A stretch of 61,731 nucleotides of DNA, filler included, from Hausera hauseri (Eukaryota): NCBI GenBank assembly GCA_046269625.1. It is 11 parts of 11 records of this genome, joined end to end, with 100 filler letters (N's around TTAATTAATTAA, not from the genome) between each part and the next. Parts side by side here need not be neighbours in the genome. Positions count along the whole stretch, not along the records: positions 54,844 to 61,731 come from JBJURY010054885.1; 10 more parts are not named here. One strand, 5' to 3'. Numbering within the stretch: position 1 is the first letter of the stretch; each line of letters starts with the position of its first letter. A model generated the notes under the pieces. It had not been told where the DNA came from and searched no databases. It was given only the letters and a program-made list of their open reading frames with translations. Positions 1 to 61,731 of the stretch are shown here, piece after piece. The position numbers were made by a program, and so were the translations under genes.

Positions 1-219
1 CCATCTCGTGTAAAATGTATGTAAAAAGCATTCATTTAAATATACCCGTGCATAGTGCGTATAATTCAAAAACAATATGCGTATTGTTATACAATATTTC
101 CCCGTAGAATATGATATAAAGATACCACTTATTAAAGTTAATTTATCATCTGCCAAAATAAAATGCAGTAATATACAACTGCAGGAACTTTTATAAAAAC
201 ATCAACTCTGTGGGAGTTC

Positions 220-376
220 CTGTCTTCAGTTCAGCTTCAGGACGAGAAGCTGAATCCTTCTGAAGGCAAATCTTCAGAGTTTGAAGAAATCATCGTCAAG
301 TCCGAGGAAGAGACGGATGGTCAGAGTGAACTGCTGGATTTAACCCGGACTCCTCGGATCACCTCACAACAAACAG
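220..376 (+). pseudogene. Degenerate first coding exon of a teleost-type C2H2 zinc-finger gene (FiNZ-like N-terminal domain)
   Basis: Translates as (L)SSVQLQDEKLNPSEGKSSEFEEIIVKSEEETDGQSELLDLTRTPRITSQQT, resembling the fish ZNF N-terminus MSSVQ...SEFEKTIVQYEEEIDRQRRLLD. The start is CTG instead of ATG and the donor is G|GCATG instead of G|GTATG. Confidence 0.6.
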
Positions 377-769
377 GCATGAAACACCGGCGATTTACGT
401 TTTGCTAAGGAGATAATTGTTGTGTCAAGCTGATTGTGTTTCCGTATCTGTTGCGCGTTTACACAGTGTTTTACGACTGATGTCGAGCTGGATTAAAGGG
501 CTATTGCGCCGACTTTCTGTTTAAAGGAACCTATCTAGAAAATTACAATACATGGGCAGATCATTTAAATGTTAAGAAACCACAACAATTAATATACCAG
601 ATAAATTTTGTGAAATGTTTTAATATTGTAATTTTCTTTCACAGTTTTTTGAAAATTTTTGAATAAAGTGATATACATCAGCCATCTTTAATATTTTTTT
701 AGTAGTTCGTATTTTCATCATCTCTGTTTTATTAAAGGATATTTAAACCAGAATCAATTACAATCTATA

Positions 770-3230
770 TGCCTTTGGAAGATCTGGGAGGCGCTGCGGA
801 GTCCAAAAGGTATAAAAAGTATTCGAAAAGGCCGAAAGGTGTAATGACGGCCATTTTCGGAATGTCTGCTGGGGCCACCGAAATTTTTTTAATATGCTTT
901 GTGAAAATCAATACAGGAAAATATGGTCGACCTATAAACCCTGTGAAGGATATCGTTGATTAATGGTAGAGGGTAGATATTCATTGTTGTTATGGTGTTA
1001 AGTTGGAGGTAATCACCGCATGGGCGAAAGGTGCCATCTTTTTTGGAACCACATGTTACTATGTGATGGAAGGTGGATTGACGTGGTACGAATAATTTGT
1101 CCTTCTGCAACAGACGCGTGCAGGAAGACAAAATGTATTGCTGTAGATCCGAAGGCAAGAATAAAAAGTTATCTGATGGTGTAGATGCATCGTGACTGGA
1201 TGCAGTTGAGGTGTGAGTTATATATAAGGTATTGTGACTGGGTGGTATTTGGTGCAGGATGTTCGTGCTGAAGATGGTGTTGGCAGCTGCGCCATTAGTA
1301 ATAGGTGTCATGCAGTTGGCAATATCGTATTTGTCACCGTAGTAAAAATTTCTGTATAATGTATGATTATAAAAGTAATTTAAATCGGAAGTCGTTTGCT
1401 TCAGTAATGACTTGTTGGAAGCGATCGCCGGGGTGGTCATCGAAATGCTGCTAATTTGATTAAGATTATTTTCGCACTTTAAGGAACATAGCTTGCAATC
1501 TACAAGTGCACTGGCTACTGTAAATTTCCATGTGAATGTGTTTGTGAAGTGTGGAAGAGTGAATATTAATGTGGTAACTCCAAAAATTTGTAAAGGCTAA
1601 CCGGACGCAGTGAACAGTTGCTTTTTGAGGTGAAATTGTTTTGGATGTGCTGTGTTGGTGGTAGTAGAGAGATTGCTGCGCCGGTGTCTATAAAAAGTTA
1701 ATGTTTTGCTTTGTTGGAGTGACGACTGTTGCTTTCAACGTGAATACAGCAAAAGAAATGTGTCGGCTATCTTTTTACAGGTTGTTGCCTTTGCTAGGAC
1801 TTGCCGTGTGTTTTAGCGGCGAAATCAGTTTTTTGGAGCTGGTGAGTTTGGCCTACTGTGCTGTGTAATTTTAGTAGTGTTGATTTTATTGTGTGTTTTG
1901 TAGTTACAGCCGGGTAGGCATTTTTGTGCTTTTGTGCCAAATTTTGAGTGGTAGGTACAAACGAAGTTGCTTGTATTAAAATCATGGGAATAAAATTTAC
2001 AACCGATGCAGCATTTTTCAGCATTGTTACCAAATTTGCTATGATAATAGCAAATAGATGACCGCGTGGACGACGGCGACCGTCTTTGACGTTGATTAAA
2101 TACATTAGGTAAAGCAGGCCTAGAAAAACCCCGTCGAGGCAACGTTAATTCATTTAATTTTTTGTTTATGGTGTTGATTGTCTTTTGTAACATTTCATTT
2201 TTTATGCGTAATTGCGCAATTTGTTGCTGCAGCATTGCACTTTGTTGTTGTTGGTCTGTTCTTAATGCCGCAGAGATAGTTGGTGCTGTGTGTGAGTGCA
2301 GTACTTCATATGCTTTATCTGCCAGTTCGGCTAGCTTGTTCAGAGCCGTGGAGTCTTAGACCACGGTAAGCAAAGCTCTTATTTGAAGGGGTAATGCATT
2401 TAAAATATAACGACGAATGACTTCTGGACTATGTTCAGATGTTACACCAAGGGTGTTGAGGTGAGACAAGGATGTGCATAAGAATTCAGAAAGATTTTCA
2501 ATGCCCATGGCGTTATCACTGAAGAATCTTTGAATGATGGAGTTGATTGACGTCTCAGTAAGCTTCAGAATGGCATTATAAAGTTGAGTATGTGTCAGGG
2601 TGCTAAAGGATATCGATGATATTGGTAATTTTAGTTTTGATGGAAGCTAATAAGCAGAAAAACAGGCTGTTGGTTTTGGATAAAGAATCGACGTTTTGCG
2701 ATTGAAGGCAAAATTGGTGCAGTTTTAGCCAAATTTGAGTAGAGTTTTGGCTGTCGAGGAAGTATTTGGTGCAGGATGAATGAGTGAGGAACGTGTGTTG
2801 TGTAGAGATGTTGGAAGCGCTGTGTTTGGGTAAATGAATGATGGGGATCTGTGGTTTGGTGAGTTTGTCCGTGGTATCAGTTATGGGTGACGAATCCATG
2901 CCACTACGGATACGGAAGTGAATGTGAAGACAGATAAGGGTTGAGGAAGATTGTAGAGTTCCAGCGAGAGGTACTAGATATCTATTGTGTGTGAGTAGAA
3001 ATCAGAAAACTGGAGTAAGGTAGAGATGAAGTTGTGAATGGCCGAAGTGTGTAAATGTAATGCTGTGTGCCTATGGACATGTTTATTATATAAAAAAAGA
3101 TGGAGTAGGGAGAAGTGGTGCGCCTGGAAGCATGTAGTGGGGCGGCAGCGAAAGGTGCCGTCTGACCTACCGGTGCAGGGTGGGCGGCCGGGACCTCAGC
3201 CTCGCCGCGACAGGTCCCAAATTTCGGGGT
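770..3230 (-). mobile_element. Decayed Ty3/Gypsy LTR retrotransposon, copy A (gag, protease, partial RT)
   Basis: Gag-like ORFs 2603-2899 and 1825-2235 with two C-x2-H-x9-C knuckles (CYYHSKFGNNAEKC, CTYHSKFGTKAQKC). Protease FIDTGAAISLLP at about 1660-1700. RT KKDGTFRPCGDY..LN..YPLP..DFHKAY in ORF 889-1440. Multiple stops and frameshifts. Colinear with the copy at 31980-34630. Confidence 0.92.
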
Positions 3231-3358
3231 AATCTAATTCCCCTTCAAAGATCCTTCTCCAACATACCAATGCACAAAACTTTTTTTAGAAAATGAAACG
3301 TCATAGGACTTACAGAAGGATTCAAATAGTTGAACTGTAGCAGTAGTATTTGATATCA

Positions 3359-4309
3359 TCATAACACCTTTGTTACTTTATGCCATTTCTGAACTTGAAC
3401 AACAACCGGTAGTTGGCTATTTATACCTAGTTTAAAAACTGCTGGGCACCTGTTGCTTTCCATAGCTAATGAATTTATTTTCTCTTTAAATTGATTCAGT
3501 TTTTTAACGATCGTATTATCTTCAGTTGTTGTCGATTCCAATGCGGTTTGACTTTCCTGGAATTGGTTTTCGTGCAATTCGATTTGGTTTTCGTGCAATT
3601 CGATTTGGTTTTCTTCGGTTTCTTGAATTTCATTTGACACGCTTTCATTTTGTTTTGAAGTTAATTAGAAAATGTTCATCGGGCAACTTCCAGTTTCATT
3701 TTCATCTTTTGTTGTTTGGCTCCAATGTTTTCGTTAATGGAAGAGATCGTTTTAATTAGCTCTTTTATGTCGATGCCTTCGGATAGTTTTAATTTACGCT
3801 CGAACGTGAAAGGGACATTAAAAGTTCTAAACTATCGGCTTGTGATGAGATGGTAAGGAACTAAGCCACTTTGAAAGTGATTTTAGTGCGTCTAAATCCG
3901 ATTTAAAAGAAATCAACAGACCTGGGCATAACGGATTTGGACAATGGGCTAGCTGGGTGGCAGTAGTACGGCAGCCATGGCGATTTCCAGTTGTCAACAA
4001 AACACTTTTTAATTCCAGAATCAAGTTTATCTTTTTCATTTGAACCCTCATTAACAGTTGACCCGGAATCTTAGGGTAAAATTTCAACTAAGAAATAATT
4101 TTTGTCGTATCTTTAACGTTCGGATACAAAAACGACAGGTATCCTATTGAATCTTTGAGTCCTATAGTTTTTAAGGCCTCTGATAATGTTTGTCCCACTT
4201 GATCTCTAGCTGCCATGTCATCTAACAGAAACTGAGGCAAATAAGTAAAACTACTGTGAAAATTAAGCTTAACCGACGAAGCCGTTGAAAAATCGCAATT
4301 CAAAGTCAT
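3359..4309 (-). pseudogene. Disrupted, unidentified coding-like fragments downstream of the Cullin-3 fragment
   Basis: Consecutive minus-strand ORFs 4088-4309, 3827-4087 and 3359-3640 separated by stops or frameshifts. No motif recognised. Confidence 0.3.
3562..3612. repeat. 21-bp tandem repeat (about 2.5 copies) encoding ENQIELH on the minus strand
   Basis: TTGGTTTTCGTGCAATTCGAT repeated inside ORF 3359-3640. Confidence 0.85.
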
Positions 4310-4339
4310 TGTGATGAGTTGGGCGAATGGGGTATAAAA

Positions 4340-5382
4340 GTCAAGGTTGGATCGGAGATTCTGATTGATAAAAATTCAAAATGTGAATTGATCTGATTTC
4401 TGAACAGCTGATTGTTTGATAAGGCGTTCGTCAACAAATCATTGGCACGATCTGGTAAATAAATTAATTCCTGTATATAATTCTGTGGAATTTTATCGTC
4501 TTCAACGATTTTTGGGCCTTCCTCGCGTAGAAAGCGACTGATGCAAATGTTCATTGTCATCAGACAAGAATCAACTTGTTTTAATAAATTATACATTAAT
4601 CCATTTTCCGAATACTTTTTATTGTTTAGCAAATGAGTCAGACCAGAATTTTCATTATTTACAATTCGTTCCAAATGGTTTTTGATTAATTCTTCGTTGA
4701 GAACTTCGATAATTTTGGATTCGGTTGTTGAATTGAGAAATTCACGAGCACGTTTCGACTCTTTGGCAATTTTATTTACTTGAGATATACAAATTCGATG
4801 GATTTTCACTTAATAATCGTTCATTCTCCGATCGATAAAAATCCCGACTGATCCGAGAAAAATGTTTCGAAATCATCTTCGTAAATACTCAATTTATCAA
4901 CATCTAATTGGATAAGCATTTGACAGGCGTCGCAAAGTTGTGTCCGTGATATGATATCACCGTTTCGTTCTCGTTTAATCATATCCAATAATGTTGACCG
5001 TAATTGACAACGTATTGGATCAAAACGTAATACCGTATGGCGAAAGATAATAAAACCAGTATTATAAACATTCGGTTTGTCAGTATGGGCAACATAAACT
5101 CGATCCATGTACATGAGAATATCCCTGATCATAACCATAGCGGTTACATGATCTTTCCAACATCGATTTAAATGAGCCAAAAAGTTATTATTCAATCTCT
5201 CGTGAACTTCGTCTCTAATTTTACTCATGTGGTCGGTAATAACAGCCTTGGTACCGTTATACAACTGCTCACCATTTTTGTAACACCATTTTGTATACAT
5301 TTCGATATAATTCCTCAAAACTCAATCCGCTATTATTTTTACGCTGTATTTCAATAATAGCTCTTTTTAAAACTTCCCAAAG
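4340..5382 (-). pseudogene. CUL3: Cullin-3 N-terminal (cullin repeat) fragment, intronless and frameshifted
   Basis: [83 protein letters not shown] and YIQELI match Cullin-3. Split across three frames and truncated before the C-terminal cullin/Nedd8 domains. Confidence 0.92.
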
Positions 5383-6230
5383 CCGCACCGGCAAATTATT
5401 CACGCACAACGACAAATAAGGCGGAATCATTTCCTCCATTTCCAGTACGTCGTCCAACGATGTTGGAAACTCTTGTCGGATCGTAAATACCAAACCGGAC
5501 GCTTATTTTGCTCAACCCAGTGGCCAAAAATCATATTTCTCGCACTCCTTGACAATGTGAATTGTAACTGTATTTTCGATGTTACTCGGTTTTGCTGGTT
5601 CATATTCGGCAAGGGTTTTGGAAGGAGTAAAAACAGCGGATGGAGAACAACCTGACATCAATAGAATTCTGATGATTTGACAACTGCATTTGTGACACAA
5701 TGCGGCAAATGCAACGATGGTACGATGAATCGATTGTTCATGTTTGGCGTTGATGCTGGAACAGAACAAAATCCGTTCGGGAGTTTCGTATAATTAGGAA
5801 TGAATATCCGCAGTGGATCAACACCACTAATTATTCCCGATCGAATGTTGATCGGGCAACTGTCTACGAGCTCGCTTGTGATGCAGTACAACCGGGAAAG
5901 AAATGCATTCAGATTTGTTGGAACTTTCATTCCGTTAGTGAAATTTTGAAAAATTGACCCAATTTGATGATACTGTCGATCTGGCGGTACGCTCGGTTCT
6001 AATTCTAAACATTCATTTCTCTGAGAAGATCGATTGATAATGTGCAAAATGTGGTGCAGCAAGTTGATATCATTTGCCACATGGATAGAATCTAATAAAC
6101 TCTTCTGAATCTGGGTTCTACGTCCATTAATCGGTAAATCAAAAATTTCACACAAAGTAGAAAGATCTCGTTGCGAAATGTTACTTAATATAAGACTCTA
6201 CACCAGAAATTATTAATTCAACTAGAAAAT
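5383..6230 (-). pseudogene. PIAS/Siz-like SUMO E3 ligase N-terminal fragment (SAP-like + PINIT-like), disrupted
   Basis: SAP-like ..QRDLSTLCEIFDLPINGRRTQIQKSLL. PINIT-like VVKSSEFY*CQVVLHP...IQLQFTLSRSARNMI and [17 protein letters not shown] (cf. PIAS KPLPFYEV...FTFALTPQQ...EDYFPPNLFVKVNGK). Confidence 0.6.
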
Positions 6231-6493
6231 CCTAACGCAAATTACCTTGATCGTTTGTTTTACATCCTCAATAATCATATTTTCTGTATAATTCTAAAAA
6301 AAAATCTATTATTACAACAAATTATACAGGTCTAATAATATATAATAAAAATTAGATTTTTAATTTTTTAAATACATTTGAAAAGTGAGCGGTAGCCATA
6401 TTTGTAAAAATTAAATTGTTGTGGTAAAACAATCTTATGTAATCATCACGTGATACACACACATACACACATAGACGTAACATGTAACCGAGG

Positions 6494-6593
6494 NNNNNNN
6501 NNNNNNNNNNNNNNNNNNNNNNNNNNNNNNNNNNNNNTTAATTAATTAANNNNNNNNNNNNNNNNNNNNNNNNNNNNNNNNNNNNNNNNNNNN
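6494..6593. other. Artificial contig-joining linker (44 N + TTAATTAATTAA + 44 N); identical linkers at 10935-11034, 17560-17659, 27809-27908, 31880-31979, 36601-36700, 40900-40999, 45810-45909, 50044-50143, 54744-54843
   Basis: Ten identical 100-bp blocks. TTAATTAATTAA places stop codons in all six frames, and sequence content changes abruptly across each linker. Confidence 0.97.
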
Positions 6594-7629
6594 ACATACA
6601 CACACCACTTTAGGATATTATTTTAATTTAGCGAATGTTGCTTCGTTAACGTAAAATTACTGGTAAATCACTTACGCCAATATTTGTGTTTATCAGGAAC
6701 TAGAAATATTGCAGAATTTCTTCCTAATCGGACATAATATAGATATATTAGTTCTCACAAGTTAAGGTTTGAAAAATATATTTTTCGTCTTCTCGAAAGC
6801 AAATCATTTAACAAATTCACCCTAGTTTATGTTATTAAATTTTCAAATTTATGAAAATTAATTTGTTTAAATTTGTAGATTTTGGTTAGCATAAACTATT
6901 TAAATATCTGTGAAATTGTATTTTCCAAAATTTCAATCAAAATAATGTTATTTTAATTTTAATGTGGAATAATGGATGTTTATTTATTTGGTTGAGTAAG
7001 AGTCACGATAAGTTCTATGGCTTGTGGTGCTTATTTACTCAGAAATTAAATCTAGTTTGTAGACGGTAATGAAGAAACTTGTTTGCTACAAAAACTAGTA
7101 CATTCACTTTTATGTATTTATTTACTTAATAAGACAATCCAACTTTTGTGTGAACTTTCATTCCGGCAGAATTTGCTTAAAGTCGAGTAAATCAAATAAT
7201 GAATTATTCTATTTCGTTTTATAAATGCACTTTTTTGTGGCTTGTGTTTATTTACTCAATTGAAGCTTAGTTTGTATGCAGTGATGAGGAAGTAGTATAT
7301 TTTGTATCGTATTCAGACGAGCGAAATGGATCTCCATTTGGGCAGAACCTGCTTTTTGGCAGGTGCAATCACAAAAGGAGAAATTAAAAGGTAGTTAAAT
7401 CTCGTGATGCCGATGTATTGCGTTTCATTGATACCTAACATTTTTGTTTTCATGTACATTTATGACAGTTTATTGAATTCTTTTGTGATTAATTTATGAC
7501 TAAACGATAGTTGTAGTCTTCTTTTATTTTATTATAAAAGCACTTAGGCGCAAAGCCAGAAAAATAACCGATTTCGTATTTATCCAGCAAAAACTAATGA
7601 AAAAGTTATGCGCAGCTGTATATGTCTGG

Positions 7630-10187
7630 TTTTAAATCTCTAACGAAGTGGGAGGGACATTGAAAATTCTATCGTTATAGAAATTTGGTAAAATTTATCT
7701 ACTGAACTAAAGTTCTTTGCTACATAACAATGTATTATTTAATAAATGTCTTTATCTGGCCTCTTCGCCGAAGTTGGATTCAGTGTAGGGAAAGATGTTG
7801 CTGTATTTTCCTTCGCTATTGTTTTCAGCCTGGATTGTTGGATCAGTTAAGTCCTTTTTCACAACACCAGCATGATGAAAGGAACCGTGGATTGTTTCGT
7901 CAGCCACTTTCATCCAGGCACCATTGCACAGACCGACAGCATCCATGATGTTGATAAATAAGTTTTGGATGGCGACGGTGCGATAATTCCTTGATCGTAA
8001 GGCTGAATCTGGTTGCATTTGACCAGAGAAATATCAGCTTAACTGCTCGAAGTGCAGCTGACGCAGCTCGATGATAACTGCTGTCGTTATCGATAACAAG
8101 CAAGGCTTTTCTCTGCTCCTTCCATGCTGTTGTCAAATTACTTCAACCATTGATTCCAAAAGTCTCTCGTCGATGATATTGACATTTTTGAATCAACGAG
8201 GCTTTCCTGATTTGTCAATCATCAGCAGCCTCCTTTTGCCTGAGTTCGGCATGTTGCAGAAAAAGCAGAAGTGTTAGGCGCTCTTTACTTCTCTTGGCTC
8301 CCGACCATTTCTAACCTTTGAAAGGCATTCATAAAAGAGGGGATGAAGAGATTAAAGAATGTTCTCTGTCCGTTGCTGAACCATTTCGCTGTTAGCTGAA
8401 GCCTATTCGCCGCAGATTTACCGAAATATTATGTCATGCCCGGATTTGAAAGAGTTGCGAAATCCAGAGCTTCCTTTAAAATGTTCATAACCAAGTCTTT
8501 CGGCAAACTGCCGTGCTTTCGCATGTAACATTGGCCCATTAACAGGTACATTAGTAGAACTTTGTTGTATGAACCATTGCACAAACGCTTGATCCACAAA
8601 CGCGTATTCTACTGATCGTATCTTTTCCTTTGAAGGAGGGAACCGCTTTTTGGCCATTTGCTCAAGATCATCTCTTTTTGGCTCAATATTGTTAAAAGAG
8701 TGCTGGGTGTGACATCTCTCTTCTTGCTGTTGTTCTCGTCTGCCTGGATTATTTCCATTTTCATACTCAGCGTGAGTGTCTTCCGCTTCGTCTCAGGAGG
8801 AGGCATTCTTTACAGAATTGTATGTTTAAATTATAAATAAAGAAATACTTCGAGACAGAGAGAGAAGCCAATGAGAAACTTTTTTATTTATTGAAACAAA
8901 ATTGGCTCCTTTTATACTTTTTCATCTGTTTCATAATCTGGTGATAAAACAGTAATGAGTCACAGAAAGTTACATAATATAATAACATCATGCCTATTCA
9001 CATGACTCGCTGTACTGTATAATTGCTATTCGTCATTGCACGCAGTTTGTGTATGTGAACTGTATAAGTAACTGTTGACAACCGCTTGGCTTTATTGCAT
9101 TCCTTTGCATAGCGGGGTCGAAGACACGAAGTATATCCACACTCAGATACAGTATAGTACAGTTGTTACTGTAGTGCTTAAGGTGTTGTCGCACTGGAGG
9201 GGATAGCGGGTCAGTGGGAGGTTCTCCGCCCACTATGTAAATATCAAGTGTAATCTTAGAATATCAAGTGTAGCGTTGTCAGATGGAAATGAGATGAAAT
9301 ATCAAAATTGTATTGAAATCAGTGTGCTGTTAAATGGAATTACCGATGGTGAAGCAAATATCTCTGAATGGATGAATATAGTAATGACGCATGATCTTAG
9401 TGATCACCTTTTCATTGAAACGAAGTAATTGAGCATTTAACTTTGACCTGTGATCAATAGAATAAGTTGGAATTAATGAGATTTTCATTGTGTTGCGAGA
9501 AAATCGTAAAATCTTCGTCGAAAGTCTAGCATCCAATTGTTCGAACTTTATAGAGAAAACATCAAACAGTTTTTCTTCACTAAATTTCGTTGAACCATTA
9601 AAGATTCTCAGTTTAAGTTTACAAAATTTTTTGAAAAAGCGTGCAAAATGTTGAATATAATTTGTGATACGCGTGTACAATCGAAAGATTCTTGTGGCTA
9701 TACCAACATTTTTCCCCCACGAATAGTAAAAGATACGTGCAATGGATGTCAGTGGGAAACATTATCTTGGAAACAGAATATTATGTATAAAATTGATTAT
9801 TGATTCCTGATGATAGTTGAAAAATAAAATTTCTGCTGTATATCCTCATCGGAATTTATCCTTGCTCATTGGATTTATTTACAACATCTGGGTTAAATTC
9901 TATACAGTTAGTATATCTGCAACGAAAATAAAAAATGAAATAGAAAAAAATTAAAATTAAATAAATGAATAGAAAATTATAATATATAATATTAATACAC
10001 ACCACACTTTTCGTAATAAAGGGACATACATGTTTCAGGATCGGCAAATAGCTTTCGTTATAGACAAATTTTCGTTATAGAGAGATCTATGCAATGTATA
10101 TCTCTACAAGCTTTCGCCGAGTCCTATAAAAATTCGTTATAGAAGAATTTTCGTTATAGACAAATTCGTTATAAAGAGATTCTACTG
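7630..10187 (-). mobile_element. pogo/Tigger-family DNA transposon, decayed
   Basis: Terminus CAGTAGAATCTC.. (minus strand) ends at 10187, followed by TA. About five subterminal TTCGTTATAG/A repeats at 10054-10175. A degraded matching motif (TAACGAAG...ATCGTTATAG) lies at about 7640-7680. Confidence 0.75.
7752..8806 (-). pseudogene. Tigger/CENP-B-like transposase (HTH_psq, HTH_Tnp_Tc5, DDE_1), frameshifted
   Basis: KRKTLTLSMKMEII; DQAFVQWFIQQSSTNVPVNGPMLHAKARQFAERLGYEHFKGSSG; RKALLVIDNDSSYH..VKLIFLWSNAT; NIMDAV....AW.KV..ETI..SFHHAG. Confidence 0.9.
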
Positions 10188-12849
10188 TACTACAGTTCCA
10201 ACGTAGATTAAAGTTTTACTCGTATTTCCTCCCCGCTAGGCACTGAATATTTTCAATTATTTAAGTTGCTTAATTAAATACGTAATTAAAACAGGAGTGG
10301 AAATATGAACTTATTTGTCAGACCATGTACAATTGAATAAGTATTTGAATGTAATTGCAACAAAAATAATGAATTTTATCAATTGTTGTTTATAAAAGGA
10401 TATTAAATTTTTTAGTAAATATTCCATTAAAACTACCAAATAAATTAACTAACAACTAGAGTTAACGCATTACAGTGGAACGCAATACTTTGTGCACCGA
10501 TTTGAACCGAATTTAATAATCCTTAATATTTTGAATTTTATTAGTAATCTGAATAATTAACACTTGCCACCCACAAAAATCGGAATCTCATAATTCCATT
10601 CTTCTAAGGAAAATTTTAAAATTCCCAGACCACCGAGAACAATAATGATTTTCCAGTCATCTAATGCATCTTTAAGAGAAATTCCTATAAATAATTATGA
10701 AACGAGTAGAATTGTGCATACAGACCATTCCAAGAGTGTTTGTAAATTTTGCTAATCATAATGTATGCCAAAACCAATAAAAACATCAGTAAGCTGGAGA
10801 CCGCTTGCAAAGATGCTGTTAGTCTGTAGATAAACATATCTATCAATATAACTTATTAAGTAGAGTTTAGCGAATCGTGCATATTAAGAAAGAGAATGTG
10901 ATATTTAAGGGATAATGTGAAAATTTAATGTATTNNNNNNNNNNNNNNNNNNNNNNNNNNNNNNNNNNNNNNNNNNNNTTAATTAATTAANNNNNNNNNN
11001 NNNNNNNNNNNNNNNNNNNNNNNNNNNNNNNNNNGCAAAATGGTTTATTACACTAGACCTGCAATCTTGATACTGGCACATAGAGATAGAAGATGAAGAC
11101 CGCTATAAGATCGCATTCAAAACTCTTGATGACGTATACGATTTTAATGTTATGGCATTCGGAATAACAACTGGACCAGCCTATTTCATACAAATAAAAA
11201 ACAAAATGCTGATGGGAAGGCGCGAGAGCATCCGATCGCCTATGGAGGACGATCACTAAAGAAAGCGGAGAAAAATTATTTAGTCGTAGAATAAAAAACA
11301 TGGTTGTAAAAGACGCTTTACGACATTTTGACGTTTATGTCTATGGACAGAAAGTTATAATTGTTACTGATCTCAAAGACGTTACGACTTTAAAAGGCAG
11401 AATGAATAATCCGACATGTAGACTCAACAGATGGATTGAAGAAATTTCACGATATAATACTGAATTTCAATATAAGCCTGGAAGTAAACATGTCGATGCC
11501 GATGCACTGTCTAGACTAAAAACAATCGCAATTACGGTAATGAGAAAAATTCAACTTAAAGAGTTAGTAGATAGACAGCGATCTTTAACGATGGATGAAG
11601 CAATTAAGATTTCGATCAAACAGAAGAAGGATAGAATTATCTAACTGAAAAAAGATATAATACCCAAAGACCTCAAATTACAAAAACATATACAAAGACA
11701 CGGCATTAAATATTGTGTAACAGGAGACAAAAGTCATGAAAATGTTTTATATTACGAATATAAAGGACGAAAACTAGTAGTCATACGAAAGGACTACGAA
11801 CATAAGTACTAATGGCCGAACATGATTCATACTTAGCTGGACATTAGAAACAATAATAAATAATTACTACTGGCCAAGCATTTACATCCATGTGAAAAAT
11901 TTGATAAACGCTTGTGAAGTATGCGCAACCAAACAGAAAAAGGTGAAAAACTATATTTCTGAACTCAAACCAATAAACATATCAGACGGACCGATGCAAG
12001 CAATGACCATGGATTTTGTAGAATCACTACCTACAACTCACAAAATTAATAAATACTTTCTAATATTTATTGACCGACTAACTCGCTTTGTCAAACTGAT
12101 AGTGTTAATTGATCAGAAGGCTGAAACTTTAACGGAAGCCATAATAAGAAAAATTATTTGCAGATATGGACCTCCCACACAGATTTTGACAGACTGAGGA
12201 CGGAATTTTACAAGTGAATTGTTCGGCAAAATAGCCAAAATAATTGCGACTGAATATCTAACTACGACAGCCTACCATTCTTAATTTAATGAAATGGTTG
12301 AACGAATGAACACAATAGTTATACGAATTTTNNNNNNNNNNAAAGATCAGAAGGATTGGAAAGAATTCTTAGAAAGCATTCAATTTGATATAAACACAAT
12401 GCCATAACCTGCTATTGGATTTACACCATTTTTCATGATGTATGGAAGAGAAGCCATATTATCTTCGGATTAAGGCATGACATAGTATATGTTAAATCCA
12501 GAAGATTTAAAACAGAATTTCGTCCAATTATTGCAGACAAGGTTATAAAAGTGTTGGGAAATAGCAAAAGAATTATCTCAAGAAAACCTGGAGCAGTTTA
12601 GAAAGCAGTGTGACAAGAAAGCTAAACCGCACGACTTAGAACAAGGAAATTAGGTTTATGTAAATTATCTAGTAGTTGAAAGGAGACCTAATAAAGTTAT
12701 TAGAACAACACCAACCACAGTTTATATTAACAAAACTGGTAAAGAAGTAGTTGTGTCAATACAAAGAGTTGTCAAAACTCAAATACGTCCAAATAAACAA
12801 TAAAATCCTACACTCGAATAACGAAAATCAGAGTCGAATCAGAAGAGAA

Positions 12850-14120
12850 ATGAAAACTTCTTCGATAGTTGCCAGACCAATATCTTACATACAAATAATT
12901 CTTGCACTATCGATAATTGCCTCATATATACCAAGAGTAAAAACTCAGTTTATGTAGGACCAATCCCCTGTAGAAGATGGCCTTGGGATCCGCCAAAGTG
13001 GAAAGCGACAAGAACTAATCGAGAAACAACAACATGCAGAAAGGCGGAGAGATATACAAAATTTAAAATCACTAAAAGACTACGATATTGATTGGAGCAA
13101 ACGATGCGCCTGGTTTAAGGAAAGTAAACCCGTTAGAAGCCATGTTAAATTCCAAATACTATTAATAGACAAAACCAACACAATAATGAGAAAATGTGAT
13201 TTTTCCTATGGGATACAACAAAAATGTTGCGATTTAGATTTTGGAGGGACATACGAATATAAACTACAAATGTTCTACTACCAATTTCACGTAACTCAAG
13301 CCTACATAATTTAACACCTCAGAATACATATGCCAAAAAGCAGTGAAACAAATCAAGCGAAACTTAATGACATAATCCAGAGGACTGACTCACAGAGACT
13401 AATCTTGAATGATAATATAATCCAAATCTTTAAAGACATCAAAAATAAATGAATCCGCATAAGAACCAAAACAAGGTTAACCAGCGACAGACAAATTTTC
13501 ATTCTGTTTATACAAATTGAAAAATCAAACCCCATCAGCGAATTATTGCTACATCGGACGAGATAGAGCAAACTGATGTTGTAAAATACCGCTTCAAAGT
13601 ACATTTCGATCTATATTGCACTCAATTAAATGAACGAAGTGTTTATCTAAGAAGTTTTTATCCGGAAGTTCGAGTATGGAAAATTCCTTTTCGTGTCTAC
13701 GAGAAAACCATGTACTATCCAGAGTACAACTGTTTCTACTAATGTAGCCACAGAGTAAAATGCCCGAAGGGGAATTGGAAAGTATACATGTTAAGTATTT
13801 GATGCACCACTATAAAATTGTGTTTTACTTTGAAGAGAAATTAAACTACGCTATTAAAATTGAATGTCGTACCTTACATACTAATCAAATTGTAGTCAAG
13901 AAACTGAACGCAAACTACTACAATCACAACGCGACTATGTAATTCAAGTTTCCACAGAAAGTAAAAGACAGAACCTTCGCACTACGAACTATAAACGAAA
14001 TTCAAGCAGTAGCATATAAGGATACTAGTACCGAAAACACGATTACTACAGGAAATTCAGTTGAACCAACGAACTTACCAATAATATCCATTTTGATCTG
14101 TCAACTTTCGTTCTCATCAT
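12850..14120 (+). pseudogene. Accessory membrane-protein ORF of the Gypsy element (signal/TM, FN3-like ectodomain, TM remnant), disrupted
   Basis: Hydrophobic ISYIQIILALSIIASYIP, then QKCCDLDFGGTYEYKLQMF, which parallels KVCCNVTRGRIYELNYIIF in ORF 39197-40174. Ends in a Thr-rich stalk and LPIISILI. Confidence 0.5.
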
Positions 14121-14149
14121 AATAAAGATAAGGATTTCCTCCAGATACA

Positions 14150-14748
14150 AGAGGACATAAGCCATTGCCTATATGGATACATTATATCAGCGTATAGAGT
14201 GCATGAGACTGGAAAAACTAGGAATCCGACAAGAATACATAATTGGAATTCGCGAACTGAGTCGCAGTCCAGCAGTTATAAGCCAAATAGACAACGTCTT
14301 AATGAAAATAAGAGGATGTTTACTCATTCCAACTTCACATGAATCCCAATTCAAAATAATGTTAAAAGCCATGAATGGCAGTTATTTCCGTTTACCTAAA
14401 CCGCTAACCGCGAACCAGAGGACGAAATACGTAAGGAATATTTACATTTGTCTACTCTGGGATCATGAATGGAAACCGAGAAAGCCCATGCAAAATTTGA
14501 TGTCGGATAAAAACCACATTATCCTGATGCAAAAATTTCACAGAGGGTTCAACAAATACCCCACACATCAGCAGGTTAGCTCACAAAAGGATAATAATTT
14601 TCAAATCACCGTTCAAACCAAACCAGTCGAACAGCCCAGTCAGAATCAAATAAAGTCAATCAAAACTATCGGTAATGTGCAAAGAAAACTAATCCAGTCA
14701 ACCAGTCAAGATAAAAAAGAACGACAAAACTCTTTTATAAGCCTATGA
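14150..14748 (+). pseudogene. C-terminal half of an exonuclease-like accessory domain plus Gln/Lys-rich tail
   Basis: LGIRQEYIIGIRELS...PLTANQRTKYVRNIYICLLW parallels LKCPLRRILGIRDI...PLRSTVMVQCFQALYRTLQW of the DEDDh-like ORF at 37798-38668. Confidence 0.45.
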
Positions 14749-15821
14749 ATACCCAAGAATTGTGTTCAGTCTGTTATTATGCGCGAACAGGTCTCTCGCA
14801 AGAACGTTTGACCGACAGAAATTGGAATCAAAGGAAACCAGAAAGCACCGAATTTGAAACCTTCCTTTTTTGAACACAAATAAAAAGAAAAATAAAACTA
14901 ATAACCGTGCCGAAGAAGTAGATCAACCTAGCAGCAGTCTCTTACCCAGCATCCAAGGAGAAGTAACAAGCTCCAAGGCTAAATGAAAACGACAGAAGGC
15001 TAGAGAACCCACTGAACGGAGGATGAAAGTCTCTCGTTATGAACAACCGGCTAAGAATACAAGAAAAAACGAGAAAAACCAGAAGGACCGAATTAAATAT
15101 TCTTAGGGAGTATTGGGAAGAACCAGCCACCATAGTGAAAGTGGAGTTCGATCAAATTAAAGAGTACACAAGAATGCTCGTTATGGCCGAGTATTACAGT
15201 TAGGGTAAGATTAAGAAGGTGCTATTTTATGTTTCTACTGTTACAAGGAGAATCGTAAGCGGAAGTGACTACGCCCGAGAATACATAAAAATCGGTAAAT
15301 ATTTGGTCACAATATTTCAGTCATAAACCGGAATCAAACGATTAACTGTTCCAGTGGACATTAAAGTTGGAATTCAATTGAAGAAACAATATAAGAAATA
15401 CCAGATCGTTGAGTGGACGTTGGTACCCGTGTCAGACGATCCCAGGAAAAGTTCCATAGACCGCAAGCAAAAGCAGGTGTATGGTTATCTCTACAAGGAT
15501 AAACAAGGACTTATATTTGAACGAATTGAAGTTNNNNNNNNNNAGAAACGTGGACCGGGACTGGAAAATCGACATGCCCAGTATGTCGGGCCTAGTATAC
15601 GAGACCGCGATATTTCTTTAATTGGGCGAATAATAAGATAGTAAAGATATTTCTTCCAAGATCCAATACATAGTACCAATTAGAGATACAATCTCCACAC
15701 AATGAATAAGATTCGGAAGTGGGCTTACGCAGACGAATAAATCTTTTAAGACGCGCTAGTACACGGGGCACCTCTTCTGACGCAATGGGCATATCCGATG
15801 TTGCCGTTCAAGGAAAAGAAA

Positions 15822-17000
15822 TGTTGTGAAAAACTCCATCAAGAGGAACTGTACATAAAACTTGTACGCAAAAATTTGTATCAAGAACTTTAAATTTTGG
15901 TAATCAGAAAACAATGTTATTTACATTAGTTAGAAATTAAAAGTAGAAATTGTTAATTAATTAGAATTCGAAGAAGTCAGATATGAATAATCAATATCCA
16001 CCCACAGTTGTAAATACTTTTGTTGTAGGATTAACAAAACAGCTGTACAGAGTTGTAGATCAGGCTGAATTACTTGCACGCTATCTGTAAATATTAACTT
16101 ATTAATATTTCATTTTCTCGAAAATTGAAAATGTAGATAGAAATAATGTGTCGCGTTAGTACGATTGCGAACCATTATAAGCGTTCCGAGTAATTAGAAA
16201 AGAAAAAAAAGTATTTAACAGCTGTTATAAAATAATTTATAATCGCTGAAAATGAGAATACGCTCACAGCAGAAATTAGTATATGAACCAACGAAAATTA
16301 CACTGAAAGAGAAAGAAAAATAGAAGAGGAAAAGATTTACGTAACAGTGACCCAGTTGAAAAACAGTGCGACAAATTTCATGAGAAACTCCAGAACGAAT
16401 ATATCGTTGGACATTGCTATTGATACGCCACTGTGTTATTCTTACCGGTATTTATTGTTGTTGAATATATTTTATTGTACTAATTTTTTGTTATATAGTT
16501 TCGCATTGCTCCTTAAGAGTGATTAGAGGTTACCCTAAGTTCAAAAATCGAGTGTAATTTACATAGGTAAGAGCAGATTCTGTTAAACGACGCACAGGAT
16601 CGAAACGCACTACAAGCTTTGTAAAGGAGACAATCGTTTAACGAGAAGGTTAAACGGAACTTGTTAAAACATTTGAAAATTTCATGTTAACTATTGTTGT
16701 AGTTGGGACTTGTATAAGGGCCACCCAGACTATAACAGGTATAAGTTCATTCTCGATATAATAGTGTTCGTTAGTGTATACTATTATTACTATTTTATCG
16801 TCGTTTACCCTGATATATTCAGGAACGCATAATAATAAAATCTTAACCTGGCCTTTTTGGAGCTTAAGTCGACCACCAATGATTTTTAATAACGTCCCGA
16901 AATTGCGAGAATAAAATATGTAAGATAGTTCGATAACCTTAACTTTGTAAATTGTTTTTCTCCATTTAAAATTGAATAATTTCATAATGAAATAGTTAAA
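15822..17000 (+). repeat. Putative 3' LTR (right boundary uncertain)
   Basis: Starts with TG immediately after a polypurine tract (15810-15821). Noncoding, with a TATA-like ATTATAA near 16175. Confidence 0.5.
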
Positions 17001-17960
17001 CAATAACTGCAACTGGAATGCAAAATAATTTTTATTTCAATCAGTAACAAAATATGTAAATGAATTTTTTTAATGTTCGAAACTTTGAAATTGAAAATTT
17101 GCTTTATGATATATTTAAAACAATTGTAGGAAATTCGTAAATCGATAATTGAACAATCTCAGCAAAAGATGCAAACTCCCAGCAGCTATTCTGTTTAAAA
17201 ATATTTTTCACATTACCGAAACAAACTGATAAAAAATTTAATATCAACAATTAAAAAACTTAACATTTAAGATGTTCGGTAAAACTTTAATCAACGCAAG
17301 GAAAGCTGGAAAATCACTGTGCATTCGTTTCATATCATTTTAAACTTGTTTTCTGTTATATATTTTCACCACCGAATTTAACTTCCTCATTCGTTTCTGT
17401 CCAAAAATCTGGCTGGGGTCAAAGGTACGTCTATCACGGCGACTATGTAAACAAAATGCAGAGGGGTATAGGCCATCAGTTGTCTGACCCCGGCGACTAG
17501 GGTTCGACTTCTGACAAAAGATGGAGCTGTCTAAAAGTGCACCTCGTGCGGCCTATGTANNNNNNNNNNNNNNNNNNNNNNNNNNNNNNNNNNNNNNNNN
17601 NNNTTAATTAATTAANNNNNNNNNNNNNNNNNNNNNNNNNNNNNNNNNNNNNNNNNNNNTGTTCAATTGAAGAAATTCAGCAATCATTTCAGGGCGGACG
17701 TAAGAGACTTAAATGAAGTAACAAGAGAGTATTATCATAAACCCAACAAGAATCGGGCAGGTAATAGCATCATTTAAGGGACTAGACAATATATGAAAAT
17801 CTTCAACACAAACATGGGACACAGGAAAATTAAATGTGTATAAATCAAATGTTCGCACAGTTCTCCTGTATTGATCTCAGATATGGACAGCAAACACGAA
17901 AACAGAATACAGACTAAGAGGCGTTGGGGGTAGATGTCTAAGACGTTTCTTAGAAAATAA

Positions 17961-18717
17961 ATGAATCAAAGAAAACATACACTCAAAATAGGTGCATGGA
18001 ATGTTAGGAAATTAATGAAAGATGGAAAGTTGGACAACATCAAGAGAGAAATGAAAAGAATGAACACCAGTATAATGGACTTATGCGAAATAAAATAGAC
18101 TGGAGCAGGAAGTATAAACTCAGATGATTATAGAATAATATACTTAGGAGGAAATACCCATGAAAGAGGAGTGGGATTAATATTAAATACAAAAACAGCC
18201 AAAACCTATAGGTATAAAGGATACTGGTCAGTATCAGAAAGAGTAAGCTATCAAGTTAAAAGGAAAACCTATAGACAGGAGAGAACATTGAAGTATTTTA
18301 TAATGACATGGAAACAGCACTGAAGCAATACAAGTCTCATGAAATTAATATTATCCTAGGAGACTTCAATGCCAAAGCTGGGGATAAAGCAACAGAAGTG
18401 ACCGGCAGACATGGGTTGGGAAAAAGAAATGAAAGAGGTGACAAACTGATAGAATGGGCAACAATTAATAACATGGTAATAGGTAATACATTATTCAAAC
18501 AGCATCCAAGAAGATTATGGACATGGGAGAGCCCAGGGGGAAACTTTAGAAACTAAATAGATTATATAATGATAAATAGAAGATTCAGAACATCACTTAT
18601 GGCTGTAAAAACAATGCCAGGAGCTGACCGCAATAGTGACCATGTACCAGTGGTAGGGAAAATAAAGACAAAATTAAAGAAAATTAAGTATAGACCAAAG
18701 AACATTAAATTAAACCA
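17961..18717 (+). mobile_element. RTE-clade LINE AP-endonuclease region, decayed
   Basis: IGAWNVR, ERGVGLIL, IILGDFNAK, GLGKRNERG, IGNTLF.QHPRRLWTWESP, IDYIM, GADRNSDH. Confidence 0.92.
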
Positions 18718-18809
18718 GGGTTTCCGTTTTCATGTCAGTGGCTTCCTTACGGCTTTCACCACTGGCAGTCATGCTAGTGTCACACTCCGGAGGTCCATCC
18801 TGCAGTTTT

Positions 18810-18921
18810 GTGTACGTGCGTGCATGCGTGCGTGCGTACGTGTGTGCGAGCGTGTGTGTGTGCTTTTGCGTACGTGTGTGTGTGCGCGCGCCTGCGTGTG
18901 TGTGTGCGCGCGTGTGTGTGT
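18810..18921. repeat. Imperfect (TG/CG)n microsatellite
   Basis: Direct inspection. Confidence 0.9.
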
Positions 18922-19254
18922 ATCCCCCCGATATACAATATTGTCATAAAATTCAAGGGGAAAGGAACATGTTTAATGTTTGATCATGCGGAGAAGAAGA
19001 TCAGAAAGTAACTATTACCTTGTCATTACAAAGCTACGAGCAGAATAGCGTAACTAAAGAAATGGAGACCACAATGCAACAAAAATAAAAGCAACAAGAC
19101 TTGAGGACAAGTACAAGACAATAATTCACAATAACATACTCAAAACTGTAGCCGAACAGGATGATGGATCAATAGAAATGAAGTGGCAGGGAACAGCAAT
19201 GAAATATGGGACACAGAATAAATACAAAAGCTGGTTATAAGTTAACACAACTGT

Positions 19255-20056
19255 AGAATATCACGAATATCAAGTACATGGGATCAGTTATCACAAATGG
19301 AGGATCAAAAACAGAGATGACATCGAGGGAAACGCAACAGTCGCAAGGTTGACAATAATTTGTAATGATGCGAAAATTTCACTCATCAAAAATCAGACTA
19401 ATTGGCTCATTAATAATATCCATACTTCTGTATGCGTGTGAAACAAAGACACTAACAGCAGAGATAGAACATAAAATTCAGGCTGTAAAGGTCATATTCT
19501 GTCGGCAAATCCTACAAATGTCATCATCATCAATGACATGCCGTCGTCATGGATCTCCACCTCACGCGATTCCTGGTGTCTCCAACCATCTCTGCTGTTG
19601 ACCTACTTCCGAGCCATTCACGCAGACCTTCCAGACACTTCATTCTCTGTCGTCCACTACATCTATTTCCTGGTATTTTACCTGTGGTGACCAAGTTCTC
19701 CAGATTTCATACAAAGATCATACAAATATCACACAAACATCAAATCACAAATGATGAAATACGTCAGCGAATCAAAAAAGCCATTGCTCCACATAAAGAT
19801 CTCCTTGCAATGGTGAAAGAACGGAATCTGAAATGGTATGGCCACATCAAAAGGTCAAACGGTCTTGCAAAAACCATCCTGCCAGGCACTGTACCAGGTG
19901 GGAGAAAACGGTCGACAGAAGAAAAGATGGGTGGATAATATCAGGCAATGGACATGCCTAACGTTCAGCGCATCACTGAACCGAGGCGGATGGAGAAGGG
20001 TTGTTCGGGGCCATTGAATGTGCCCCAACGACCACCATAGGGCTGATGATGATGAC
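19255..20056 (+). mobile_element. RTE-like LINE 3' end (RT C-terminus), interrupted by an antisense RTE 3' fragment at about 19521-19707
   Basis: KYMGSVI, KIRLIGSLIISILLYACE, ITNDEIR, RNLKWYGHI, ILPGTVPGGRKR and a (GAT)n tail at about 20045. The inner fragment reads NLENLVTTGKIPGNR..GRQR on the minus strand and also ends in (GAT)n. Confidence 0.85.
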
Positions 20057-20135
20057 AGTCGAAACGAAAAAAAAACAACAGTTGTGGAAGTCTCTTCTTA
20101 AAAGAAGCCCCATTTGTCGTGGGCACACAAAAAAC

Positions 20136-20137
<2 letters not shown>

Positions 20138-20177
<40 letters not shown>

Positions 20178-20190
20178 GAGAGAGAGAGAG
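20138..20190. repeat. (GA)n microsatellite
   Basis: Direct inspection. Confidence 0.95.
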
Positions 20191-20354
20191 CACCACTTCA
20201 AGACATGTACATTAATTACTATATTGTTCTATGATTACATTTACAGTACTACTTTTATAATGAGAAGTATAATTTACTGTATTCGCAAAACATTATATTT
20301 GCAGCGTTTTTTAAAATTACTTTCTTGTAATGTTACATGCCCATATCCAAACAG

Positions 20355-20508
20355 GTGTCATCTACATGTTAGTCAAAGGAAACAGTATCTATGGCAATGG
20401 CTATAATGACCGTATCCTGACTGCTTGTTTAGAAATTGGGGACCTCATCTGGCAGAAAGGTCTCCTCACCAAGGGCCCTGGTCTGTGTCATGGAGTTGCT
20501 GGCAATGC
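20355..20508 (+). CDS. LanC-like protein (LANCL3-like), penultimate coding exon
   Basis: cag|GTGTC acceptor and GC|gtatgt donor. Encodes GVIYML...IGDLIWQKGLLTKGPGLCHGVAGNA, containing the LanC zinc-binding CHG motif. Confidence 0.9.
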
Positions 20509-21238
20509 GTATGTAAATTGATAAAAACATACGAGTTGATTAGTTTTTCTTTTCTGTTGCTAGCTTTGATAGCAATAAATGTTGCTGGCTAGGGGGCTGA
20601 CTTGTAGCTGGAAGAAAAGCAAAGAATCATGAGGTGTTGAAGTCTGTTTTCAGTACAATCGCAATGTATCATNNNNNNNNNNNNNNNNNNNNNNNNNNNN
20701 NNNNNNNNNNNNNNNNNNNNNNNNNNNNNNNNNNNNNNNNNNNNNNNNNNNNNNNNNNNNNNNNNNNNNNNNNNNNNNNNNNNNNNNNNNNNNNNNNNNN
20801 NNNNNNNNNNNNNNNNNNNNNNNNNNNNGAGAGGTGTGAGAATGTACAGTCCCCTTGGTCTCAGATACACACACACACTGCACTAGCGAGGATTTTTCCA
20901 GGGAAGCTTTTAACTAGAATTTCGTACAGTGTGACCATTAGACATGATGGTTTCGATTTTCAACTAGCACTGCAAAACAAAGAAAAATTATGTTAACTAT
21001 GATTCTGACTTCTGGTACAGCTTGACGATCAACAGTTGTGAAAGTATCTTCTCAATAGCAACACCAAATGTCATGCAAATTATTTGTACCCATAAAGAGA
21101 AAGGGAGCGCGCTGTCGGTTTTTCATCCTACATGTTTTTTAAGTTATCAACCGCGAAGTTATTTTTGAGCGAAGATGCCTAAAAAGAATCTGTCCACGGA
21201 AAGCAAAGACTGTTAATTACAGAGATAACGAATGTACC

Positions 21239-21790
21239 GTCATCATCAGGTGCCAGGCTGTAAAGTGCAGGTCGTCATGGATCTCCATGTCTCGCAATTC
21301 TTGGTGTCTCCAACCATGTCTGCTGTTGACTTACTTCCAAGGAATTCACGCAAACTCTGATCCAGACACTTCATTCACTGCCGTCTACTACTTCTATTTC
21401 CTGGTATTTTGCCTGTCGTGACCAAGTTCTCCAGACCTTCTCTTCTGAAAACAAGGCCCGTCATGGATGTTTGTCTCTTTCTGATCTTACTGATAAGCGT
21501 TCTTTCTACGTCTGCTTCATGTAAATCATCCTAATTTGTTCTCTTTGCTGTCCATGGGATTTTTAACATTCTTCTTCTGAGAAACTACATCTCTGTTGCT
21601 TTTCAAGAATTCTAAAATTGTTTACTCTATGTCCAAGATTCAGAACCACACATTAATATGGGCTCGATATAACACTGCAGGACTATATTTCTAAGCTGTA
21701 ATGAAAGAGATGTCGTACACAATAAGCTTTTCATTTTCTGGAATGCTGTTTTTGCCTGTGCACTTCTACTTTTGATTCCGTATAATGTAC
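21239..21790 (-). mobile_element. RTE-like LINE 3' fragment inside the LANCL intron (related fragment at about 23590-23850)
   Basis: AQAKTAFQKMKSLL..LQCYIEPILMCGSESWT and LENLVTTGKIPG, with a (GAT)n tail. Same family as 19521-19707. Confidence 0.85.
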
Positions 21791-22189
21791 AAATATCACT
21801 AACATTAACAATACAATCAACAAAAGGAGGTTTAAACACCTTTGCCATATACTGATGATGCACAAATACATCCATACGCTGCCCTAAAATGAAAATCAAC
21901 AGGCAAACAACAAGGGAGAAACATGGAACTGAACTAAAACGAGAGAACAGAGATCGTTAAGGCCTGGAGTGAACTGAATTGCTTTATCCAGGACAATTGT
22001 GAACCGAAAAATTTATTTGGCCACATGCTTCAAAGGAGGTAAGAGACAAGGAATATAAAGAAAGGGAACACTAATATGTTCAATGTTATATGTTTGAATT
22101 AAATACAGGTGCATTCTGTGTGAATTTATCTTTAATTTCATATATAATAAAATTAATTTCACTTAATAATTTTTGAACTATTGTTTTGT

Positions 22190-22440
22190 TCTAATGGTCA
22201 TAACCTTATAACTGTACCCGCTTGCAAATCACATGGCCACGGGTTCAATCCCAGTTGTGGTGCGAGTACATTTTTTTTTTTTTGAGGACAACAATTCCTG
22301 GAGTCCTCCCAACATCAAAAGCTAGGCATCAGTGAAATTCTTTGAGAAAGTGAAGGCGGCCTAGCGTTAGGCTGATATGTGACCCAATCATGTGTCTATC
22401 TATCATCTAGAGCATCCGTCCGTACCAGTCATTTACACCA
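22190..22440 (+). mobile_element. Probable tRNA-derived SINE
   Basis: A-box-like CTAATGG and B-box GGTTCAATCCC at about 22242. No intact cloverleaf. Confidence 0.45.
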
Positions 22441-22577
22441 GTTACAGACAGCTCACTAACCAATCACATTATCACAATTTACTTAAGTCAGTTTCAGTTT
22501 GTCTTGACTTTATAATTCCAGCCATTTCTAAATTTACTGTGATATTTAACTTTCGTTTCTTGACCTGATGTCCACAG

Positions 22578-22797
22578 CTACGCATTCCTGCTGCTGTACA
22601 GACACACCAAGGACAAGAAACATCTGCACAGAGCCAACCAGTTTGCTAACTTCCTTTATTCACCAGAGTTTAAGGCCGGCGCGGCTACTCCGAGTTCGCC
22701 TTACAGTTTGTTTGAGGGTCTGTCGGGGACAATTTGCTTCTTGATTGACCTAATGCAGCCAGAGGAAGCAGCGTTCCCTTTCTTTGATGTGTTATAA
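22578..22797 (+). CDS. LanC-like protein (LANCL3-like), terminal coding exon
   Basis: ccacag|C acceptor, phase-compatible with the previous exon (GC+C = Ala). Encodes YAFLLLYRHTKDKKHLHRANQFANFL..PYSLFEGLSGTICFLIDLMQPEEAAFPFFDVL*. Confidence 0.9.
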
Positions 22798-22872
22798 AAT
22801 ATTACACCATTCATTTCAGGATCAGCGTAACTCTATGACCATCATTTATAATGTATCTTTCGTGTATGTACT

Positions 22873-23400
22873 TTGTCATCCATTGTTGTGTCATATTAAA
22901 AAGTGGATTAAATTATCATTATCATCAGCATCCATTCTTGGGAACAGATCATCAACATAACCATTATACGGCGTGCATTGAAGTGCAGCTCTTATAGGGC
23001 AGCTATAGATGCTCATGGCGTTTGGTCTGTCTGCAACTGTCTTCCATGTTGTTTGTATCAGCTTGCACAGTACTTCTCCATTTTGGCTCACGTTGTTCTC
23101 TTCTCTCCTTTCCTCTGCTGACGAACACACCGCGGTTTTGGTCATGCTCATTAGATCTTTCTGAGAACATCTCCCGTTTGCCTCCAGCATTTTTTTTTCT
23201 TTCTTATTATTTTAAGTATGTATTTTTTCATGTGAGGAAGTTCCTGGATTTCTTTATTCAATTAGTTCTGTGTTTTTATTTGCTGGAGTTTTTAAAAAAT
23301 TCAATGAATGTATTGAATTAGCGAAAACATTGACACACATCATTCGAAAGGATATAATCATTATCAGGTACCAGGAACTGCATGCCGTGGATCTTTAAAA
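22873..23400. repeat. Diverged repeat of about 500 bp, duplicated at about 25702-26450
   Basis: Shared blocks such as CATATTAAAAAGTGGATTAAAT, AAGTGCAGCTCTTATAG, GATGCTCATGGCGTTTGGTCTGTCTGCAACTGTCTTCCATG and TATTATTTTAAGTATG. The second copy has an insertion. Confidence 0.8.
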
Positions 23401-26400
23401 GTAAAGTCCAATTTACGCCTAGAGGCAGGCGTATAGGGAAAAGTGGAGTTAATGTCTACATTTTCCCTTGACACCGGCACGTGATTGGGTTATGTTGTCA
23501 GCATAACGCCTGGCTGCCTTTACTTTCCCAGAGAATTCCTCCGGTACCCGTTTTTTGAGGTTGGGTAGGCGCGTTCTGTCATTTATTTACAGACATCTTC
23601 TTGTTCCTGATATTTGGGCTGTGGCGGGCAAGTACTCTTGCCACTCTCTTCTTAAAACACTGCAATTCGTGGATGCTTGTCTCTTTCTGATCTTACTGGC
23701 AAACCTACTTTCTGCATCTCTTCCATGCAGTACATTATAATAATTCCCCTTGCCGTCCATGAGATTGTCAACATTCTCCGGAAAGAAAAACCACATCTCT
23801 ATTCCTCTGTACATCTCTATTCCTCTGTTGCTTTCAAAGAATTGCCCCATTTTTTACGCATTGTCCCGGAGTAGAAGTTCAGTATAACACTGGACTCTGT
23901 TAAAAGACCTGTGTTACACAATATATTTTATCATTTATTGGTACGCTGTTTTTGCCTATAACAAAATCATATGAAATGTTAAACATTACACGATATGCAA
24001 AGCCAGAACTGGTTGTAGCTTTTTTCCTTCTTTGTTGTTTTATTTTAGTTGGTATTCTGGATCTTTTTTTTCTGTTTGGTGCAAACGTATCTATAACAGC
24101 TGTAGCGTCCTTGAGGATGTCCATCAATTCCACAGACGCCCCCGCCTGCAATATCATTTCCAAAAAGACCATACTACGCTGACCCCGACTCCAATGACCC
24201 ATCCTCCCTCTTTGTCTACTTCGTTCGGTCTATCGAGTGCTTGTTCATACACATATTTGTTTGTTTATTTCATTTATACGTTAATGCGATCCTGCTAGAA
24301 TTTTAAAGAGCATCGTTACGTGAAGATATGTGGCTGATTTAAAATAACATCTAAAGTTTTTCATTTTTGTTTTAACTGCAATGTCTGGAGTGTTCCTACC
24401 TTTCGATATTATTTCTTTTTGTTTTCTTCAAATCCGAAGGCTAGGAAAGATACAGTAAACAGCCGGTCAAGAACACAGCAATGCGACACCCGATAGCCAC
24501 CCATTTCAGCTGACCGATTTCAACCAATCGCGTTGAACTGTTTTGAGGGAACACTTTTCTCATTTGGGTCACCTTGCAAATATTCTTCTGTAAGCAATCT
24601 AAAGATTCCTTACATTAAGGAGAAATAAATGATGATTTCAAATAACACAATTTATCTACTCAAACAGAGCAAACGAGCATTAAACTTTCATATGACAGAA
24701 CGCCGTAAAGTGTAAGGCTTATAACTGTATCAAAAGGAACTAGTCTGTCCGACTGATTCCTCTTTCGGAAACGAAACAAAGAATCCTATAAAACTCGAAC
24801 GTTAATCGGAGGGACCCGAAATAACCCGAGCATTGCGATCTCCCGAAGCGATCTCCGTTTAATATTTGAATCTCAGATAATCACGTACTTCAAATTTTAT
24901 TTTTTAAAATATCTCACTTGAATTTAACACAGATTACTTAAAGAGTCTGGGGACTAGGCTAGTCTCCTAGTCCCCTGCATTGCACACCACTGGATGCTAT
25001 CTATTCAGGGCAGCTTGGGTCTAACTCTCTTTCTCTCTTGACTTTCCCTTTAAGTGTGGTGTTCTATAGGTCAATTTCTCTTGACACGTGACTGTCGTAG
25101 CTGGCATTTTTTAATGTTGTTACTATGTAGACATTCTGTTCTGTTTACTTCATACGTCAGTATTTGTAGCACGCTCCGTGTATGATACTCCATTTTATAG
25201 CAAGTACTTACATTTTTCTTTCCGAGTGTAAGAATGCAGAATGTAAGACAGACCCATATACCTAATTCTCAACTCTTTGTAAATAAAATGTTTCTATTAT
25301 TTCACTCTTTTTATGCCATTAGTGTCCATGACACATGTATCTGCTGTAGAGAAGATACCAGTGGCGGCGCGTTTACGTTCTCAAATTTAGCAGAGCTAAC
25401 AAAAAGCAAAAAGGAATAAACTATATAATGTTAAATTTAAAAAACCAAAATTAAAAAGTCTTGTAAACGACGAGAATCTTACGGCCAGCAGCGCTCCAGT
25501 GCAAAAGGGGAAATAAACAATGCGGTATTCTTGTGAAGATCGAGAAGTCCCGTAGGTCTTTCTTTTGAAGATTAGCCACCTCCATTTAAGTCGTTGTTAA
25601 CAGATGGAGACATGGTTGCAGGTCAAAGTTCAGACGAACGCTGTGAAATTCGCATTCTTGCCGCGTTTAAAAATTGTCTTGAGAGGAAAGTGTTGTTTCT
25701 ATTGTCATCCAGTGTTGTGGCATATTAAAAAGTGGATTAAATAATAATCATCATTATCATCAATTCTTGGGAGTAGATCACCAAAACAACCATTATACGG
25801 CGTGCCTTAAAGTGCAGCTCTTATAGCGCAGTAATAGATGCTCATGGCGTTTGGTCTGTCTGCAACTGTCTTCCATGCTGTTGTTTGTATCAGTTTTCAC
25901 AGTACCGGTACTTCTCCATTTATAACAAACGTGTTGTTCTCTTTTTTCCTTCCCTCTGGTGGCCATTGTGCTGTGATTTTGGTCATGTTCGCTAGATATT
26001 TTCTGAGGACATCTCCAATTTGTCCCCAGTCTTTTTTTTTTTTGTTTTGTTATTATTTTAAGTATGTTTTTTTTTTTATTTGATGAAGAAGTTCCTGGTT
26101 ACAGTCTGTCACCATGTATGTCTGTGGATTTTTTTTACTCAACTTTGTGTGGGAAAATAATAACTTGTGCATGTATTTGCTGTTCAGAGTTCTGCTCAAT
26201 AGATGAACATTGACAGCACACAGCTCTTATGTATTTGGTTTAGATCTCAGTTTTTTATTCTGAAATTTTACATTTGCAGTTGCATTTAGCAAACGGCTGA
26301 CATTGATGTCTTTATTGTATTACTTGTGCATTTTTAATTGCTGTAGCTAAACACATTTATTGAACTTACTGAAATAACAAAAACATTGACACATCATTCA

Positions 26401-29345
26401 TCATGCTCTAATCATCATCAGGTGCATGGTACTGCATATTGTGGATCTTTTCTTTTGTAATTTTCTGGTGTTCCCAATTATTTCTGCTTCTGTCTTGGCA
26501 TACCGTGTTTAAACATAAGGAAATCATAGATAATTTGAAACATTATGCAATTCGGAACAACGTGTTGTCGCTTTTGTTTTTTTTTTTTTAAATTTATTTC
26601 GTTGGTGTTCTGCATTTTTGGTGCAATTGTAACAATATGACAGGAGTAGAGGGTAATGTGATTTAGCGTTCACATTTTACCTTGATGCGGGCATTTCTGA
26701 TATGATATACTTGCTTTTTTAGTACGGTACCTAAACACTTCCAAACGATCTAACTCCACTGCAAAATTTACTGTAAAGCCTGAGATAAGAACTATATAGT
26801 GGAACTGTTTTTTAAAATGTTTTTTTTTTTCAATTCTATTGGTGATAGGAAACATTTTTTATGAACTTATACCAGTGGTTAAATTTAACGTTCACGCCGT
26901 TGTTATTGACTAAACAGTTAATGCTTAGTGTAAGTAGATGACTTGTGAAAAGTTTTGTGTTATAGCAGTAACTGAGAAATGAAGAAATCGCAGCCTATGT
27001 CAAAAAAACACCAGTCATGTATAAGGACAATGGTACCCGGTATATCTGGAATCTTAGTAGCAAGAAAGGGCTTTGATTAATAGTCTTCCATCTTGTATCA
27101 TGTTCGCTGAAAGTTTGTAAATCCAGCCCTACATCTCTTATGACTGACATTTACCGTCAAGCTATTTAAATTTATAAAGTAGCGTACTTTCCATTATTGT
27201 GTAAAAAAAATCAGAGCATTTACTTCGTAGCTTTTTTATGGTTTACTTGTTTTATTATGTTGTTCTTGTTGTAATGCAGACATATCAGTGATATCAGTAA
27301 TAAATCTGTAAGTAGAAAGGAGGCAGTTCATCCATAAAGACAATTATATAGTGGAAAGTGGGAAATGATACCGGCACATGATTGGTTTATATTATCAACA
27401 CAACACCAGGTCGTCTTTACTTTCCCATAGAATTTCTCTGGTAACCGTATTTGAGGCTGGATGCCCCCTACGGCCACCCTCCACCCCAACCCCGGATCAC
27501 TGGTACCAACAAATGTAGGAGTAACCTGATAAACGAAAACCACAGCACACAGGACTACAGTCTTACTTAGACATTTACGTGAAATGTCTTTGTGAAATAA
27601 CCAAGAAACACGCTGGACTGACAATACTGAATATGCTCTCAAAGATTGAATGTCGACGTGCTATCAATCTAGCACGGTATTCCGATCAGAGGTGACTCGC
27701 TCCTCTCAGTGCCCAAGAGTAACTCCAATAGTAAATCAACGGAAATACTCGGATTCTTCAATGGTAGATTTGAGTATCTTCCGGAGTAATCCACTTACAC
27801 CCTGATTTNNNNNNNNNNNNNNNNNNNNNNNNNNNNNNNNNNNNNNNNNNNNTTAATTAATTAANNNNNNNNNNNNNNNNNNNNNNNNNNNNNNNNNNNN
27901 NNNNNNNNTGTGTATAAGGTGTATGTTTACATAGGTGAGTATGTGTGTATATATACATAGAATGAGGCATATGAATGTTTGATAAAGCTTGCTGTATATA
28001 GAATTTACGTTAGTCCGTTAATTTGTGGGAGTCTGAGTTTGTGTGGGAAAATATGTAAATGTCTGAAAATGTAAATGTGTGGAATATGAAAATACATGTT
28101 GTGAATGTCATGTAAATACAGCATAACCCTTCTTGATGCTTGGGAAGCCATACATCTAAAAAGAAGTGAAAGAATCAAAGAAAAATGTGAAAATATCAAA
28201 ACTAGAGATACGTTCTACTTAGCAGAAATCATCAGTTCTGCAAAAGCGATCGATACAAGACATTAATGGCACGCTAAAAAGATAAAAGGACCATTTTTAT
28301 ATACAGAAATTATTGGATTATTAAAATTGTCAACCGATATTTAAAGTTACGAATTATACTATAATTACATAATTGTTTAGACCAGGTTCAAAATTGAACT
28401 ATAATGATCATAAATTTATCATGTTGTTTGAGCACGGGAAACGATTAAGCCTTATTCAAATGTAACAAATCTTGGTTGTGGTAATCTTGAAATTAATGCT
28501 AAAGAAGTTGAGATTGAAGAATTTGAGGAAGAATAAAATCGTCTCTTACAGAAATACATTGTTTAAAGAGTCGCGAGAATAAATTGGACCAAAATTATGA
28601 ATCTCTCATCTATCCGTATATCCTAGAGACATTACAATGGTATCAAGATACAAATAAAATTTTGAAGATAAATTCTGTGAGAAGAAAGAGCAAAGATAAG
28701 CAAATCATCGCTCTCTTAGTGAAAATGGGTAACTTGAATAAGTGTTGCATAATACGTTTGAGAATAGTGACAGTCTTTGAAAGAAAACAGCAAACCATAG
28801 TTGTATCCAAAACGATGAAATGGATATATAAAAAATATTCTAAAAATGGCAAGTCTCAATCGTACCCAAAATAATGAAGCTGACAAGTGTAGGAATATTT
28901 TTATCACGTTAATGGGCACAAATTTAAATAATTGTGAAAGAAAGATCATGTTAGAATTAAAATTATTCATTCCTCATTTTAGCAAATGCATTCAGTTCAA
29001 TATCAAATAGATATAAAATATATCAATATACATATATAATGTAACGATATACATAAGTAAATATACACTTAGTGATAAAAATCACTAGAATGATCATCGA
29101 AATTTTGAAAGAATTGACAAATTAAAATTCAAAAAGGAATTTAAATGTATGAAGACAATTTCTGTTTTGGATTATGCCAAAAAACAATATCACGAAAAAA
29201 AGTAAAGACAGATGTGAAATTATTCGACCAGATTCAAAGTAGAAGCGTTCGAATATACAAAGAAACGCAAAGTAGATCTTCAGACTTTAAAATACACGAC
29301 AGAATCGAGATAGAAAGTGTGATGTTATACGAACAATAACCTGAA

Positions 29346-30539
29346 GTGAACAAGGTGGGATATCTAACGGAATTGAACTTTCCGTATCGTTTTATATTAC
29401 AATTTTCAAACGGTATGAACACAGTCGTTATAGTGTCAATCTTAGAGGTCCAAACGTCATTGACGTTTGACAGAAAAATCAAAAGAATAAGATTGTTTGC
29501 TAAAATTCGGGAGAGCTTCATCGTGCAACAGTTCACATCCACCAGTCCAACAAATGAAACCCAACTCACCAAAGGGGGAATGAATTGTATTTTGGTATCT
29601 GGTAAGCCATCGTATGATCCGTCTAAATCAGACGTAGGAAAATTGTACGATCAAGGGATTCAATATAATAGAAATGACTCAGGGTCGTATTTAAAATCAA
29701 ACCACCCCCCTGAAGTCTCATCGGGGATACATTCGATATTAGAAATGAATAAGGTCTTACCAAGTTATAAGATTCCTACCTCGAGTGAGGATTCATTAAA
29801 AGGTTCTTATTTTGTGTCAATAGATGTTAGAGAATATGTACAAAATAAAAAGTTTCAATTGTGCATTATGACATACTGTAAAGACCATATCGAACAAGAG
29901 AAATTATCAAATATAAAATTTAACCCTATAGAAAATATTGAAAGTAACAACATCAGTCAACTATTACAAGATCCTCCATCTGATTATCAAAATACATCGA
30001 TATATCAGAAAAAAACGGTATCGTGGGTAGACGAGCTTTGTGCAGGGCATTGGCATCCTTGTCATTATTGTGATGAAGAAATTGATATTGGGAACGGATC
30101 TAAGAACGTTTACATGGAGTTGGTGAGGAATAATGTTAATAATATTATTCGTTGTTGTTTAATTTCTGTTAATTTTGAATTGAATGGTATGGTGGGGGGA
30201 ATTATTTATACATTTAAGGGGATTAAAACGATTGAGTTGAGAGATAAAGTCAAGCAAGAATATTATTTTCATATCATAAGATATATTCGTGAGAAATATC
30301 ATATCTTATATTCAAGTAGATCGACGATAGAAAAAAGGTTAATTGAAGATAGAGAGACTTATGAATCGGATGGAAAATTGAGGGACATGAATTTAAATTT
30401 TAAAGGGGAAAACGTTTCGATAGGTGAGAAATTTCACTTTAAAAAGAGTACGTGTGATAACGGATTAGATTTATCATATAGAAATTGTATAAAACATCCA
30501 GAGCCTGAAATATATTTCATGGAAAAACTAAATGTCTAG
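29346..30539 (+). CDS. Hypothetical 397-aa intronless ORF (Cys/His cluster CAGHWHPCHYC) with upstream frameshifted pieces; 3' end abuts a Gypsy fragment
   Basis: Long open frame in very AT-rich DNA. No family recognised. Confidence 0.45.
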   Translation: MNKVGYLTELNFPYRFILQFSNGMNTVVIVSILEVQTSLTFDRKIKRIRLFAKIRESFIVQQFTSTSPTNETQLTKGGMNCILVSGKPSYDPSKSDVGKLYDQGIQYNRNDSGSYLKSNHPPEVSSGIHSILEMNKVLPSYKIPTSSEDSLKGSYFVSIDVREYVQNKKFQLCIMTYCKDHIEQEKLSNIKFNPIENIESNNISQLLQDPPSDYQNTSIYQKKTVSWVDELCAGHWHPCHYCDEEIDIGNGSKNVYMELVRNNVNNIIRCCLISVNFELNGMVGGIIYTFKGIKTIELRDKVKQEYYFHIIRYIREKYHILYSSRSTIEKRLIEDRETYESDGKLRDMNLNFKGENVSIGEKFHFKKSTCDNGLDLSYRNCIKHPEPEIYFMEKLNV

Positions 30540-31879
30540 GTGATGGCTGTTTTAACGTCATGATATGCAGAGACAAATTGACGGGATAGAAGCAAATGCT
30601 TGAAATGCTTTACCGCTAGAACTATGGCCAGGAGCTCACGATCGAATGTAGAATATGGACTTTATGGTTATGTGAGCTTTCGGGGATAGAATTCTAACGG
30701 CGGGTCGACGCCATTATATATTTGGTGTAAGACCGCACCAGTGGCTGTGGTAGAGGCATCGGTGGTTCATATTAGTTTTGAGTTGGGTTTTGGAAAAGCC
30801 AAGATTTCAACGGTTTTCAGACCTTCACGAAGACGATCAAAATGGTTTACTAGATCGGTATTCCAGTGGATTAATTGTCTTTTCTTCCCGGATGAGAGAT
30901 GTGCGAAAGGTGCCGTTAGTTCGGAGCAGTATGACACGTATTTGTGTACAAAGTGCAGTGTCTCTAGAAAACTCCTCATGTCTGTAGTAGTAATTGGTAA
31001 TGCCACACTTTTCAATTGTTGTAAGCGATCAGGCTGGGCCGAAAGACCTTCGGGAATAATTATGTGGCCTAAGAAATTGACGCGTTTCTGAAAGAAATTG
31101 CATTTGGCGAAATTGATTTGCAGGTTGCTTTGTTGCAATCTGTGGAAAATAATTCTAAGGTGATCATGATGTTGTTTGATCGTTGTGGAAGCGACTAATA
31201 TGTCACCTATGTATGGGTGAGCAAAATCAAGAGCTGAAAGAACGGTGTCAATGTGGCGCTGAAAGGTCTGAGATGCGCTATGTAGTCCGAAAGGCATGAA
31301 GATGTATTTACAAAGACAAAATGGCGTGATGACAGCAGTTTTTGGAATGTCATCAGGAATTTGATGGTAGGCTTTGTGCCGATCAATGGTAGAATAGGTA
31401 TTGGTGTTGTTAAGGCTATCAAGAATATCTTTAATGAGTAATAGTGGATAGGCGTCTGTAATAGTTAGACTGTTTAATTGTCGATAGTCGCCATATGGCC
31501 TATAGGTACCATCTTTCTTTACCATTACATGAAGAGGAAAAGTCCACGGTAAATTCGATCTCCAAACGATGTCAGACTTTTTCAGTTCATTAAATTCCTG
31601 TTCCGCAGCTTTACGCCTGCGCGGCGACAAAGGTCTGACCTTTCGTTTGATAGGTTTCTGATGCTCTGTTACTATATTGTGATAAGTTGTGAATGGAGAC
31701 TTGAAGTTGACGTCCCTTTTAACTGTGCGAAAGCAAAACGTTGTGACGTATTATTTAAGATCGGAGTCTAGAGACAAGAATGAATGAGGCATATTATCGG
31801 ATGAGACAATTGCAGTAATTGACGAAGAACAACCGGCATTGCCACTGTCAATATTCAGTTTGAATTTTTGCTTTAAAAT
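30535..31879 (-). mobile_element. Ty3/Gypsy pol fragment (RT + RNase H), inactive
   Basis: PLHVMVKKDGTYRPYGDYRQLN, KAYHQI, MPFGLHSASQTFQR, catalytic YIDD mutated to YIGD, KCNF..VNFLGH. RNase H TDAS..GAVLHQ..YSTFDRELLA. Confidence 0.93.
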
Positions 31880-31979
31880 NNNNNNNNNNNNNNNNNNNNN
31901 NNNNNNNNNNNNNNNNNNNNNNNTTAATTAATTAANNNNNNNNNNNNNNNNNNNNNNNNNNNNNNNNNNNNNNNNNNNN

Positions 31980-34630
31980 CCTGTGAAGGATATCGTTGAC
32001 TAATGGTAGAGGGTAGGCATCCATTGTTGTTATGGTGTTGAGTTGGCGGTAATCACCGCATGGGCGAAAGATGCCATCTTTTTTTGGAACCACATGCAGT
32101 GGTGAAGACCAGGGGGATTTGGATCTTCTGATTATGCCTGATTTTTCAAGGTCGAGAAACTCAGCTTCCACTGCCTGTCTGCGACGAGGCGATAGCGAAC
32201 AAACCTTTTGACGTATTGGTCTCTGACGTGCTATTACTATGTGATGAAAGGTGGATTAAGGTAGTACAAATGATTTGTCCTTTTGCAACAGACGCGTGCA
32301 GAAGGACAAAATGTATTGTTGTAAATCAGAAGGCAAAGATGACAAGTTATCAGATGGTATCAATGCATCGTGACTGGATGCAGTTGAGGTATGAGTTATA
32401 AATGAGGTGTTGTGACTGGGTGGTATTTGGTGCAGGATGTTCGTCTTGAAGATGGTGTTGGCAGCTGTGTTATTAAAAATAGGTGCCACGCAGTTTTCAA
32501 TATCGCATTTGTCACCGTATTAAAAATTTTTATATAATGAATGATTATAAAAATAATTCAAATCGGAAGTCGTTTTCTTTGGTATCGACGTACTGGACGC
32601 GATCGCCGGGGTGGTCATCGAAATGCTACTGATTTGATTAATATTATTTCCGCTTTTTAATGAACATTGTTTGCAATCTACAAGTAAATTGTATTGGGAC
32701 AGAAAGTCTGAACCCCATACAGGTGTGTGTACATTGGCTACTGTAAATTTCCATGTGAATGTGTTTGTGAAGTGTGGAAGAGTGAATTTTAATTTGGTAA
32801 CTCCAAAAATTTGTAAAGGTTCACCGGAGGCAGTGAACAGTTGCTTTTGCGAAGTGTAATTGTGTTGTATGAGCTGTGTTGGTGGCAGTAGAGAGATTGC
32901 TGCGCCGGTGTCTATAAGAAAGTTTATTTTTTGTATTGTTGGATTGATGACTGCTGCTTCTAACGTGAATACAGCAAAAGAAATGTGTCGCCTGTGTTTT
33001 TGCAGGTTGTTGACTTTGCTAGGACTTGCCGTGTGTCCTAACGGCGAAATTAGTTTTTTGGAGTTGGTGAATTTGGCCTACTGTATTGTGTGAACTTATT
33101 AGTGTTGGTCTTATTGTGTGTGCTGTAGGTGCAACCAGGCAGGAATTTTTGTGCTTTTGTGCCAAATGTTGAGTGGTAGATGCAATCCATGTTGCCTGTA
33201 TTAAAACCAGGAGAATAAAATTTACAACCGACGCAGCATTTCTGAGCATTTTTGCAAAATTTGCTATGATGATAGCAAATTAATGACCGCGCTGGCGAAG
33301 GCTACCGTTTTTGACGTTGATTAAACACATTAGGGGAAGCAGGCCTAGAAAAACCCCGTCTAGGTAGTGTTAATGCGTTTAGTTTGTCGTTAATATTGTT
33401 GATTGTTTTTTGTAATGCTTCATTTTCTGTGCGAAATTGCACAATTTGTTGCTGCAACATTGCATTTTGTTATCGTTGATCTTTTGTCAATGCTGCAGAG
33501 ATAGTTGGTACTGCATGTGAATGCATTACTTCGTATGCCTTGTCTGTCAGTTCGGCTAGCTTGTCAAGTGCCATGGAGTCTTCAACCACAGTTAGCAAAG
33601 CTCTATTTGAAGGGGCAATGCGTTTAAGAAATAGCGACGAAGAAGCACGGGATTGTATTCAGAGGTTACGCCAAGGGTGTTGAGGTGAGACAAGGATGTG
33701 CGTAGGAATTCAGCAGGCTTTTGATGACCCATGGCGTTGTCATTAAAGAACCTTTGAATGATTGAATCGATTGAAGGCTCAGTAAGCTTGAGGACTGCAT
33801 TATAAAGTTGTGTATATGGGTAAGCATGTTGAAATATATCGATTATATTGGTGATTTTAGTTTTCATGGAAGCTGGTAAATGGAAGAAGAGGCTGTTGGC
33901 TTTGGCTAAAGAGTCGACGACATTTTGCGATTGGAGCCAAAATTAGTGCAGTTTTAGCCAAGTTTGAGTAGAGTTTTGGCTGTCGAGAAGATATTCTGTG
34001 CAGGGTGAATGCACAAGGAGGGTGTGTTGTGTTAAAGTGTTTAAAATGCTTTGTTTGGATAAATTTATGATGGGGATCTGCGGCGTGGTAAGTTTCTCAG
34101 TGGTGTCAAATGCGGTTGACGAGTCCATGCCACCACGGATACGGAAATAAATGTGAAGACAGATGCGGGTTGAGGACGATTGTAGTGTTCCAGCGAGGGG
34201 TACTAGAGATCCATTGTATGTGAGGTAGAAATCAGAGGAGTGGAGTAATGTCGAGATAAAGGTGTAAATGGCTGCAGTATGTAAGTGTAATGCTGTGTGT
34301 ATGGATATGTTTGTTAGAACCAGACTGACTAGTTGGGTAATCCGGAAGGCTTGAGGTATAGATAAGAAAGGTGTATATAGTATATATAGAGGTATGTGTG
34401 TAAGAGTGCGTGTGTTTATGTACAGAACGGAGTGAGTAAATGATGACGTTGTATATAGGTATATTGTACATATATTTTTATGTTTATCATGTGAATTTTG
34501 TGTGGAATGAAAATTGTTTGTAGAAAACTTGCGTGCTTGATGATGTAAAATAGGTATGGGAATCCAATATAATGTGTTGTAATTGCTGTAAATAAATAGC
34601 CCGGGTCGACATTCGGGGAATCAGAAGACG
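31980..34630 (-). mobile_element. Decayed Ty3/Gypsy element, copy B (same family as 770-3230)
   Basis: Colinear nucleotide similarity to copy A. Gag MDSS..., protease FLIDTGAAISLLP, RT start SGIIRRSKSPWSSPLHVVPKKDGIFRPCGDYRQLN. Confidence 0.93.
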
Positions 34631-35309
34631 AGAACAACCATTGTTATTTACCATACTAATCGTAATTCTGTTCTATTACTCAATGAATTGTAACGTCATC
34701 AAACGTGGTAATTAGTTACAGAGGATCCACAAGGAATTCATCACATATCAATTCTGAAGGCAATAAATAATAGATGTTAATATCTAAACAGCAAACCCCA
34801 ACTGTATTTAAAATGACGAAAAATATGTGAGAAAAAACAGCTAACCACAATTGTATACAGAACAATAGAAAAAAAGGTTCTGCTGAATGTATTTCAATAA
34901 TGAATATTTCAATAAGAACATAAGAGTCCTCAACACAAAGCTAAACTAATGCAAAGTGTATGAGTAGACATGATTATTTGATAAAACACGTTACTACGTA
35001 CAAAGTTCAGTAAGTCAATTTTAGAAGTACAGTTAAAAGTTAAATTTTCTGAACTAAAGATTCTTGTACAATCTATATGCATTAAATAAGTTGATATAAT
35101 AAACCAGAGTTATCGATATTATTGGAATTACAAAATACAAAAGTTCAAAAAAAGATATTCTGCGGTTGGCATAGTAAAAAATAAAAATTAGAAATTAGTA
35201 CGCTAGACGGAATTTTTATATTAAAAGGAAAAAAAGAGAATCGTTGAACTGCAGATAACGGAAAGGAGAAAATTTGAGTAAGAAGAATTGAATCAAATAT
35301 AAAAGTACG

Positions 35310-35885
35310 ATGAAGGATCATAGTTGTATCAGAAATTTCGGTATATCATTTGTAAGAACGAGAATATCTATTCTACTTGAAGTTAACACATCGATGATCA
35401 CAAAAGATGGTTTAAAATTCGATATGAATCATTTCTCGAGTTTGCAACTGTCGATCGAAGTTATTGAAGATTTCGAACATAATGGAGGTTGGTTAAATGG
35501 AAATGGCAAAGCGATCGTCGTGAGATCTATCTCTGAGAAGGAGTGTGAAACGAGTTGTCGACGTGTTGCGAGGATCTTTCCCAAATTTATTTTGGATGTT
35601 CAACTTGCTAACTATAGAGGTTATAACTTAACGGCGGGATGTTATGTTGGAAGAACGGTAAATCTCATGTTTTCCCGTCAAACAAATTACGAATTTGGTT
35701 CTCTCTCTCCTAAAAGATTTCCCACATTAAATTACAAAGTGATTCATCCAGATGTAATATTTACAATCCTCCGTATAGGCAATGTCTATTTGTCAGGTGT
35801 TAAAAATAACGCTAAAGTAGATGGGGCTTATAAGAAGTTCGATAAGTCGTTGGTCAAAGATTGGAGAGCGTCTTACTACTTCTGA
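35310..35885 (+). CDS. Divergent TATA-binding-protein family member (TBP/TRF2-like), intronless
   Basis: Both TBP repeats align by eye: IRNFGISF ~ LQNIVST; FDMNHF ~ [31 protein letters not shown] ~ [34 protein letters not shown] ~ [44 protein letters not shown] ~ [35 protein letters not shown]. Confidence 0.8.
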   Translation: [191 protein letters not shown]

Positions 35886-35930
35886 AACAATCCTAGGATT
35901 GCAAATAAGTCAATTAACGATTTTATAGTT

Positions 35931-36600
35931 TTGGTTAGTGATGATAATTATAGCAATGTTAGTTGTCGTTTATATTTTGTTCCTACGGATGTCGACTTGG
36001 AGTGTGTTGTGGGGGAATTTGTTTGTTTGTCCGATGGGGGTGGAAGAAAGGGGTTGGAAAATAAGACGAAAGAAAGCCATCCCCTCAGAATTATAATGTG
36101 TGTTCATAGAAATGAACAAAGTCTAAACATAAATAACTTAAGGGAGAAAGGGAAATTGTTTAAAGAGAAATACGTAAGCGATTGGGTTTTAAAAGTATTT
36201 GGAATTAGTATAAAATGGGTGGGGGTGGGTTTGTACGGTAATGAAAACAATATTTTAACGGATACAGTTATGGTCCGTACGAACGAGAGATGTGATAGGA
36301 GTTTAAAAATATTCGAGGTTAGTGTAAAACGAATAAGAGTGGATGAAAATGAAGAAAGTAGTCTAGAAAATACTTGTTGTATAATTACTAATATAAATAA
36401 AGCAAAGTTAGGAAAAATAAACGGGTTCTATTTCTCAAGATGTAGAAATAATACGGCGAATCATGATGGTGAAATTTTTCTTCGTAGAAAAAGTTTAAAC
36501 GGTTTGAGAAGAAAAAATTTAATAAATGAGCACTGTAACGAGATTATAATTAGAGCTATTTGGGTGGATAAATTATTATTATACAAGTATTATGTCAATT
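35931..36600 (+). CDS. Hypothetical ORF, truncated by the contig end
   Basis: Open frame of more than 220 codons in AT-rich DNA. No family recognised. Confidence 0.35.
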
Positions 36601-37797
36601 NNNNNNNNNNNNNNNNNNNNNNNNNNNNNNNNNNNNNNNNNNNNTTAATTAATTAANNNNNNNNNNNNNNNNNNNNNNNNNNNNNNNNNNNNNNNNNNNN
36701 ATAGACTTGAACTGATAATATCTGTTTTGCAACTTCTTTCGAGGCGGAAGATCGGGCCCGACGCGGCGGCAACGGACGCCCGGCCGTGTCCAACCAAGTG
36801 GGCCAGAGAGCACCGGCCGCTGTGGGCACCACAATCATGATTCTGCAGAATTTTGGTAAAAACTGCAACGAATCAGTAAGACTTTAGAAATGAAACACAA
36901 AAATTCAAAAGCTGGATTAGTACAAAAATTACAAATTAAATTCAACGTAAATTAAATCTTCAAACAAAATTGTTCAGTCCTCACTAATTCCAATGGGCGA
37001 AGCTTCTTAACACGTGTATGAAATAGTGGAAGTGAACAAGGCTATTGCGCGTTCGTATGTGAAATGTGCAGTTCGGACAGGAATATGCAACCTTACCTAT
37101 GACTAACGTATAGGTAATGTGTAGGGGACAGTGATATACATTACGTGAGTTTCTAAGGTTGAATTAGCGTACGCCTTACTTAGTTATTTGAGGATGGCTC
37201 CGGACCGACCGTGTGTCGGTACCTGTGCCAATATTGAGTGTGCTTAATGAAAATTACTTAGCGTTGAGAATCACATATGTACAATGAATTAAAAAACAAT
37301 ATTAAAATGCAATATGTAATCAATATAACAAATCTTACAAGTTGCCATGAAGCATATAGATAAAGACACAAGTCAAAAAAACTGTTCAATTCATTTACAA
37401 ATGATTTCTATATTTATAGTACTTTAAGACCGTCTCAGAAAAAATTATATTTACATATAACGTCTCAAAATACGTACAGATAGAAATATAATTGTACTTG
37501 TCTTTTGCCGAAAAGAATTAATGGTTATAGATCACGTTATAATTCAGAGTTGTATTATCTCACCGTCCGCAATATAGTCGGAATCATATTATTTCAATGT
37601 TAAAATCTATAGTCGGAATAATTAATTCAAATCAAGAGTTGCACTGCGACATATGGAACAACATGTGGAGTTCAATTCAACAAACTGATGGGGGTGAAGA
37701 AAATTGTCCCCAATTTACGGTTGCGGCGGTAGGAAGATTGTCTTTCCAGATGGGGCTTTGTAACGAATGGCGTCCATTGTGTAAATTTCACCATCTA

Positions 37798-38668
37798 TCA
37801 ACATTTCCTCGTCCATAGAGAGCTTTTTTTATTGGTTGGAGTCAGTGGTGCTTTTAACACTTTCTCGGGAGCCGTCTTTTCATTGATTAGTTCATCTGAC
37901 CATTGCAATGTTCGATATAATGCCTGAAAGCATTGTACCATTACAGTACTCCTTAATGGCATCGTTCGAGTCTTGTAGAACTTTTTAGTTAGTTCCCGTG
38001 GATTAATTGATTCCATAGGATATTTACGGAGAATCTCTGTGATATAAGATATCACGAATTCCTAAGATTCTCCGTAGTGGACACTTCAGGTAAGTCGAAA
38101 TTGTGTTGATTATATCGGTCCCGATGACCATCTTATCCGTTAAGATTTCCCAAATCTTATTGTAAAATTGTTGGACGTCCATTTGATTAGTAACTTGTAA
38201 CTCTGAAAGACCGGTCACATGTGTGTCGTAATTGTTTATTCGTTGTCTCGGCGTTATTAGCGTATAGAACAGCGGATGCCCATTGATTTTTATAATAGAG
38301 CATTCCATGGGTTGCATTTGATTGTATTGGTCAAACGCCAGATTGACAGCCAATATTACGCAATCTTCTGGGTTTATTTCTTTAGTCCGACTATAGGATT
38401 TCTCTTTTAAGGTCACGTAATTGGCTTCGGGGAAATTAAAACACTTGCAAGAATGGTTTATTGACCATTGTTTTTCAGTTTTTATTACTTCCACGCTGAG
38501 CATGATTTCGTTAGCTAGTGATCTCATTTTAATAGAATTCGTGAGTGTGAAGTTAAATTCTATGGATATGCCATGACATTGGTCCAGGTTTATTATATCC
38601 CCGGCTATTTTTGTTTTTGTTTCTTTAGTTTTTACTTGAAATCTTCCGGCTGTTATAGATTTGGACAC
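37798..38668 (-). CDS. DEDDh/REX4-ISG20-like exonuclease fold, catalytic motifs degenerate, frameshifted near 38040
   Basis: MECSIIKINGHPLFYTLITPRQRINNYDTHVTGLSELQV...IWEILTDKMVIGTDIINTI...IRDI matches the REX4-type pattern (RVSIVN..G.V.YD..VKP...VTDYRT.VSGI...L.GRILVGH...D...RDT). ExoI reads ILAVNLAFD rather than VALDCEMV. Confidence 0.7.
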
Positions 38669-39196
38669 TGCGATAGTTATCCGGCATTATGATCAGATCT
38701 TTTAGTAGAAATGACATGGCCTTCGTAAGGTGTACCAATGTTATCGATCGGTTTGCCATATTATATCCTTTTAGATTGTTTGGGATTTGTTGTACTTGAG
38801 AATAGTTTAATGAAAAAGTGTCGTTGGTTGAATTCGCGTTCATCAGATATTTTCGAGCGTTGTCGAACCAATGTTTTGAACGTTGTATTGATTGAATCTG
38901 GCTGAGTACTGTAAAGACAGAATGTAAATAATAGTCAATGCAAAAACTAACAAATATCGCAACGGTTGTCGCATTTACATAGGCAATCGTCTGTCTTTTT
39001 CTATAATAATTTAATAGGGTAACGGGTTATCTCGTTATTTTTTTCGGTTTGGTTACGTCTGTCATAGTCGTGAACTATAATTGTCAGCTTGGATTATCTA
39101 CATCCAAGACATTTGGTATACGTCGCAGGTTTATCCTTATCCACTTTACTCTGCGGAGTTTTCGTAGATAACGGATCAATTTTACTACTAACACTG

Positions 39197-40555
39197 TCAT
39201 GTTATTAATGCAACACAAATTATTGTGCATATTATTATTATCTCCAACCTTGAATGTGTATATCTTGTTTGCGAAGGCATTAGGGTTGTCGACTGACTAA
39301 CAGTCGCCTTTTTAAATGTTAGTTTTATCTCTACTTCACTTTTCGTCTGAGCTGTTAAAACTTTGGTAGAAACTATCTTATCGGCATCGTCAAATAGTTG
39401 CAAAATAATCGTGTATCTGGTATTTGGAGTCAACGTTGCACATGGAACTATTATATCATCTGGTGTTATGGTTCTTTTTGCCATTATTGTATCTCGTATT
39501 CTACACGTGAACTTTATTTTTGAAAAATCGAGATCTGGTTTTAAAGATATTATTAGCGCCGTCGGAGCGGTTGTGGCCGTTACATTGTCCCATACGGAAC
39601 GCTTTACTTGGTAATATGACACGTAAGGCCTAATTAAAACAGTCATTTCCCTTTCACCACTTTTTCTATTTAGTGAGGGCCGCATAGTTGGCACCGTTAC
39701 GTTTGTTCCTTTTTCTTCCTGTTCGATTCGATTTTGATATCGCATGTACATTGTTGGACCTTTCCTCTTTAAACAACTTAGAAACTTTCCATATTCCTTT
39801 CGAAATATTATATAGTTTAATTCGTATATTCTACCTCTAGTAACGTTGCAACAAACTTTTGTTGGTTCGACAGTTATTCTATATCTCGTTACTATATTCT
39901 CTCGAGTATTCATTTCTTTTATAAATATGGCTATCCATCGTATGTATTCTAAATCTATCCTACTTCTTACTTCGATGCAACTTCTTCCATTTTTAAATCC
40001 AACTGATCTAGCCAATAACTGGTTTAAAATTATTTCTTCTAACAATGTCTCATTCATTTCGTGTCTAGTGGGAACTTTTATAACTTTGGCAAGTTTGGTA
40101 AATTGACTTTGATAATAACTTCCTTTCTTCTTTCTGAGTGTGAGATACACATAGTGGATTCCTGAATTTTCCATAACACATTGTGTTTCCTTTATCTATG
40201 AATGGAGTAAACAATTATACTTTCGTTCGTTAGGATTCCTCTGGTATCATCGTAGGGTATTAACTGTATTCCTATCATATATTTGGTAGTCATCGGTTTT
40301 AAAGTATGCCAAATGATGCATTTTTTGACCATTGCTTGAATATGTTACTCGGCATCGTAAACTTTTTAATAACAAATCTTCGTCTATGGCTCTTGCGTGC
40401 CGAATTTTTGCTCGTTCTATGTCCTGTTTTGTCGCCTGACTTAAAACTGATGGGATTAGCATGAAAAAAATAATTATTACAACATATTTCCTTATTCCGT
40501 AAAATTCTCGTGTTCGTTTGGTTTCTGGTACTTTTTCGCAAATGCTTTTCACCAA
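39197..40555 (-). CDS. Accessory type-I membrane protein (signal/TM, FN3-like repeats, TM) in the env position, with internal stops near 40200-40250
   Basis: N-terminal hydrophobic YVVIIIFFMLIPSVLS. FN3-like NVTATTAPTALIISLKP...CATLTPNTRYTIILQLF...VLTAQTK. Ser/Thr stalk, then C-terminal TM LEIIIICTIICVALIT. Confidence 0.65.
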
Positions 40556-40999
40556 GTCTTGTTCATCTTTTCTAAGCTTACTTACTTTGGTTGCCGGTTT
40601 TCATCTATTAACATGGACCTTGAGAGAGACGTTATTTTTCTTTAAACAGATATTCGGTAAGTCCACCCTTTCTACTTTGTATGGTCCTTTATACAGTCCG
40701 TCTAATTTTGATGTTTTACCCTTTTTACTTAGTGGAGTGTATAACATCATTCTGTCTCCTACATTGATTTTTGATAGCTTTGTCTTTTCGTCGTAATATT
40801 TCTTATATTTCGGCTTATAACTCTTTTGATTGTCTTCTATTACTTTATATGTCAGTCGGAAACATTCTTGCATTAGTTGTTTATACTCTTCTATTTCCAN
40901 NNNNNNNNNNNNNNNNNNNNNNNNNNNNNNNNNNNNNNNNNNNTTAATTAATTAANNNNNNNNNNNNNNNNNNNNNNNNNNNNNNNNNNNNNNNNNNNN

Positions 41000-42594
41000 A
41001 TACTTAATTTATTAATACCCAACATTCGTCTTACACATTCAATTTCTACTTCACAGACATTATTAAATCCTTTTAAATATCGAATTTGCTTAACTTTTAA
41101 TACATTAAGTTCTTCATTTATAGGCACTTTTCTAAGTTCATTTATCGCCTTAATTATTTTATCAAAACAGTGACTACATTTGTATCTTTGAAAAATGTCA
41201 ATAAATCGTCTAACCTTCAACCGTCTTTCTATTTCATTCTCCTCTTCTACTATATTTTCATTTAGGCCAAAACTTCCTATCTTTAAAGTTTGTTTCAGAA
41301 ACTTTTCTAACTTAACTTTATTTATCTCAGTACTAATTGTATTTATTTTATTTCTATATTCTCCTTAACTAATTTTGTATCTTTCACAATTTCATGATTC
41401 AGTAAGGCTACCATTTTTAATAATTTTTCTGGATCCTTTGACTTCTCTAATCTTTTTCCTAAATCATGTTCATCTTCGGATCCTTCCGAATCTACATTAT
41501 CTTCTTCTCTAATCATTAAATACTGTTTTTCGAATATGCTCACATCGTCAGAAACTTCTAGGATATTAACATCTATGCTCTTTACATTATCATAATTTTA
41601 TTCCTAATTTATCTGGCATACTTGCCTTTCCATTTATATGTATGTCGTCTATCTCATTAGTTTCTAAACATTCATTATCAATTTTTATTCCAATCAAATT
41701 CTCCAATTCATTACTTATTTCTATATTTTCGACCTTCTTCTTCTCAACCTTTCGGGGTACGTTTAGAATATCAAACTTCTTAATGTTCAATTCTTCCATC
41801 AATTCATTGTCGTCCATCCTTTCGCCCTATTTACTATAATTCCCAGAATCCGGTTCTTTATCCGTTACTACATCCAAATTCGTATTTGATTCTATATCAA
41901 TCAAAGAACTTTCAACATTATTTTCACTATCCAAGATTACCGTGCTTAGATCGGATTCAATGATCACATTTTCATCGCTTCCACTACTAGAATCGGTGGA
42001 CGGTGCCCTTAAATAGTTTTCACTCAATTCATTTGCAATATAGATACACTCATGTTCCAACAAACTTTCAACATCCTTTACTTTTGACGCTTTGGTCAAA
42101 TTTATTTCGACCGCATTTAATTCAGCACTTAGTTCCTTTCCGTCTTGACAATACCAATTCCTACAACTGGCTCCTTGTAAGCAATCGCCATATTTACTTA
42201 TAAACTTCTTCTCTTCATTTTCCCAAAATTTGAATATTTCATTATCATCATCGTCATCCTGATTAATTTCTTCTAAACAACCATAATCACACATCATTTG
42301 TTTAATAGTCTTCGTCTGTTCTGGATACTCTATTTTCTTACAATAACTGTCATTCTTAGGTTTTTCTTTTAATTTCTTATTCTTTGCTCCCAACATATTA
42401 GCTTGATTCCCATGTAATACTTTTAACCTATTCATTTGGGTGCGCATCTCATCCCTTTCGGCTCTCAATTGTTTCAGTTTAAATTCTACGTTCACACTAT
42501 TTAAATTCTGACAGTTTTCAACATTGCTCTCATAATTTCCTATTTGATTCCATGCATTTTCATAACACTCATAATTTTCAGTTTTCCGAATCAT
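41000..42594 (-). pseudogene. Long coiled-coil/acidic coding region in the -1 frame after gag; no protease motif before the contig end
   Basis: ORFs 41827-42594, 41590-41817, 41343-41543 and 41000-41220 are separated by stops and are very E/D/N/K-rich. Confidence 0.55.
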
Positions 42595-43920
42595 TCAATT
42601 GGGTCTCGAAATCCTGGTTATTTTGCATGAGGGTTAGTTTATTATTGGTCGACAACAATGGGCATTTCTTCCAAACATGTCCGATTTGATTACAGTGATA
42701 GCAAAATCTATTTTCGTTTATTATACTTACCTGAGTTGAACAGTTTCAAGCTACATGTTCCCATTGTGCACAAACATTGAACTGCTTAGGTTGTTGAATA
42801 TAAGTTGGCATTAATACCGGGATCCTTTTAACTTCTTGGCAGGACTTGGCAATATGTCCAAATTTCTTGCACTGGTTGCACTGGATTGATCTTCTGTAGT
42901 TGACTTTGTCCCTTTCTAACGCCATTGCCTGTTGCTGCGTAACTAGTGATCTAAGGGGATATCGTTTTTGCTGTTCTGGAGGAGTAACCCATTGTGTTTT
43001 GTTCAAATTTGCTCCAGCAACCATGTTTTTAATAGGAGTACCCATTCTTTGTGGTTGTAAATTTGCTCTTATACGTGATTTTACGGTATTTGGGTCAATA
43101 TTGGAAAACAATTTTTGAATAAAGTTTTGGTTAGTGCCAACATTCCAACGAGGCGGACCCCAACGCGGTATCAAAGGAACTTGCCAACCGGCCTGTCCAT
43201 ATGACCACGATGGAGTTCGCCAAGGCTGATTAAATCGCCTAAAATTTTGATTTTGATTTTGAGGTCTAAAGTTACTACTTGAAATTTGATTATTATTAAT
43301 TGAGTTTTGATTAATTTGATTTAATTTGTTTTCTACGTTTTCAAAATTTATAGCTTTTCTTATTAGCTCACTCAGGGTAGAAACGTCACTTTCGATCAAT
43401 TGTCTCTGTAGCTTGGGGCTATTAAGTTCAATGATAAAAGAATCTATCAAAATTGGTTCCATTGCAAAAACCTTAGATGCACCTTTATCATCTTTGGCAG
43501 TATCATCCTTCTCCAATGCTTTCTTATAACGTTTTCCAAGTAATTGAAGGGCGAAAGCAAATTTATTAACAGATTCTCCTGGTATTTGGACTCTAGATCG
43601 TAGACTTCTTAGTTTTGCATTTGAGGATGGATCGGGATCCAGGTTTCTTCTAAGTACATCGACAAATTTATCCCAATTCATTTTCTCCTTTTCCTCAATT
43701 TGCAGATAAGCTTGTAAAGCAATTCCTTCCAAATGTGCAACTAAACGTTTAATTTTCTCCTTATCATTCCATTCTAATCCGTCTGCTTGTGCCGCGTATA
43801 CTAACATAAAATCATCAAATTCCGTGGTTTCCCCGGAGTAACGTCCTAAATTTAGGTTTACAAATGTGGACGTTCTCCGTACTTGCGAATATTTAAACTC
43901 TTCTGTAGGGGTGATAGCAC
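42578..43920 (-). CDS. Gypsy Gag with three CCHC zinc knuckles (middle one broken by a stop at 42746)
   Basis: Retrotrans_gag-like W...K..L..HLEGIAL..Y...R.Q.PGESV..F...L. Knuckles CNQCKKFGHIAKSC, (F)NVCAQWEHVA*NC and CYHCNQIGHVWKKC. The frame ends at G GAA AAC TGA (42578-42587). Confidence 0.88.
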
Positions 43921-44028
43921 TATTTTCAGTAACCTTTCTTATAATATTTTCACTTACGACTACCTTTTCGTCAAGTGACCTCTTCGACTTATTAGCCAGA
44001 CCAGAGAAATTTTAAATTCGAAAATCGT

Positions 44029-44046
44029 GTCCTGGCGTGGTCGCCA
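44029..44046 (-). promoter_or_regulatory. Primer-binding site, tRNA-Arg-like
   Basis: Minus strand TGGCGACCACGCCAGGAC lies a few nt after an LTR-like ..AACA end. Its complement ends GTGGTCG-CCA, like eukaryotic tRNA-Arg(TCG). Confidence 0.75.
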
Positions 44047-44051
44047 AATTT

Positions 44052-45106
44052 TGTTATGTTTCGTTAACTCTTATAGCTAAGTACTTTCGTAATGCGCGAA
44101 CTATCTTCCCAGTTCAACTTATTCTCTGCCTAATAAAAATACTAATAAATTAACTAATGCAAGTTTAATAAATTCCTTTTCAGTCTAAGCCTATTTATGG
44201 ATTAGGATACACCAATTCACTTAACCTCCAGTAGTTCAAAAATTTAAAACAAAATCACTATAAACAGATCGTCCTATCCACGTCTACTCAAATTTTATTT
44301 ATCCTTGCTTAATTTTAATACGATTAAATCAATACTTAGGCTATATGTCTCCTCTAATTTTAAAGTAAAGATGTTCTTAAATAAATCCGTCAACAGCACC
44401 GCTTCCTAGCCTTTTCACTCCACAACCGACGAACGAGCCGATATATATGCAAAAACAACAAAGAAAAACACAGGGTCTTTCAACAATTTTGGTCAACTTT
44501 ATTTTACCAAGCAGATATGATTTAATATCAGACAACCAAATAGGTGCAGCGACCCACTGGGTATTCTACACCCTATTTAGTACAATCAACTTTATTTCTC
44601 AAACAGTCAATTTTTGGCTCTTCGAAACTAACCTTTAAAAAAAATTATTTAACAACCAAAAATGGAATTACGACAATTAAAACTTGATTAAAAAATTATC
44701 AAAAAGAAACTAATAACTTTACCCACTTGTGAATTTTATTAAACTGGTTCTAAAGCGTTATCAGATTGCATTCATTAACAACCAAGAAACATATTTGTTG
44801 ACATCGTTCGTTTTTGATTTTATGATAGTGATGATTTATATACATACCTGATAAAAAAAATCCACAAAAAGAATTCAATTTGCATTCATGCGAAGAATGC
44901 AATCTTCTCAAAAATAAGATAATAGACAACGACAGTGTACATGAGAGTGTATTGTACAAACAAAATAAAAGATGACTCTACGAAGAAAAATTAATTAATT
45001 TTCAGTGAGGAGCAGATGCTCAACGTTCCCACACGACAGATTATATTTTATCAATCTGCAACGCAAGGGGGGGCCAAAGATATCGTCTTCCACTGACGTA
45101 ATCACA
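44052..45106 (-). repeat. Putative 5' LTR (about 1.05 kb)
   Basis: Minus strand begins TGTGAT and ends AACA just before the PBS, with an internal TATA-like ATATATAT at about 44445. The outer boundary is inferred, with no second LTR to confirm it. Confidence 0.55.
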
Positions 45107-45107
45107 A

Positions 45108-45809
45108 TTAAGGAGAATCGAGAGTAATTAAATCAGTCCATAATGAAAAATCACTGTCTTCCGTTAACTGCTTTGGTCGCTGGGCCTTGCCTGCTGAACT
45201 GTGATACGTACTGAGCGGGAGGGAAGTCATATCCACACTGTCGGCATCCGTTGGTACACGATGATGTACGGATCGAGACTCTAAAGGTGGATTTTTCAAA
45301 AATGAAAAATGGGACCAGGAGCAATGTGGTATGTGTGTAGATAACTTGTTAGGAAGTTTCGTTGGTATTTTAGGCAAATTCCGTGGACGCCATGGTTGAA
45401 GAAGGTAGTTAAATTGGCGTCTTTCTTTATATCCATCATGGGCAATGAGAATCATATACTCGGCATTCATTTTTCCTGGTATAAAATATTCGATGGACTT
45501 GTACAGTGTAGAAAAGGATTGAAATCCGTTTTTACTATAATTAAGATCGATATATTCTAGAATTATTGTTGGAGGAAGATGTAAAAGGTTGAGAAAGAAT
45601 TGTGGGTCAAAAGTTACCAAGATTCTGCCAAATATTGCTCGTTGAATATGTGCTCGACAGAGAACGAAATCCGGCGCTAAATCTAGGTCTTCTAGAGATA
45701 TATCGTGATTGTGTTTATCGACATTATCAATTTTCTCACGTGGACGTAGTAATGTTTTATACCTTATGTTAAAAGTTTCATTAGGATCAACGGAAAGGTC
45801 GGCTAGGTA
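45108..45809 (-). CDS. Hypothetical host ORF/exon next to the LTR insertion
   Basis: The frame appears open from the contig edge to 45108. No family recognised. Confidence 0.3.
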   Translation of the reverse strand, partial: YLADLSVDPNETFNIRYKTLLRPREKIDNVDKHNHDISLEDLDLAPDFVLCRAHIQRAIFGRILVTFDPQFFLNLLHLPPTIILEYIDLNYSKNGFQSFSTLYKSIEYFIPGKMNAEYMILIAHDGYKERRQFNYLLQPWRPRNLPKIPTKLPNKLSTHIPHCSWSHFSFLKNPPLESRSVHHRVPTDADSVDMTSLPLSTYHSSAGKAQRPKQLTEDSDFSLWTDLITLDSP

Positions 45810-46959
45810 NNNNNNNNNNNNNNNNNNNNNNNNNNNNNNNNNNNNNNNNNNNNTTAATTAATTAANNNNNNNNNNNNNNNNNNNNNNNNNNNNNNNNNNN
45901 NNNNNNNNNTTTGAATAAAACGAATGAACTGATAATGAATCACTGGATGTCAGTCGCTATAATAATGAGTTCGCCTCGTCGATGGTATGTAATAATAATT
46001 TTATCGTCCATTTTCACTGAGACCTGCCGAATTGGAAATGGATAAATCGTAATCATCTTGATACTGGCAGTATTCGTTATACATGACTTTGCACAAGAAT
46101 AATTGAAAAACCAATACAGCAAAACGATAAAAATGCAGAACAAAGGAGGAGGTCGGGCCCATGAATGGTCATGTTTAAGCATAGCAATGATACGATGATT
46201 ATGAGTTTTGGCATCTCCAATACTTACAACGTGAATAACATGTTTTGAATCTTGAATATGTTGGAGTTCATGAGAAATATATGGAATAGAAAAACGAGGT
46301 TTTGTCATTTTCATAGGCAAAATTTGAAATTCGAGACTTAATCTTATTGGTCTTGTTTATTTCTGCTGCCATTTAAACTTTGAATGCCTTTTGAAAACAT
46401 ACACCGATGACGAATTGCCTGGTCAAATTCAGTGTTTTCTCTGAGTGAAGAATACTAACTGGACACGGCTTGACTGCATACCAACCATTGTCATTTGGTG
46501 AGGGCACGAGTTGTATCCACGACCGTGGCACCACAGAGAGTTTGCGTAATAATAACGCTAGTACTATAACATTATTGGTCCGTTTTCTTAATAGGATTTT
46601 TGATACTAAAAATTTTTAATTCGCCGAAAACGCCAAGATTTATTGATATAAACAAATTATTTTATTTATTTTCTTTTTTGGATTTTCTAATTCGGTACAT
46701 CCGTTTTTCTCAGCGTAAACGAACTGGCTTCATGTTCCTGGTAGAACGATGAGGACATGTTTTCAGCTGTACCCCTTCTTCTTGATTGATCGCTTCTCTG
46801 TTCTGCTTCCGTTGTTAACTGAAAGTTTCCAGATTTTTTTTGTTCGCCCCGGTAAGTTCTCCATCCAGTCTTCCACTAGATAGTCAGAATTTTCTTCATT
46901 CGTTCTGGGCCTTAAGTGATACTTGTTTACAATTTATGTTGACCCGTTTTCCAAAGTGA

Positions 46960-47437
46960 CATCAGATGTTCCGTTGACACTTTCTTTTGAATTGTGACTA
47001 GATTCTCCAATTTCGTATTATTTTCACGACGCATCCACATCCAATCACCTGTCAAACCGCTTTGTTCTTTTTCTGGGTCTTCCATATCTTGCTTTGGATT
47101 TGGTTGAACCAGTCTATTTGTGCCTTTTGACCCATGAAACTACAGAGCTATGAGAAATATTTAATAATTTAACAATTTCCCTTGTTGATTTAGAAGAACG
47201 TTCCTATAACGCAATGATCTGCCCTTTAATAACGCCATCGAGTTGTTTCTTTTTAGCCATCAGTAGGGAAACAAATTTATTAAAACTGTTAAAAACTAAC
47301 TACCTGATGGATGAAGTTTGCATCTAACTGAAATGTTCAACGCCGGGGGTTTGACAAATTGCTGTTATTAAAATAGCTGTCCGTATGCGCTAAAAATAGA
47401 AAAATATTAAGTGAGTGTAAACTTTTGAGCGACATTG
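46960..47437 (-). mobile_element. Tc1-like transposon 5' end (TIR + transposase N-terminal HTH), truncated
   Basis: TA + CAATGTCGCTCAAAAGTTTACACTC terminus. ATG at 47260 gives MAKKKQLDGVIKGQIIAL*...STREIVKLLNISHSSVVSWVKR..TGS...GRPRKRT. Confidence 0.8.
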
Positions 47438-48899
47438 TAATTTGTTGTAGTTCTCGCACATCTTTTCGTATCTTTCAAGTTCTTGAGATGTGACAAGTCT
47501 CTGATATTGCTTACTAATTTTAGGTGGTTTAGTTATGCTCTTAAAAGAAGTATGCACAATATCAAGTGCTGATTTAATGAAACCTCGAATAAAACGAAGG
47601 GGACGAATAAAATGAAAATAAAGGAAAAGTAAAACGAGAAACATTTATTGATCGAGGTATTTCCGCCTTGCTCGTCCATTAATTCGTATGAGTCGTCGGA
47701 ACTCGAGTGAACGAGCCTCTGTCGTGCAGGCTCCCACCGGCATCTGCGGGAGCAACCAGGGACTAACCCGCTTTCGTTGATCCCAGCATCTGGAAGAGTC
47801 GATCGATCGCCGTCATTATCCCCAGGAAAATCCAGAGGAAGAGAGAAATCGAACAACCTGCGCTCGCCTCCATCCTGGTAGTAGGCTTCGAGACGCGCTC
47901 TCACCGTATGAATCTCCCCACCGGCAGGTTCGTGAGATACCGTACGAATCAGTTTTGATTCGGGAGCTCCCGTACAGTACAAAAATCCGAGTAGGATTGG
48001 TACGGTTGGGACCGTCGGTCAACTAGTCGTTGCCATCTCCGCGGCCCTGCGTCTTGTTGGTTGGAACGTCGGTCGCTGTTTGTGGCGAGCTCATCGGGTG
48101 ACCCGTCGATCAGGACGTATGTTTCTTCTAGCGTGGGCTGGTTGGGATACCTTTGGGATTTCGTACACTAGAGTTATATAGCCATTTTCCCTGGCGATCG
48201 GTTCACTAGTTCAGGCTTTCCCCGCCGATGACTTAGGCGTTACTGCCGCGTCTTGCTCCCGGGGATTGACTCATCGGGTCTCGTAGTCGCTGGTATCCCC
48301 AGAAGAGCTACGTTTCCTTGAGCCTGGTTAGCATTATTCGAATTAACGGCATGATAGTCCTTGGGTTCTGGTATCTTTCGTTGCTTTTTCGAATCGTGAG
48401 TCATTTTAGAAGTTGATTGCGATTATTTCAATTTCATTTAGTTCGACTTGTCCACAATTATATTTTTGACTAATTTTTTTGGCTTTCTCTAACGCTATTT
48501 ATACGTTTCAAGTATGTTACGCAATACTCCTGCTTGTGTCATCAAAAGTTGTTAGTTAGGTAATTTTTCATGACATAGCTACGTAGTTACTATGTGGATA
48601 AATGCTGTTGTCCAGCTGGAGATATAGCAACTATATAAGATTTTAATGAGTTATGTAACTTTTTCGTAATGTCATTATACTCCTTTTTGTTATTTTTGTT
48701 GTAGGGCAATTTTTGTCAAGTAATTTTATAATTTTGTTACTTGTACCTTTGGATTTTTTAAAATTTATATCTGTAAAGCAAAGCTTTGCACTACTGTTAT
48801 CTTGTTCCTCATTTCTCTTCTGAAAATTAGTTTGAAATATGTTTGTCCAGTAGATTCGCATGTTGCACTTCTCATTGCTCCAGTTAATATCGGTTTTAT

Positions 48900-50043
48900 C
48901 TCAATTATTTAGTTGTCTTTGATGGTTTTTCTTAGTCTCTGTATAAGTATCCTGTGTATTCTTTCCAATGTTCCGTTACCCTGTAGTTAATATAAGGATG
49001 AAAATGAATGAGTCATAGCGTATCGTTCTAAAAGACTCCGGATCTCTTTTAATCGGAAACAAGATCCATTGTCTAATATGATTCTTTCAGGTGTTCTCTC
49101 AAACCTTATGCCACTTTACTTCCAAACGCGGTTCGTAGTATTATTGTAGTTGGATACTTGGTAAATAAATCAATGGCAGTTAAAGTTACCTGTCCGTTAA
49201 ATAATATTGATGGCCCAACTATGTCAATTGCCATGACTTCTGGTTTTTCCACTGAATTTGAAATTGATTTCTTGTTACTTCGAAAACCCTGGTCAGCATT
49301 TCTTTGACGTATATTACAACAATGTACAAATAACGCGATATCTTGAAACATTTTTGACCAGAACACCATTTTTCGTAATACCGATTTCATTTTTGTAACG
49401 CCCACGTGCATAAAATGTGCTTATTCTAATACGTTTCTTCGTTGATCCTTTGGAATCACTAATAAATCTCCTTTTAGTATTAGGAATCCATATTCTGTCG
49501 ACTGATAACTTAATTGTTTCCAAATTTAGTCAAATCCCGAAAATTTTGATATTTTCCCTCTGTTTCTGAATACACGAATAAATTGTATCATGTCTTTATC
49601 TCTGGCAGTGCTGGATGCTGTCAAATTAAAATGAATTACATGACTAGTTAAATTAAAAACAAATTCGTTAACGTTATCCATATAATTCACACTTTCCGCA
49701 TCTCAATGTGAGACAAAGCATCTCCAAGAATATTTTGTTTTCCTAGAATGTATTTCCACTCTGAGTCTAAAGACGTCATTGCTAAAAATACTATCTTTAA
49801 TCTGGAAGAAATTTCGTGTGGAGGTTTTTTCCAAAGCACTAATAATGGCTGATGATCTGTCTGCATTGAGTTTTGAACCAAGTATAAAATATTGAAATCT
49901 CTTCATGGTATACAGAACGCCTAATGCTTCTTTTTCTATTTGCAAATAATATCGTTTGGTTTCTGACAATTTCCTATACGCAAACAGTCCTGGTCTTTCA
50001 TCGTGCAATAATACCCCTCCTAATCTATATGGCGAAGCATCTG
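48900..50043 (-). mobile_element. Gypsy pol fragment (RNase H + integrase), decayed
   Basis: DASPY.LG..L, YRKLSET..Y.QIEKEALGV, TDHQPL, QNILGDALS, HVGVTKMK..LR..VFW..M..DI, AIDIVGP, IDLFTKYP. Confidence 0.88.
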
Positions 50044-50143
50044 NNNNNNNNNNNNNNNNNNNNNNNNNNNNNNNNNNNNNNNNNNNNTTAATTAATTAAN
50101 NNNNNNNNNNNNNNNNNNNNNNNNNNNNNNNNNNNNNNNNNNN

Positions 50144-51275
50144 ATCTAATGATTCTGAAGTTCAAAAATTCATGGAAGAGTTTGAATCAGTAAAGCAAAT
50201 TTATTGTAAAGATGACATTTTAATACTGATGAAACAAGCTTATTCATCAAATCCCCAAATAACATATCTTATATCCAAAAAATGACAGATTGAATATGAA
50301 GGGAATTTCTCAAATCTAGACTAGAATGACAATTTTATTGACTGTAAATGTAAATGGCGATTTTTTAAATACATTAATAGTTGGAACATCAAAAAGTCCC
50401 AGGGCGCTGAAAAACAAGTCTTTGGAATCGATGAACATTTGCTATACGGCAAATAAATCTGCCTGGATCACAAAGGAAAACTTTTTTTCATATTTTCAAA
50501 ACATTAATGAACAAATGAAACAATCAGGGAGAAAAATATGCATCATTTTAGACAATTTTTCAGGACATAAAATTAGTGATTTCACACATGTTAGATTTCT
50601 ATTTTTACCTGAAATTCAACTAATCTTTTACAACCTCTTGATATGGGAATTATTAAGTCATTTAAGGATAAATATTATAATTTTCTTAAAACGGATTTAT
50701 TAAATAGGCAAGGACTTTTGGATATGAATTATTCTAGTTTAATTAGGAAAATAAATATTTATGAGGTTATTATATGGGTATCTCAATCAATCAGACAAAT
50801 TTCACCAGACACAGTTTACAATTGTTGGGTTAAAGCCAAGTTAGTGGATGGGGACAAAATAATGGAAAGTATTAATGAAGACTTACAAAATGGAGAAGAG
50901 GAATCAATTTCTAATGAGATAGAAGAAGTACAAGGAGAAGAACAAGAAGTACAAGGAGAAGAACAAGAGGAGGTACAAGGAGATCAAATTATTGAATTAG
51001 AAGAAATAAAAACTGAACACAAAGATGCAATAATGAAATTAAATGAGCTTGAGGCTATATTACTAGAACATGATCATGATTCTTATGCAGAACTGATAAA
51101 TCTCAAGCAACGAGTAATTTCTAGATTTTTATCTAAGCAAAAAAGAACACTTTGTACAGATTTTTTATTCCAAAATAAATGTATAGTTTTGTGTTGGTTT
51201 TGTAAAATTTTATCGCACCTTTAAGAGTTATCGCACCTTTTGTTAAAAAAGGTGCGATAAGTTCGCATCCCACTG
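50144..51275 (+). mobile_element. pogo/Tigger DNA transposon 3' half (DDE_1), decayed
   Basis: NTDET, RMTILL..N..G, Y.ANKSAWIT, IILDNFSGH, QPLDMGIIKSFK, TV.NCW.KA. Right terminus ..GTTCGCATCCCACTG + TA at 51275 with TATCGCACC subterminal repeats. Internal 21-bp EVQGEEQ repeat at about 50920-50985. Confidence 0.9.
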
Positions 51276-51678
51276 TATTGAATATTGGTTTCCAATCCTG
51301 GGGGGGGCTTTGTACCAATGTGCTCACATCTATCTACTCTCTGATCGCAACATTTTCAAATTTTAAAATTTTAGCAGGTGTGTACTTTTTGTACCGCTAT
51401 GTAAAATTCCATTGAATTCCAATTTTCGGACAGAAATTTGAATTTATCTACTCGGGAAAACCCATAAAATTATCAGAATAATTTTTCTATACTTTTGTTT
51501 TATTCAATAAAAGTAATGTTCATAAATTCTGTGAAACTGATATATTGTCGATAAATTGCTCCGATTATCATTCAAAAGTTAAAACCCAATCTAAAAAAAT
51601 GTTACCATTTCACAATTATTGGTCAATCATCAACCAATGAATTTCAAGTAACAATATAGATTTTCAAATGTTTTACAG

Positions 51679-51910
51679 ACTTCAAAATGTCATTCTAACA
51701 GTCAACCGATGGAACAATTGAGTCATGATGCTTACCCCATATGTGTAGCGTGTCAAGAACTGATAACATATTCTCATTTGTTGAAAGTAGATAACAGTTA
51801 TTGGTATGAGGACTGCCTTCGGTGTAGTTGCTGCAGTTGTCGACTCGATGAAGTCGGATCAACTCTACATACAAGAGCGAATTTACTATTTTCTAAACGT
51901 GATTATCTAG
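51679..51910 (+). CDS. LIM-domain-only (LMO/rhombotin-like) exon with substituted zinc ligands
   Basis: CVACQELI..HLLKV...WYEDCLRCSCCSCRLDEVGSTLHTRANLLFSKRDYL ~ LMO1/3 LIM1. Acceptor ttttacag| and donor AG|gtatgt. Confidence 0.8.
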
Positions 51911-53273
51911 GTATGTTGCGTCCATTTTTAATTGACAATCTCTGCCTTTTATTCTACGTTAATATTAATAATTATTTATTTATCAAATTTATCGTATTAA
52001 ATGGACAATGGATGTTGTCGATTAATAATTTAAATGATAATTTCTTTCGCATTTAATTTGGTCAGTGTCAATTGTTCGATGTCTATATATAGTAACAACT
52101 TTCATTACTTATGAAATTTTGAAATGAATTTAAGACTTCGCAATTTAAAGTGAAGTATTTTGAAGATTTGACAAAGAATTCACGCAGTTTAGTGTATATT
52201 TTTATATAATGAACAACGAGGAGTGACAAAAATATGTTGTATGACTCATTTTGTTGTATTAGTCATGGAACTTATTCACTTTACCTCCCATATAAATATT
52301 TAAATCTTTAGTATGTTTTCTTCAATTTTTCCATCTGCTATTTAGTCATTAATCCGGAGTAGTTGTTCCATCGGATTTAGAAATATTTACACCATTCACC
52401 GAACATTCTCTCCGGTGAACATTAGGTGAATATAACAGGCTTCATAAAACTACAATGTTAATTAAATGTTAATTTAACTTACATTATTTAGATAATATAT
52501 AAATGAGGGTTCAAAAAATTCTAAATGAAATTATAATGCGAAGTCAAATTGCCCAAAGCGGCATCAAATAGACAGCTCTACACTATACAGTTTCTGGGGT
52601 GTTGTTTTTCGAGACTAGATTGAATAGTCATGTTTAAATCCTGTCTAATCCGGAAACTCAAGCAACGCAACTTTACAAAAATTATGGACCAAATTAATGT
52701 TTCGATTCATAAAAAATGTTTACACAATATAAACCATACAAGGATTTAAAACCATGTTGGCTCAATTTGCATCAAAGGCGCCCATGTGAAGCAAACGCGC
52801 AAATATCTTTGTCTTTACGCTTCACTGGTCCATAAGGAGTTAAATAGGTTTATAACAAATAGCCAGAGGTGCAAAATACAATTCTGATTAATAATATGAA
52901 AAAATGTCCGAGAAAGCCCAAATAACACATTTGGAGCTTTTAAATATAACAGCATTTCGCACTTGTTCAAATCTTCCCCACTGTGTTTAGAAATTTTGAA
53001 CTTTTACAAAATTTTCGTTCCATTTCTCGTGCTCATGTTATTTTAAAATTCAAATTAGAATGTTTTTTTGATGTTCTGTCAATATAAAATGTATTGGATT
53101 CATTCACAATAGCATATTCTCTTGAGTATAAATTTTGGCTATCACATGACTGAAGACAGACTATATTCGTAATAAGTCGAATATATATATATCTGCACGT
53201 CTCTCACTATTTGTTATAAAAACTTAGGTTTACGGTAAAATTCGTTTCCTTCTTAGATAGGTTATCAGTAATA

Positions 53274-54185
53274 CAAAGGAAATCCTGAAAGTAATGCCTC
53301 CTCCTTTAACTTTTTTCATTTGTAACTGATTTAGATGAAACTACACAGACATGTACTATATGTTTCTAATCACATGAATTTTTATTTTAAAATTATAATC
53401 AATAATAACATGGATAAAAGAGAAAAGAAGAGTGAAATAACTGAGTCCCTGTAAAAGAGGGATGAGGCTCCAGAGATCCATAGGAGACTCCTGAAAGTGC
53501 ATGGAGGTGCCACAATTGACATAAGTAATGTCCGGAGATGGATGAAGAGGTTTCGAGAGGGAAAAGTTCAGTGGTAGACAAACAGCAGAGTGGGAGACCA
53601 GCAACTGCAGTGACAGGTCTGAACAAACAACATGTGAATGACTTCATTAGGACTGATCGTGGTGTGACTATCCAGGAGTTGTGTGATTTCGTTCACGGTG
53701 GTAAGAGTGCTATGGAAACTTTAATTAGTGATCTCGGCTATAGAAAAATCTGTTCAAAGTGGATTCCAAGATAGCTAACCCGTGAACAATGCGTGGAAAG
53801 GGTGACCGTGTGCCAGAACCTCTTAGACTGTTATGAGAGGGAGTTAGGTTTTTTTCCAATGTTGTGAAGGGGAATGAAACCTGCGTATTCCTGCATGACC
53901 CACAAACCAAACGTCCTTCAATGGAATGACATCGTACTGCTTCACCTTGAAAGAAAAAGTGAAAACAAGTCGGTCCTCATGGAAAGTGATGACAATATTC
54001 TGGGACAGCCAGTGTCATTTTTATTTATCAATCACCAGACATTAAAAAAGTTAAAGAAGGCTATCCGAAAGAAAAGACCTGACATTCCACTTAATAATGT
54101 TGTCTTGCATCATGATAATGCACGACCGCACAACTCAATGGAGACGTCACAAGCAATAGCTGCAATGGGGTGGACTGTGATGCCG
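53274..54185 (+). mobile_element. mariner-family transposon, decayed; a further mariner C-terminal remnant at about 54570-54743
   Basis: TA + CAAAGGAAATCCTGAAAGTAATGCCTCC terminus. IHRRLLKVHG..VRRW..RF, SGRP, LGYRKICSKWIPR*L, GNET (GDET), LHHDNARPH. Confidence 0.88.
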
Positions 54186-54843
54186 AAATGTAATTTGCTT
54201 TTTAATATTATTACTGGTTGTACTTTGGATGTTGGATCACGTATGTCTTTGGATATTATCGATGAGGACAAAATCAAATATCCTCTCAATTATCTCACCA
54301 ATGACTCATCCATGGGTCATATGCAGCCTAGACGTCCAGTTATAATTAATGAAAACGATGCACTTTGGACTTTTGTCAGTTTATGTGAAACAGCTATAAG
54401 AAATCGTTGTGCATGTGACATTTTCAACACCAATAATCAATCCTCCATCTCGAATATTCATTTATGAATTGCATGCAAAGTATTTAAAACGCTGCGGAAC
54501 GAAGTGGACGCCCTTCTTCAACCACAACTGATAATAACATTGAAGGGGTGGCATTGCCAATACAGGAAAATATGATTTGTCTTTAAATATCTTGATAAAC
54601 GTCGACAGCGTATGAACTTTGCTGATGATGAAGAATTAAAGACATTCCTTTCGAAGTTCCTTCGCGGCATCACTAAAGATGAATGGAGCTGACAATTTGA
54701 AAGTTGGAAAACTGATCTGCAGAACATTATTCAAAATGGAGGTNNNNNNNNNNNNNNNNNNNNNNNNNNNNNNNNNNNNNNNNNNNNTTAATTAATTAAN
54801 NNNNNNNNNNNNNNNNNNNNNNNNNNNNNNNNNNNNNNNNNNN

Positions 54844-55053
54844 TTTGTGGGCTGTACTCACTATCGTGGGCCCGTCGAGCGGGTGGTACTTACCTTTGCG
54901 GGTGGTACTTATCTTTGTGGGCGGTACTTACTTTCGTGGGCGTGTCCAGCGGGTGGTACTCACCTTTGTGGGCGGTACTTACCTTCATGGGCGTGTCCAG
55001 CGGGTGGTACTTACCATTGTGGGCGGTACTTACCTTCGTGGGCGTGTCTAGTG
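54844..55053. repeat. Minisatellite (about 19/32-bp subunits, about 51-bp higher-order unit) with 8 GTACT(T/C)AC(C)-type cores
   Basis: GGGCGGTACTTACCTTTGT and GGGCGTGTCCAGCGGGTGGTACTTACC units. Confidence 0.9.
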
Positions 55054-55600
55054 GGTCCACCAGTCCACAGGGAAGTCTCTTTGGAGCAGGGAAGTATTTC
55101 TTTAAATTGAGGTAAGTGTTTAAGGTCAGTACCTCACCTCAGACCCGGAGATTAATTGTTTGCAGGGGTTAACTTTAGAGTTTAGGGGTCATGTGGGCAA
55201 ATTATCGATCCGTTTTTTCTTTTAAATTAGTATGGGGCGTCAAATTCTGGGGTTATTTTTTTGGAAAATGTGGTCGGGGGGGACGATGGATGGCCGTAAC
55301 ACATCACAGGGTTAATATGAGGCGATTCCTCCCTGGGGTTAATGTCAGGGTTGGCAGTCAGGGTGGGGGTTAAAATTTGACCCAAAGGGGTTAATATGAG
55401 GTAATAATATAATAATATAATAATATAATCAGGTTAATATTAGGTATAGATAATGACCATGAACATAGTGCAGGTTATAATAAGTGATTATATTAGTAGT
55501 GAAGACAGCCATAATATCAACAATATAATAATAAGTTAATAACAGTACCATCCATAGATTTTATTTCAGTATTTATTTATTTATTTATTTACTTATTTAT

Positions 55601-57817
55601 TTATTTTTCATTTAACCCCTTAGGTGTCACTGTGTCCAGTTTGGAGATCCAAAGTCTCTCAGCTCTCCTCCTCTGGGCGAGTGACCAGGTGGGATCACAT
55701 TCTAAGATGGTGGCTTTTACAGATTCCCACCCATGAAGAATAAAATGCTGGACCAGAGGTGTGTGTGTCTCTTTCTTTTTATTAATGTTATGTCTGTGTT
55801 GTGTAAATCTCGTCAGCAGTGTGTTCCCAGTCTCTCCCACATATTGGGCTCCACACTGCTGACATGAGATAAGATACACACAGTTTCTTGTCCGGGAGCA
55901 CCCCCTGCTGGCCGTTTTGAAAATTGTTTTATTATATTTGTTTTGGACCCATCTCAGTTGTTTGAAGAATTCCTGCTGACCTTTGACCTTCGGCGTGGTG
56001 AGCGGCTTTAACTTGGCATGTACCAAGTAATCCTTCAGATTTTTATTCCTTCTATATGCCCCAATGATTCTATGATCCAATAGGAGTTGGCTTTCTTTTT
56101 GGAATTTTTCAAAATTAATTTTAATGTTTTTAACTAATTTCATGGCAGATGGAGAATAATTAGTTACAAAAGGGATAATGGCCTCCACAGCAGTTGGTTT
56201 GGTCAGCAGGAATGTCTTCAAACACTTTCTCAGGAAGGACCTCGAGTATCCTCTCCCGGACAGAGCTGAAAACAACACTTTAGTTGCAGTTTTAAAATCT
56301 GACTGCTGTGTGCAAATTCTGTGAAATCTTAACAATTGGGATTTGATAAGTCCTGCATAGGTGTGCTTGGGGTGAAAACTACTTTTGTATAATAGGGCAT
56401 GTGTGTCTGTGTCCTTAAAGAAGACTTTAACGTCCAGGACGTGTGTGTCTTTAAAATTTGGGCCTTTGAATGTGGTGGTGTCCAGAAAATCTACAGATGT
56501 GAGGTGTGTGGTGGCTTTAAGTTTAATGGATGGGTTGTGTGTGTTCAGTGAGTCCAGGAAAGTCTCGAAGTCCCTCTCTGAGTGGGTCCACACACCCCAG
56601 ATGTCATCCAGATACCTATAATAGAAAAGAGGTTTTTTCTCACACCTCTCAAGGGCTGACTCCTCCCACAAAGCCATAAAGATGTTGGCATAGCCAGGTG
56701 CAAACTTTTTACCCATGGCAGTTCCCTTTATTTGTAAGAAATATTCATTATTAAATTCAAAGTCATTTTTTGTCAAATTAATTTCTAATAGTTGGATTAG
56801 CTCCTTCTCAGGTCTCGAACTGCATGGATATTTTCTAAATATGGTTTTCACTGCCTCAATTCCTTCATTTATAGGGATATTAGTGTACAGGCTCTCGACA
56901 TCCATTGTGAAGAGGATCGCATCGTCAGGTAAGTGGATATTTTTTATTTTATTTACAAAATCATATGTATCTTTAATATAACTATTGTGTTTTATAGATA
57001 GAGGAGTTAAATAATAATCAATAAATTCAGCTGTATAATAGGTTTCACTCCCACAATCTGAGACGATGGGCCTCCCACTGGGCACTTCAAAGGGTCGAGA
57101 CCAAGTACTGGGTTCCTTATGGATTTTAGGCAGTAAATAAAACCTTCTGGCTCTGGGCTCCTCAGAGCCAATTAAGTACTTTCGCTGTTTAGCATTGATA
57201 AACTTTTTAATATATAAGTTATTAATAATTTTAGTGATAAGGGGTATAGTTTCTATATAGATAGGTTTGGTTAGTTTAGAATAATAGTGAGTATTATTAA
57301 GTTGTTTATATCCTTCATATAAATATTGATCTCTATCCATAATTACTATAGCGCTCCCCTTATCTGCAGGTTTAATAATAATGTTTCTATTGTTTAATAG
57401 TTCTTTAAGAGCCAAGGTTTCTTCTTTATTTAGATTAGGTTTATTTTTATATAATTTAAAGTTTTTTTGAAAATAATCCATGTCATTTTTTATTAGGGTG
57501 GAGACCTGAGGAGGGAGTCTGACCAACGCTGGTTCCCAGCTGGATTTGGGAGTAAAAGGAGGTATGTCTGTGTTGTTATCATCTTTATAATAAACTGCTA
57601 GTTTGATTCTTTTATGGTATTGTTGTATATCATATTTATTTTGTGCTAGAATGTTATTATTATTATTCCCTGTAGAGGGGACAAAGGTTAAGCCTTTATT
57701 TAGTAAGGTTAACTGTGCACTTGTTAGTTTGAAAGTTTTAGACAGATTAATGACATTTTTATTCCCCTCCTGTGAGGACAGGCTTGTGGGGAAATCTATT
57801 TTAAATGCTGCATCCAA
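55601..57817 (-). CDS. PLE reverse transcriptase + C-terminal GIY-YIG endonuclease (ORF2; listed start is TTG, probably expressed by -1 frameshift)
   Basis: VINLS..L...LL.KGLTF.P, IIKPADKG, FYLLPKIHK, GRPIVS, MDVESLYTNIP, GTAMG..FAP.YANIFM, YLDD, DFLD, AYRRNKNLKDYLV, CVYLISCQQCGAQYVGETG..L..RF..H...H...H, E..WI..L....P.GLN. 738 aa without interruption. Confidence 0.96.
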   Translation of the reverse strand: MDAAFKIDFPTSLSSQEGNKNVINLSKTFKLTSAQLTLLNKGLTFVPSTGNNNNNILAQNKYDIQQYHKRIKLAVYYKDDNNTDIPPFTPKSSWEPALVRLPPQVSTLIKNDMDYFQKNFKLYKNKPNLNKEETLALKELLNNRNIIIKPADKGSAIVIMDRDQYLYEGYKQLNNTHYYSKLTKPIYIETIPLITKIINNLYIKKFINAKQRKYLIGSEEPRARRFYLLPKIHKEPSTWSRPFEVPSGRPIVSDCGSETYYTAEFIDYYLTPLSIKHNSYIKDTYDFVNKIKNIHLPDDAILFTMDVESLYTNIPINEGIEAVKTIFRKYPCSSRPEKELIQLLEINLTKNDFEFNNEYFLQIKGTAMGKKFAPGYANIFMALWEESALERCEKKPLFYYRYLDDIWGVWTHSERDFETFLDSLNTHNPSIKLKATTHLTSVDFLDTTTFKGPNFKDTHVLDVKVFFKDTDTHALLYKSSFHPKHTYAGLIKSQLLRFHRICTQQSDFKTATKVLFSALSGRGYSRSFLRKCLKTFLLTKPTAVEAIIPFVTNYSPSAMKLVKNIKINFEKFQKESQLLLDHRIIGAYRRNKNLKDYLVHAKLKPLTTPKVKGQQEFFKQLRWVQNKYNKTIFKTASRGCSRTRNCVYLISCQQCGAQYVGETGNTLLTRFTQHRHNINKKKETHTPLVQHFILHGWESVKATILECDPTWSLAQRRRAERLWISKLDTVTPKGLNEK
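57762..57805 (-). promoter_or_regulatory. Predicted -1 programmed ribosomal frameshift signal
   Basis: Slippery U_UUA_AAA (57805-57799) in the ORF1 frame just before its UAG, 5-nt spacer UAGAU, then hairpin UUCCCC-ACAAG-CCUGU-CCUC-ACAGG-A-GGGGAA. The -1 frame is ORF2. Confidence 0.75.
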
Positions 57818-59931
57818 TGCTCAAACATGCAAATAGCTGTACCTTTGGACCAGTGAATGAGATCTTTCTCAGTTCTAAAGCTCTCTTGTAGAAGAGGGAT
57901 GTGGTGATCATACCCCTGGATTGTAGAGTTGAGTCTCTCCAGGAGGTCCTGATCCCTGCGAGGGAGGGAGGTGGAGAAGTTCACCTGAGGGATGAAGATC
58001 TGTGCTGCTGGTAGTTTCCTCATCGCCGTGGCAACAGCCTCCTCCATCTCCGCGACCACAGCCTGGAGGCTCCTCTGTGACCTGTCGTTGAGGCCGAAGG
58101 AAAGGACCAGCTTCTCCACCTCGCAGTCCACCTCGACCGTCCGCAGCAGGTGGGTGGCGTGCTCCCATTTGGCTCCTGCGAAGCTCTCCACCTGGAGGTC
58201 GGATCCATCGTAGGTGGGAAAGCGTGCCAGGTTGGAGTCTCCCACGATGACGTGTTTCTTGTTGATGTGCAATTTCCACTCCAGTTTCTTGTCAAACCTG
58301 GCGATGTGCTTGATGGGCCTAGTCATCCAGGGTGAGGAGGTTTCAGCCTGTGGTCCTGATGCTGCGGCCCCCGGTCTGGGCCTGATGAGTGGGCTCCCCG
58401 TCAAGGTCGTTTGGATGCAGGAGCGCCGCAGACGTCCCATCGGCTCCTCCAGTGGTGGGGTGTTGAAGGTGTAGTCCCCCAGATCTATGAGGTCCAGGTC
58501 CTCCTGGTCCTCCTCCTCTGCTGCCGACAGTCCATGATGCTGGGGGGTGGACGTGGTTGGAGAAGGAGATGTGGAGATGGCGGTCAGCTCACCTTGTGGC
58601 GTTCTCTGAGGTAAGGGAAGAGGCGGGGTCTGCTTTTCCTGTGGGGTCTCCGGTGTGATGAGGGGCCCCCCTTGTGAGGAGGATTGTGTGGAGTCCCCGA
58701 AGGCTGTTGTCCCCACTCTATCAGGCGACCAGTCACTCCTTTGGGGGTCAGTCATTGTCGCCATGTCCAGCAGGAGGCGAGCTGGAGTCCTGATGAAGGG
58801 GATGACAGGTGAGAGCTGTACAGGATTCTGCTCACCTGGTCCAGCTGTTGGTGAAGGGCTGGATGTAGGCTGGTTTTGTGCAGGAGAAGGAGAGGGGGAT
58901 GATGAGGATGATGAAGATGATGATGATGAGGAAGAGGAGGAGGCAGGATCAGTCCTCCTGTCTGGCCCACCTGGCGATGCTGGTGTTGGTGCAGGGGGGG
59001 AGGAGGAGGGTGGTGGAGAGGAAGGCCCCGTCCCCCTGGGTGGCTCATCTCCTGCAGGGGTTGTGGTCTCAGGGCCAGACCTCAGGAGCCTCTCCACTTC
59101 ATTTAGGGTCTCCTGCTTGAGACGCCTGCCCAGGTTCCTTCTGGCCCACTTGGTGGCAATTTGGAGAGGGCCTTCCAGGTCCACAAAGGCATAAAGTGAC
59201 AGGTCACTTAGTTCCTTGCAGATGGCCTGGTCGTAGTGTCCCTGCAGGATCTGCATGGTTGTGTGGGCCCAGTTGTGTGCATTTAATTCAATAAGGGACA
59301 GGGTGTTGTGGGTGGGGTTAGCAGGTTTAATTACAGAGGTCAGCTGGTCTTGGATCCTCTGCACAGCTGGTGGAAACTCACTCTTTGCCACGTTTGCAGA
59401 GTGATGAACAGCTTTGATCAGTCTGTGGATTGATCTGATCTTGTCTGTGAAGTGTGGATCATCACTCTGGATCGGCTGTGAGCGCTGGGTGGGGGGGCGG
59501 GGGGGGCGGGGTCTGTTGCGGGGTACATACCGCTGTTGTTGTCGGAATCTTGGCTGCCCGCTGCGGTTTCTGAGGGGCCTCTGTCCCCGGTTGCGGCTAG
59601 GATCAAGGCGCCGCTGATCAAAGGGGCCGCGGCTCCAGAAGCCGCCACGATCGACGTCATCCGGGGATCTCCAGCGGTTTCCCCGTTGCTGGTATCGGCG
59701 TGTGCTGCCGCGCCGGTCGCGCTGATCTCGGCCCCTCCGCGGGTAGCTGTGGTCCGGTCTGCCCCTCACCACCTCCGCGTAGGTCCGCTGTCTCGGCCGC
59801 GGCTCGGCTCGGCGCGGCTGTTCCCAGTGGCGTGGATTGGAGCTCCGGTTCCGGAAGCGTGGACGTCCTGCGTTGGGGTTGCTACGCAACCCGACTCGGG
59901 TCCAGCTGGGAGAACGGTCCCTCCACGGCAT
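57796..59931 (-). CDS. PLE ORF1: Arg-rich N-terminus, helical domain, Pro/Ser-rich linker, C-terminal SGNH/GDSL hydrolase
   Basis: 711-aa ATG-initiated ORF. SGNH blocks: I VIVGDSNL, II FAGAK, III SFGLND, V DLIHW (Ser-Gly-Asn-His plus Asp all present). Confidence 0.85.
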   Translation of the reverse strand: MPWRDRSPSWTRVGLRSNPNAGRPRFRNRSSNPRHWEQPRRAEPRPRQRTYAEVVRGRPDHSYPRRGRDQRDRRGSTRRYQQRGNRWRSPDDVDRGGFWSRGPFDQRRLDPSRNRGQRPLRNRSGQPRFRQQQRYVPRNRPRPPRPPTQRSQPIQSDDPHFTDKIRSIHRLIKAVHHSANVAKSEFPPAVQRIQDQLTSVIKPANPTHNTLSLIELNAHNWAHTTMQILQGHYDQAICKELSDLSLYAFVDLEGPLQIATKWARRNLGRRLKQETLNEVERLLRSGPETTTPAGDEPPRGTGPSSPPPSSSPPAPTPASPGGPDRRTDPASSSSSSSSSSSSSSSPSPSPAQNQPTSSPSPTAGPGEQNPVQLSPVIPFIRTPARLLLDMATMTDPQRSDWSPDRVGTTAFGDSTQSSSQGGPLITPETPQEKQTPPLPLPQRTPQGELTAISTSPSPTTSTPQHHGLSAAEEEDQEDLDLIDLGDYTFNTPPLEEPMGRLRRSCIQTTLTGSPLIRPRPGAAASGPQAETSSPWMTRPIKHIARFDKKLEWKLHINKKHVIVGDSNLARFPTYDGSDLQVESFAGAKWEHATHLLRTVEVDCEVEKLVLSFGLNDRSQRSLQAVVAEMEEAVATAMRKLPAAQIFIPQVNFSTSLPRRDQDLLERLNSTIQGYDHHIPLLQESFRTEKDLIHWSKGTAICMFEHWMQHLK

Positions 59932-60136
59932 GTTGGTTCCGGGTTTTGATTTAAAATATTTATAAAAAAAATGTTTTAAAAGTTATAAAAAAAATGTGAA
60001 AAAGGACTGGATTTTTTTCTTAATTAAAAGGTGGTTTAGTTTGTGAAAAAAGAGGCTTTGAATTTTGCGAACTCGCACTTTAATAAACGATTTTTTTCAA
60101 AAAAAATGGAACAATAAAAGTACAAAAATACAAAAA

Positions 60137-60195
60137 CAAGCTTTTCGCAACGTTTCGGTTATATTAAACCTTCTTCAGGCAAATGAAAAAGCTTG
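60137..60195 (-). ncRNA. Minimal type I hammerhead ribozyme motif (PLE-type)
   Basis: CAAGCUUUUUCAUUUGC-CUGAAGA-A-GGUU(UAAUAU)AACC-GAAAC-GUU-GCGAAAAGCUUG. Conserved CUGANGA/GAAA cores, stem II GGUU/AACC, palindromic AACGUU stem III and an extended stem I. Confidence 0.8.
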
Positions 60196-61145
60196 ATAAA
60201 TCAGGTAAATACCTTCAAAGTCCACCAAGAGTCCATCAGACGGTGTACAGGCAGTGAACAAGCGGTTACAAGCAACAAGCAGTTTTAAATTCGCCGCTGA
60301 TTGCCGGCGTCCGACGTAACCAGTCCCAGCCAATCATGTGGGCCGAACTCTGTACATTTAAATTCCATTGGCTCCACAGTGGCAAACAAAGTTTTTTTTC
60401 CTTCAACAACAACTCAAATTTGAACTTAAAAAGAACTCCGTACAGTATCCATGGTAACAAGAAAAAACAAAATGCAGAAACGAATCTTAACATCCGGTTG
60501 GACTCAAATAAAACAGGAAGTGGTTTCAAAATAAAAGCACAATATTTACAATTTGCAGTTTCTATACAGAACATTTGAAAAGGTTACAGAACATTGTAAG
60601 AACCATAATAGAACATGAAAAAATATATTTTACTTCCTGATTAGGTTTATAAAAAAAAAAAAAAAATAAAAAAGTATTTACATAATTCTTTTTCACCCTT
60701 TTAAAGAAAGATATGTATAATATTTATTTAGGTGCACAGTTTAGTTGTAGTTTTTGTTGTTTTTAGTATATTTATTCATTTAGATATTTGGAAACCAGCA
60801 ATATTTGATATTAGGATATTCTTATAAATTATTTAATTTGAATTAATTTTGTTCTATTTGTTGTTCAATTTACAGGGAGGAGGAGTCAGGTTTTCTCAAC
60901 TTCCAGGTATCTTTCAGACATCTTTCAAATACTCAAGGATCCACCAACAATATTTTCCAGGTAAGTCATGTTTAATTCTGTTTTACCTTTTCTCTCAGAT
61001 GGACCCTGAAGGGCTGATGGGAGCAACTGGAGGCCGAGACAGGAGGCACGGGCTGGATTAGGATTAGGGAAGGAGGAAGTTCCGGCGCCGCAGGCGTCGG
61101 AACTTCTGTGCACAGTCCATCACTGCCTCAGTCCTCACCGCCGCC

Positions 61146-61731: not shown

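Follow-up and report, generated by a model that had tools for sequence, protein, structure and literature searches.

The env position of a likely Ty3/gypsy element from Hausera hauseri is occupied by a predicted membrane protein with an FN3 domain, behind which lies the gene of a DEDDh pseudo-exonuclease. The cassette is real. It is decayed, occurs in many diverged copies, and contains a well-supported FN3 domain together with a pseudonuclease that was likely under selection. Our working interpretation, which we hold tentatively and give somewhat less than an even chance, is that it encodes an FN3 cell-attachment protein, not a fusogen, together with an RNA-binding pseudonuclease adaptor. Though accessory ORFs of retrotransposons are known, the combination of an FN3 membrane protein and a dead DEDDh domain in env position was not described in the literature searched.

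The whole cassette is carried on the minus strand of one 4.2-kb contig (36701-40899) within the window, the stretch of 61,731 nucleotides that was analysed. The window is a chain of separate 3-7 kb contigs joined by N linkers with a fixed spacer, and contigs on the two sides of a linker are not genomic neighbours. The parts of the cassette, in the direction of reading, are:

40604..40897, minus strand: C-terminal GPY/F module, likely of a Ty3/gypsy integrase (translation and a motif pattern; in-frame stop at 40603)
40430..40498, minus strand: internal signal-peptide-like segment in the integrase frame (Kyte-Doolittle 2.04)
40082..40399, minus strand: N-terminal part of the ectodomain, possibly a degenerate FN3 repeat (fold uncertain; stops at 40249 and 40198)
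39746..40030, minus strand: likely second FN3-like repeat (seven strands, residues 61-143 of a low-confidence model)
39323..39601, minus strand: membrane-proximal FN3 domain (tenascin match, single-sequence model, structure searches)
39250..39322, minus strand: Ser/Thr-rich stalk (translation)
39190..39247, minus strand: transmembrane (TM) segment (hydropathy 2.33; helix pLDDT 85-89; frameshift near 39200)
39084..39189, minus strand: basic cytoplasmic tail, ending at the stop at 39086-39084
38721..39070, minus strand: likely start of the second ORF (stop at 39029, frameshift near 38730)
38357..38686, minus strand: domain of about 110 residues preceding the nuclease-like domain (open frame; no Pfam match, one weak PHROG match)
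37798..38356, minus strand: ISG20/REX4-like DEDDh pseudo-exonuclease (PDB matches; frameshift near 38030-38060)

From the GPY/F-type integrase tail through the signal-like segment, the ectodomain and the TM segment to the basic tail, the parts follow each other in frame, and the open frame from 40897 to 39200 holds 3 stops in 566 codons compared to 68 and 38 in the two other frames. The stops and frameshifts make the copy at 36701-40899 a decayed one, that is a pseudogene. The original prediction had placed an integrase, a signal/TM segment, an FN3-like ectodomain, a TM segment, a further hydrophobic segment and a DEDDh fold in this order, which agrees with the frame, the hydropathy, the PDB matches and the FN3 model. 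The FN3 domains lie at 39323-40400 and not at 37798-38668. None of the cassette's domains (integrase tail, ectodomain pieces, nuclease-like part) was detected by Pfam, and PHROG scans gave nothing useful for it.

We take the module at 40604..40897 to be of GPY/F type on the strength of a motif pattern written while viewing the sequence; the pattern is matched by the integrase tail and by 0 of 20000 shuffles. The tail has neither a Pfam nor a PDB match. The contig end at 40899 falls inside the integrase, no LTR or RT was found on the contig (36701-40899), there is no clear polypurine tract in 36701-37800, and elsewhere in the window there is no LTR and no further copy of the element. Judged from its sequence, the element is likely a Ty3/gypsy retrotransposon of a multi-copy family, represented here by its decayed 3′ half. 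A gag on the next contig (42746-44011) was considered as part of the element and rejected, since an assembly linker lies between the two. At the far end of the element's own contig, 36701-36840 and 36981-37260 have very high summed depth (23550 and 150-520) in the public run described below; these are short high-copy repeats that may stem from an independent insertion or belong to an LTR.

Other retroelement sequence is found in the window. The gag at 42746-44011 (minus strand) has a CCHC knuckle (Pfam Retrotrans_gag E 9e-5) and is followed, in place of a protease, by an acidic 255-codon ORF at 41827-42594 (minus strand). Two related decayed gag-protease-RT stretches at 889-3069 and 30767-34299 (minus strand) are 81-94% alike over several blocks, and the latter has two RT starts. 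Two intact-looking ORFs of 739 and 728 codons at 55601-59982 (minus strand), with an RT and a GIY-YIG-like end, belong to what we take to be a likely Penelope-type element; this region is partly 59% GC compared to about 35% elsewhere, has direct repeats at 55054-55668 and 61146-61731, and might derive from another organism present in the sample. Outside the retroelements, an intronless, strongly diverged TATA-binding-protein-like ORF lies at 35295-35867 (plus strand; best PDB match E 2e-10), directly followed by a 256-codon open frame; the TBP-like ORF points to a eukaryotic host. There is additionally a 399-codon open frame with a Cys/His cluster at 29340-30539 (plus strand), as well as broken ORF pieces at 4306-5321 (minus strand) that are presumably cullin-like.

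An FN3 beta-sandwich at 39323-39601 is well supported by modelling. The sole PDB sequence match of this piece is the tenascin FN3 domain (1TEN) at E 0.55, a value that is flattering because the piece was chosen by eye. Its Leu-x-Pro-x-Thr-x-Tyr motif (of the form Leu-x-Pro-x-x-x-Tyr before the F strand) stands in register with that of 1TEN, and a Leu lies opposite tenascin's conserved B-strand Trp, the FN3 Trp being absent. The Pfam fn3 cut-off is not reached by the ectodomain. When the single-sequence model (pLDDT 72.8) was searched with Foldseek, nearly all matches were FN3 domains (TM up to 0.69, probability 1.0, best E 0.003, none below 0.001), among them those of monobodies, tenascin, fibronectin, Dscam and receptor phosphatases. 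VIA-align gave Z values of 8-8.8, and in its ranking Ig-like domains of glycosidases score as high as FN3 receptors.

Models of the longer region make one or two more FN3 repeats in the ectodomain likely. The piece at 40082..40399 has no informative Pfam match, 39746..40030 on its own has no sequence match, and for the 332-residue ORF neither Pfam nor a sequence search of the PDB gave a match; in an atlas of language-model features this ORF falls near FN3 clusters at 0.75-0.77, which we treat as a lead only. Its single-sequence model is poor (pLDDT 38) and was used as a hint only; compared to tandem-FN3 fragments it aligns over about 280 columns, with a best E of 5e-4 and 4 matches at E below 0.001, at an rmsd above 20 Å. 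The two putative FN3 repeats do not align to each other by BLASTP, and a profile of the two matches nothing. Both folds that had been anticipated, FN3 and DEDDh, thus find matches, the one in the FN3 model and structure searches and the other in PDB matches at E 0.0017-0.03. For the anticipated "FN3-like repeats" one domain stands on its model (pLDDT 72.8), and the plural is likely, with the low-confidence model as its basis.

The signal-like segment at 40430..40498 consists of basic residues, 12 hydrophobic residues and a small-residue end, from which cleavage was inferred by eye. The ectodomain of about 390 residues (393) is basic (68 K/R compared to 39 D/E) and has 4 sequons and 9 cysteines, while the cytoplasmic tail has 10 K/R and 0 D/E in 24 residues; the predicted topology is type I with a positive-inside tail. 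FN3 arrays on type I membrane proteins are adhesion and receptor modules. There is no furin site followed by a fusion peptide: one RxxR occurs at 40402, and no hydrophobic peak lies between the signal and the TM segment. Among the matches listed in fold searches of the ectodomain model, which for the whole ectodomain is of low confidence, there is no F or gB fold. Of the two roles originally suggested, an adhesion protein fits the FN3 content, and an alternative envelope would fit for attachment alone and not as a fusogen.

Between the tail stop at 39086-39084 and the hydrophobic stretch at 38963-38900 lie two further stops, and the hydropathy of this stretch is 1.62 in the open frame and 1.76 in another frame. 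The segment at 38721..39070 has 5 N-glycosylation sequons in 102 residues compared to 1.9 expected (P 0.017, uncorrected, one of 8 segments tested), and the nuclease-like domain itself has none. Sequons near the second hydrophobic stretch are a hint that the second ORF might be luminal, for which an RNA-adaptor role would be ill-suited.

All three PDB matches of the nuclease-like domain are DEDDh proteins, namely ISG20L2, ISG20 and the PolC exonuclease (E 0.0027, 0.0047 and 0.031). Bridging the frameshift with X brings the E to 0.0017, and the ISG20L2 envelope, which had stopped at residue 119, then reaches residue 190; the HMMER alignments reach only the middle of the domain. The domain is below detection by Pfam, and its atlas neighbours are arenavirus nucleoprotein, RNase T and DEDDh clusters (0.84-0.87, lead only). 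With the ExoI and ExoIII registers set by eye, the D, E, D, H and D positions are Asn, Ala, Thr, Leu and Met. No D-x-E (ExoI) occurs in any register within the first 45 residues, and in ExoII a Thr lies opposite the ISG20L2 Asp. For ExoIII the Leu and Met depend on a register that we set by eye from the expected motifs; the helix, which HMMER did not align, is without His or Asp. The suggested replacement of the ExoI acidic residues is therefore borne out by the missing D-x-E, and the ExoII position and, in the register set by eye, those of ExoIII are likewise non-acidic.

The dead form likely has been selected: differences among copies are mostly synonymous in the exonuclease-like part, and the catalytic codons have changed too much for decay. 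In these five codons, 11 of the 15 bases depart from the closest canonical codon (P 4e-6, even with divergence taken as 18%). The differences are spread unevenly: the two ExoI codons are each 1 base from an acidic codon and the other three are each 3 bases off. In reads across 38135-38327, 13 of 19 listed differences (share at least 12%) are synonymous compared to 25% expected (P about 1e-4, crude pN/pS 0.16), with 6, 1 and 12 at the three codon positions; these 19 rows are not independent, as three pairs share a codon. This narrower comparison is blind within about 30 bases of its ends, and misses a difference at 38334; the codons of ExoI and ExoII sit close to those ends and are consequently unread in it. 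In the wider comparison base 38334, beside ExoI, is different at 97% of the depth, while no ExoI codon figures in the 40 rows listed (of 848; share at least 0.90). As all 40 listed rows have a share of at least 0.90, these differences belong for the most part to this copy alone and appear neutral, with 5 of 16 synonymous in the ectodomain and 0 of 12 in the integrase tail (within the same 40 of 848 rows). No synonymous excess is thus visible for the FN3 gene among near-private rows. Loss of the acidic residues is likely older than the decay of this copy, given the 11 of 15 bases and the synonymous excess (13 of 19); by this sequence evidence, the loss of catalysis likely predates the spread of the copies, with the dead domain still under selection.

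All other copies come from one public run (X1). It contains pieces identical to the window, and is probably the source of its DNA, so it is not independent. In this run 3217 contigs match the stretch, 2539 of them less than 95% alike, and together they cover 30 of 30 bins; 161 contigs are at 99% identity or more, 517 at 95-99%, 1200 at 90-95% and 1339 under 90%. Depth, which is not copy number, is 5-7 for the identical pieces and sums to 18-1234 over the cassette bins. Many diverged copies of the element are thus seen, though their dispersal through the genome lies outside these data, and the cassette is not absent from other copies, the diverged ones covering the whole of it (30/30 bins). Rows from other copies at 40584-40591 and 40384-40392 belong to contigs with 52-71 letters to their own end. 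In other copies, too, the integrase end therefore runs into the linker and the signal segment into the ectodomain, with at least one such contig crossing the former junction and one crossing the latter.

A different picture emerges past the tail stop. Directly beyond it, at 39083, 11 contigs turn unlike and the depth falls from 1234 to 59 (about 20-fold), which we read as the likely true end of the first ORF and which makes the nuclease gene likely a second one. One of the checks originally proposed was whether the ORFs form a single polyprotein; with the stop at 39086-39084 and the contigs turning unlike at 39083, the cassette is probably two ORFs and the nuclease gene is probably separate. 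Among the contigs listed, none from another copy bridges the stop at 39084 with 31 letters on each side, so the linkage of the first ORF to the nuclease is seen in this copy alone, and perhaps only some members of the family carry the nuclease gene.

Under our working interpretation, the FN3 protein would be translated as a continuation of Pol, or else from a spliced mRNA. It would then be freed at the internal signal sequence and displayed on the surface of the cell or particle. Its basic FN3 domains could then bind neighbouring cells, with capsids passing by contact or uptake and without a fusogen of their own. The pseudonuclease might keep nucleic-acid binding only, as Exuperantia and PML-PXL do, and so hold or shield element RNA near that membrane; RNA binding is here suggested by analogy to these two proteins. 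In a bolder version, which we find unlikely, this would amount to a third route to infectivity besides viral fusogens and FAST-like peptides, in which a host-type FN3 adhesion receptor was captured and fused to Pol, and a membrane-anchored dead nuclease loads RNA at cell contacts.

The same proteins might instead serve counter-defence, the FN3 protein as a decoy receptor and the dead DEDDh domain as a competitor of host 3′-5′ nucleases or small-RNA factors that protects the element inside the cell; antagonism of small-RNA silencing was the role originally suggested for the domain. The nearest PDB sequences are from the antiviral ISG20 family, the nuclease domain of arenavirus nucleoprotein stands first in the atlas (0.87, lead only), and the structure matches include cytokine receptors with FN3 domains. 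The available part of PMC5408684 describes Maelstrom and EXD1, which act in piRNA biogenesis, as DEDD derivatives without activity. However, no receptor family is singled out (the Z values are tied), no link of the domain to small RNA was found, and the place after the integrase, with a signal and a TM segment, mirrors env genes, which leaves this reading doubtful. The cassette could also be a chimera or passenger. Host sequences for an FN3 receptor and an exonuclease would then have come along with no part in spread, or the nuclease gene would be that of another element or of a sub-family only. We consider this decidedly unlikely: the in-frame join to the integrase, the lack of visible introns, the diverged copies along the entire cassette and the synonymous excess in the nuclease-like part argue against it, though the 11 contigs that turn unlike past the stop, the depth drop there, the lack of a listed bridge from another copy and an FN3 gene without visible synonymous excess speak for it.

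Two further alternatives concern one protein each. It is highly improbable that the ectodomain is a strongly diverged class II fusion protein with a domain III of FN3 topology, even though Gc of the Atlas belpaovirus has such a domain ahead of its stem and TM segment (PMC9094657, as far as its available text goes). One phasivirus Gn-Gc does appear in the viral fold search, at rank 26 (E 0.035), but the sequence aligns with tenascin FN3 including Leu-x-Pro-x-Thr-x-Tyr, and the whole-ectodomain model, at low confidence, matches tandem FN3 arrays. The 9 cysteines in 393 residues are additionally few for a class II protein. For the nuclease, it is very unlikely that the mobile element had an active exonuclease whose catalytic residues were lost no earlier than the decay of this copy. 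Though this copy is decayed, both ExoI positions are one base from an acidic codon, and the ExoI and ExoII codons are out of reach of the narrower read comparison, the other three catalytic positions are each three bases off, and none of the 40 rows listed (of 848) falls on an ExoI codon, although the neighbouring 38334 is different at 97% of the depth.

To our knowledge, env genes of LTR retrotransposons are either virus-derived (F, gB, Gn-Gc) or small fusogenic peptides. If our interpretation is right, a surface protein of host FN3 type in place of env would add to the routes by which jumping genes pass between cells, and would explain some cases of "ORF3 of unknown function" missed by searches seeded with F or gB. 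A nuclease that is selected yet free of catalysis would also show cleanly whether such domains serve retroelements for binding RNA or as enzymes, a question that the rotifer ORF3s did not settle.

No relative came up in word-based protein searches, whether seeded with the ectodomain, the nuclease-like piece or the integrase tail, or in scans of metagenome and viral contigs. The single match (P0001) in a HMMER scan of 1.84 billion representatives was rejected as a tandem-repeat protein scored over five weak stretches. In full-text literature, a search outside which Repbase, GyDB and most subscription journals fall, no FN3 protein or DEDDh pseudonuclease is given as LTR-retrotransposon cargo among the matches listed; the available parts of papers on OVEX1, Odin and Cer1 hold no precedent, and DnaQ-like exonucleases are described as known accessory domains in the accessible portion of a review (PMC6338049).

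The nearest comparison for the membrane protein is errantivirus env, which likewise has a signal peptide, ectodomain and TM segment after pol in a Ty3/gypsy element. The original statement that errantivirus env is F-like holds for the F type, but a herpesvirus gB type is described as well (PMC13524379, in the part available), and the words "fibronectin", "FN3" and "exonuclease" do not occur in its main text as available. The protein described here differs in its FN3-based ectodomain and in having no furin site then fusion peptide. As in the Atlas belpaovirus, where Env is in the Gag-Pol frame and Gc has an FN3-topology domain before the stem and TM segment (PMC9094657, available text), the protein continues the pol frame; unlike that class II fusogen of a Bel/Pao element, it is better matched by tandem canonical FN3. 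A non-Env membrane protein for cell-to-cell transfer, our working model here, has a parallel in sORF2 of MDG1-group retrotransposons, a small TM protein reported, in the accessible part of PMC11952523, to mediate env-independent transfer of capsids between cells, though sORF2 is a short FAST-like fusogen and the ectodomain here is about 390 residues.

For the nuclease-like domain, Exuperantia and PML-PXL similarly have a DEDD fold without catalytic residues and are pseudo-exonucleases that bind nucleic acid or RNA, but these are host proteins with a SAM-like subdomain, none of them reported as transposon cargo in the available text (PMC13659232). Captured DEDD exonucleases in retroelements, which had been cited as established, are indeed reported, but those are of DEDDy type and catalytically intact, not DEDDh (PMC5408684, available part). 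In that account LTR elements of bdelloid rotifers carry enzyme ORF3s and TM ORF3s, and ORF3 of the LTR retrotransposons Juno and Vesta is DEDDy (RNase D-like), keeps its catalytic residues and lacks a TM segment. The cassette described here resembles these in placing an exonuclease-like or TM-bearing extra ORF 3′ of the integrase in a gypsy-like element, and differs from them in that its exonuclease-like domain is DEDDh (ISG20/REX4-like), dead, preceded by a hydrophobic segment and accompanied by an FN3 membrane protein.

Follow-up and report, generated by a model that had tools for sequence, protein, structure and literature searches.

Organisation of the locus

The DNA analysed here (the window, 61,731 nucleotides) consists of 11 separate contigs joined through spacers, and the element under study fills the last of them, 54844-61731. 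The sequence-only reading had confined the element to 55601..59931, which is too short, as a hammerhead motif and a pseudo-LTR also belong to it (Table 1). On the minus strand an uninterrupted ORF1 lies upstream of an uninterrupted frame encoding a reverse transcriptase (RT) joined to a GIY-YIG endonuclease, and the two overlap by 25 nt. This arrangement is the one originally described; only the length given for ORF2, 738 aa, has to be changed to 739 aa, counted from stop to stop.

Table 1. Features of the element and of its contig, in coordinates of the window.
Feature	Position	Strand	Description
ORF1	57796..59931	-	711 aa from ATG, uninterrupted
Arg-rich N-terminus	59482..59931	-	44 Arg in 150 aa; predicted disordered
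Helical domain, aa 161-284	59080..59451	-	predicted all-helical, conserved; no family match
Pro/Ser/Thr-rich linker	58315..59079	-	predicted disordered; not conserved
Predicted SGNH hydrolase domain, aa 540-711	57799..58314	-	catalytic S566, G586, N615, D690, H693
Slippery heptamer U_UUA_AAA	57799..57805	-	directly ahead of the ORF1 stop codon
Predicted frameshift-stimulating stem-loop	57762..57793	-	bulged, 5 nt past the heptamer, -13.3 kcal/mol
ORF2	55601..57820	-	739 aa stop-to-stop, uninterrupted; PLE N-terminal motifs, RT, GIY-YIG with CCHH
Minimal type I hammerhead motif	60138..60194	-	core 60178; cleavage predicted ~217 nt upstream of the ATG of ORF1
Upstream pseudo-LTR	59932..61731	-	3' end of the upstream tandem copy with its full 3' UTR, to the window end
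Downstream pseudo-LTR copy	55054..55668	-	last ~22 ORF2 codons and 3' UTR; ends before the hammerhead
51-bp tandem repeats	54844..55044	.	contig end; next to the element's truncated 3' end

The Pfam search of ORF2 recognised RVT_1 (residues 289-428, E 1e-6) and GIY-YIG (residues 646-730, E 5e-10), with the YLDD motif of the RT at 56614, whereas Gag, protease, RNase H and integrase families gave no match in Pfam, and a PDB sequence search with ORF2 gave none either. Endonuclease-bearing (EN+) Penelope-like elements (PLEs) are marked by a CCHH motif with two cysteines between GIY and YIG (PMC8557442), and ORF2 carries a CxxC within the GIY-YIG core and two histidines downstream. The feature that defines Neptune elements, a CX2-5CxxC finger within the stretch that links RT to endonuclease (PMC8557442), is absent from ORF2 and from each of the 116 sequences (121 examined) whose endonuclease core could be parsed. 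The finger is present in a distant esterase-linked locus (L020), which suggests that it was lost in the lineage of the element. ORF2 does not open with a start codon; its first Met is residue 114, past the conserved N-terminal motifs, and in the RT frames of relatives the first Met falls anywhere between residues 26 and 200.

All the parts that had been distinguished in ORF1, that is, the Arg-rich head, the helical segment, the Pro/Ser-rich linker and the C-terminal SGNH hydrolase, were recovered. The AlphaFold2 model, built on 118 aligned sequences, was confident for residues 161-284, predicted as six helices, and for residues 540-711, and disordered elsewhere. The helical domain is common to 99 of the 100 ORF1 homologues of at least 550 aa. 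Its search against the ESM Atlas returned no usable match, and the Pfam search of ORF1 returned no RRM.

The C-terminus of ORF1 matches Lipase_GDSL_2 in Pfam with an E of 1e-3, under the curated cut-off. The catalytic motifs, all of which had been claimed, are found in it (GDS566, G586, GxN615 and D690xxH693) and are conserved in homologues: the catalytic S, G, N, D and H are retained in 147, 149, 143, 145 and 146 rows, respectively, of 150-151 aligned at each position (the best 150 of 960 relatives plus the query). The family size of 960 refers to relatives with E ≤0.001 among 50%-identity clusters. The sole PDB sequence match of the domain was the ORF1 protein (ORF1p) of ZfL2-1 (4C1B, E 0.34), and Foldseek matched the ORF1 model to the same esterase structure with an E of 3e-4. 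The best match in VIA was PAF-AH (Z 18.2, rmsd 2.7, 167 aligned), and every family-named row among the Foldseek and VIA matches listed was an SGNH-type hydrolase. The single-sequence AlphaFold2 prediction of the esterase reached a pLDDT of 41, and the fold call rests on the alignment-based model. The expectation of an SGNH fold was thus borne out by AlphaFold2, Foldseek and VIA, and the assignment of the ORF1 C-terminus as a predicted SGNH esterase is supported.

With the ORF1 alignment, 23 metagenome loci were retrieved, which form the linkage set used below. A scan for the hammerhead pattern was positive on the sense strand of 7 of 23 loci, on the antisense strand of none of the 23 and in 3 of 300 shuffles, and the sequence of stem II changes among the loci that carry the motif. 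It is also carried by locus L024. The motif is known from this pattern scan; Rfam, searched with E up to 5, returned neither a hammerhead nor any other credible family. In two loci (L006 and L007) the hammerhead lies downstream of ORF2, and the motif in the window therefore belongs to the 3' UTR of the upstream tandem copy. The element agrees in this respect with PLEs whose pseudo-LTRs contain minimal hammerheads (PMC4209133); for a PLE of the anole, cleavage was reported as not required in vitro (PMC11167929). The tandem structure itself is seen in the 86% identity over 622 nt between 55054-55668 and 61146-61731, with a direct-repeat period of ~6.07-6.09 kb, and in run X2, in which a head-to-tail joint connects 61140 to 55077. 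Antisense splice signals at 60960-61205 were considered and rejected, since no enrichment was found across loci (13 antisense versus 10 sense donors).

Origin of the contig

The named relatives of both proteins are all teleost (Austrofundulus, Nothobranchius, Oryzias, Tachysurus and Esox), and a cullin-3 fragment on another contig of the window clusters with flatworms (97/95, long branch), its identity to fish cullin-3 being only 56-57%. Contamination of the assembly by host fish is therefore likely. A fish is the most likely source of the element contig, which may be a collapsed multi-copy sequence, and fish DNA within the assembly is the simplest reading. The element could instead have become integrated, after a recent horizontal transfer from fish, in the non-fish, flatworm-like genome represented in the window. 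Its presence in the same assembly as the flatworm-grouping cullin-3 fragment would fit such a transfer, as would the 29-92% of sampled element words that are near-identical in data of 24 differently coded organisms. No RNA data set was listed among those with such words. However, no flank connects the element contig with the rest of the window; its values for CpG o/e (0.53) and GC (44%) are unlike those of 8 of the 10 other contigs (0.97-1.19 and 33-38%), and the named relatives are teleost only. Moreover, among the four runs compared, only X2 is deep throughout (at least 400); the depth of X7 is uneven, and that of X14 and X24 mostly stays below 20 and in short pieces, which is compatible with carry-over; the spread over 24 organisms therefore does not establish horizontal transfer, and such an event is considered unlikely. 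The viral contigs searched contained no relatives of the element.

A conserved candidate frameshift signal at the ORF1-ORF2 junction

The frame of ORF2 relative to ORF1 is -1, and the slippery heptamer, formed by the last two codons of ORF1, U_UUA_AAA, is one of just two in-frame heptamers of its kind among 712 codons. The distance of 5 nt to the hairpin falls within the 5-9 nt expected for a stimulatory structure. The hairpin of the window taken alone is modest (z -1.9), as 45 of 1000 shuffles and 46 of 2175 ORF2 windows were as stable, and the search for a pseudoknot at the window junction yielded merely a weak 5-bp second stem that competes with the inner hairpin. The signal was followed across loci. 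Four of these (L010, L020, L022 and L023), in which the esterase end is missing or broken, were left out of the junction counts. A heptamer ending A_AAC, A_AAA or A_AAU was present at the esterase end of 18 of the 19 loci read, the exception being L019, which has a degenerate end without heptamer and was removed from the grouped counts. The loci were collapsed to 12 groups at <75% identity, with the window counted, and the A_AAZ half of the heptamer occupies the junction in all 12. A perfect X_XXY_YYZ is found in five groups; the others have a different first base or the sequence G_GUA_AAC. Among known slippery sequences, G_UUA_AAC is a natural frameshift site in an arterivirus.

The Leu/Val codon at the junction ends in UA in 12/12 groups, compared with 25/173 synonymous codons elsewhere in the domain, figures that do not give a true probability, as the groups share ancestry. 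Between groups, synonymous sites have reached saturation (pS 0.82-0.90), which makes passive inheritance of the signal unlikely, though the groups are not independent. Compared with their shuffles, the 45-nt windows downstream of the heptamer were more stable, the mean z being -1.4 and the combined z of the 12 groups -4.9; z was weaker than -1 in three groups (L003, L007 and L012), and the C-rich and G-rich arms of the hairpin are swapped in L008, L012 and L015. Of the 11 groups with an RT, 10 have it at -1, while in L014 it is in frame 0 behind a stop. The first junction of L024 combines U_UUA_AAC with a hairpin of -22 kcal/mol.

The protein alignments point to the same position. Among the 148 rows with a residue there, ORF1 homologues have L at 710 in 122 and N or K at 711 in 135, and most of the homologues stop 0-4 codons past the heptamer. 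Conservation of ORF2 starts at the slip site: of 119 RT homologues examined, 31 have a predicted start far enough upstream to include this site, and 30 of these 31 carry x-K-[LIHR], the Lys being the residue expected from -1 reading. The Esox lucius gene model P0217 joins ORF1 to ORF2 at this same L-N. In addition, an X2 contig with a depth of 470 reads through the junction, showing 0 differences and 0 gaps; another X2 contig, 85% identical, also has 0 gaps there, so the -1 offset is not an assembly error.

Taken together, we hold with considerable confidence that the element is a Neptune-type EN+ PLE with two overlapping genes, likely translated in a manner resembling gag-pol through a -1 frameshift. 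The gag-pol-like organisation had been proposed earlier without a mechanism, and the conserved -1 signal lends it support. A programmed -1 frameshift would likely produce a fusion of ~1,443 aa beside abundant ORF1p. Most ribosomes would make just the 711-aa ORF1 protein; a minority, with the hairpin ahead, would slip by -1 at U_UUA_AAA and continue into an ORF1-RT-endonuclease fusion. RNA binding, RNP assembly and lipid targeting by ORF1p are suggested by analogy, with the ORF1p of ZfL2-1 as the model: the abundant protein may bind the RNA of the element through its Arg-rich head and self-associate through the helical domain, and the esterase may engage lipids or membranes as it does in ZfL2-1. 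The fusion protein would carry the RT into the particle, and insertion would then proceed as in other PLEs, by a GIY-YIG nick and target-primed reverse transcription of a tandem-derived RNA.

Separate translation of ORF2 would be another way to obtain the RT, either through reinitiation after termination, which is the route of LINE ORF2, or with a non-AUG codon as its start, the junction RNA serving as a reinitiation site or as a site for RT or packaging. The clustering of ORF1 stops just past the heptamer is compatible with stop-coupled reinitiation, the conserved hairpin could have other roles and part of the heptamers are imperfect. Nevertheless, there is no conserved in-frame start near the junction, where the ATGs of both the window and L001 lie in frame 0. 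Conservation falls on precisely the bases that pair again once the ribosome has slipped by -1, and the -1 offset is maintained in nearly all groups with an RT. Separate translation is therefore regarded as improbable. Still less is to be said for an intron near the junction whose removal would join the two ORFs or supply a start codon. Two gene models in which esterase and RT are fused (P0217 and P0130) would fit splicing, but automated gene models frequently bridge frameshifts. PLEs do retain introns (PMC8557442), but the conservation of each protein extends as far as the overlap, which leaves no room for one, and splicing is very unlikely to account for the arrangement.

Linkage of the esterase ORF1 to the PLE reverse transcriptase

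A PLE RT is located directly downstream and on the same strand in 19 of the 23 esterase loci. Three of the others (L010, L016 and L019) stop within 470 nt past the esterase, and the true exception is L013, in which the heptamer is present, no RT follows within the next 1.2 kb and the sequence diverges directly after the junction. The only locus found through its RT alone, L024, is a tandem of two units joined head to tail; in both, the esterase is upstream and the RT at -1. Esterase and RT identities are correlated over 11 loci (Spearman 0.80, reached in 0/5000 permutations), and in the closest informative pair, L002 versus L005, dN/dS is 0.20 for the esterase, 0.14 for the helical domain and 0.11 for the RT; the domains of both ORFs are under purifying selection. 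Two of the checks proposed with the sequence-only reading, co-occurrence and dN/dS, thus indicate that ORF1 is stably tied to the present lineage of PLE RT, and ORF1 homologues were not found to be generally unlinked from PLE RTs. That an unrelated LINE ORF1 or a host gene landed by chance upstream of a single-ORF PLE, as the LINE origin of the sole PDB sequence match and the GC of 59% in ORF1 versus 37% in ORF2 might hint, is refuted by this linkage, co-divergence and selection and by the identical layout of L024 and of a published Fundulus Neptune contig, and is exceedingly unlikely.

Comparison with known elements

The element is an EN+ PLE by all features tested except the single-ORF layout: EN+ PLEs are described as having a single ORF (PMC6431247), and two overlapping ORFs are found here. 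The sequence-only reading had implied that an esterase ORF1 would be new for an endonuclease-bearing PLE; this does not stand, as such esterases are already in print. A Penelope esterase, Neptune1_Ren of a sponge, was aligned by Schneider 2013 (PMC3905857), and esterases of canonical Neptune-like PLEs of fish and molluscs were mentioned by Rodriguez 2017 (PMC5408684). The element shares with them an SGNH esterase closing the upstream ORF of an endonuclease-bearing PLE, a likeness drawn from description rather than from sequence comparison. They are presented only in alignments or in one sentence (PMC3905857, PMC5408684). In the passages concerned, neither a frameshift signal nor a helical domain is given, and the family is not described (PMC3905857, PMC5408684). 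In the literature covered, no frameshift is described for esterase-bearing Neptunes; Repbase, Dfam and Arkhipova 2017 (Terminons) were beyond reach.

A published member of this family is the Fundulus Neptune repeat.CL27, which is similar to Repbase Neptune-2_GA and whose RT was placed with Neptune subfamilies in the tree of its authors (PMC12602865). In that 2025 paper no similarity was found for a 420-nt ORF1, and ORF2 was begun at an internal ATG (PMC12602865). Its supplement, read by eye, displays the helical-domain and esterase motifs of the present element, G_UUA_AAU before the stop, the same bulged hairpin with changed inner pairs, and the same type of hammerhead ~200 nt upstream of ORF1; the esterase and the frameshift went unrecognised by the authors in the text concerned (PMC12602865). 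The element is Neptune-like; it fails the test of the linker finger, and a grouping with Neptune is indicated indirectly, by the tree position of this Fundulus relative.

Outside PLEs, ORF1 can be compared with the ORF1p of ZfL2-1, for which dimerisation, hydrolysis and phospholipid binding have been shown (PMC3905857). The Arg-rich motif, helical region, linker and C-terminal SGNH esterase are common to both proteins. ZfL2-1, of the CR1/L2 type, is however a LINE with an AP endonuclease instead of GIY-YIG; the identity is 16%, its helical multimerisation region is a simple coiled coil and not a predicted six-helix domain, and the coupling of ORF2 to ORF1 by a -1 overlap is not shared. The Athena/Terminon EN-minus PLEs also have an ORF1 upstream of the RT, hammerheads and GDSL ORFs, but they have no RT-fused endonuclease, whereas ORF2 of the element ends in GIY-YIG. 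The frameshift with a pseudoknot that a published legend draws for PLEs is reportedly that of Athena. According to that legend (Fig. 1 of Craig 2021, PMC8557442), PLE ORF1 can be set apart by a frameshift with pseudoknot, the clade not being stated there, and the statement may cover Neptune too. In contrast to the pseudoknot of the legend (PMC8557442), the stimulator of the element looks like a bulged hairpin, and no convincing pseudoknot occurs in the window. The architecture of a PLE with an esterase is known already, and what may be new is the family-wide frameshift signal.

The gag-pol of retroviruses and LTR elements is characterised by a slippery heptamer, a spacer of 4-8 nt, a stem-loop and an enzymatic ORF at -1 after the structural ORF. 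The element shares such a signal with LTR elements, from which it differs in having pseudo-LTRs in place of LTRs and in the lack of matches to their Gag, protease, RNase H and integrase.

Implications

If the -1 frameshift reading is true, control of the gag-pol kind extends beyond LTR elements, to an intact, high-copy, endonuclease-bearing PLE. The result touches two open questions, namely how the RT is produced in two-gene elements of the non-LTR type and what role the esterases of transposons have, and the conserved -1 signal offers a cheap and direct test of the expression mechanism. A bolder proposal is that a large, undescribed lineage of fish PLEs, with 960 clusters of the esterase at 50% identity, has arrived by convergence at the strategy of retroviruses, the -1 frameshift setting the ratio of a Gag-like esterase to the ORF1-RT-endonuclease fusion, and membrane-associated particles aiding movement between cells, between fish species or into parasites; this proposal is speculative and quite improbable. 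At the level of annotation, the ORF1 homologue is filed as 'mucin-2' in Austrofundulus and left without assignment in the 2025 killifish Neptune paper (PMC12602865), and both entries can now be corrected. ORF2 is usually begun at internal ATGs, by which conserved motifs are lost, a point that matters when the enzyme is cloned.

Distribution and ends of the Penelope-like element

Words near-identical to window 55601-60600 were present in 24 coded organisms (contig sets of 455-1590 Mb), a distribution that could stem either from carry-over between samples or from horizontal transfer. The locus L024, located in a single-cell genome record of the bacterium Candidatus Epulonipiscioides, contains two units of this PLE family in tandem, which are presumably host-fish DNA. 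In one of the coded sequencing runs (X7), a joint from 60181 back to 55646, along with loose ends, was observed directly bordering the hammerhead core (60181-60182), and this site is possibly a preferred end of element copies. The 3' end of the element is adjoined by 51-bp tandem repeats (54844-55044), and such repeats were also found 3' of ORF2 in the metagenome locus L003 (its positions 3730-3945). They may be either the target site or a part of the UTR.

ORF1 and ORF2 relatives in protein databases

The protein P0007, which resembles ORF1 only distantly, has a NADAR domain (E 5e-11) inserted in front of its SGNH esterase and is possibly a retroelement ORF1 carrying a second enzyme. Three database entries were recognized as annotation artefacts: a PLE ORF1 from Austrofundulus entered as mucin-2 (P0003), an Esox gene model with ORF1 and ORF2 fused at the slip site (P0217), and a gene model in which the esterase is joined to the middle of the RT (P0130).

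Other features of the window

The 11 short contigs are joined by a fixed spacer (starting at 6494, 10935, 17560, 27809, 31880, 36601, 40900, 45810, 50044, and 54744), and therefore adjoining features are not neighbours in the genome. The majority of the contigs are AT-rich with a CpG o/e near 1; in two of them (17660-27808 and 50144-54743) it amounts to 0.67-0.73. The cullin-3 fragment falls with flatworms, on a long branch.

Features located outside the element; names marked "presumed" are our assumptions from motifs only
Feature	Window position	Strand	Remarks
Two degenerate LTR retrotransposon copies, separate contigs	892-3069 and 30770-34620	-	mutual identity 81-94%; presumed Ty3/gypsy-like
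Divergent cullin-3, split over two frames	4309-5321	-	58% to trematode and Macrostomum proteins
Additional gypsy-like pieces	11213-11641		presumed
TBP-like ORF	35292-35882	+	presumed
Gag-like ORF with CCHC knuckle	42749-44011		presumed
LIM-domain-like fragment	51652-52053	+	presumed
Decayed mariner-type transposase	53529-54743	+	presumed

Follow-up and report, generated by a model that had tools for sequence, protein, structure and literature searches.

Likely programmed −1 frameshifting between ORF1 and the reverse transcriptase frame of an endonuclease-bearing Penelope-like retroelement and its relatives

The DNA analysed here, referred to throughout as the window, is a 61,731-nucleotide stretch from Hausera hauseri (GCA_046269625.1) in which 11 parts of 11 records are joined end to end with filler. 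Its last scaffold piece (54844-61731, after N gaps) carries on the minus strand a retroelement whose features are collected in Table 1. ORF2 matches the Pfam families GIY-YIG (E 4.9e-10) and RVT_1 (E 9.9e-7, just under the cut-off), and a CxxC together with the two His of a CCHH motif can be seen in its translation. The GIY-YIG endonuclease lies C-terminal to the reverse transcriptase (RT) in a single frame, as in endonuclease-bearing (EN+) Penelope-like elements (PLEs), and the terminal repeats are spaced by ∼6.07–6.09 kb in the partial-tandem, pseudo-LTR arrangement of PLEs. The element is a Penelope-like retrotransposon, and this copy is intact, with both ORFs undisrupted. The best named relatives of its RT are proteins of teleost fish. 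The window as a whole is a fragmented assembly that contains many decayed elements.

Table 1. Features of the element and of its ORF1/ORF2 junction (positions counted from the first letter of the window).
Feature	Position	Strand	Remarks
Upstream tandem copy, 3′ end (pseudo-LTR arrangement)	61146..61731	−	91-99% like 55054-55668, last ORF2 codons included
Minimal hammerhead-ribozyme-like motif	60143..60178	−	CUGAAGA, stem II, GAAA, palindromic AACGUU; ∼200 nt upstream of ORF1 AUG
ORF1, 714 aa from AUG at 59940	57796..59940	−	Arg-rich N-terminus, all-helical domain, Pro/Ser-rich low-complexity linker, C-terminal SGNH esterase
Conserved five-helix ORF1 domain	59056..59478	−	Invariant HH, P, H in 17 aligned sequences; predicted fold pLDDT 93
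Predicted SGNH/GDSL esterase domain, ending at slippery site	57799..58350	−	GDS, G, N, DxxH blocks
UGA closing ORF2 frame upstream of overlap	57821..57823	−	
UUG in ORF2 frame, the conserved ORF1 Trp codon read in the −1 frame	57815..57817	−	Usual gene-caller ORF2 start
Slippery heptamer U_UUA_AAA, in phase with ORF1	57799..57805	−	
5-nt spacer UAGAU holding ORF1 stop UAG (57798-57796)	57794..57798	−	
Two-stem hairpin with internal loop, predicted frameshift stimulator	57762..57793	−	UUCCCC/GGGGAA and CCUGU/ACAGG
ORF2, 739 codons stop to stop	55601..57820	−	PLE N-terminal motifs, RT, GIY-YIG endonuclease
Element 3′ untranslated part, repeated upstream	55054..55600	−	Ends in 51-bp tandem array (54898-55056) and N gap

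Upstream of ORF1 lies a candidate hammerhead ribozyme. The loose hammerhead pattern is not enriched across the window (7 matches versus 5.2 expected), so the assignment depends on the complete motif together with its location; of the 88 related loci described below, 5 contain a related but stricter pattern. Rfam gave no hammerhead match at this motif and no frameshift-element match at the ORF1/ORF2 junction; a match to veev_FSE on the plus strand (61081-61113, E 0.77) was below threshold and was rejected. Hammerhead motifs of a similar kind are known from fish PLEs (PMC4209133).

The catalytic S, G, N and DxxH blocks occur in order in the C-terminal part of ORF1, which is thus a predicted SGNH hydrolase. 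A profile of this domain matches the ORF1 esterase of ZfL2-1 (4c1b) at E 6.7e-9, and Pfam Lipase_GDSL_2 reaches only E 0.008, below its cut-off. The five-helix domain has no Pfam match. When residues 155-295 were folded, the best VIA-align hit, one of a set of generic helical bundles, had a Z of 8.2 (rmsd 3.4 over 90 residues), and Foldseek returned no viral match at E≤0.001. The preliminary description of this locus had called the arrangement retrovirus-style gag-pol expression. The label is an analogy of expression logic, and no Gag feature was detected in ORF1: Pfam gave no Gag match, and residues 155-295, the sole part folded, gave no clear fold match.

ORF1 ends in CAU UUA AAA UAG, and ORF2 overlaps it in the −1 frame by 25 nt, stop included. 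The preliminary description, made from the sequence alone, had interpreted this junction as a −1 ribosomal frameshift signal, and the parts that it named are all present: a U_UUA_AAA heptamer in phase with ORF1, a 5-nt spacer, the two stems of the hairpin, and a UGA that closes the ORF2 frame upstream. It had also placed the first ORF2 AUG at about codon 113. This AUG does come late, downstream of the conserved N-terminal motifs, the exact codon being 114 (57481-57479). The UUG within the overlap is followed by G in the ORF2 frame and is replaced by CUG in a ∼85% identical copy (change at 57817). Joining the two frames would give a protein of 714+732=1,446 aa, in keeping with the fusion of ∼1,440 aa proposed earlier; that RT is made only in this form, and at a fixed low ratio to ORF1, we infer.

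The predicted hairpin is both the minimum free energy and the centroid structure of a 44-nt segment (−13.3 kcal/mol, z=−2.30, with 7 of 200 shuffles as good), and the z-score fades to −1.2, −0.7 and −0.6 for segments of 69, 99 and 131 nt. Because of this fading, and because three other in-phase canonical heptamers occur within the window's ORF1 (728 codons), the probability of such a site arising by chance is not negligible. The single site taken alone is only modestly beyond chance, and it is the comparative evidence that is decisive.

Copies of the element in other public sequence runs provide part of this evidence. The 24 runs found, coded as 24 organisms, share 29–93% of sampled words with it; no RNA data set was among the matches listed, which carries no information on expression. 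Contigs cross the junction without an insertion or deletion in all seven of the runs examined. The junction contigs are identical to the window in X1, X2, X7 and X12 and carry two to three differences in X3 and X4, and in one further contig the ORF1 stop is changed from UAG to UAA (57796). Each of the four runs with identical contigs may be where the window comes from, which cannot be so for all four. A subfamily that is ∼85% identical also spans the junction in X2, X4, X7, X12 and X17; among its listed differences the heptamer and stop are spared, and those close to the junction fall before the heptamer, within the hairpin's internal loop (57786) and at the outermost base of the stem (57793).

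More distant relatives were collected with an alignment of 36 RT proteins, which led to 88 loci (76 from metagenomes and 12 from prokaryote assemblies); no relatives were found in the viral contigs searched. Eight loci without an N-terminal RT anchor were dropped (L031, L035, L053, L081, L083, L085, L087 and L088), as were eight in which the open RT frame was preceded by less than 150 nt (L023, L033, L036, L044, L076, L082, L084 and L086). All 72 testable loci have the −1 offset: in each, an ORF no shorter than 100 codons runs past the beginning of the RT frame before it ends. When the RTs were clustered at 70% identity, 38 non-redundant families remained, the window included. A heptamer lies within the last seven ORF1 codon positions in 36 of these 38 families (28 canonical and 8 variant), compared with a background in ORF1 bodies of 81 in 17,229 positions, or ∼3% expected per locus; as the families share ancestry, a binomial p-value for this excess overstates their independence. 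At the aligned site itself, 23 families have U_UUA_AAC, 3 another canonical heptamer, 9 a variant and 3 a non-canonical motif (G_CUA_AAA in L001, the closest relative of the window, C_UUA_AAC and A_CUA_AAU), the variant class, with GUU, GGA or GGU as XXX, having been defined from viral examples. Among the flank-filtered loci, L086 has an RT frame that is open for ∼207 codons upstream, with neither an esterase match nor a heptamer. It may have a different layout, in which case the −1 junction would not be universal among the relatives.

Constraint on the encoded protein is insufficient to explain the conservation of the heptamer. Where leucine is encoded at the site, the codon is UUA in 30 of 32 cases, whereas UUA accounts for only 198 of 1,378 leucine codons (14%) in ORF1 bodies. 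In addition, five families have exchanged the encoded residues, to Asp-Phe, Asp-Leu, Pro-Phe, Phe-Phe or Glu-Asn, and have nevertheless kept a slippery motif (G_GAU_UUU, G_GAU_UUA, C_CCU_UUU, U_UUU_UUC and G_GAA_AAC). The ORF1 stop follows directly after the heptamer in 22 of the 38 families. In nine families a stop in the ORF2 frame ends three nucleotides before the heptamer, so that in these the change of frame must occur at the heptamer, and in 18 families AUG, CUG, GUG, UUG and ACG are all absent from the ORF2 frame of the overlap. The frameshift interpretation of the preliminary description is thus strongly supported, with frame offset, heptamer and position conserved across 38 non-redundant families.

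The structure downstream of the heptamer is conserved over a shorter range. Calculated in 45-nt windows, mean folding energy reaches its minimum at the end of the heptamer (−8.2 kcal/mol), compared with −4.9 kcal/mol just before it and −3.1 to −3.6 kcal/mol at 18–48 nt further on; GC-richer ORF1 windows further upstream have values of −6.4 to −7.3 kcal/mol. In the element studied here, the segment after the heptamer is more stable than all 20 of the ORF2 control windows. A quick tree with a midpoint root and no named reference elements places the window in a clade of nine members (support 97), in every one of which a CCCC begins exactly 8 nt past the heptamer, its pairing partner being a GGGG ∼20–24 nt further on. 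For seven of these nine, none of the 20 ORF2 control windows is as stable as the segment after the heptamer. The polarity of the stem is reversed, with the G-run first, in three other families (L011, L015 and L019), and a distant clade of 12 members has little local structure after the heptamer. Across the 38 families z is below −2 in 6 and below −1 in 16.

The covariation check suggested for the hairpin gave a divided answer: within the clade of the window the hairpin keeps its position, but its stems covary only weakly and distant clades are without it. The covariation score of all ten aligned junctions is reached by 78 of 500 shuffles and that of the seven gap-free junctions (L009, L010 and L078 dropped) by 20 of 500, with double-sided changes present in the inner stem. 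A scan confined to simple H-type pseudoknots, without bulges and of short range, was negative for the window; across the 38 families it picked up candidates in 8, compared with 35% of control windows, which is no enrichment. The heptamer, which is far better conserved than the local structure, would therefore be the universal part of the signal, and the hairpin, as modelled here, a predicted part that is specific to lineages.

Taken together, the sequence comparisons make programmed −1 frameshifting at the ORF1/ORF2 junction highly likely. Since a slippery site is kept at the end of ORF1 even in distant relatives, the RT-endonuclease is likely made only as an extension of ORF1. The combination of a heptamer, a spacer and a downstream structure is the established model of −1 frameshifting in viruses. 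We propose that ribosomes translating from the ORF1 AUG at 59940 would pause on UUA-AAA when faced with the predicted hairpin and the adjacent stop, and that a minority would slip back by one base, pass the stop in the −1 frame and continue to give ORF1-esterase-RT-endonuclease. By analogy with the viral model, tRNA-Leu would re-pair from UUA to UUU and tRNA-Lys from AAA to AAA. Ribosomes that do not slip would terminate at the very next codon and release free ORF1p, from which it follows that the fusion would contain the whole of ORF1p, including the esterase. Again by the viral model, the fusion would be a minor product that assembles together with an excess of ORF1p on the RNA of the element. 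A point against the model is that U_UUA_AAA, the heptamer of the window, is in general a weaker slippery site than U_UUA_AAC.

Several other explanations of the junction were considered. In a fragmented assembly in which many elements have decayed, one might suspect that a dead single-ORF element carries a one-base lesion, or that the offset stems from an error of sequencing. This reading is refuted, and we give it practically no weight: single-frame copies of the family were looked for and none was found, the junction contigs being identical or gap-free in 7 of 7 runs and the −1 offset being present in 72 of 72 relatives, and both ORFs are intact. Of 813 candidate proteins, three longer than 1,294 aa matched and none is a clean ORF1-RT fusion, which is weak evidence in the same direction. 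Splicing could in principle join ORF1 to ORF2 in frame or supply an upstream AUG to ORF2. PLEs do carry spliceosomal introns (PMC4209133), and in Esox lucius an NCBI gene model (P0065, 1,283 aa) fuses RT to a part resembling ORF1, its junction being shorter than the one here by about two residues; however, that model may be an annotation patch over a frameshift. In the window, the 250 nt before the junction contain no strong donor hexamer, the ten closest junctions align without gaps and share no invariant GT or AG, and the conservation of the esterase to its last helix, with ORF2 motifs beginning ∼15 codons later, leaves little room for an intron. Splicing is therefore extremely improbable.

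ORF2 might instead be translated as a protein of its own, by termination-reinitiation or internal initiation, from the UUG that precedes the heptamer by 15 nt or from the AUG of codon 114; we regard this as very improbable. Some LINEs translate ORF2 by reinitiation, the overlap in the window offers a UUG followed by G in the ORF2 frame, and in 30 of 38 database proteins that reach the junction the called start lies exactly four codons before F/V-K-L. In all 30 of these, however, the second residue is one of those encoded by codons starting with G (D, G, E, V or A), a pattern expected if the apparent start is simply the −1-frame reading of the conserved Trp codon of ORF1. Moreover, the 18 of 38 families with neither AUG nor a near-cognate codon in the overlap lack the start that reinitiation would use, in the nine families with the upstream stop it falls between the putative start position and the heptamer, at least 27 of the 38 reach their first AUG only after more than 30 codons, with very variable placement, and conservation of the heptamer in phase would be left unexplained. 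A different question is whether the frameshift is real and the hairpin is not its stimulator, the slippery site with its adjacent stop, a longer-range structure or a trans-acting protein acting instead. The z-score is above −1 in 22 of 38 families while the heptamer is far better kept, the stop abuts the heptamer in the same number of families, and the stem covaries only weakly. Against this, the positions of the C-run and G-run are fixed in the window's clade, 7 of its 9 members have no ORF2 control window of equal stability, the inner stem has double-sided changes, and reversed polarity of the stem is seen in three other families. We regard stimulation by something other than the hairpin as unlikely, though it carries appreciable weight, and retain the hairpin as the predicted stimulator of −1 frameshifting in this element.

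A frameshift with a pseudoknot was reportedly described by Arkhipova and colleagues in 2017 for the endonuclease-less Athena elements. The novelty of the present observations is limited, since both a frameshift that follows ORF1 in PLEs (Craig et al. 2021, PMC8557442) and the esterases of Neptune elements are already in print. In the legend to Fig. 1 of Craig et al., the ORF1 of PLEs ‘can be separated by a frameshift’ that comes with a pseudoknot, the legend in the preprint has ‘often separated’, and the abstract presents canonical EN+ PLEs as single-ORF. Neptune1_Ren is a Neptune-like PLE with an SGNH esterase (Schneider et al. 2013, PMC3905857), and esterases of Neptune-like PLEs from fish and mollusks are also documented (PMC5408684). 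In the text searched, Schneider et al. make no mention of a frameshift, the sole mention in PMC5408684 concerns LTR elements, and PMC6431247 and PMC3846280 contain nothing on a PLE frameshift. Within the full-text literature searched, to which Arkhipova 2006 and the Repbase reports did not belong, no paper turned up that describes a slippery site for EN+ PLEs. What is added here is the clade-wide comparative evidence, drawn from sequence, that points to frameshifting in endonuclease-bearing PLEs and is stronger than any found in print.

A broader proposal, which we make tentatively and with rather less than even confidence, is that −1 frameshifting at U_UUA_AAC may be the ancestral and clade-wide means of RT expression in the esterase-bearing EN+ (Neptune-type) PLEs, the RT being made only as an ORF1-esterase-RT-endonuclease fusion, with the stimulator rebuilt in each lineage and many ‘single-ORF’ fish PLE proteins in the databases mis-annotated at their N-termini. 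EN+ PLEs are usually described as single-ORF, and if their RT is a frameshift fusion, consensus annotations and RT biochemistry start from the wrong protein. If true, it would also mean that ratio control of the retroviral style operates in a target-primed element, one with an RT sister to telomerase. With two intact ORFs, near-identical copies in other organisms and a signal of only ∼45 nt, the element is a ready substrate for reporter tests, and its relatives form a natural series of slippery sites and stimulators.

The element can be compared with several known systems. Like the two-ORF PLEs of Craig et al., it has an upstream ORF1 joined to RT by a probable frameshift with an RNA structure. 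It differs in being an EN+ element with an esterase-ending ORF1 and a predicted hairpin, and with no H-type pseudoknot found, whereas the legend of Craig et al. names no clades. With Neptune-like PLEs it shares the C-terminal GIY-YIG endonuclease, an ORF1 esterase with GDS, G, N and DxxH blocks, a hammerhead motif in the terminal repeats, and nearest named proteins from fish. The Neptune linker motif between RT and endonuclease (CX2-5CxxC) is present in 19 of the 38 families and absent from the window and its 14-member clade. The element is thus best called Neptune-like and is not filed as Neptune, because this linker zinc-finger motif is absent. The ORF1p of ZfL2-1, a CR1/L2 LINE (PDB 4C1B), is the best structural relative of the ORF1 C-terminal domain and likewise combines an Arg-rich part, a helical part and an esterase. 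It differs in belonging to an apurinic-endonuclease LINE, which has another class of RT, and in being a separate protein, as described in PMC3905857. Unlike the retroviruses, the element is a target-primed retrotransposon without a protease (sought by Pfam only), an integrase or detectable Gag domains. In common with retroviral gag-pol and with the coronaviruses it has an X_XXY_YYZ heptamer, a 5-nt spacer and a downstream structure, and its polymerase would likewise be a minor fusion product. In Rous sarcoma virus the heptamer is directly followed by the gag stop. The slippery site between coronavirus ORF1a and ORF1b is U_UUA_AAC, and this same heptamer is the motif of most relatives of the element.

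The Penelope-like retrotransposon (PLE) shows a sharp GC step at the slip site, from 0.59 in ORF1 (57796-59940) to 0.37 in the RT-encoding ORF2 (55601-57795). ORF1 also includes a conserved five-helix domain, which was assigned to no Pfam family and gave no clear match in a structure comparison. It may be a metal-binding or oligomerisation domain.

Features of the PLE ORF1 and of other elements in the window
Feature	Position	Strand	Remarks
Five-helix conserved ORF1 domain	59056-59478	-	Invariant HH, P and H; model pLDDT 93
DDE_1 transposase, two-frame split	50320-51224 and 51652-52056	+	Listed jointly with the LIM-domain fragment
LIM-domain fragment	50320-51224 and 51652-52056	+	Listed jointly with the DDE_1 transposase

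The PLE fills the scaffold piece at 54844-61731. Since this piece is bounded by N gaps and the end of the window, no junction between the PLE and the remaining window is visible. Outside the piece the window is AT-rich (GC 0.36) and contains many decayed elements, one of which is present in two copies (940-3069 and 31980-34299) that are 81-94% alike, lie ∼31.2 kb apart and carry ORF fragments that, judging from their motifs, are presumably LTR-retrotransposon-like. Sequencing runs of several other organisms contain, at high depth, copies of the ORF1/ORF2 junction that are identical to the one in the window. The presence of the PLE may reflect either recent horizontal spread or the scaffolding-in of a foreign organism's DNA. 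A further set of PLE loci (L077-L088) comes from assemblies that carry bacterial names, such as Candidatus Epulonipiscioides, Brevinema and Enterovibrio; because PLEs are eukaryotic, these loci are probably animal DNA within such assemblies.

In one of the related loci, L086 (49-1839), the RT frame stays open to ∼207 codons upstream of where it normally starts; this locus lacks the heptamer and gave no match in an esterase search. It may be a single-ORF relative. In the closest relative, L001, the junction (621-633) carries G_CUA_AAA, a heptamer that should not permit re-pairing in the P site. Despite this, L001 retains the predicted hairpin as well as the stop, and its ORFs still overlap tightly, by 13 nt; either slippage may involve a single tRNA or this copy may be degenerate.
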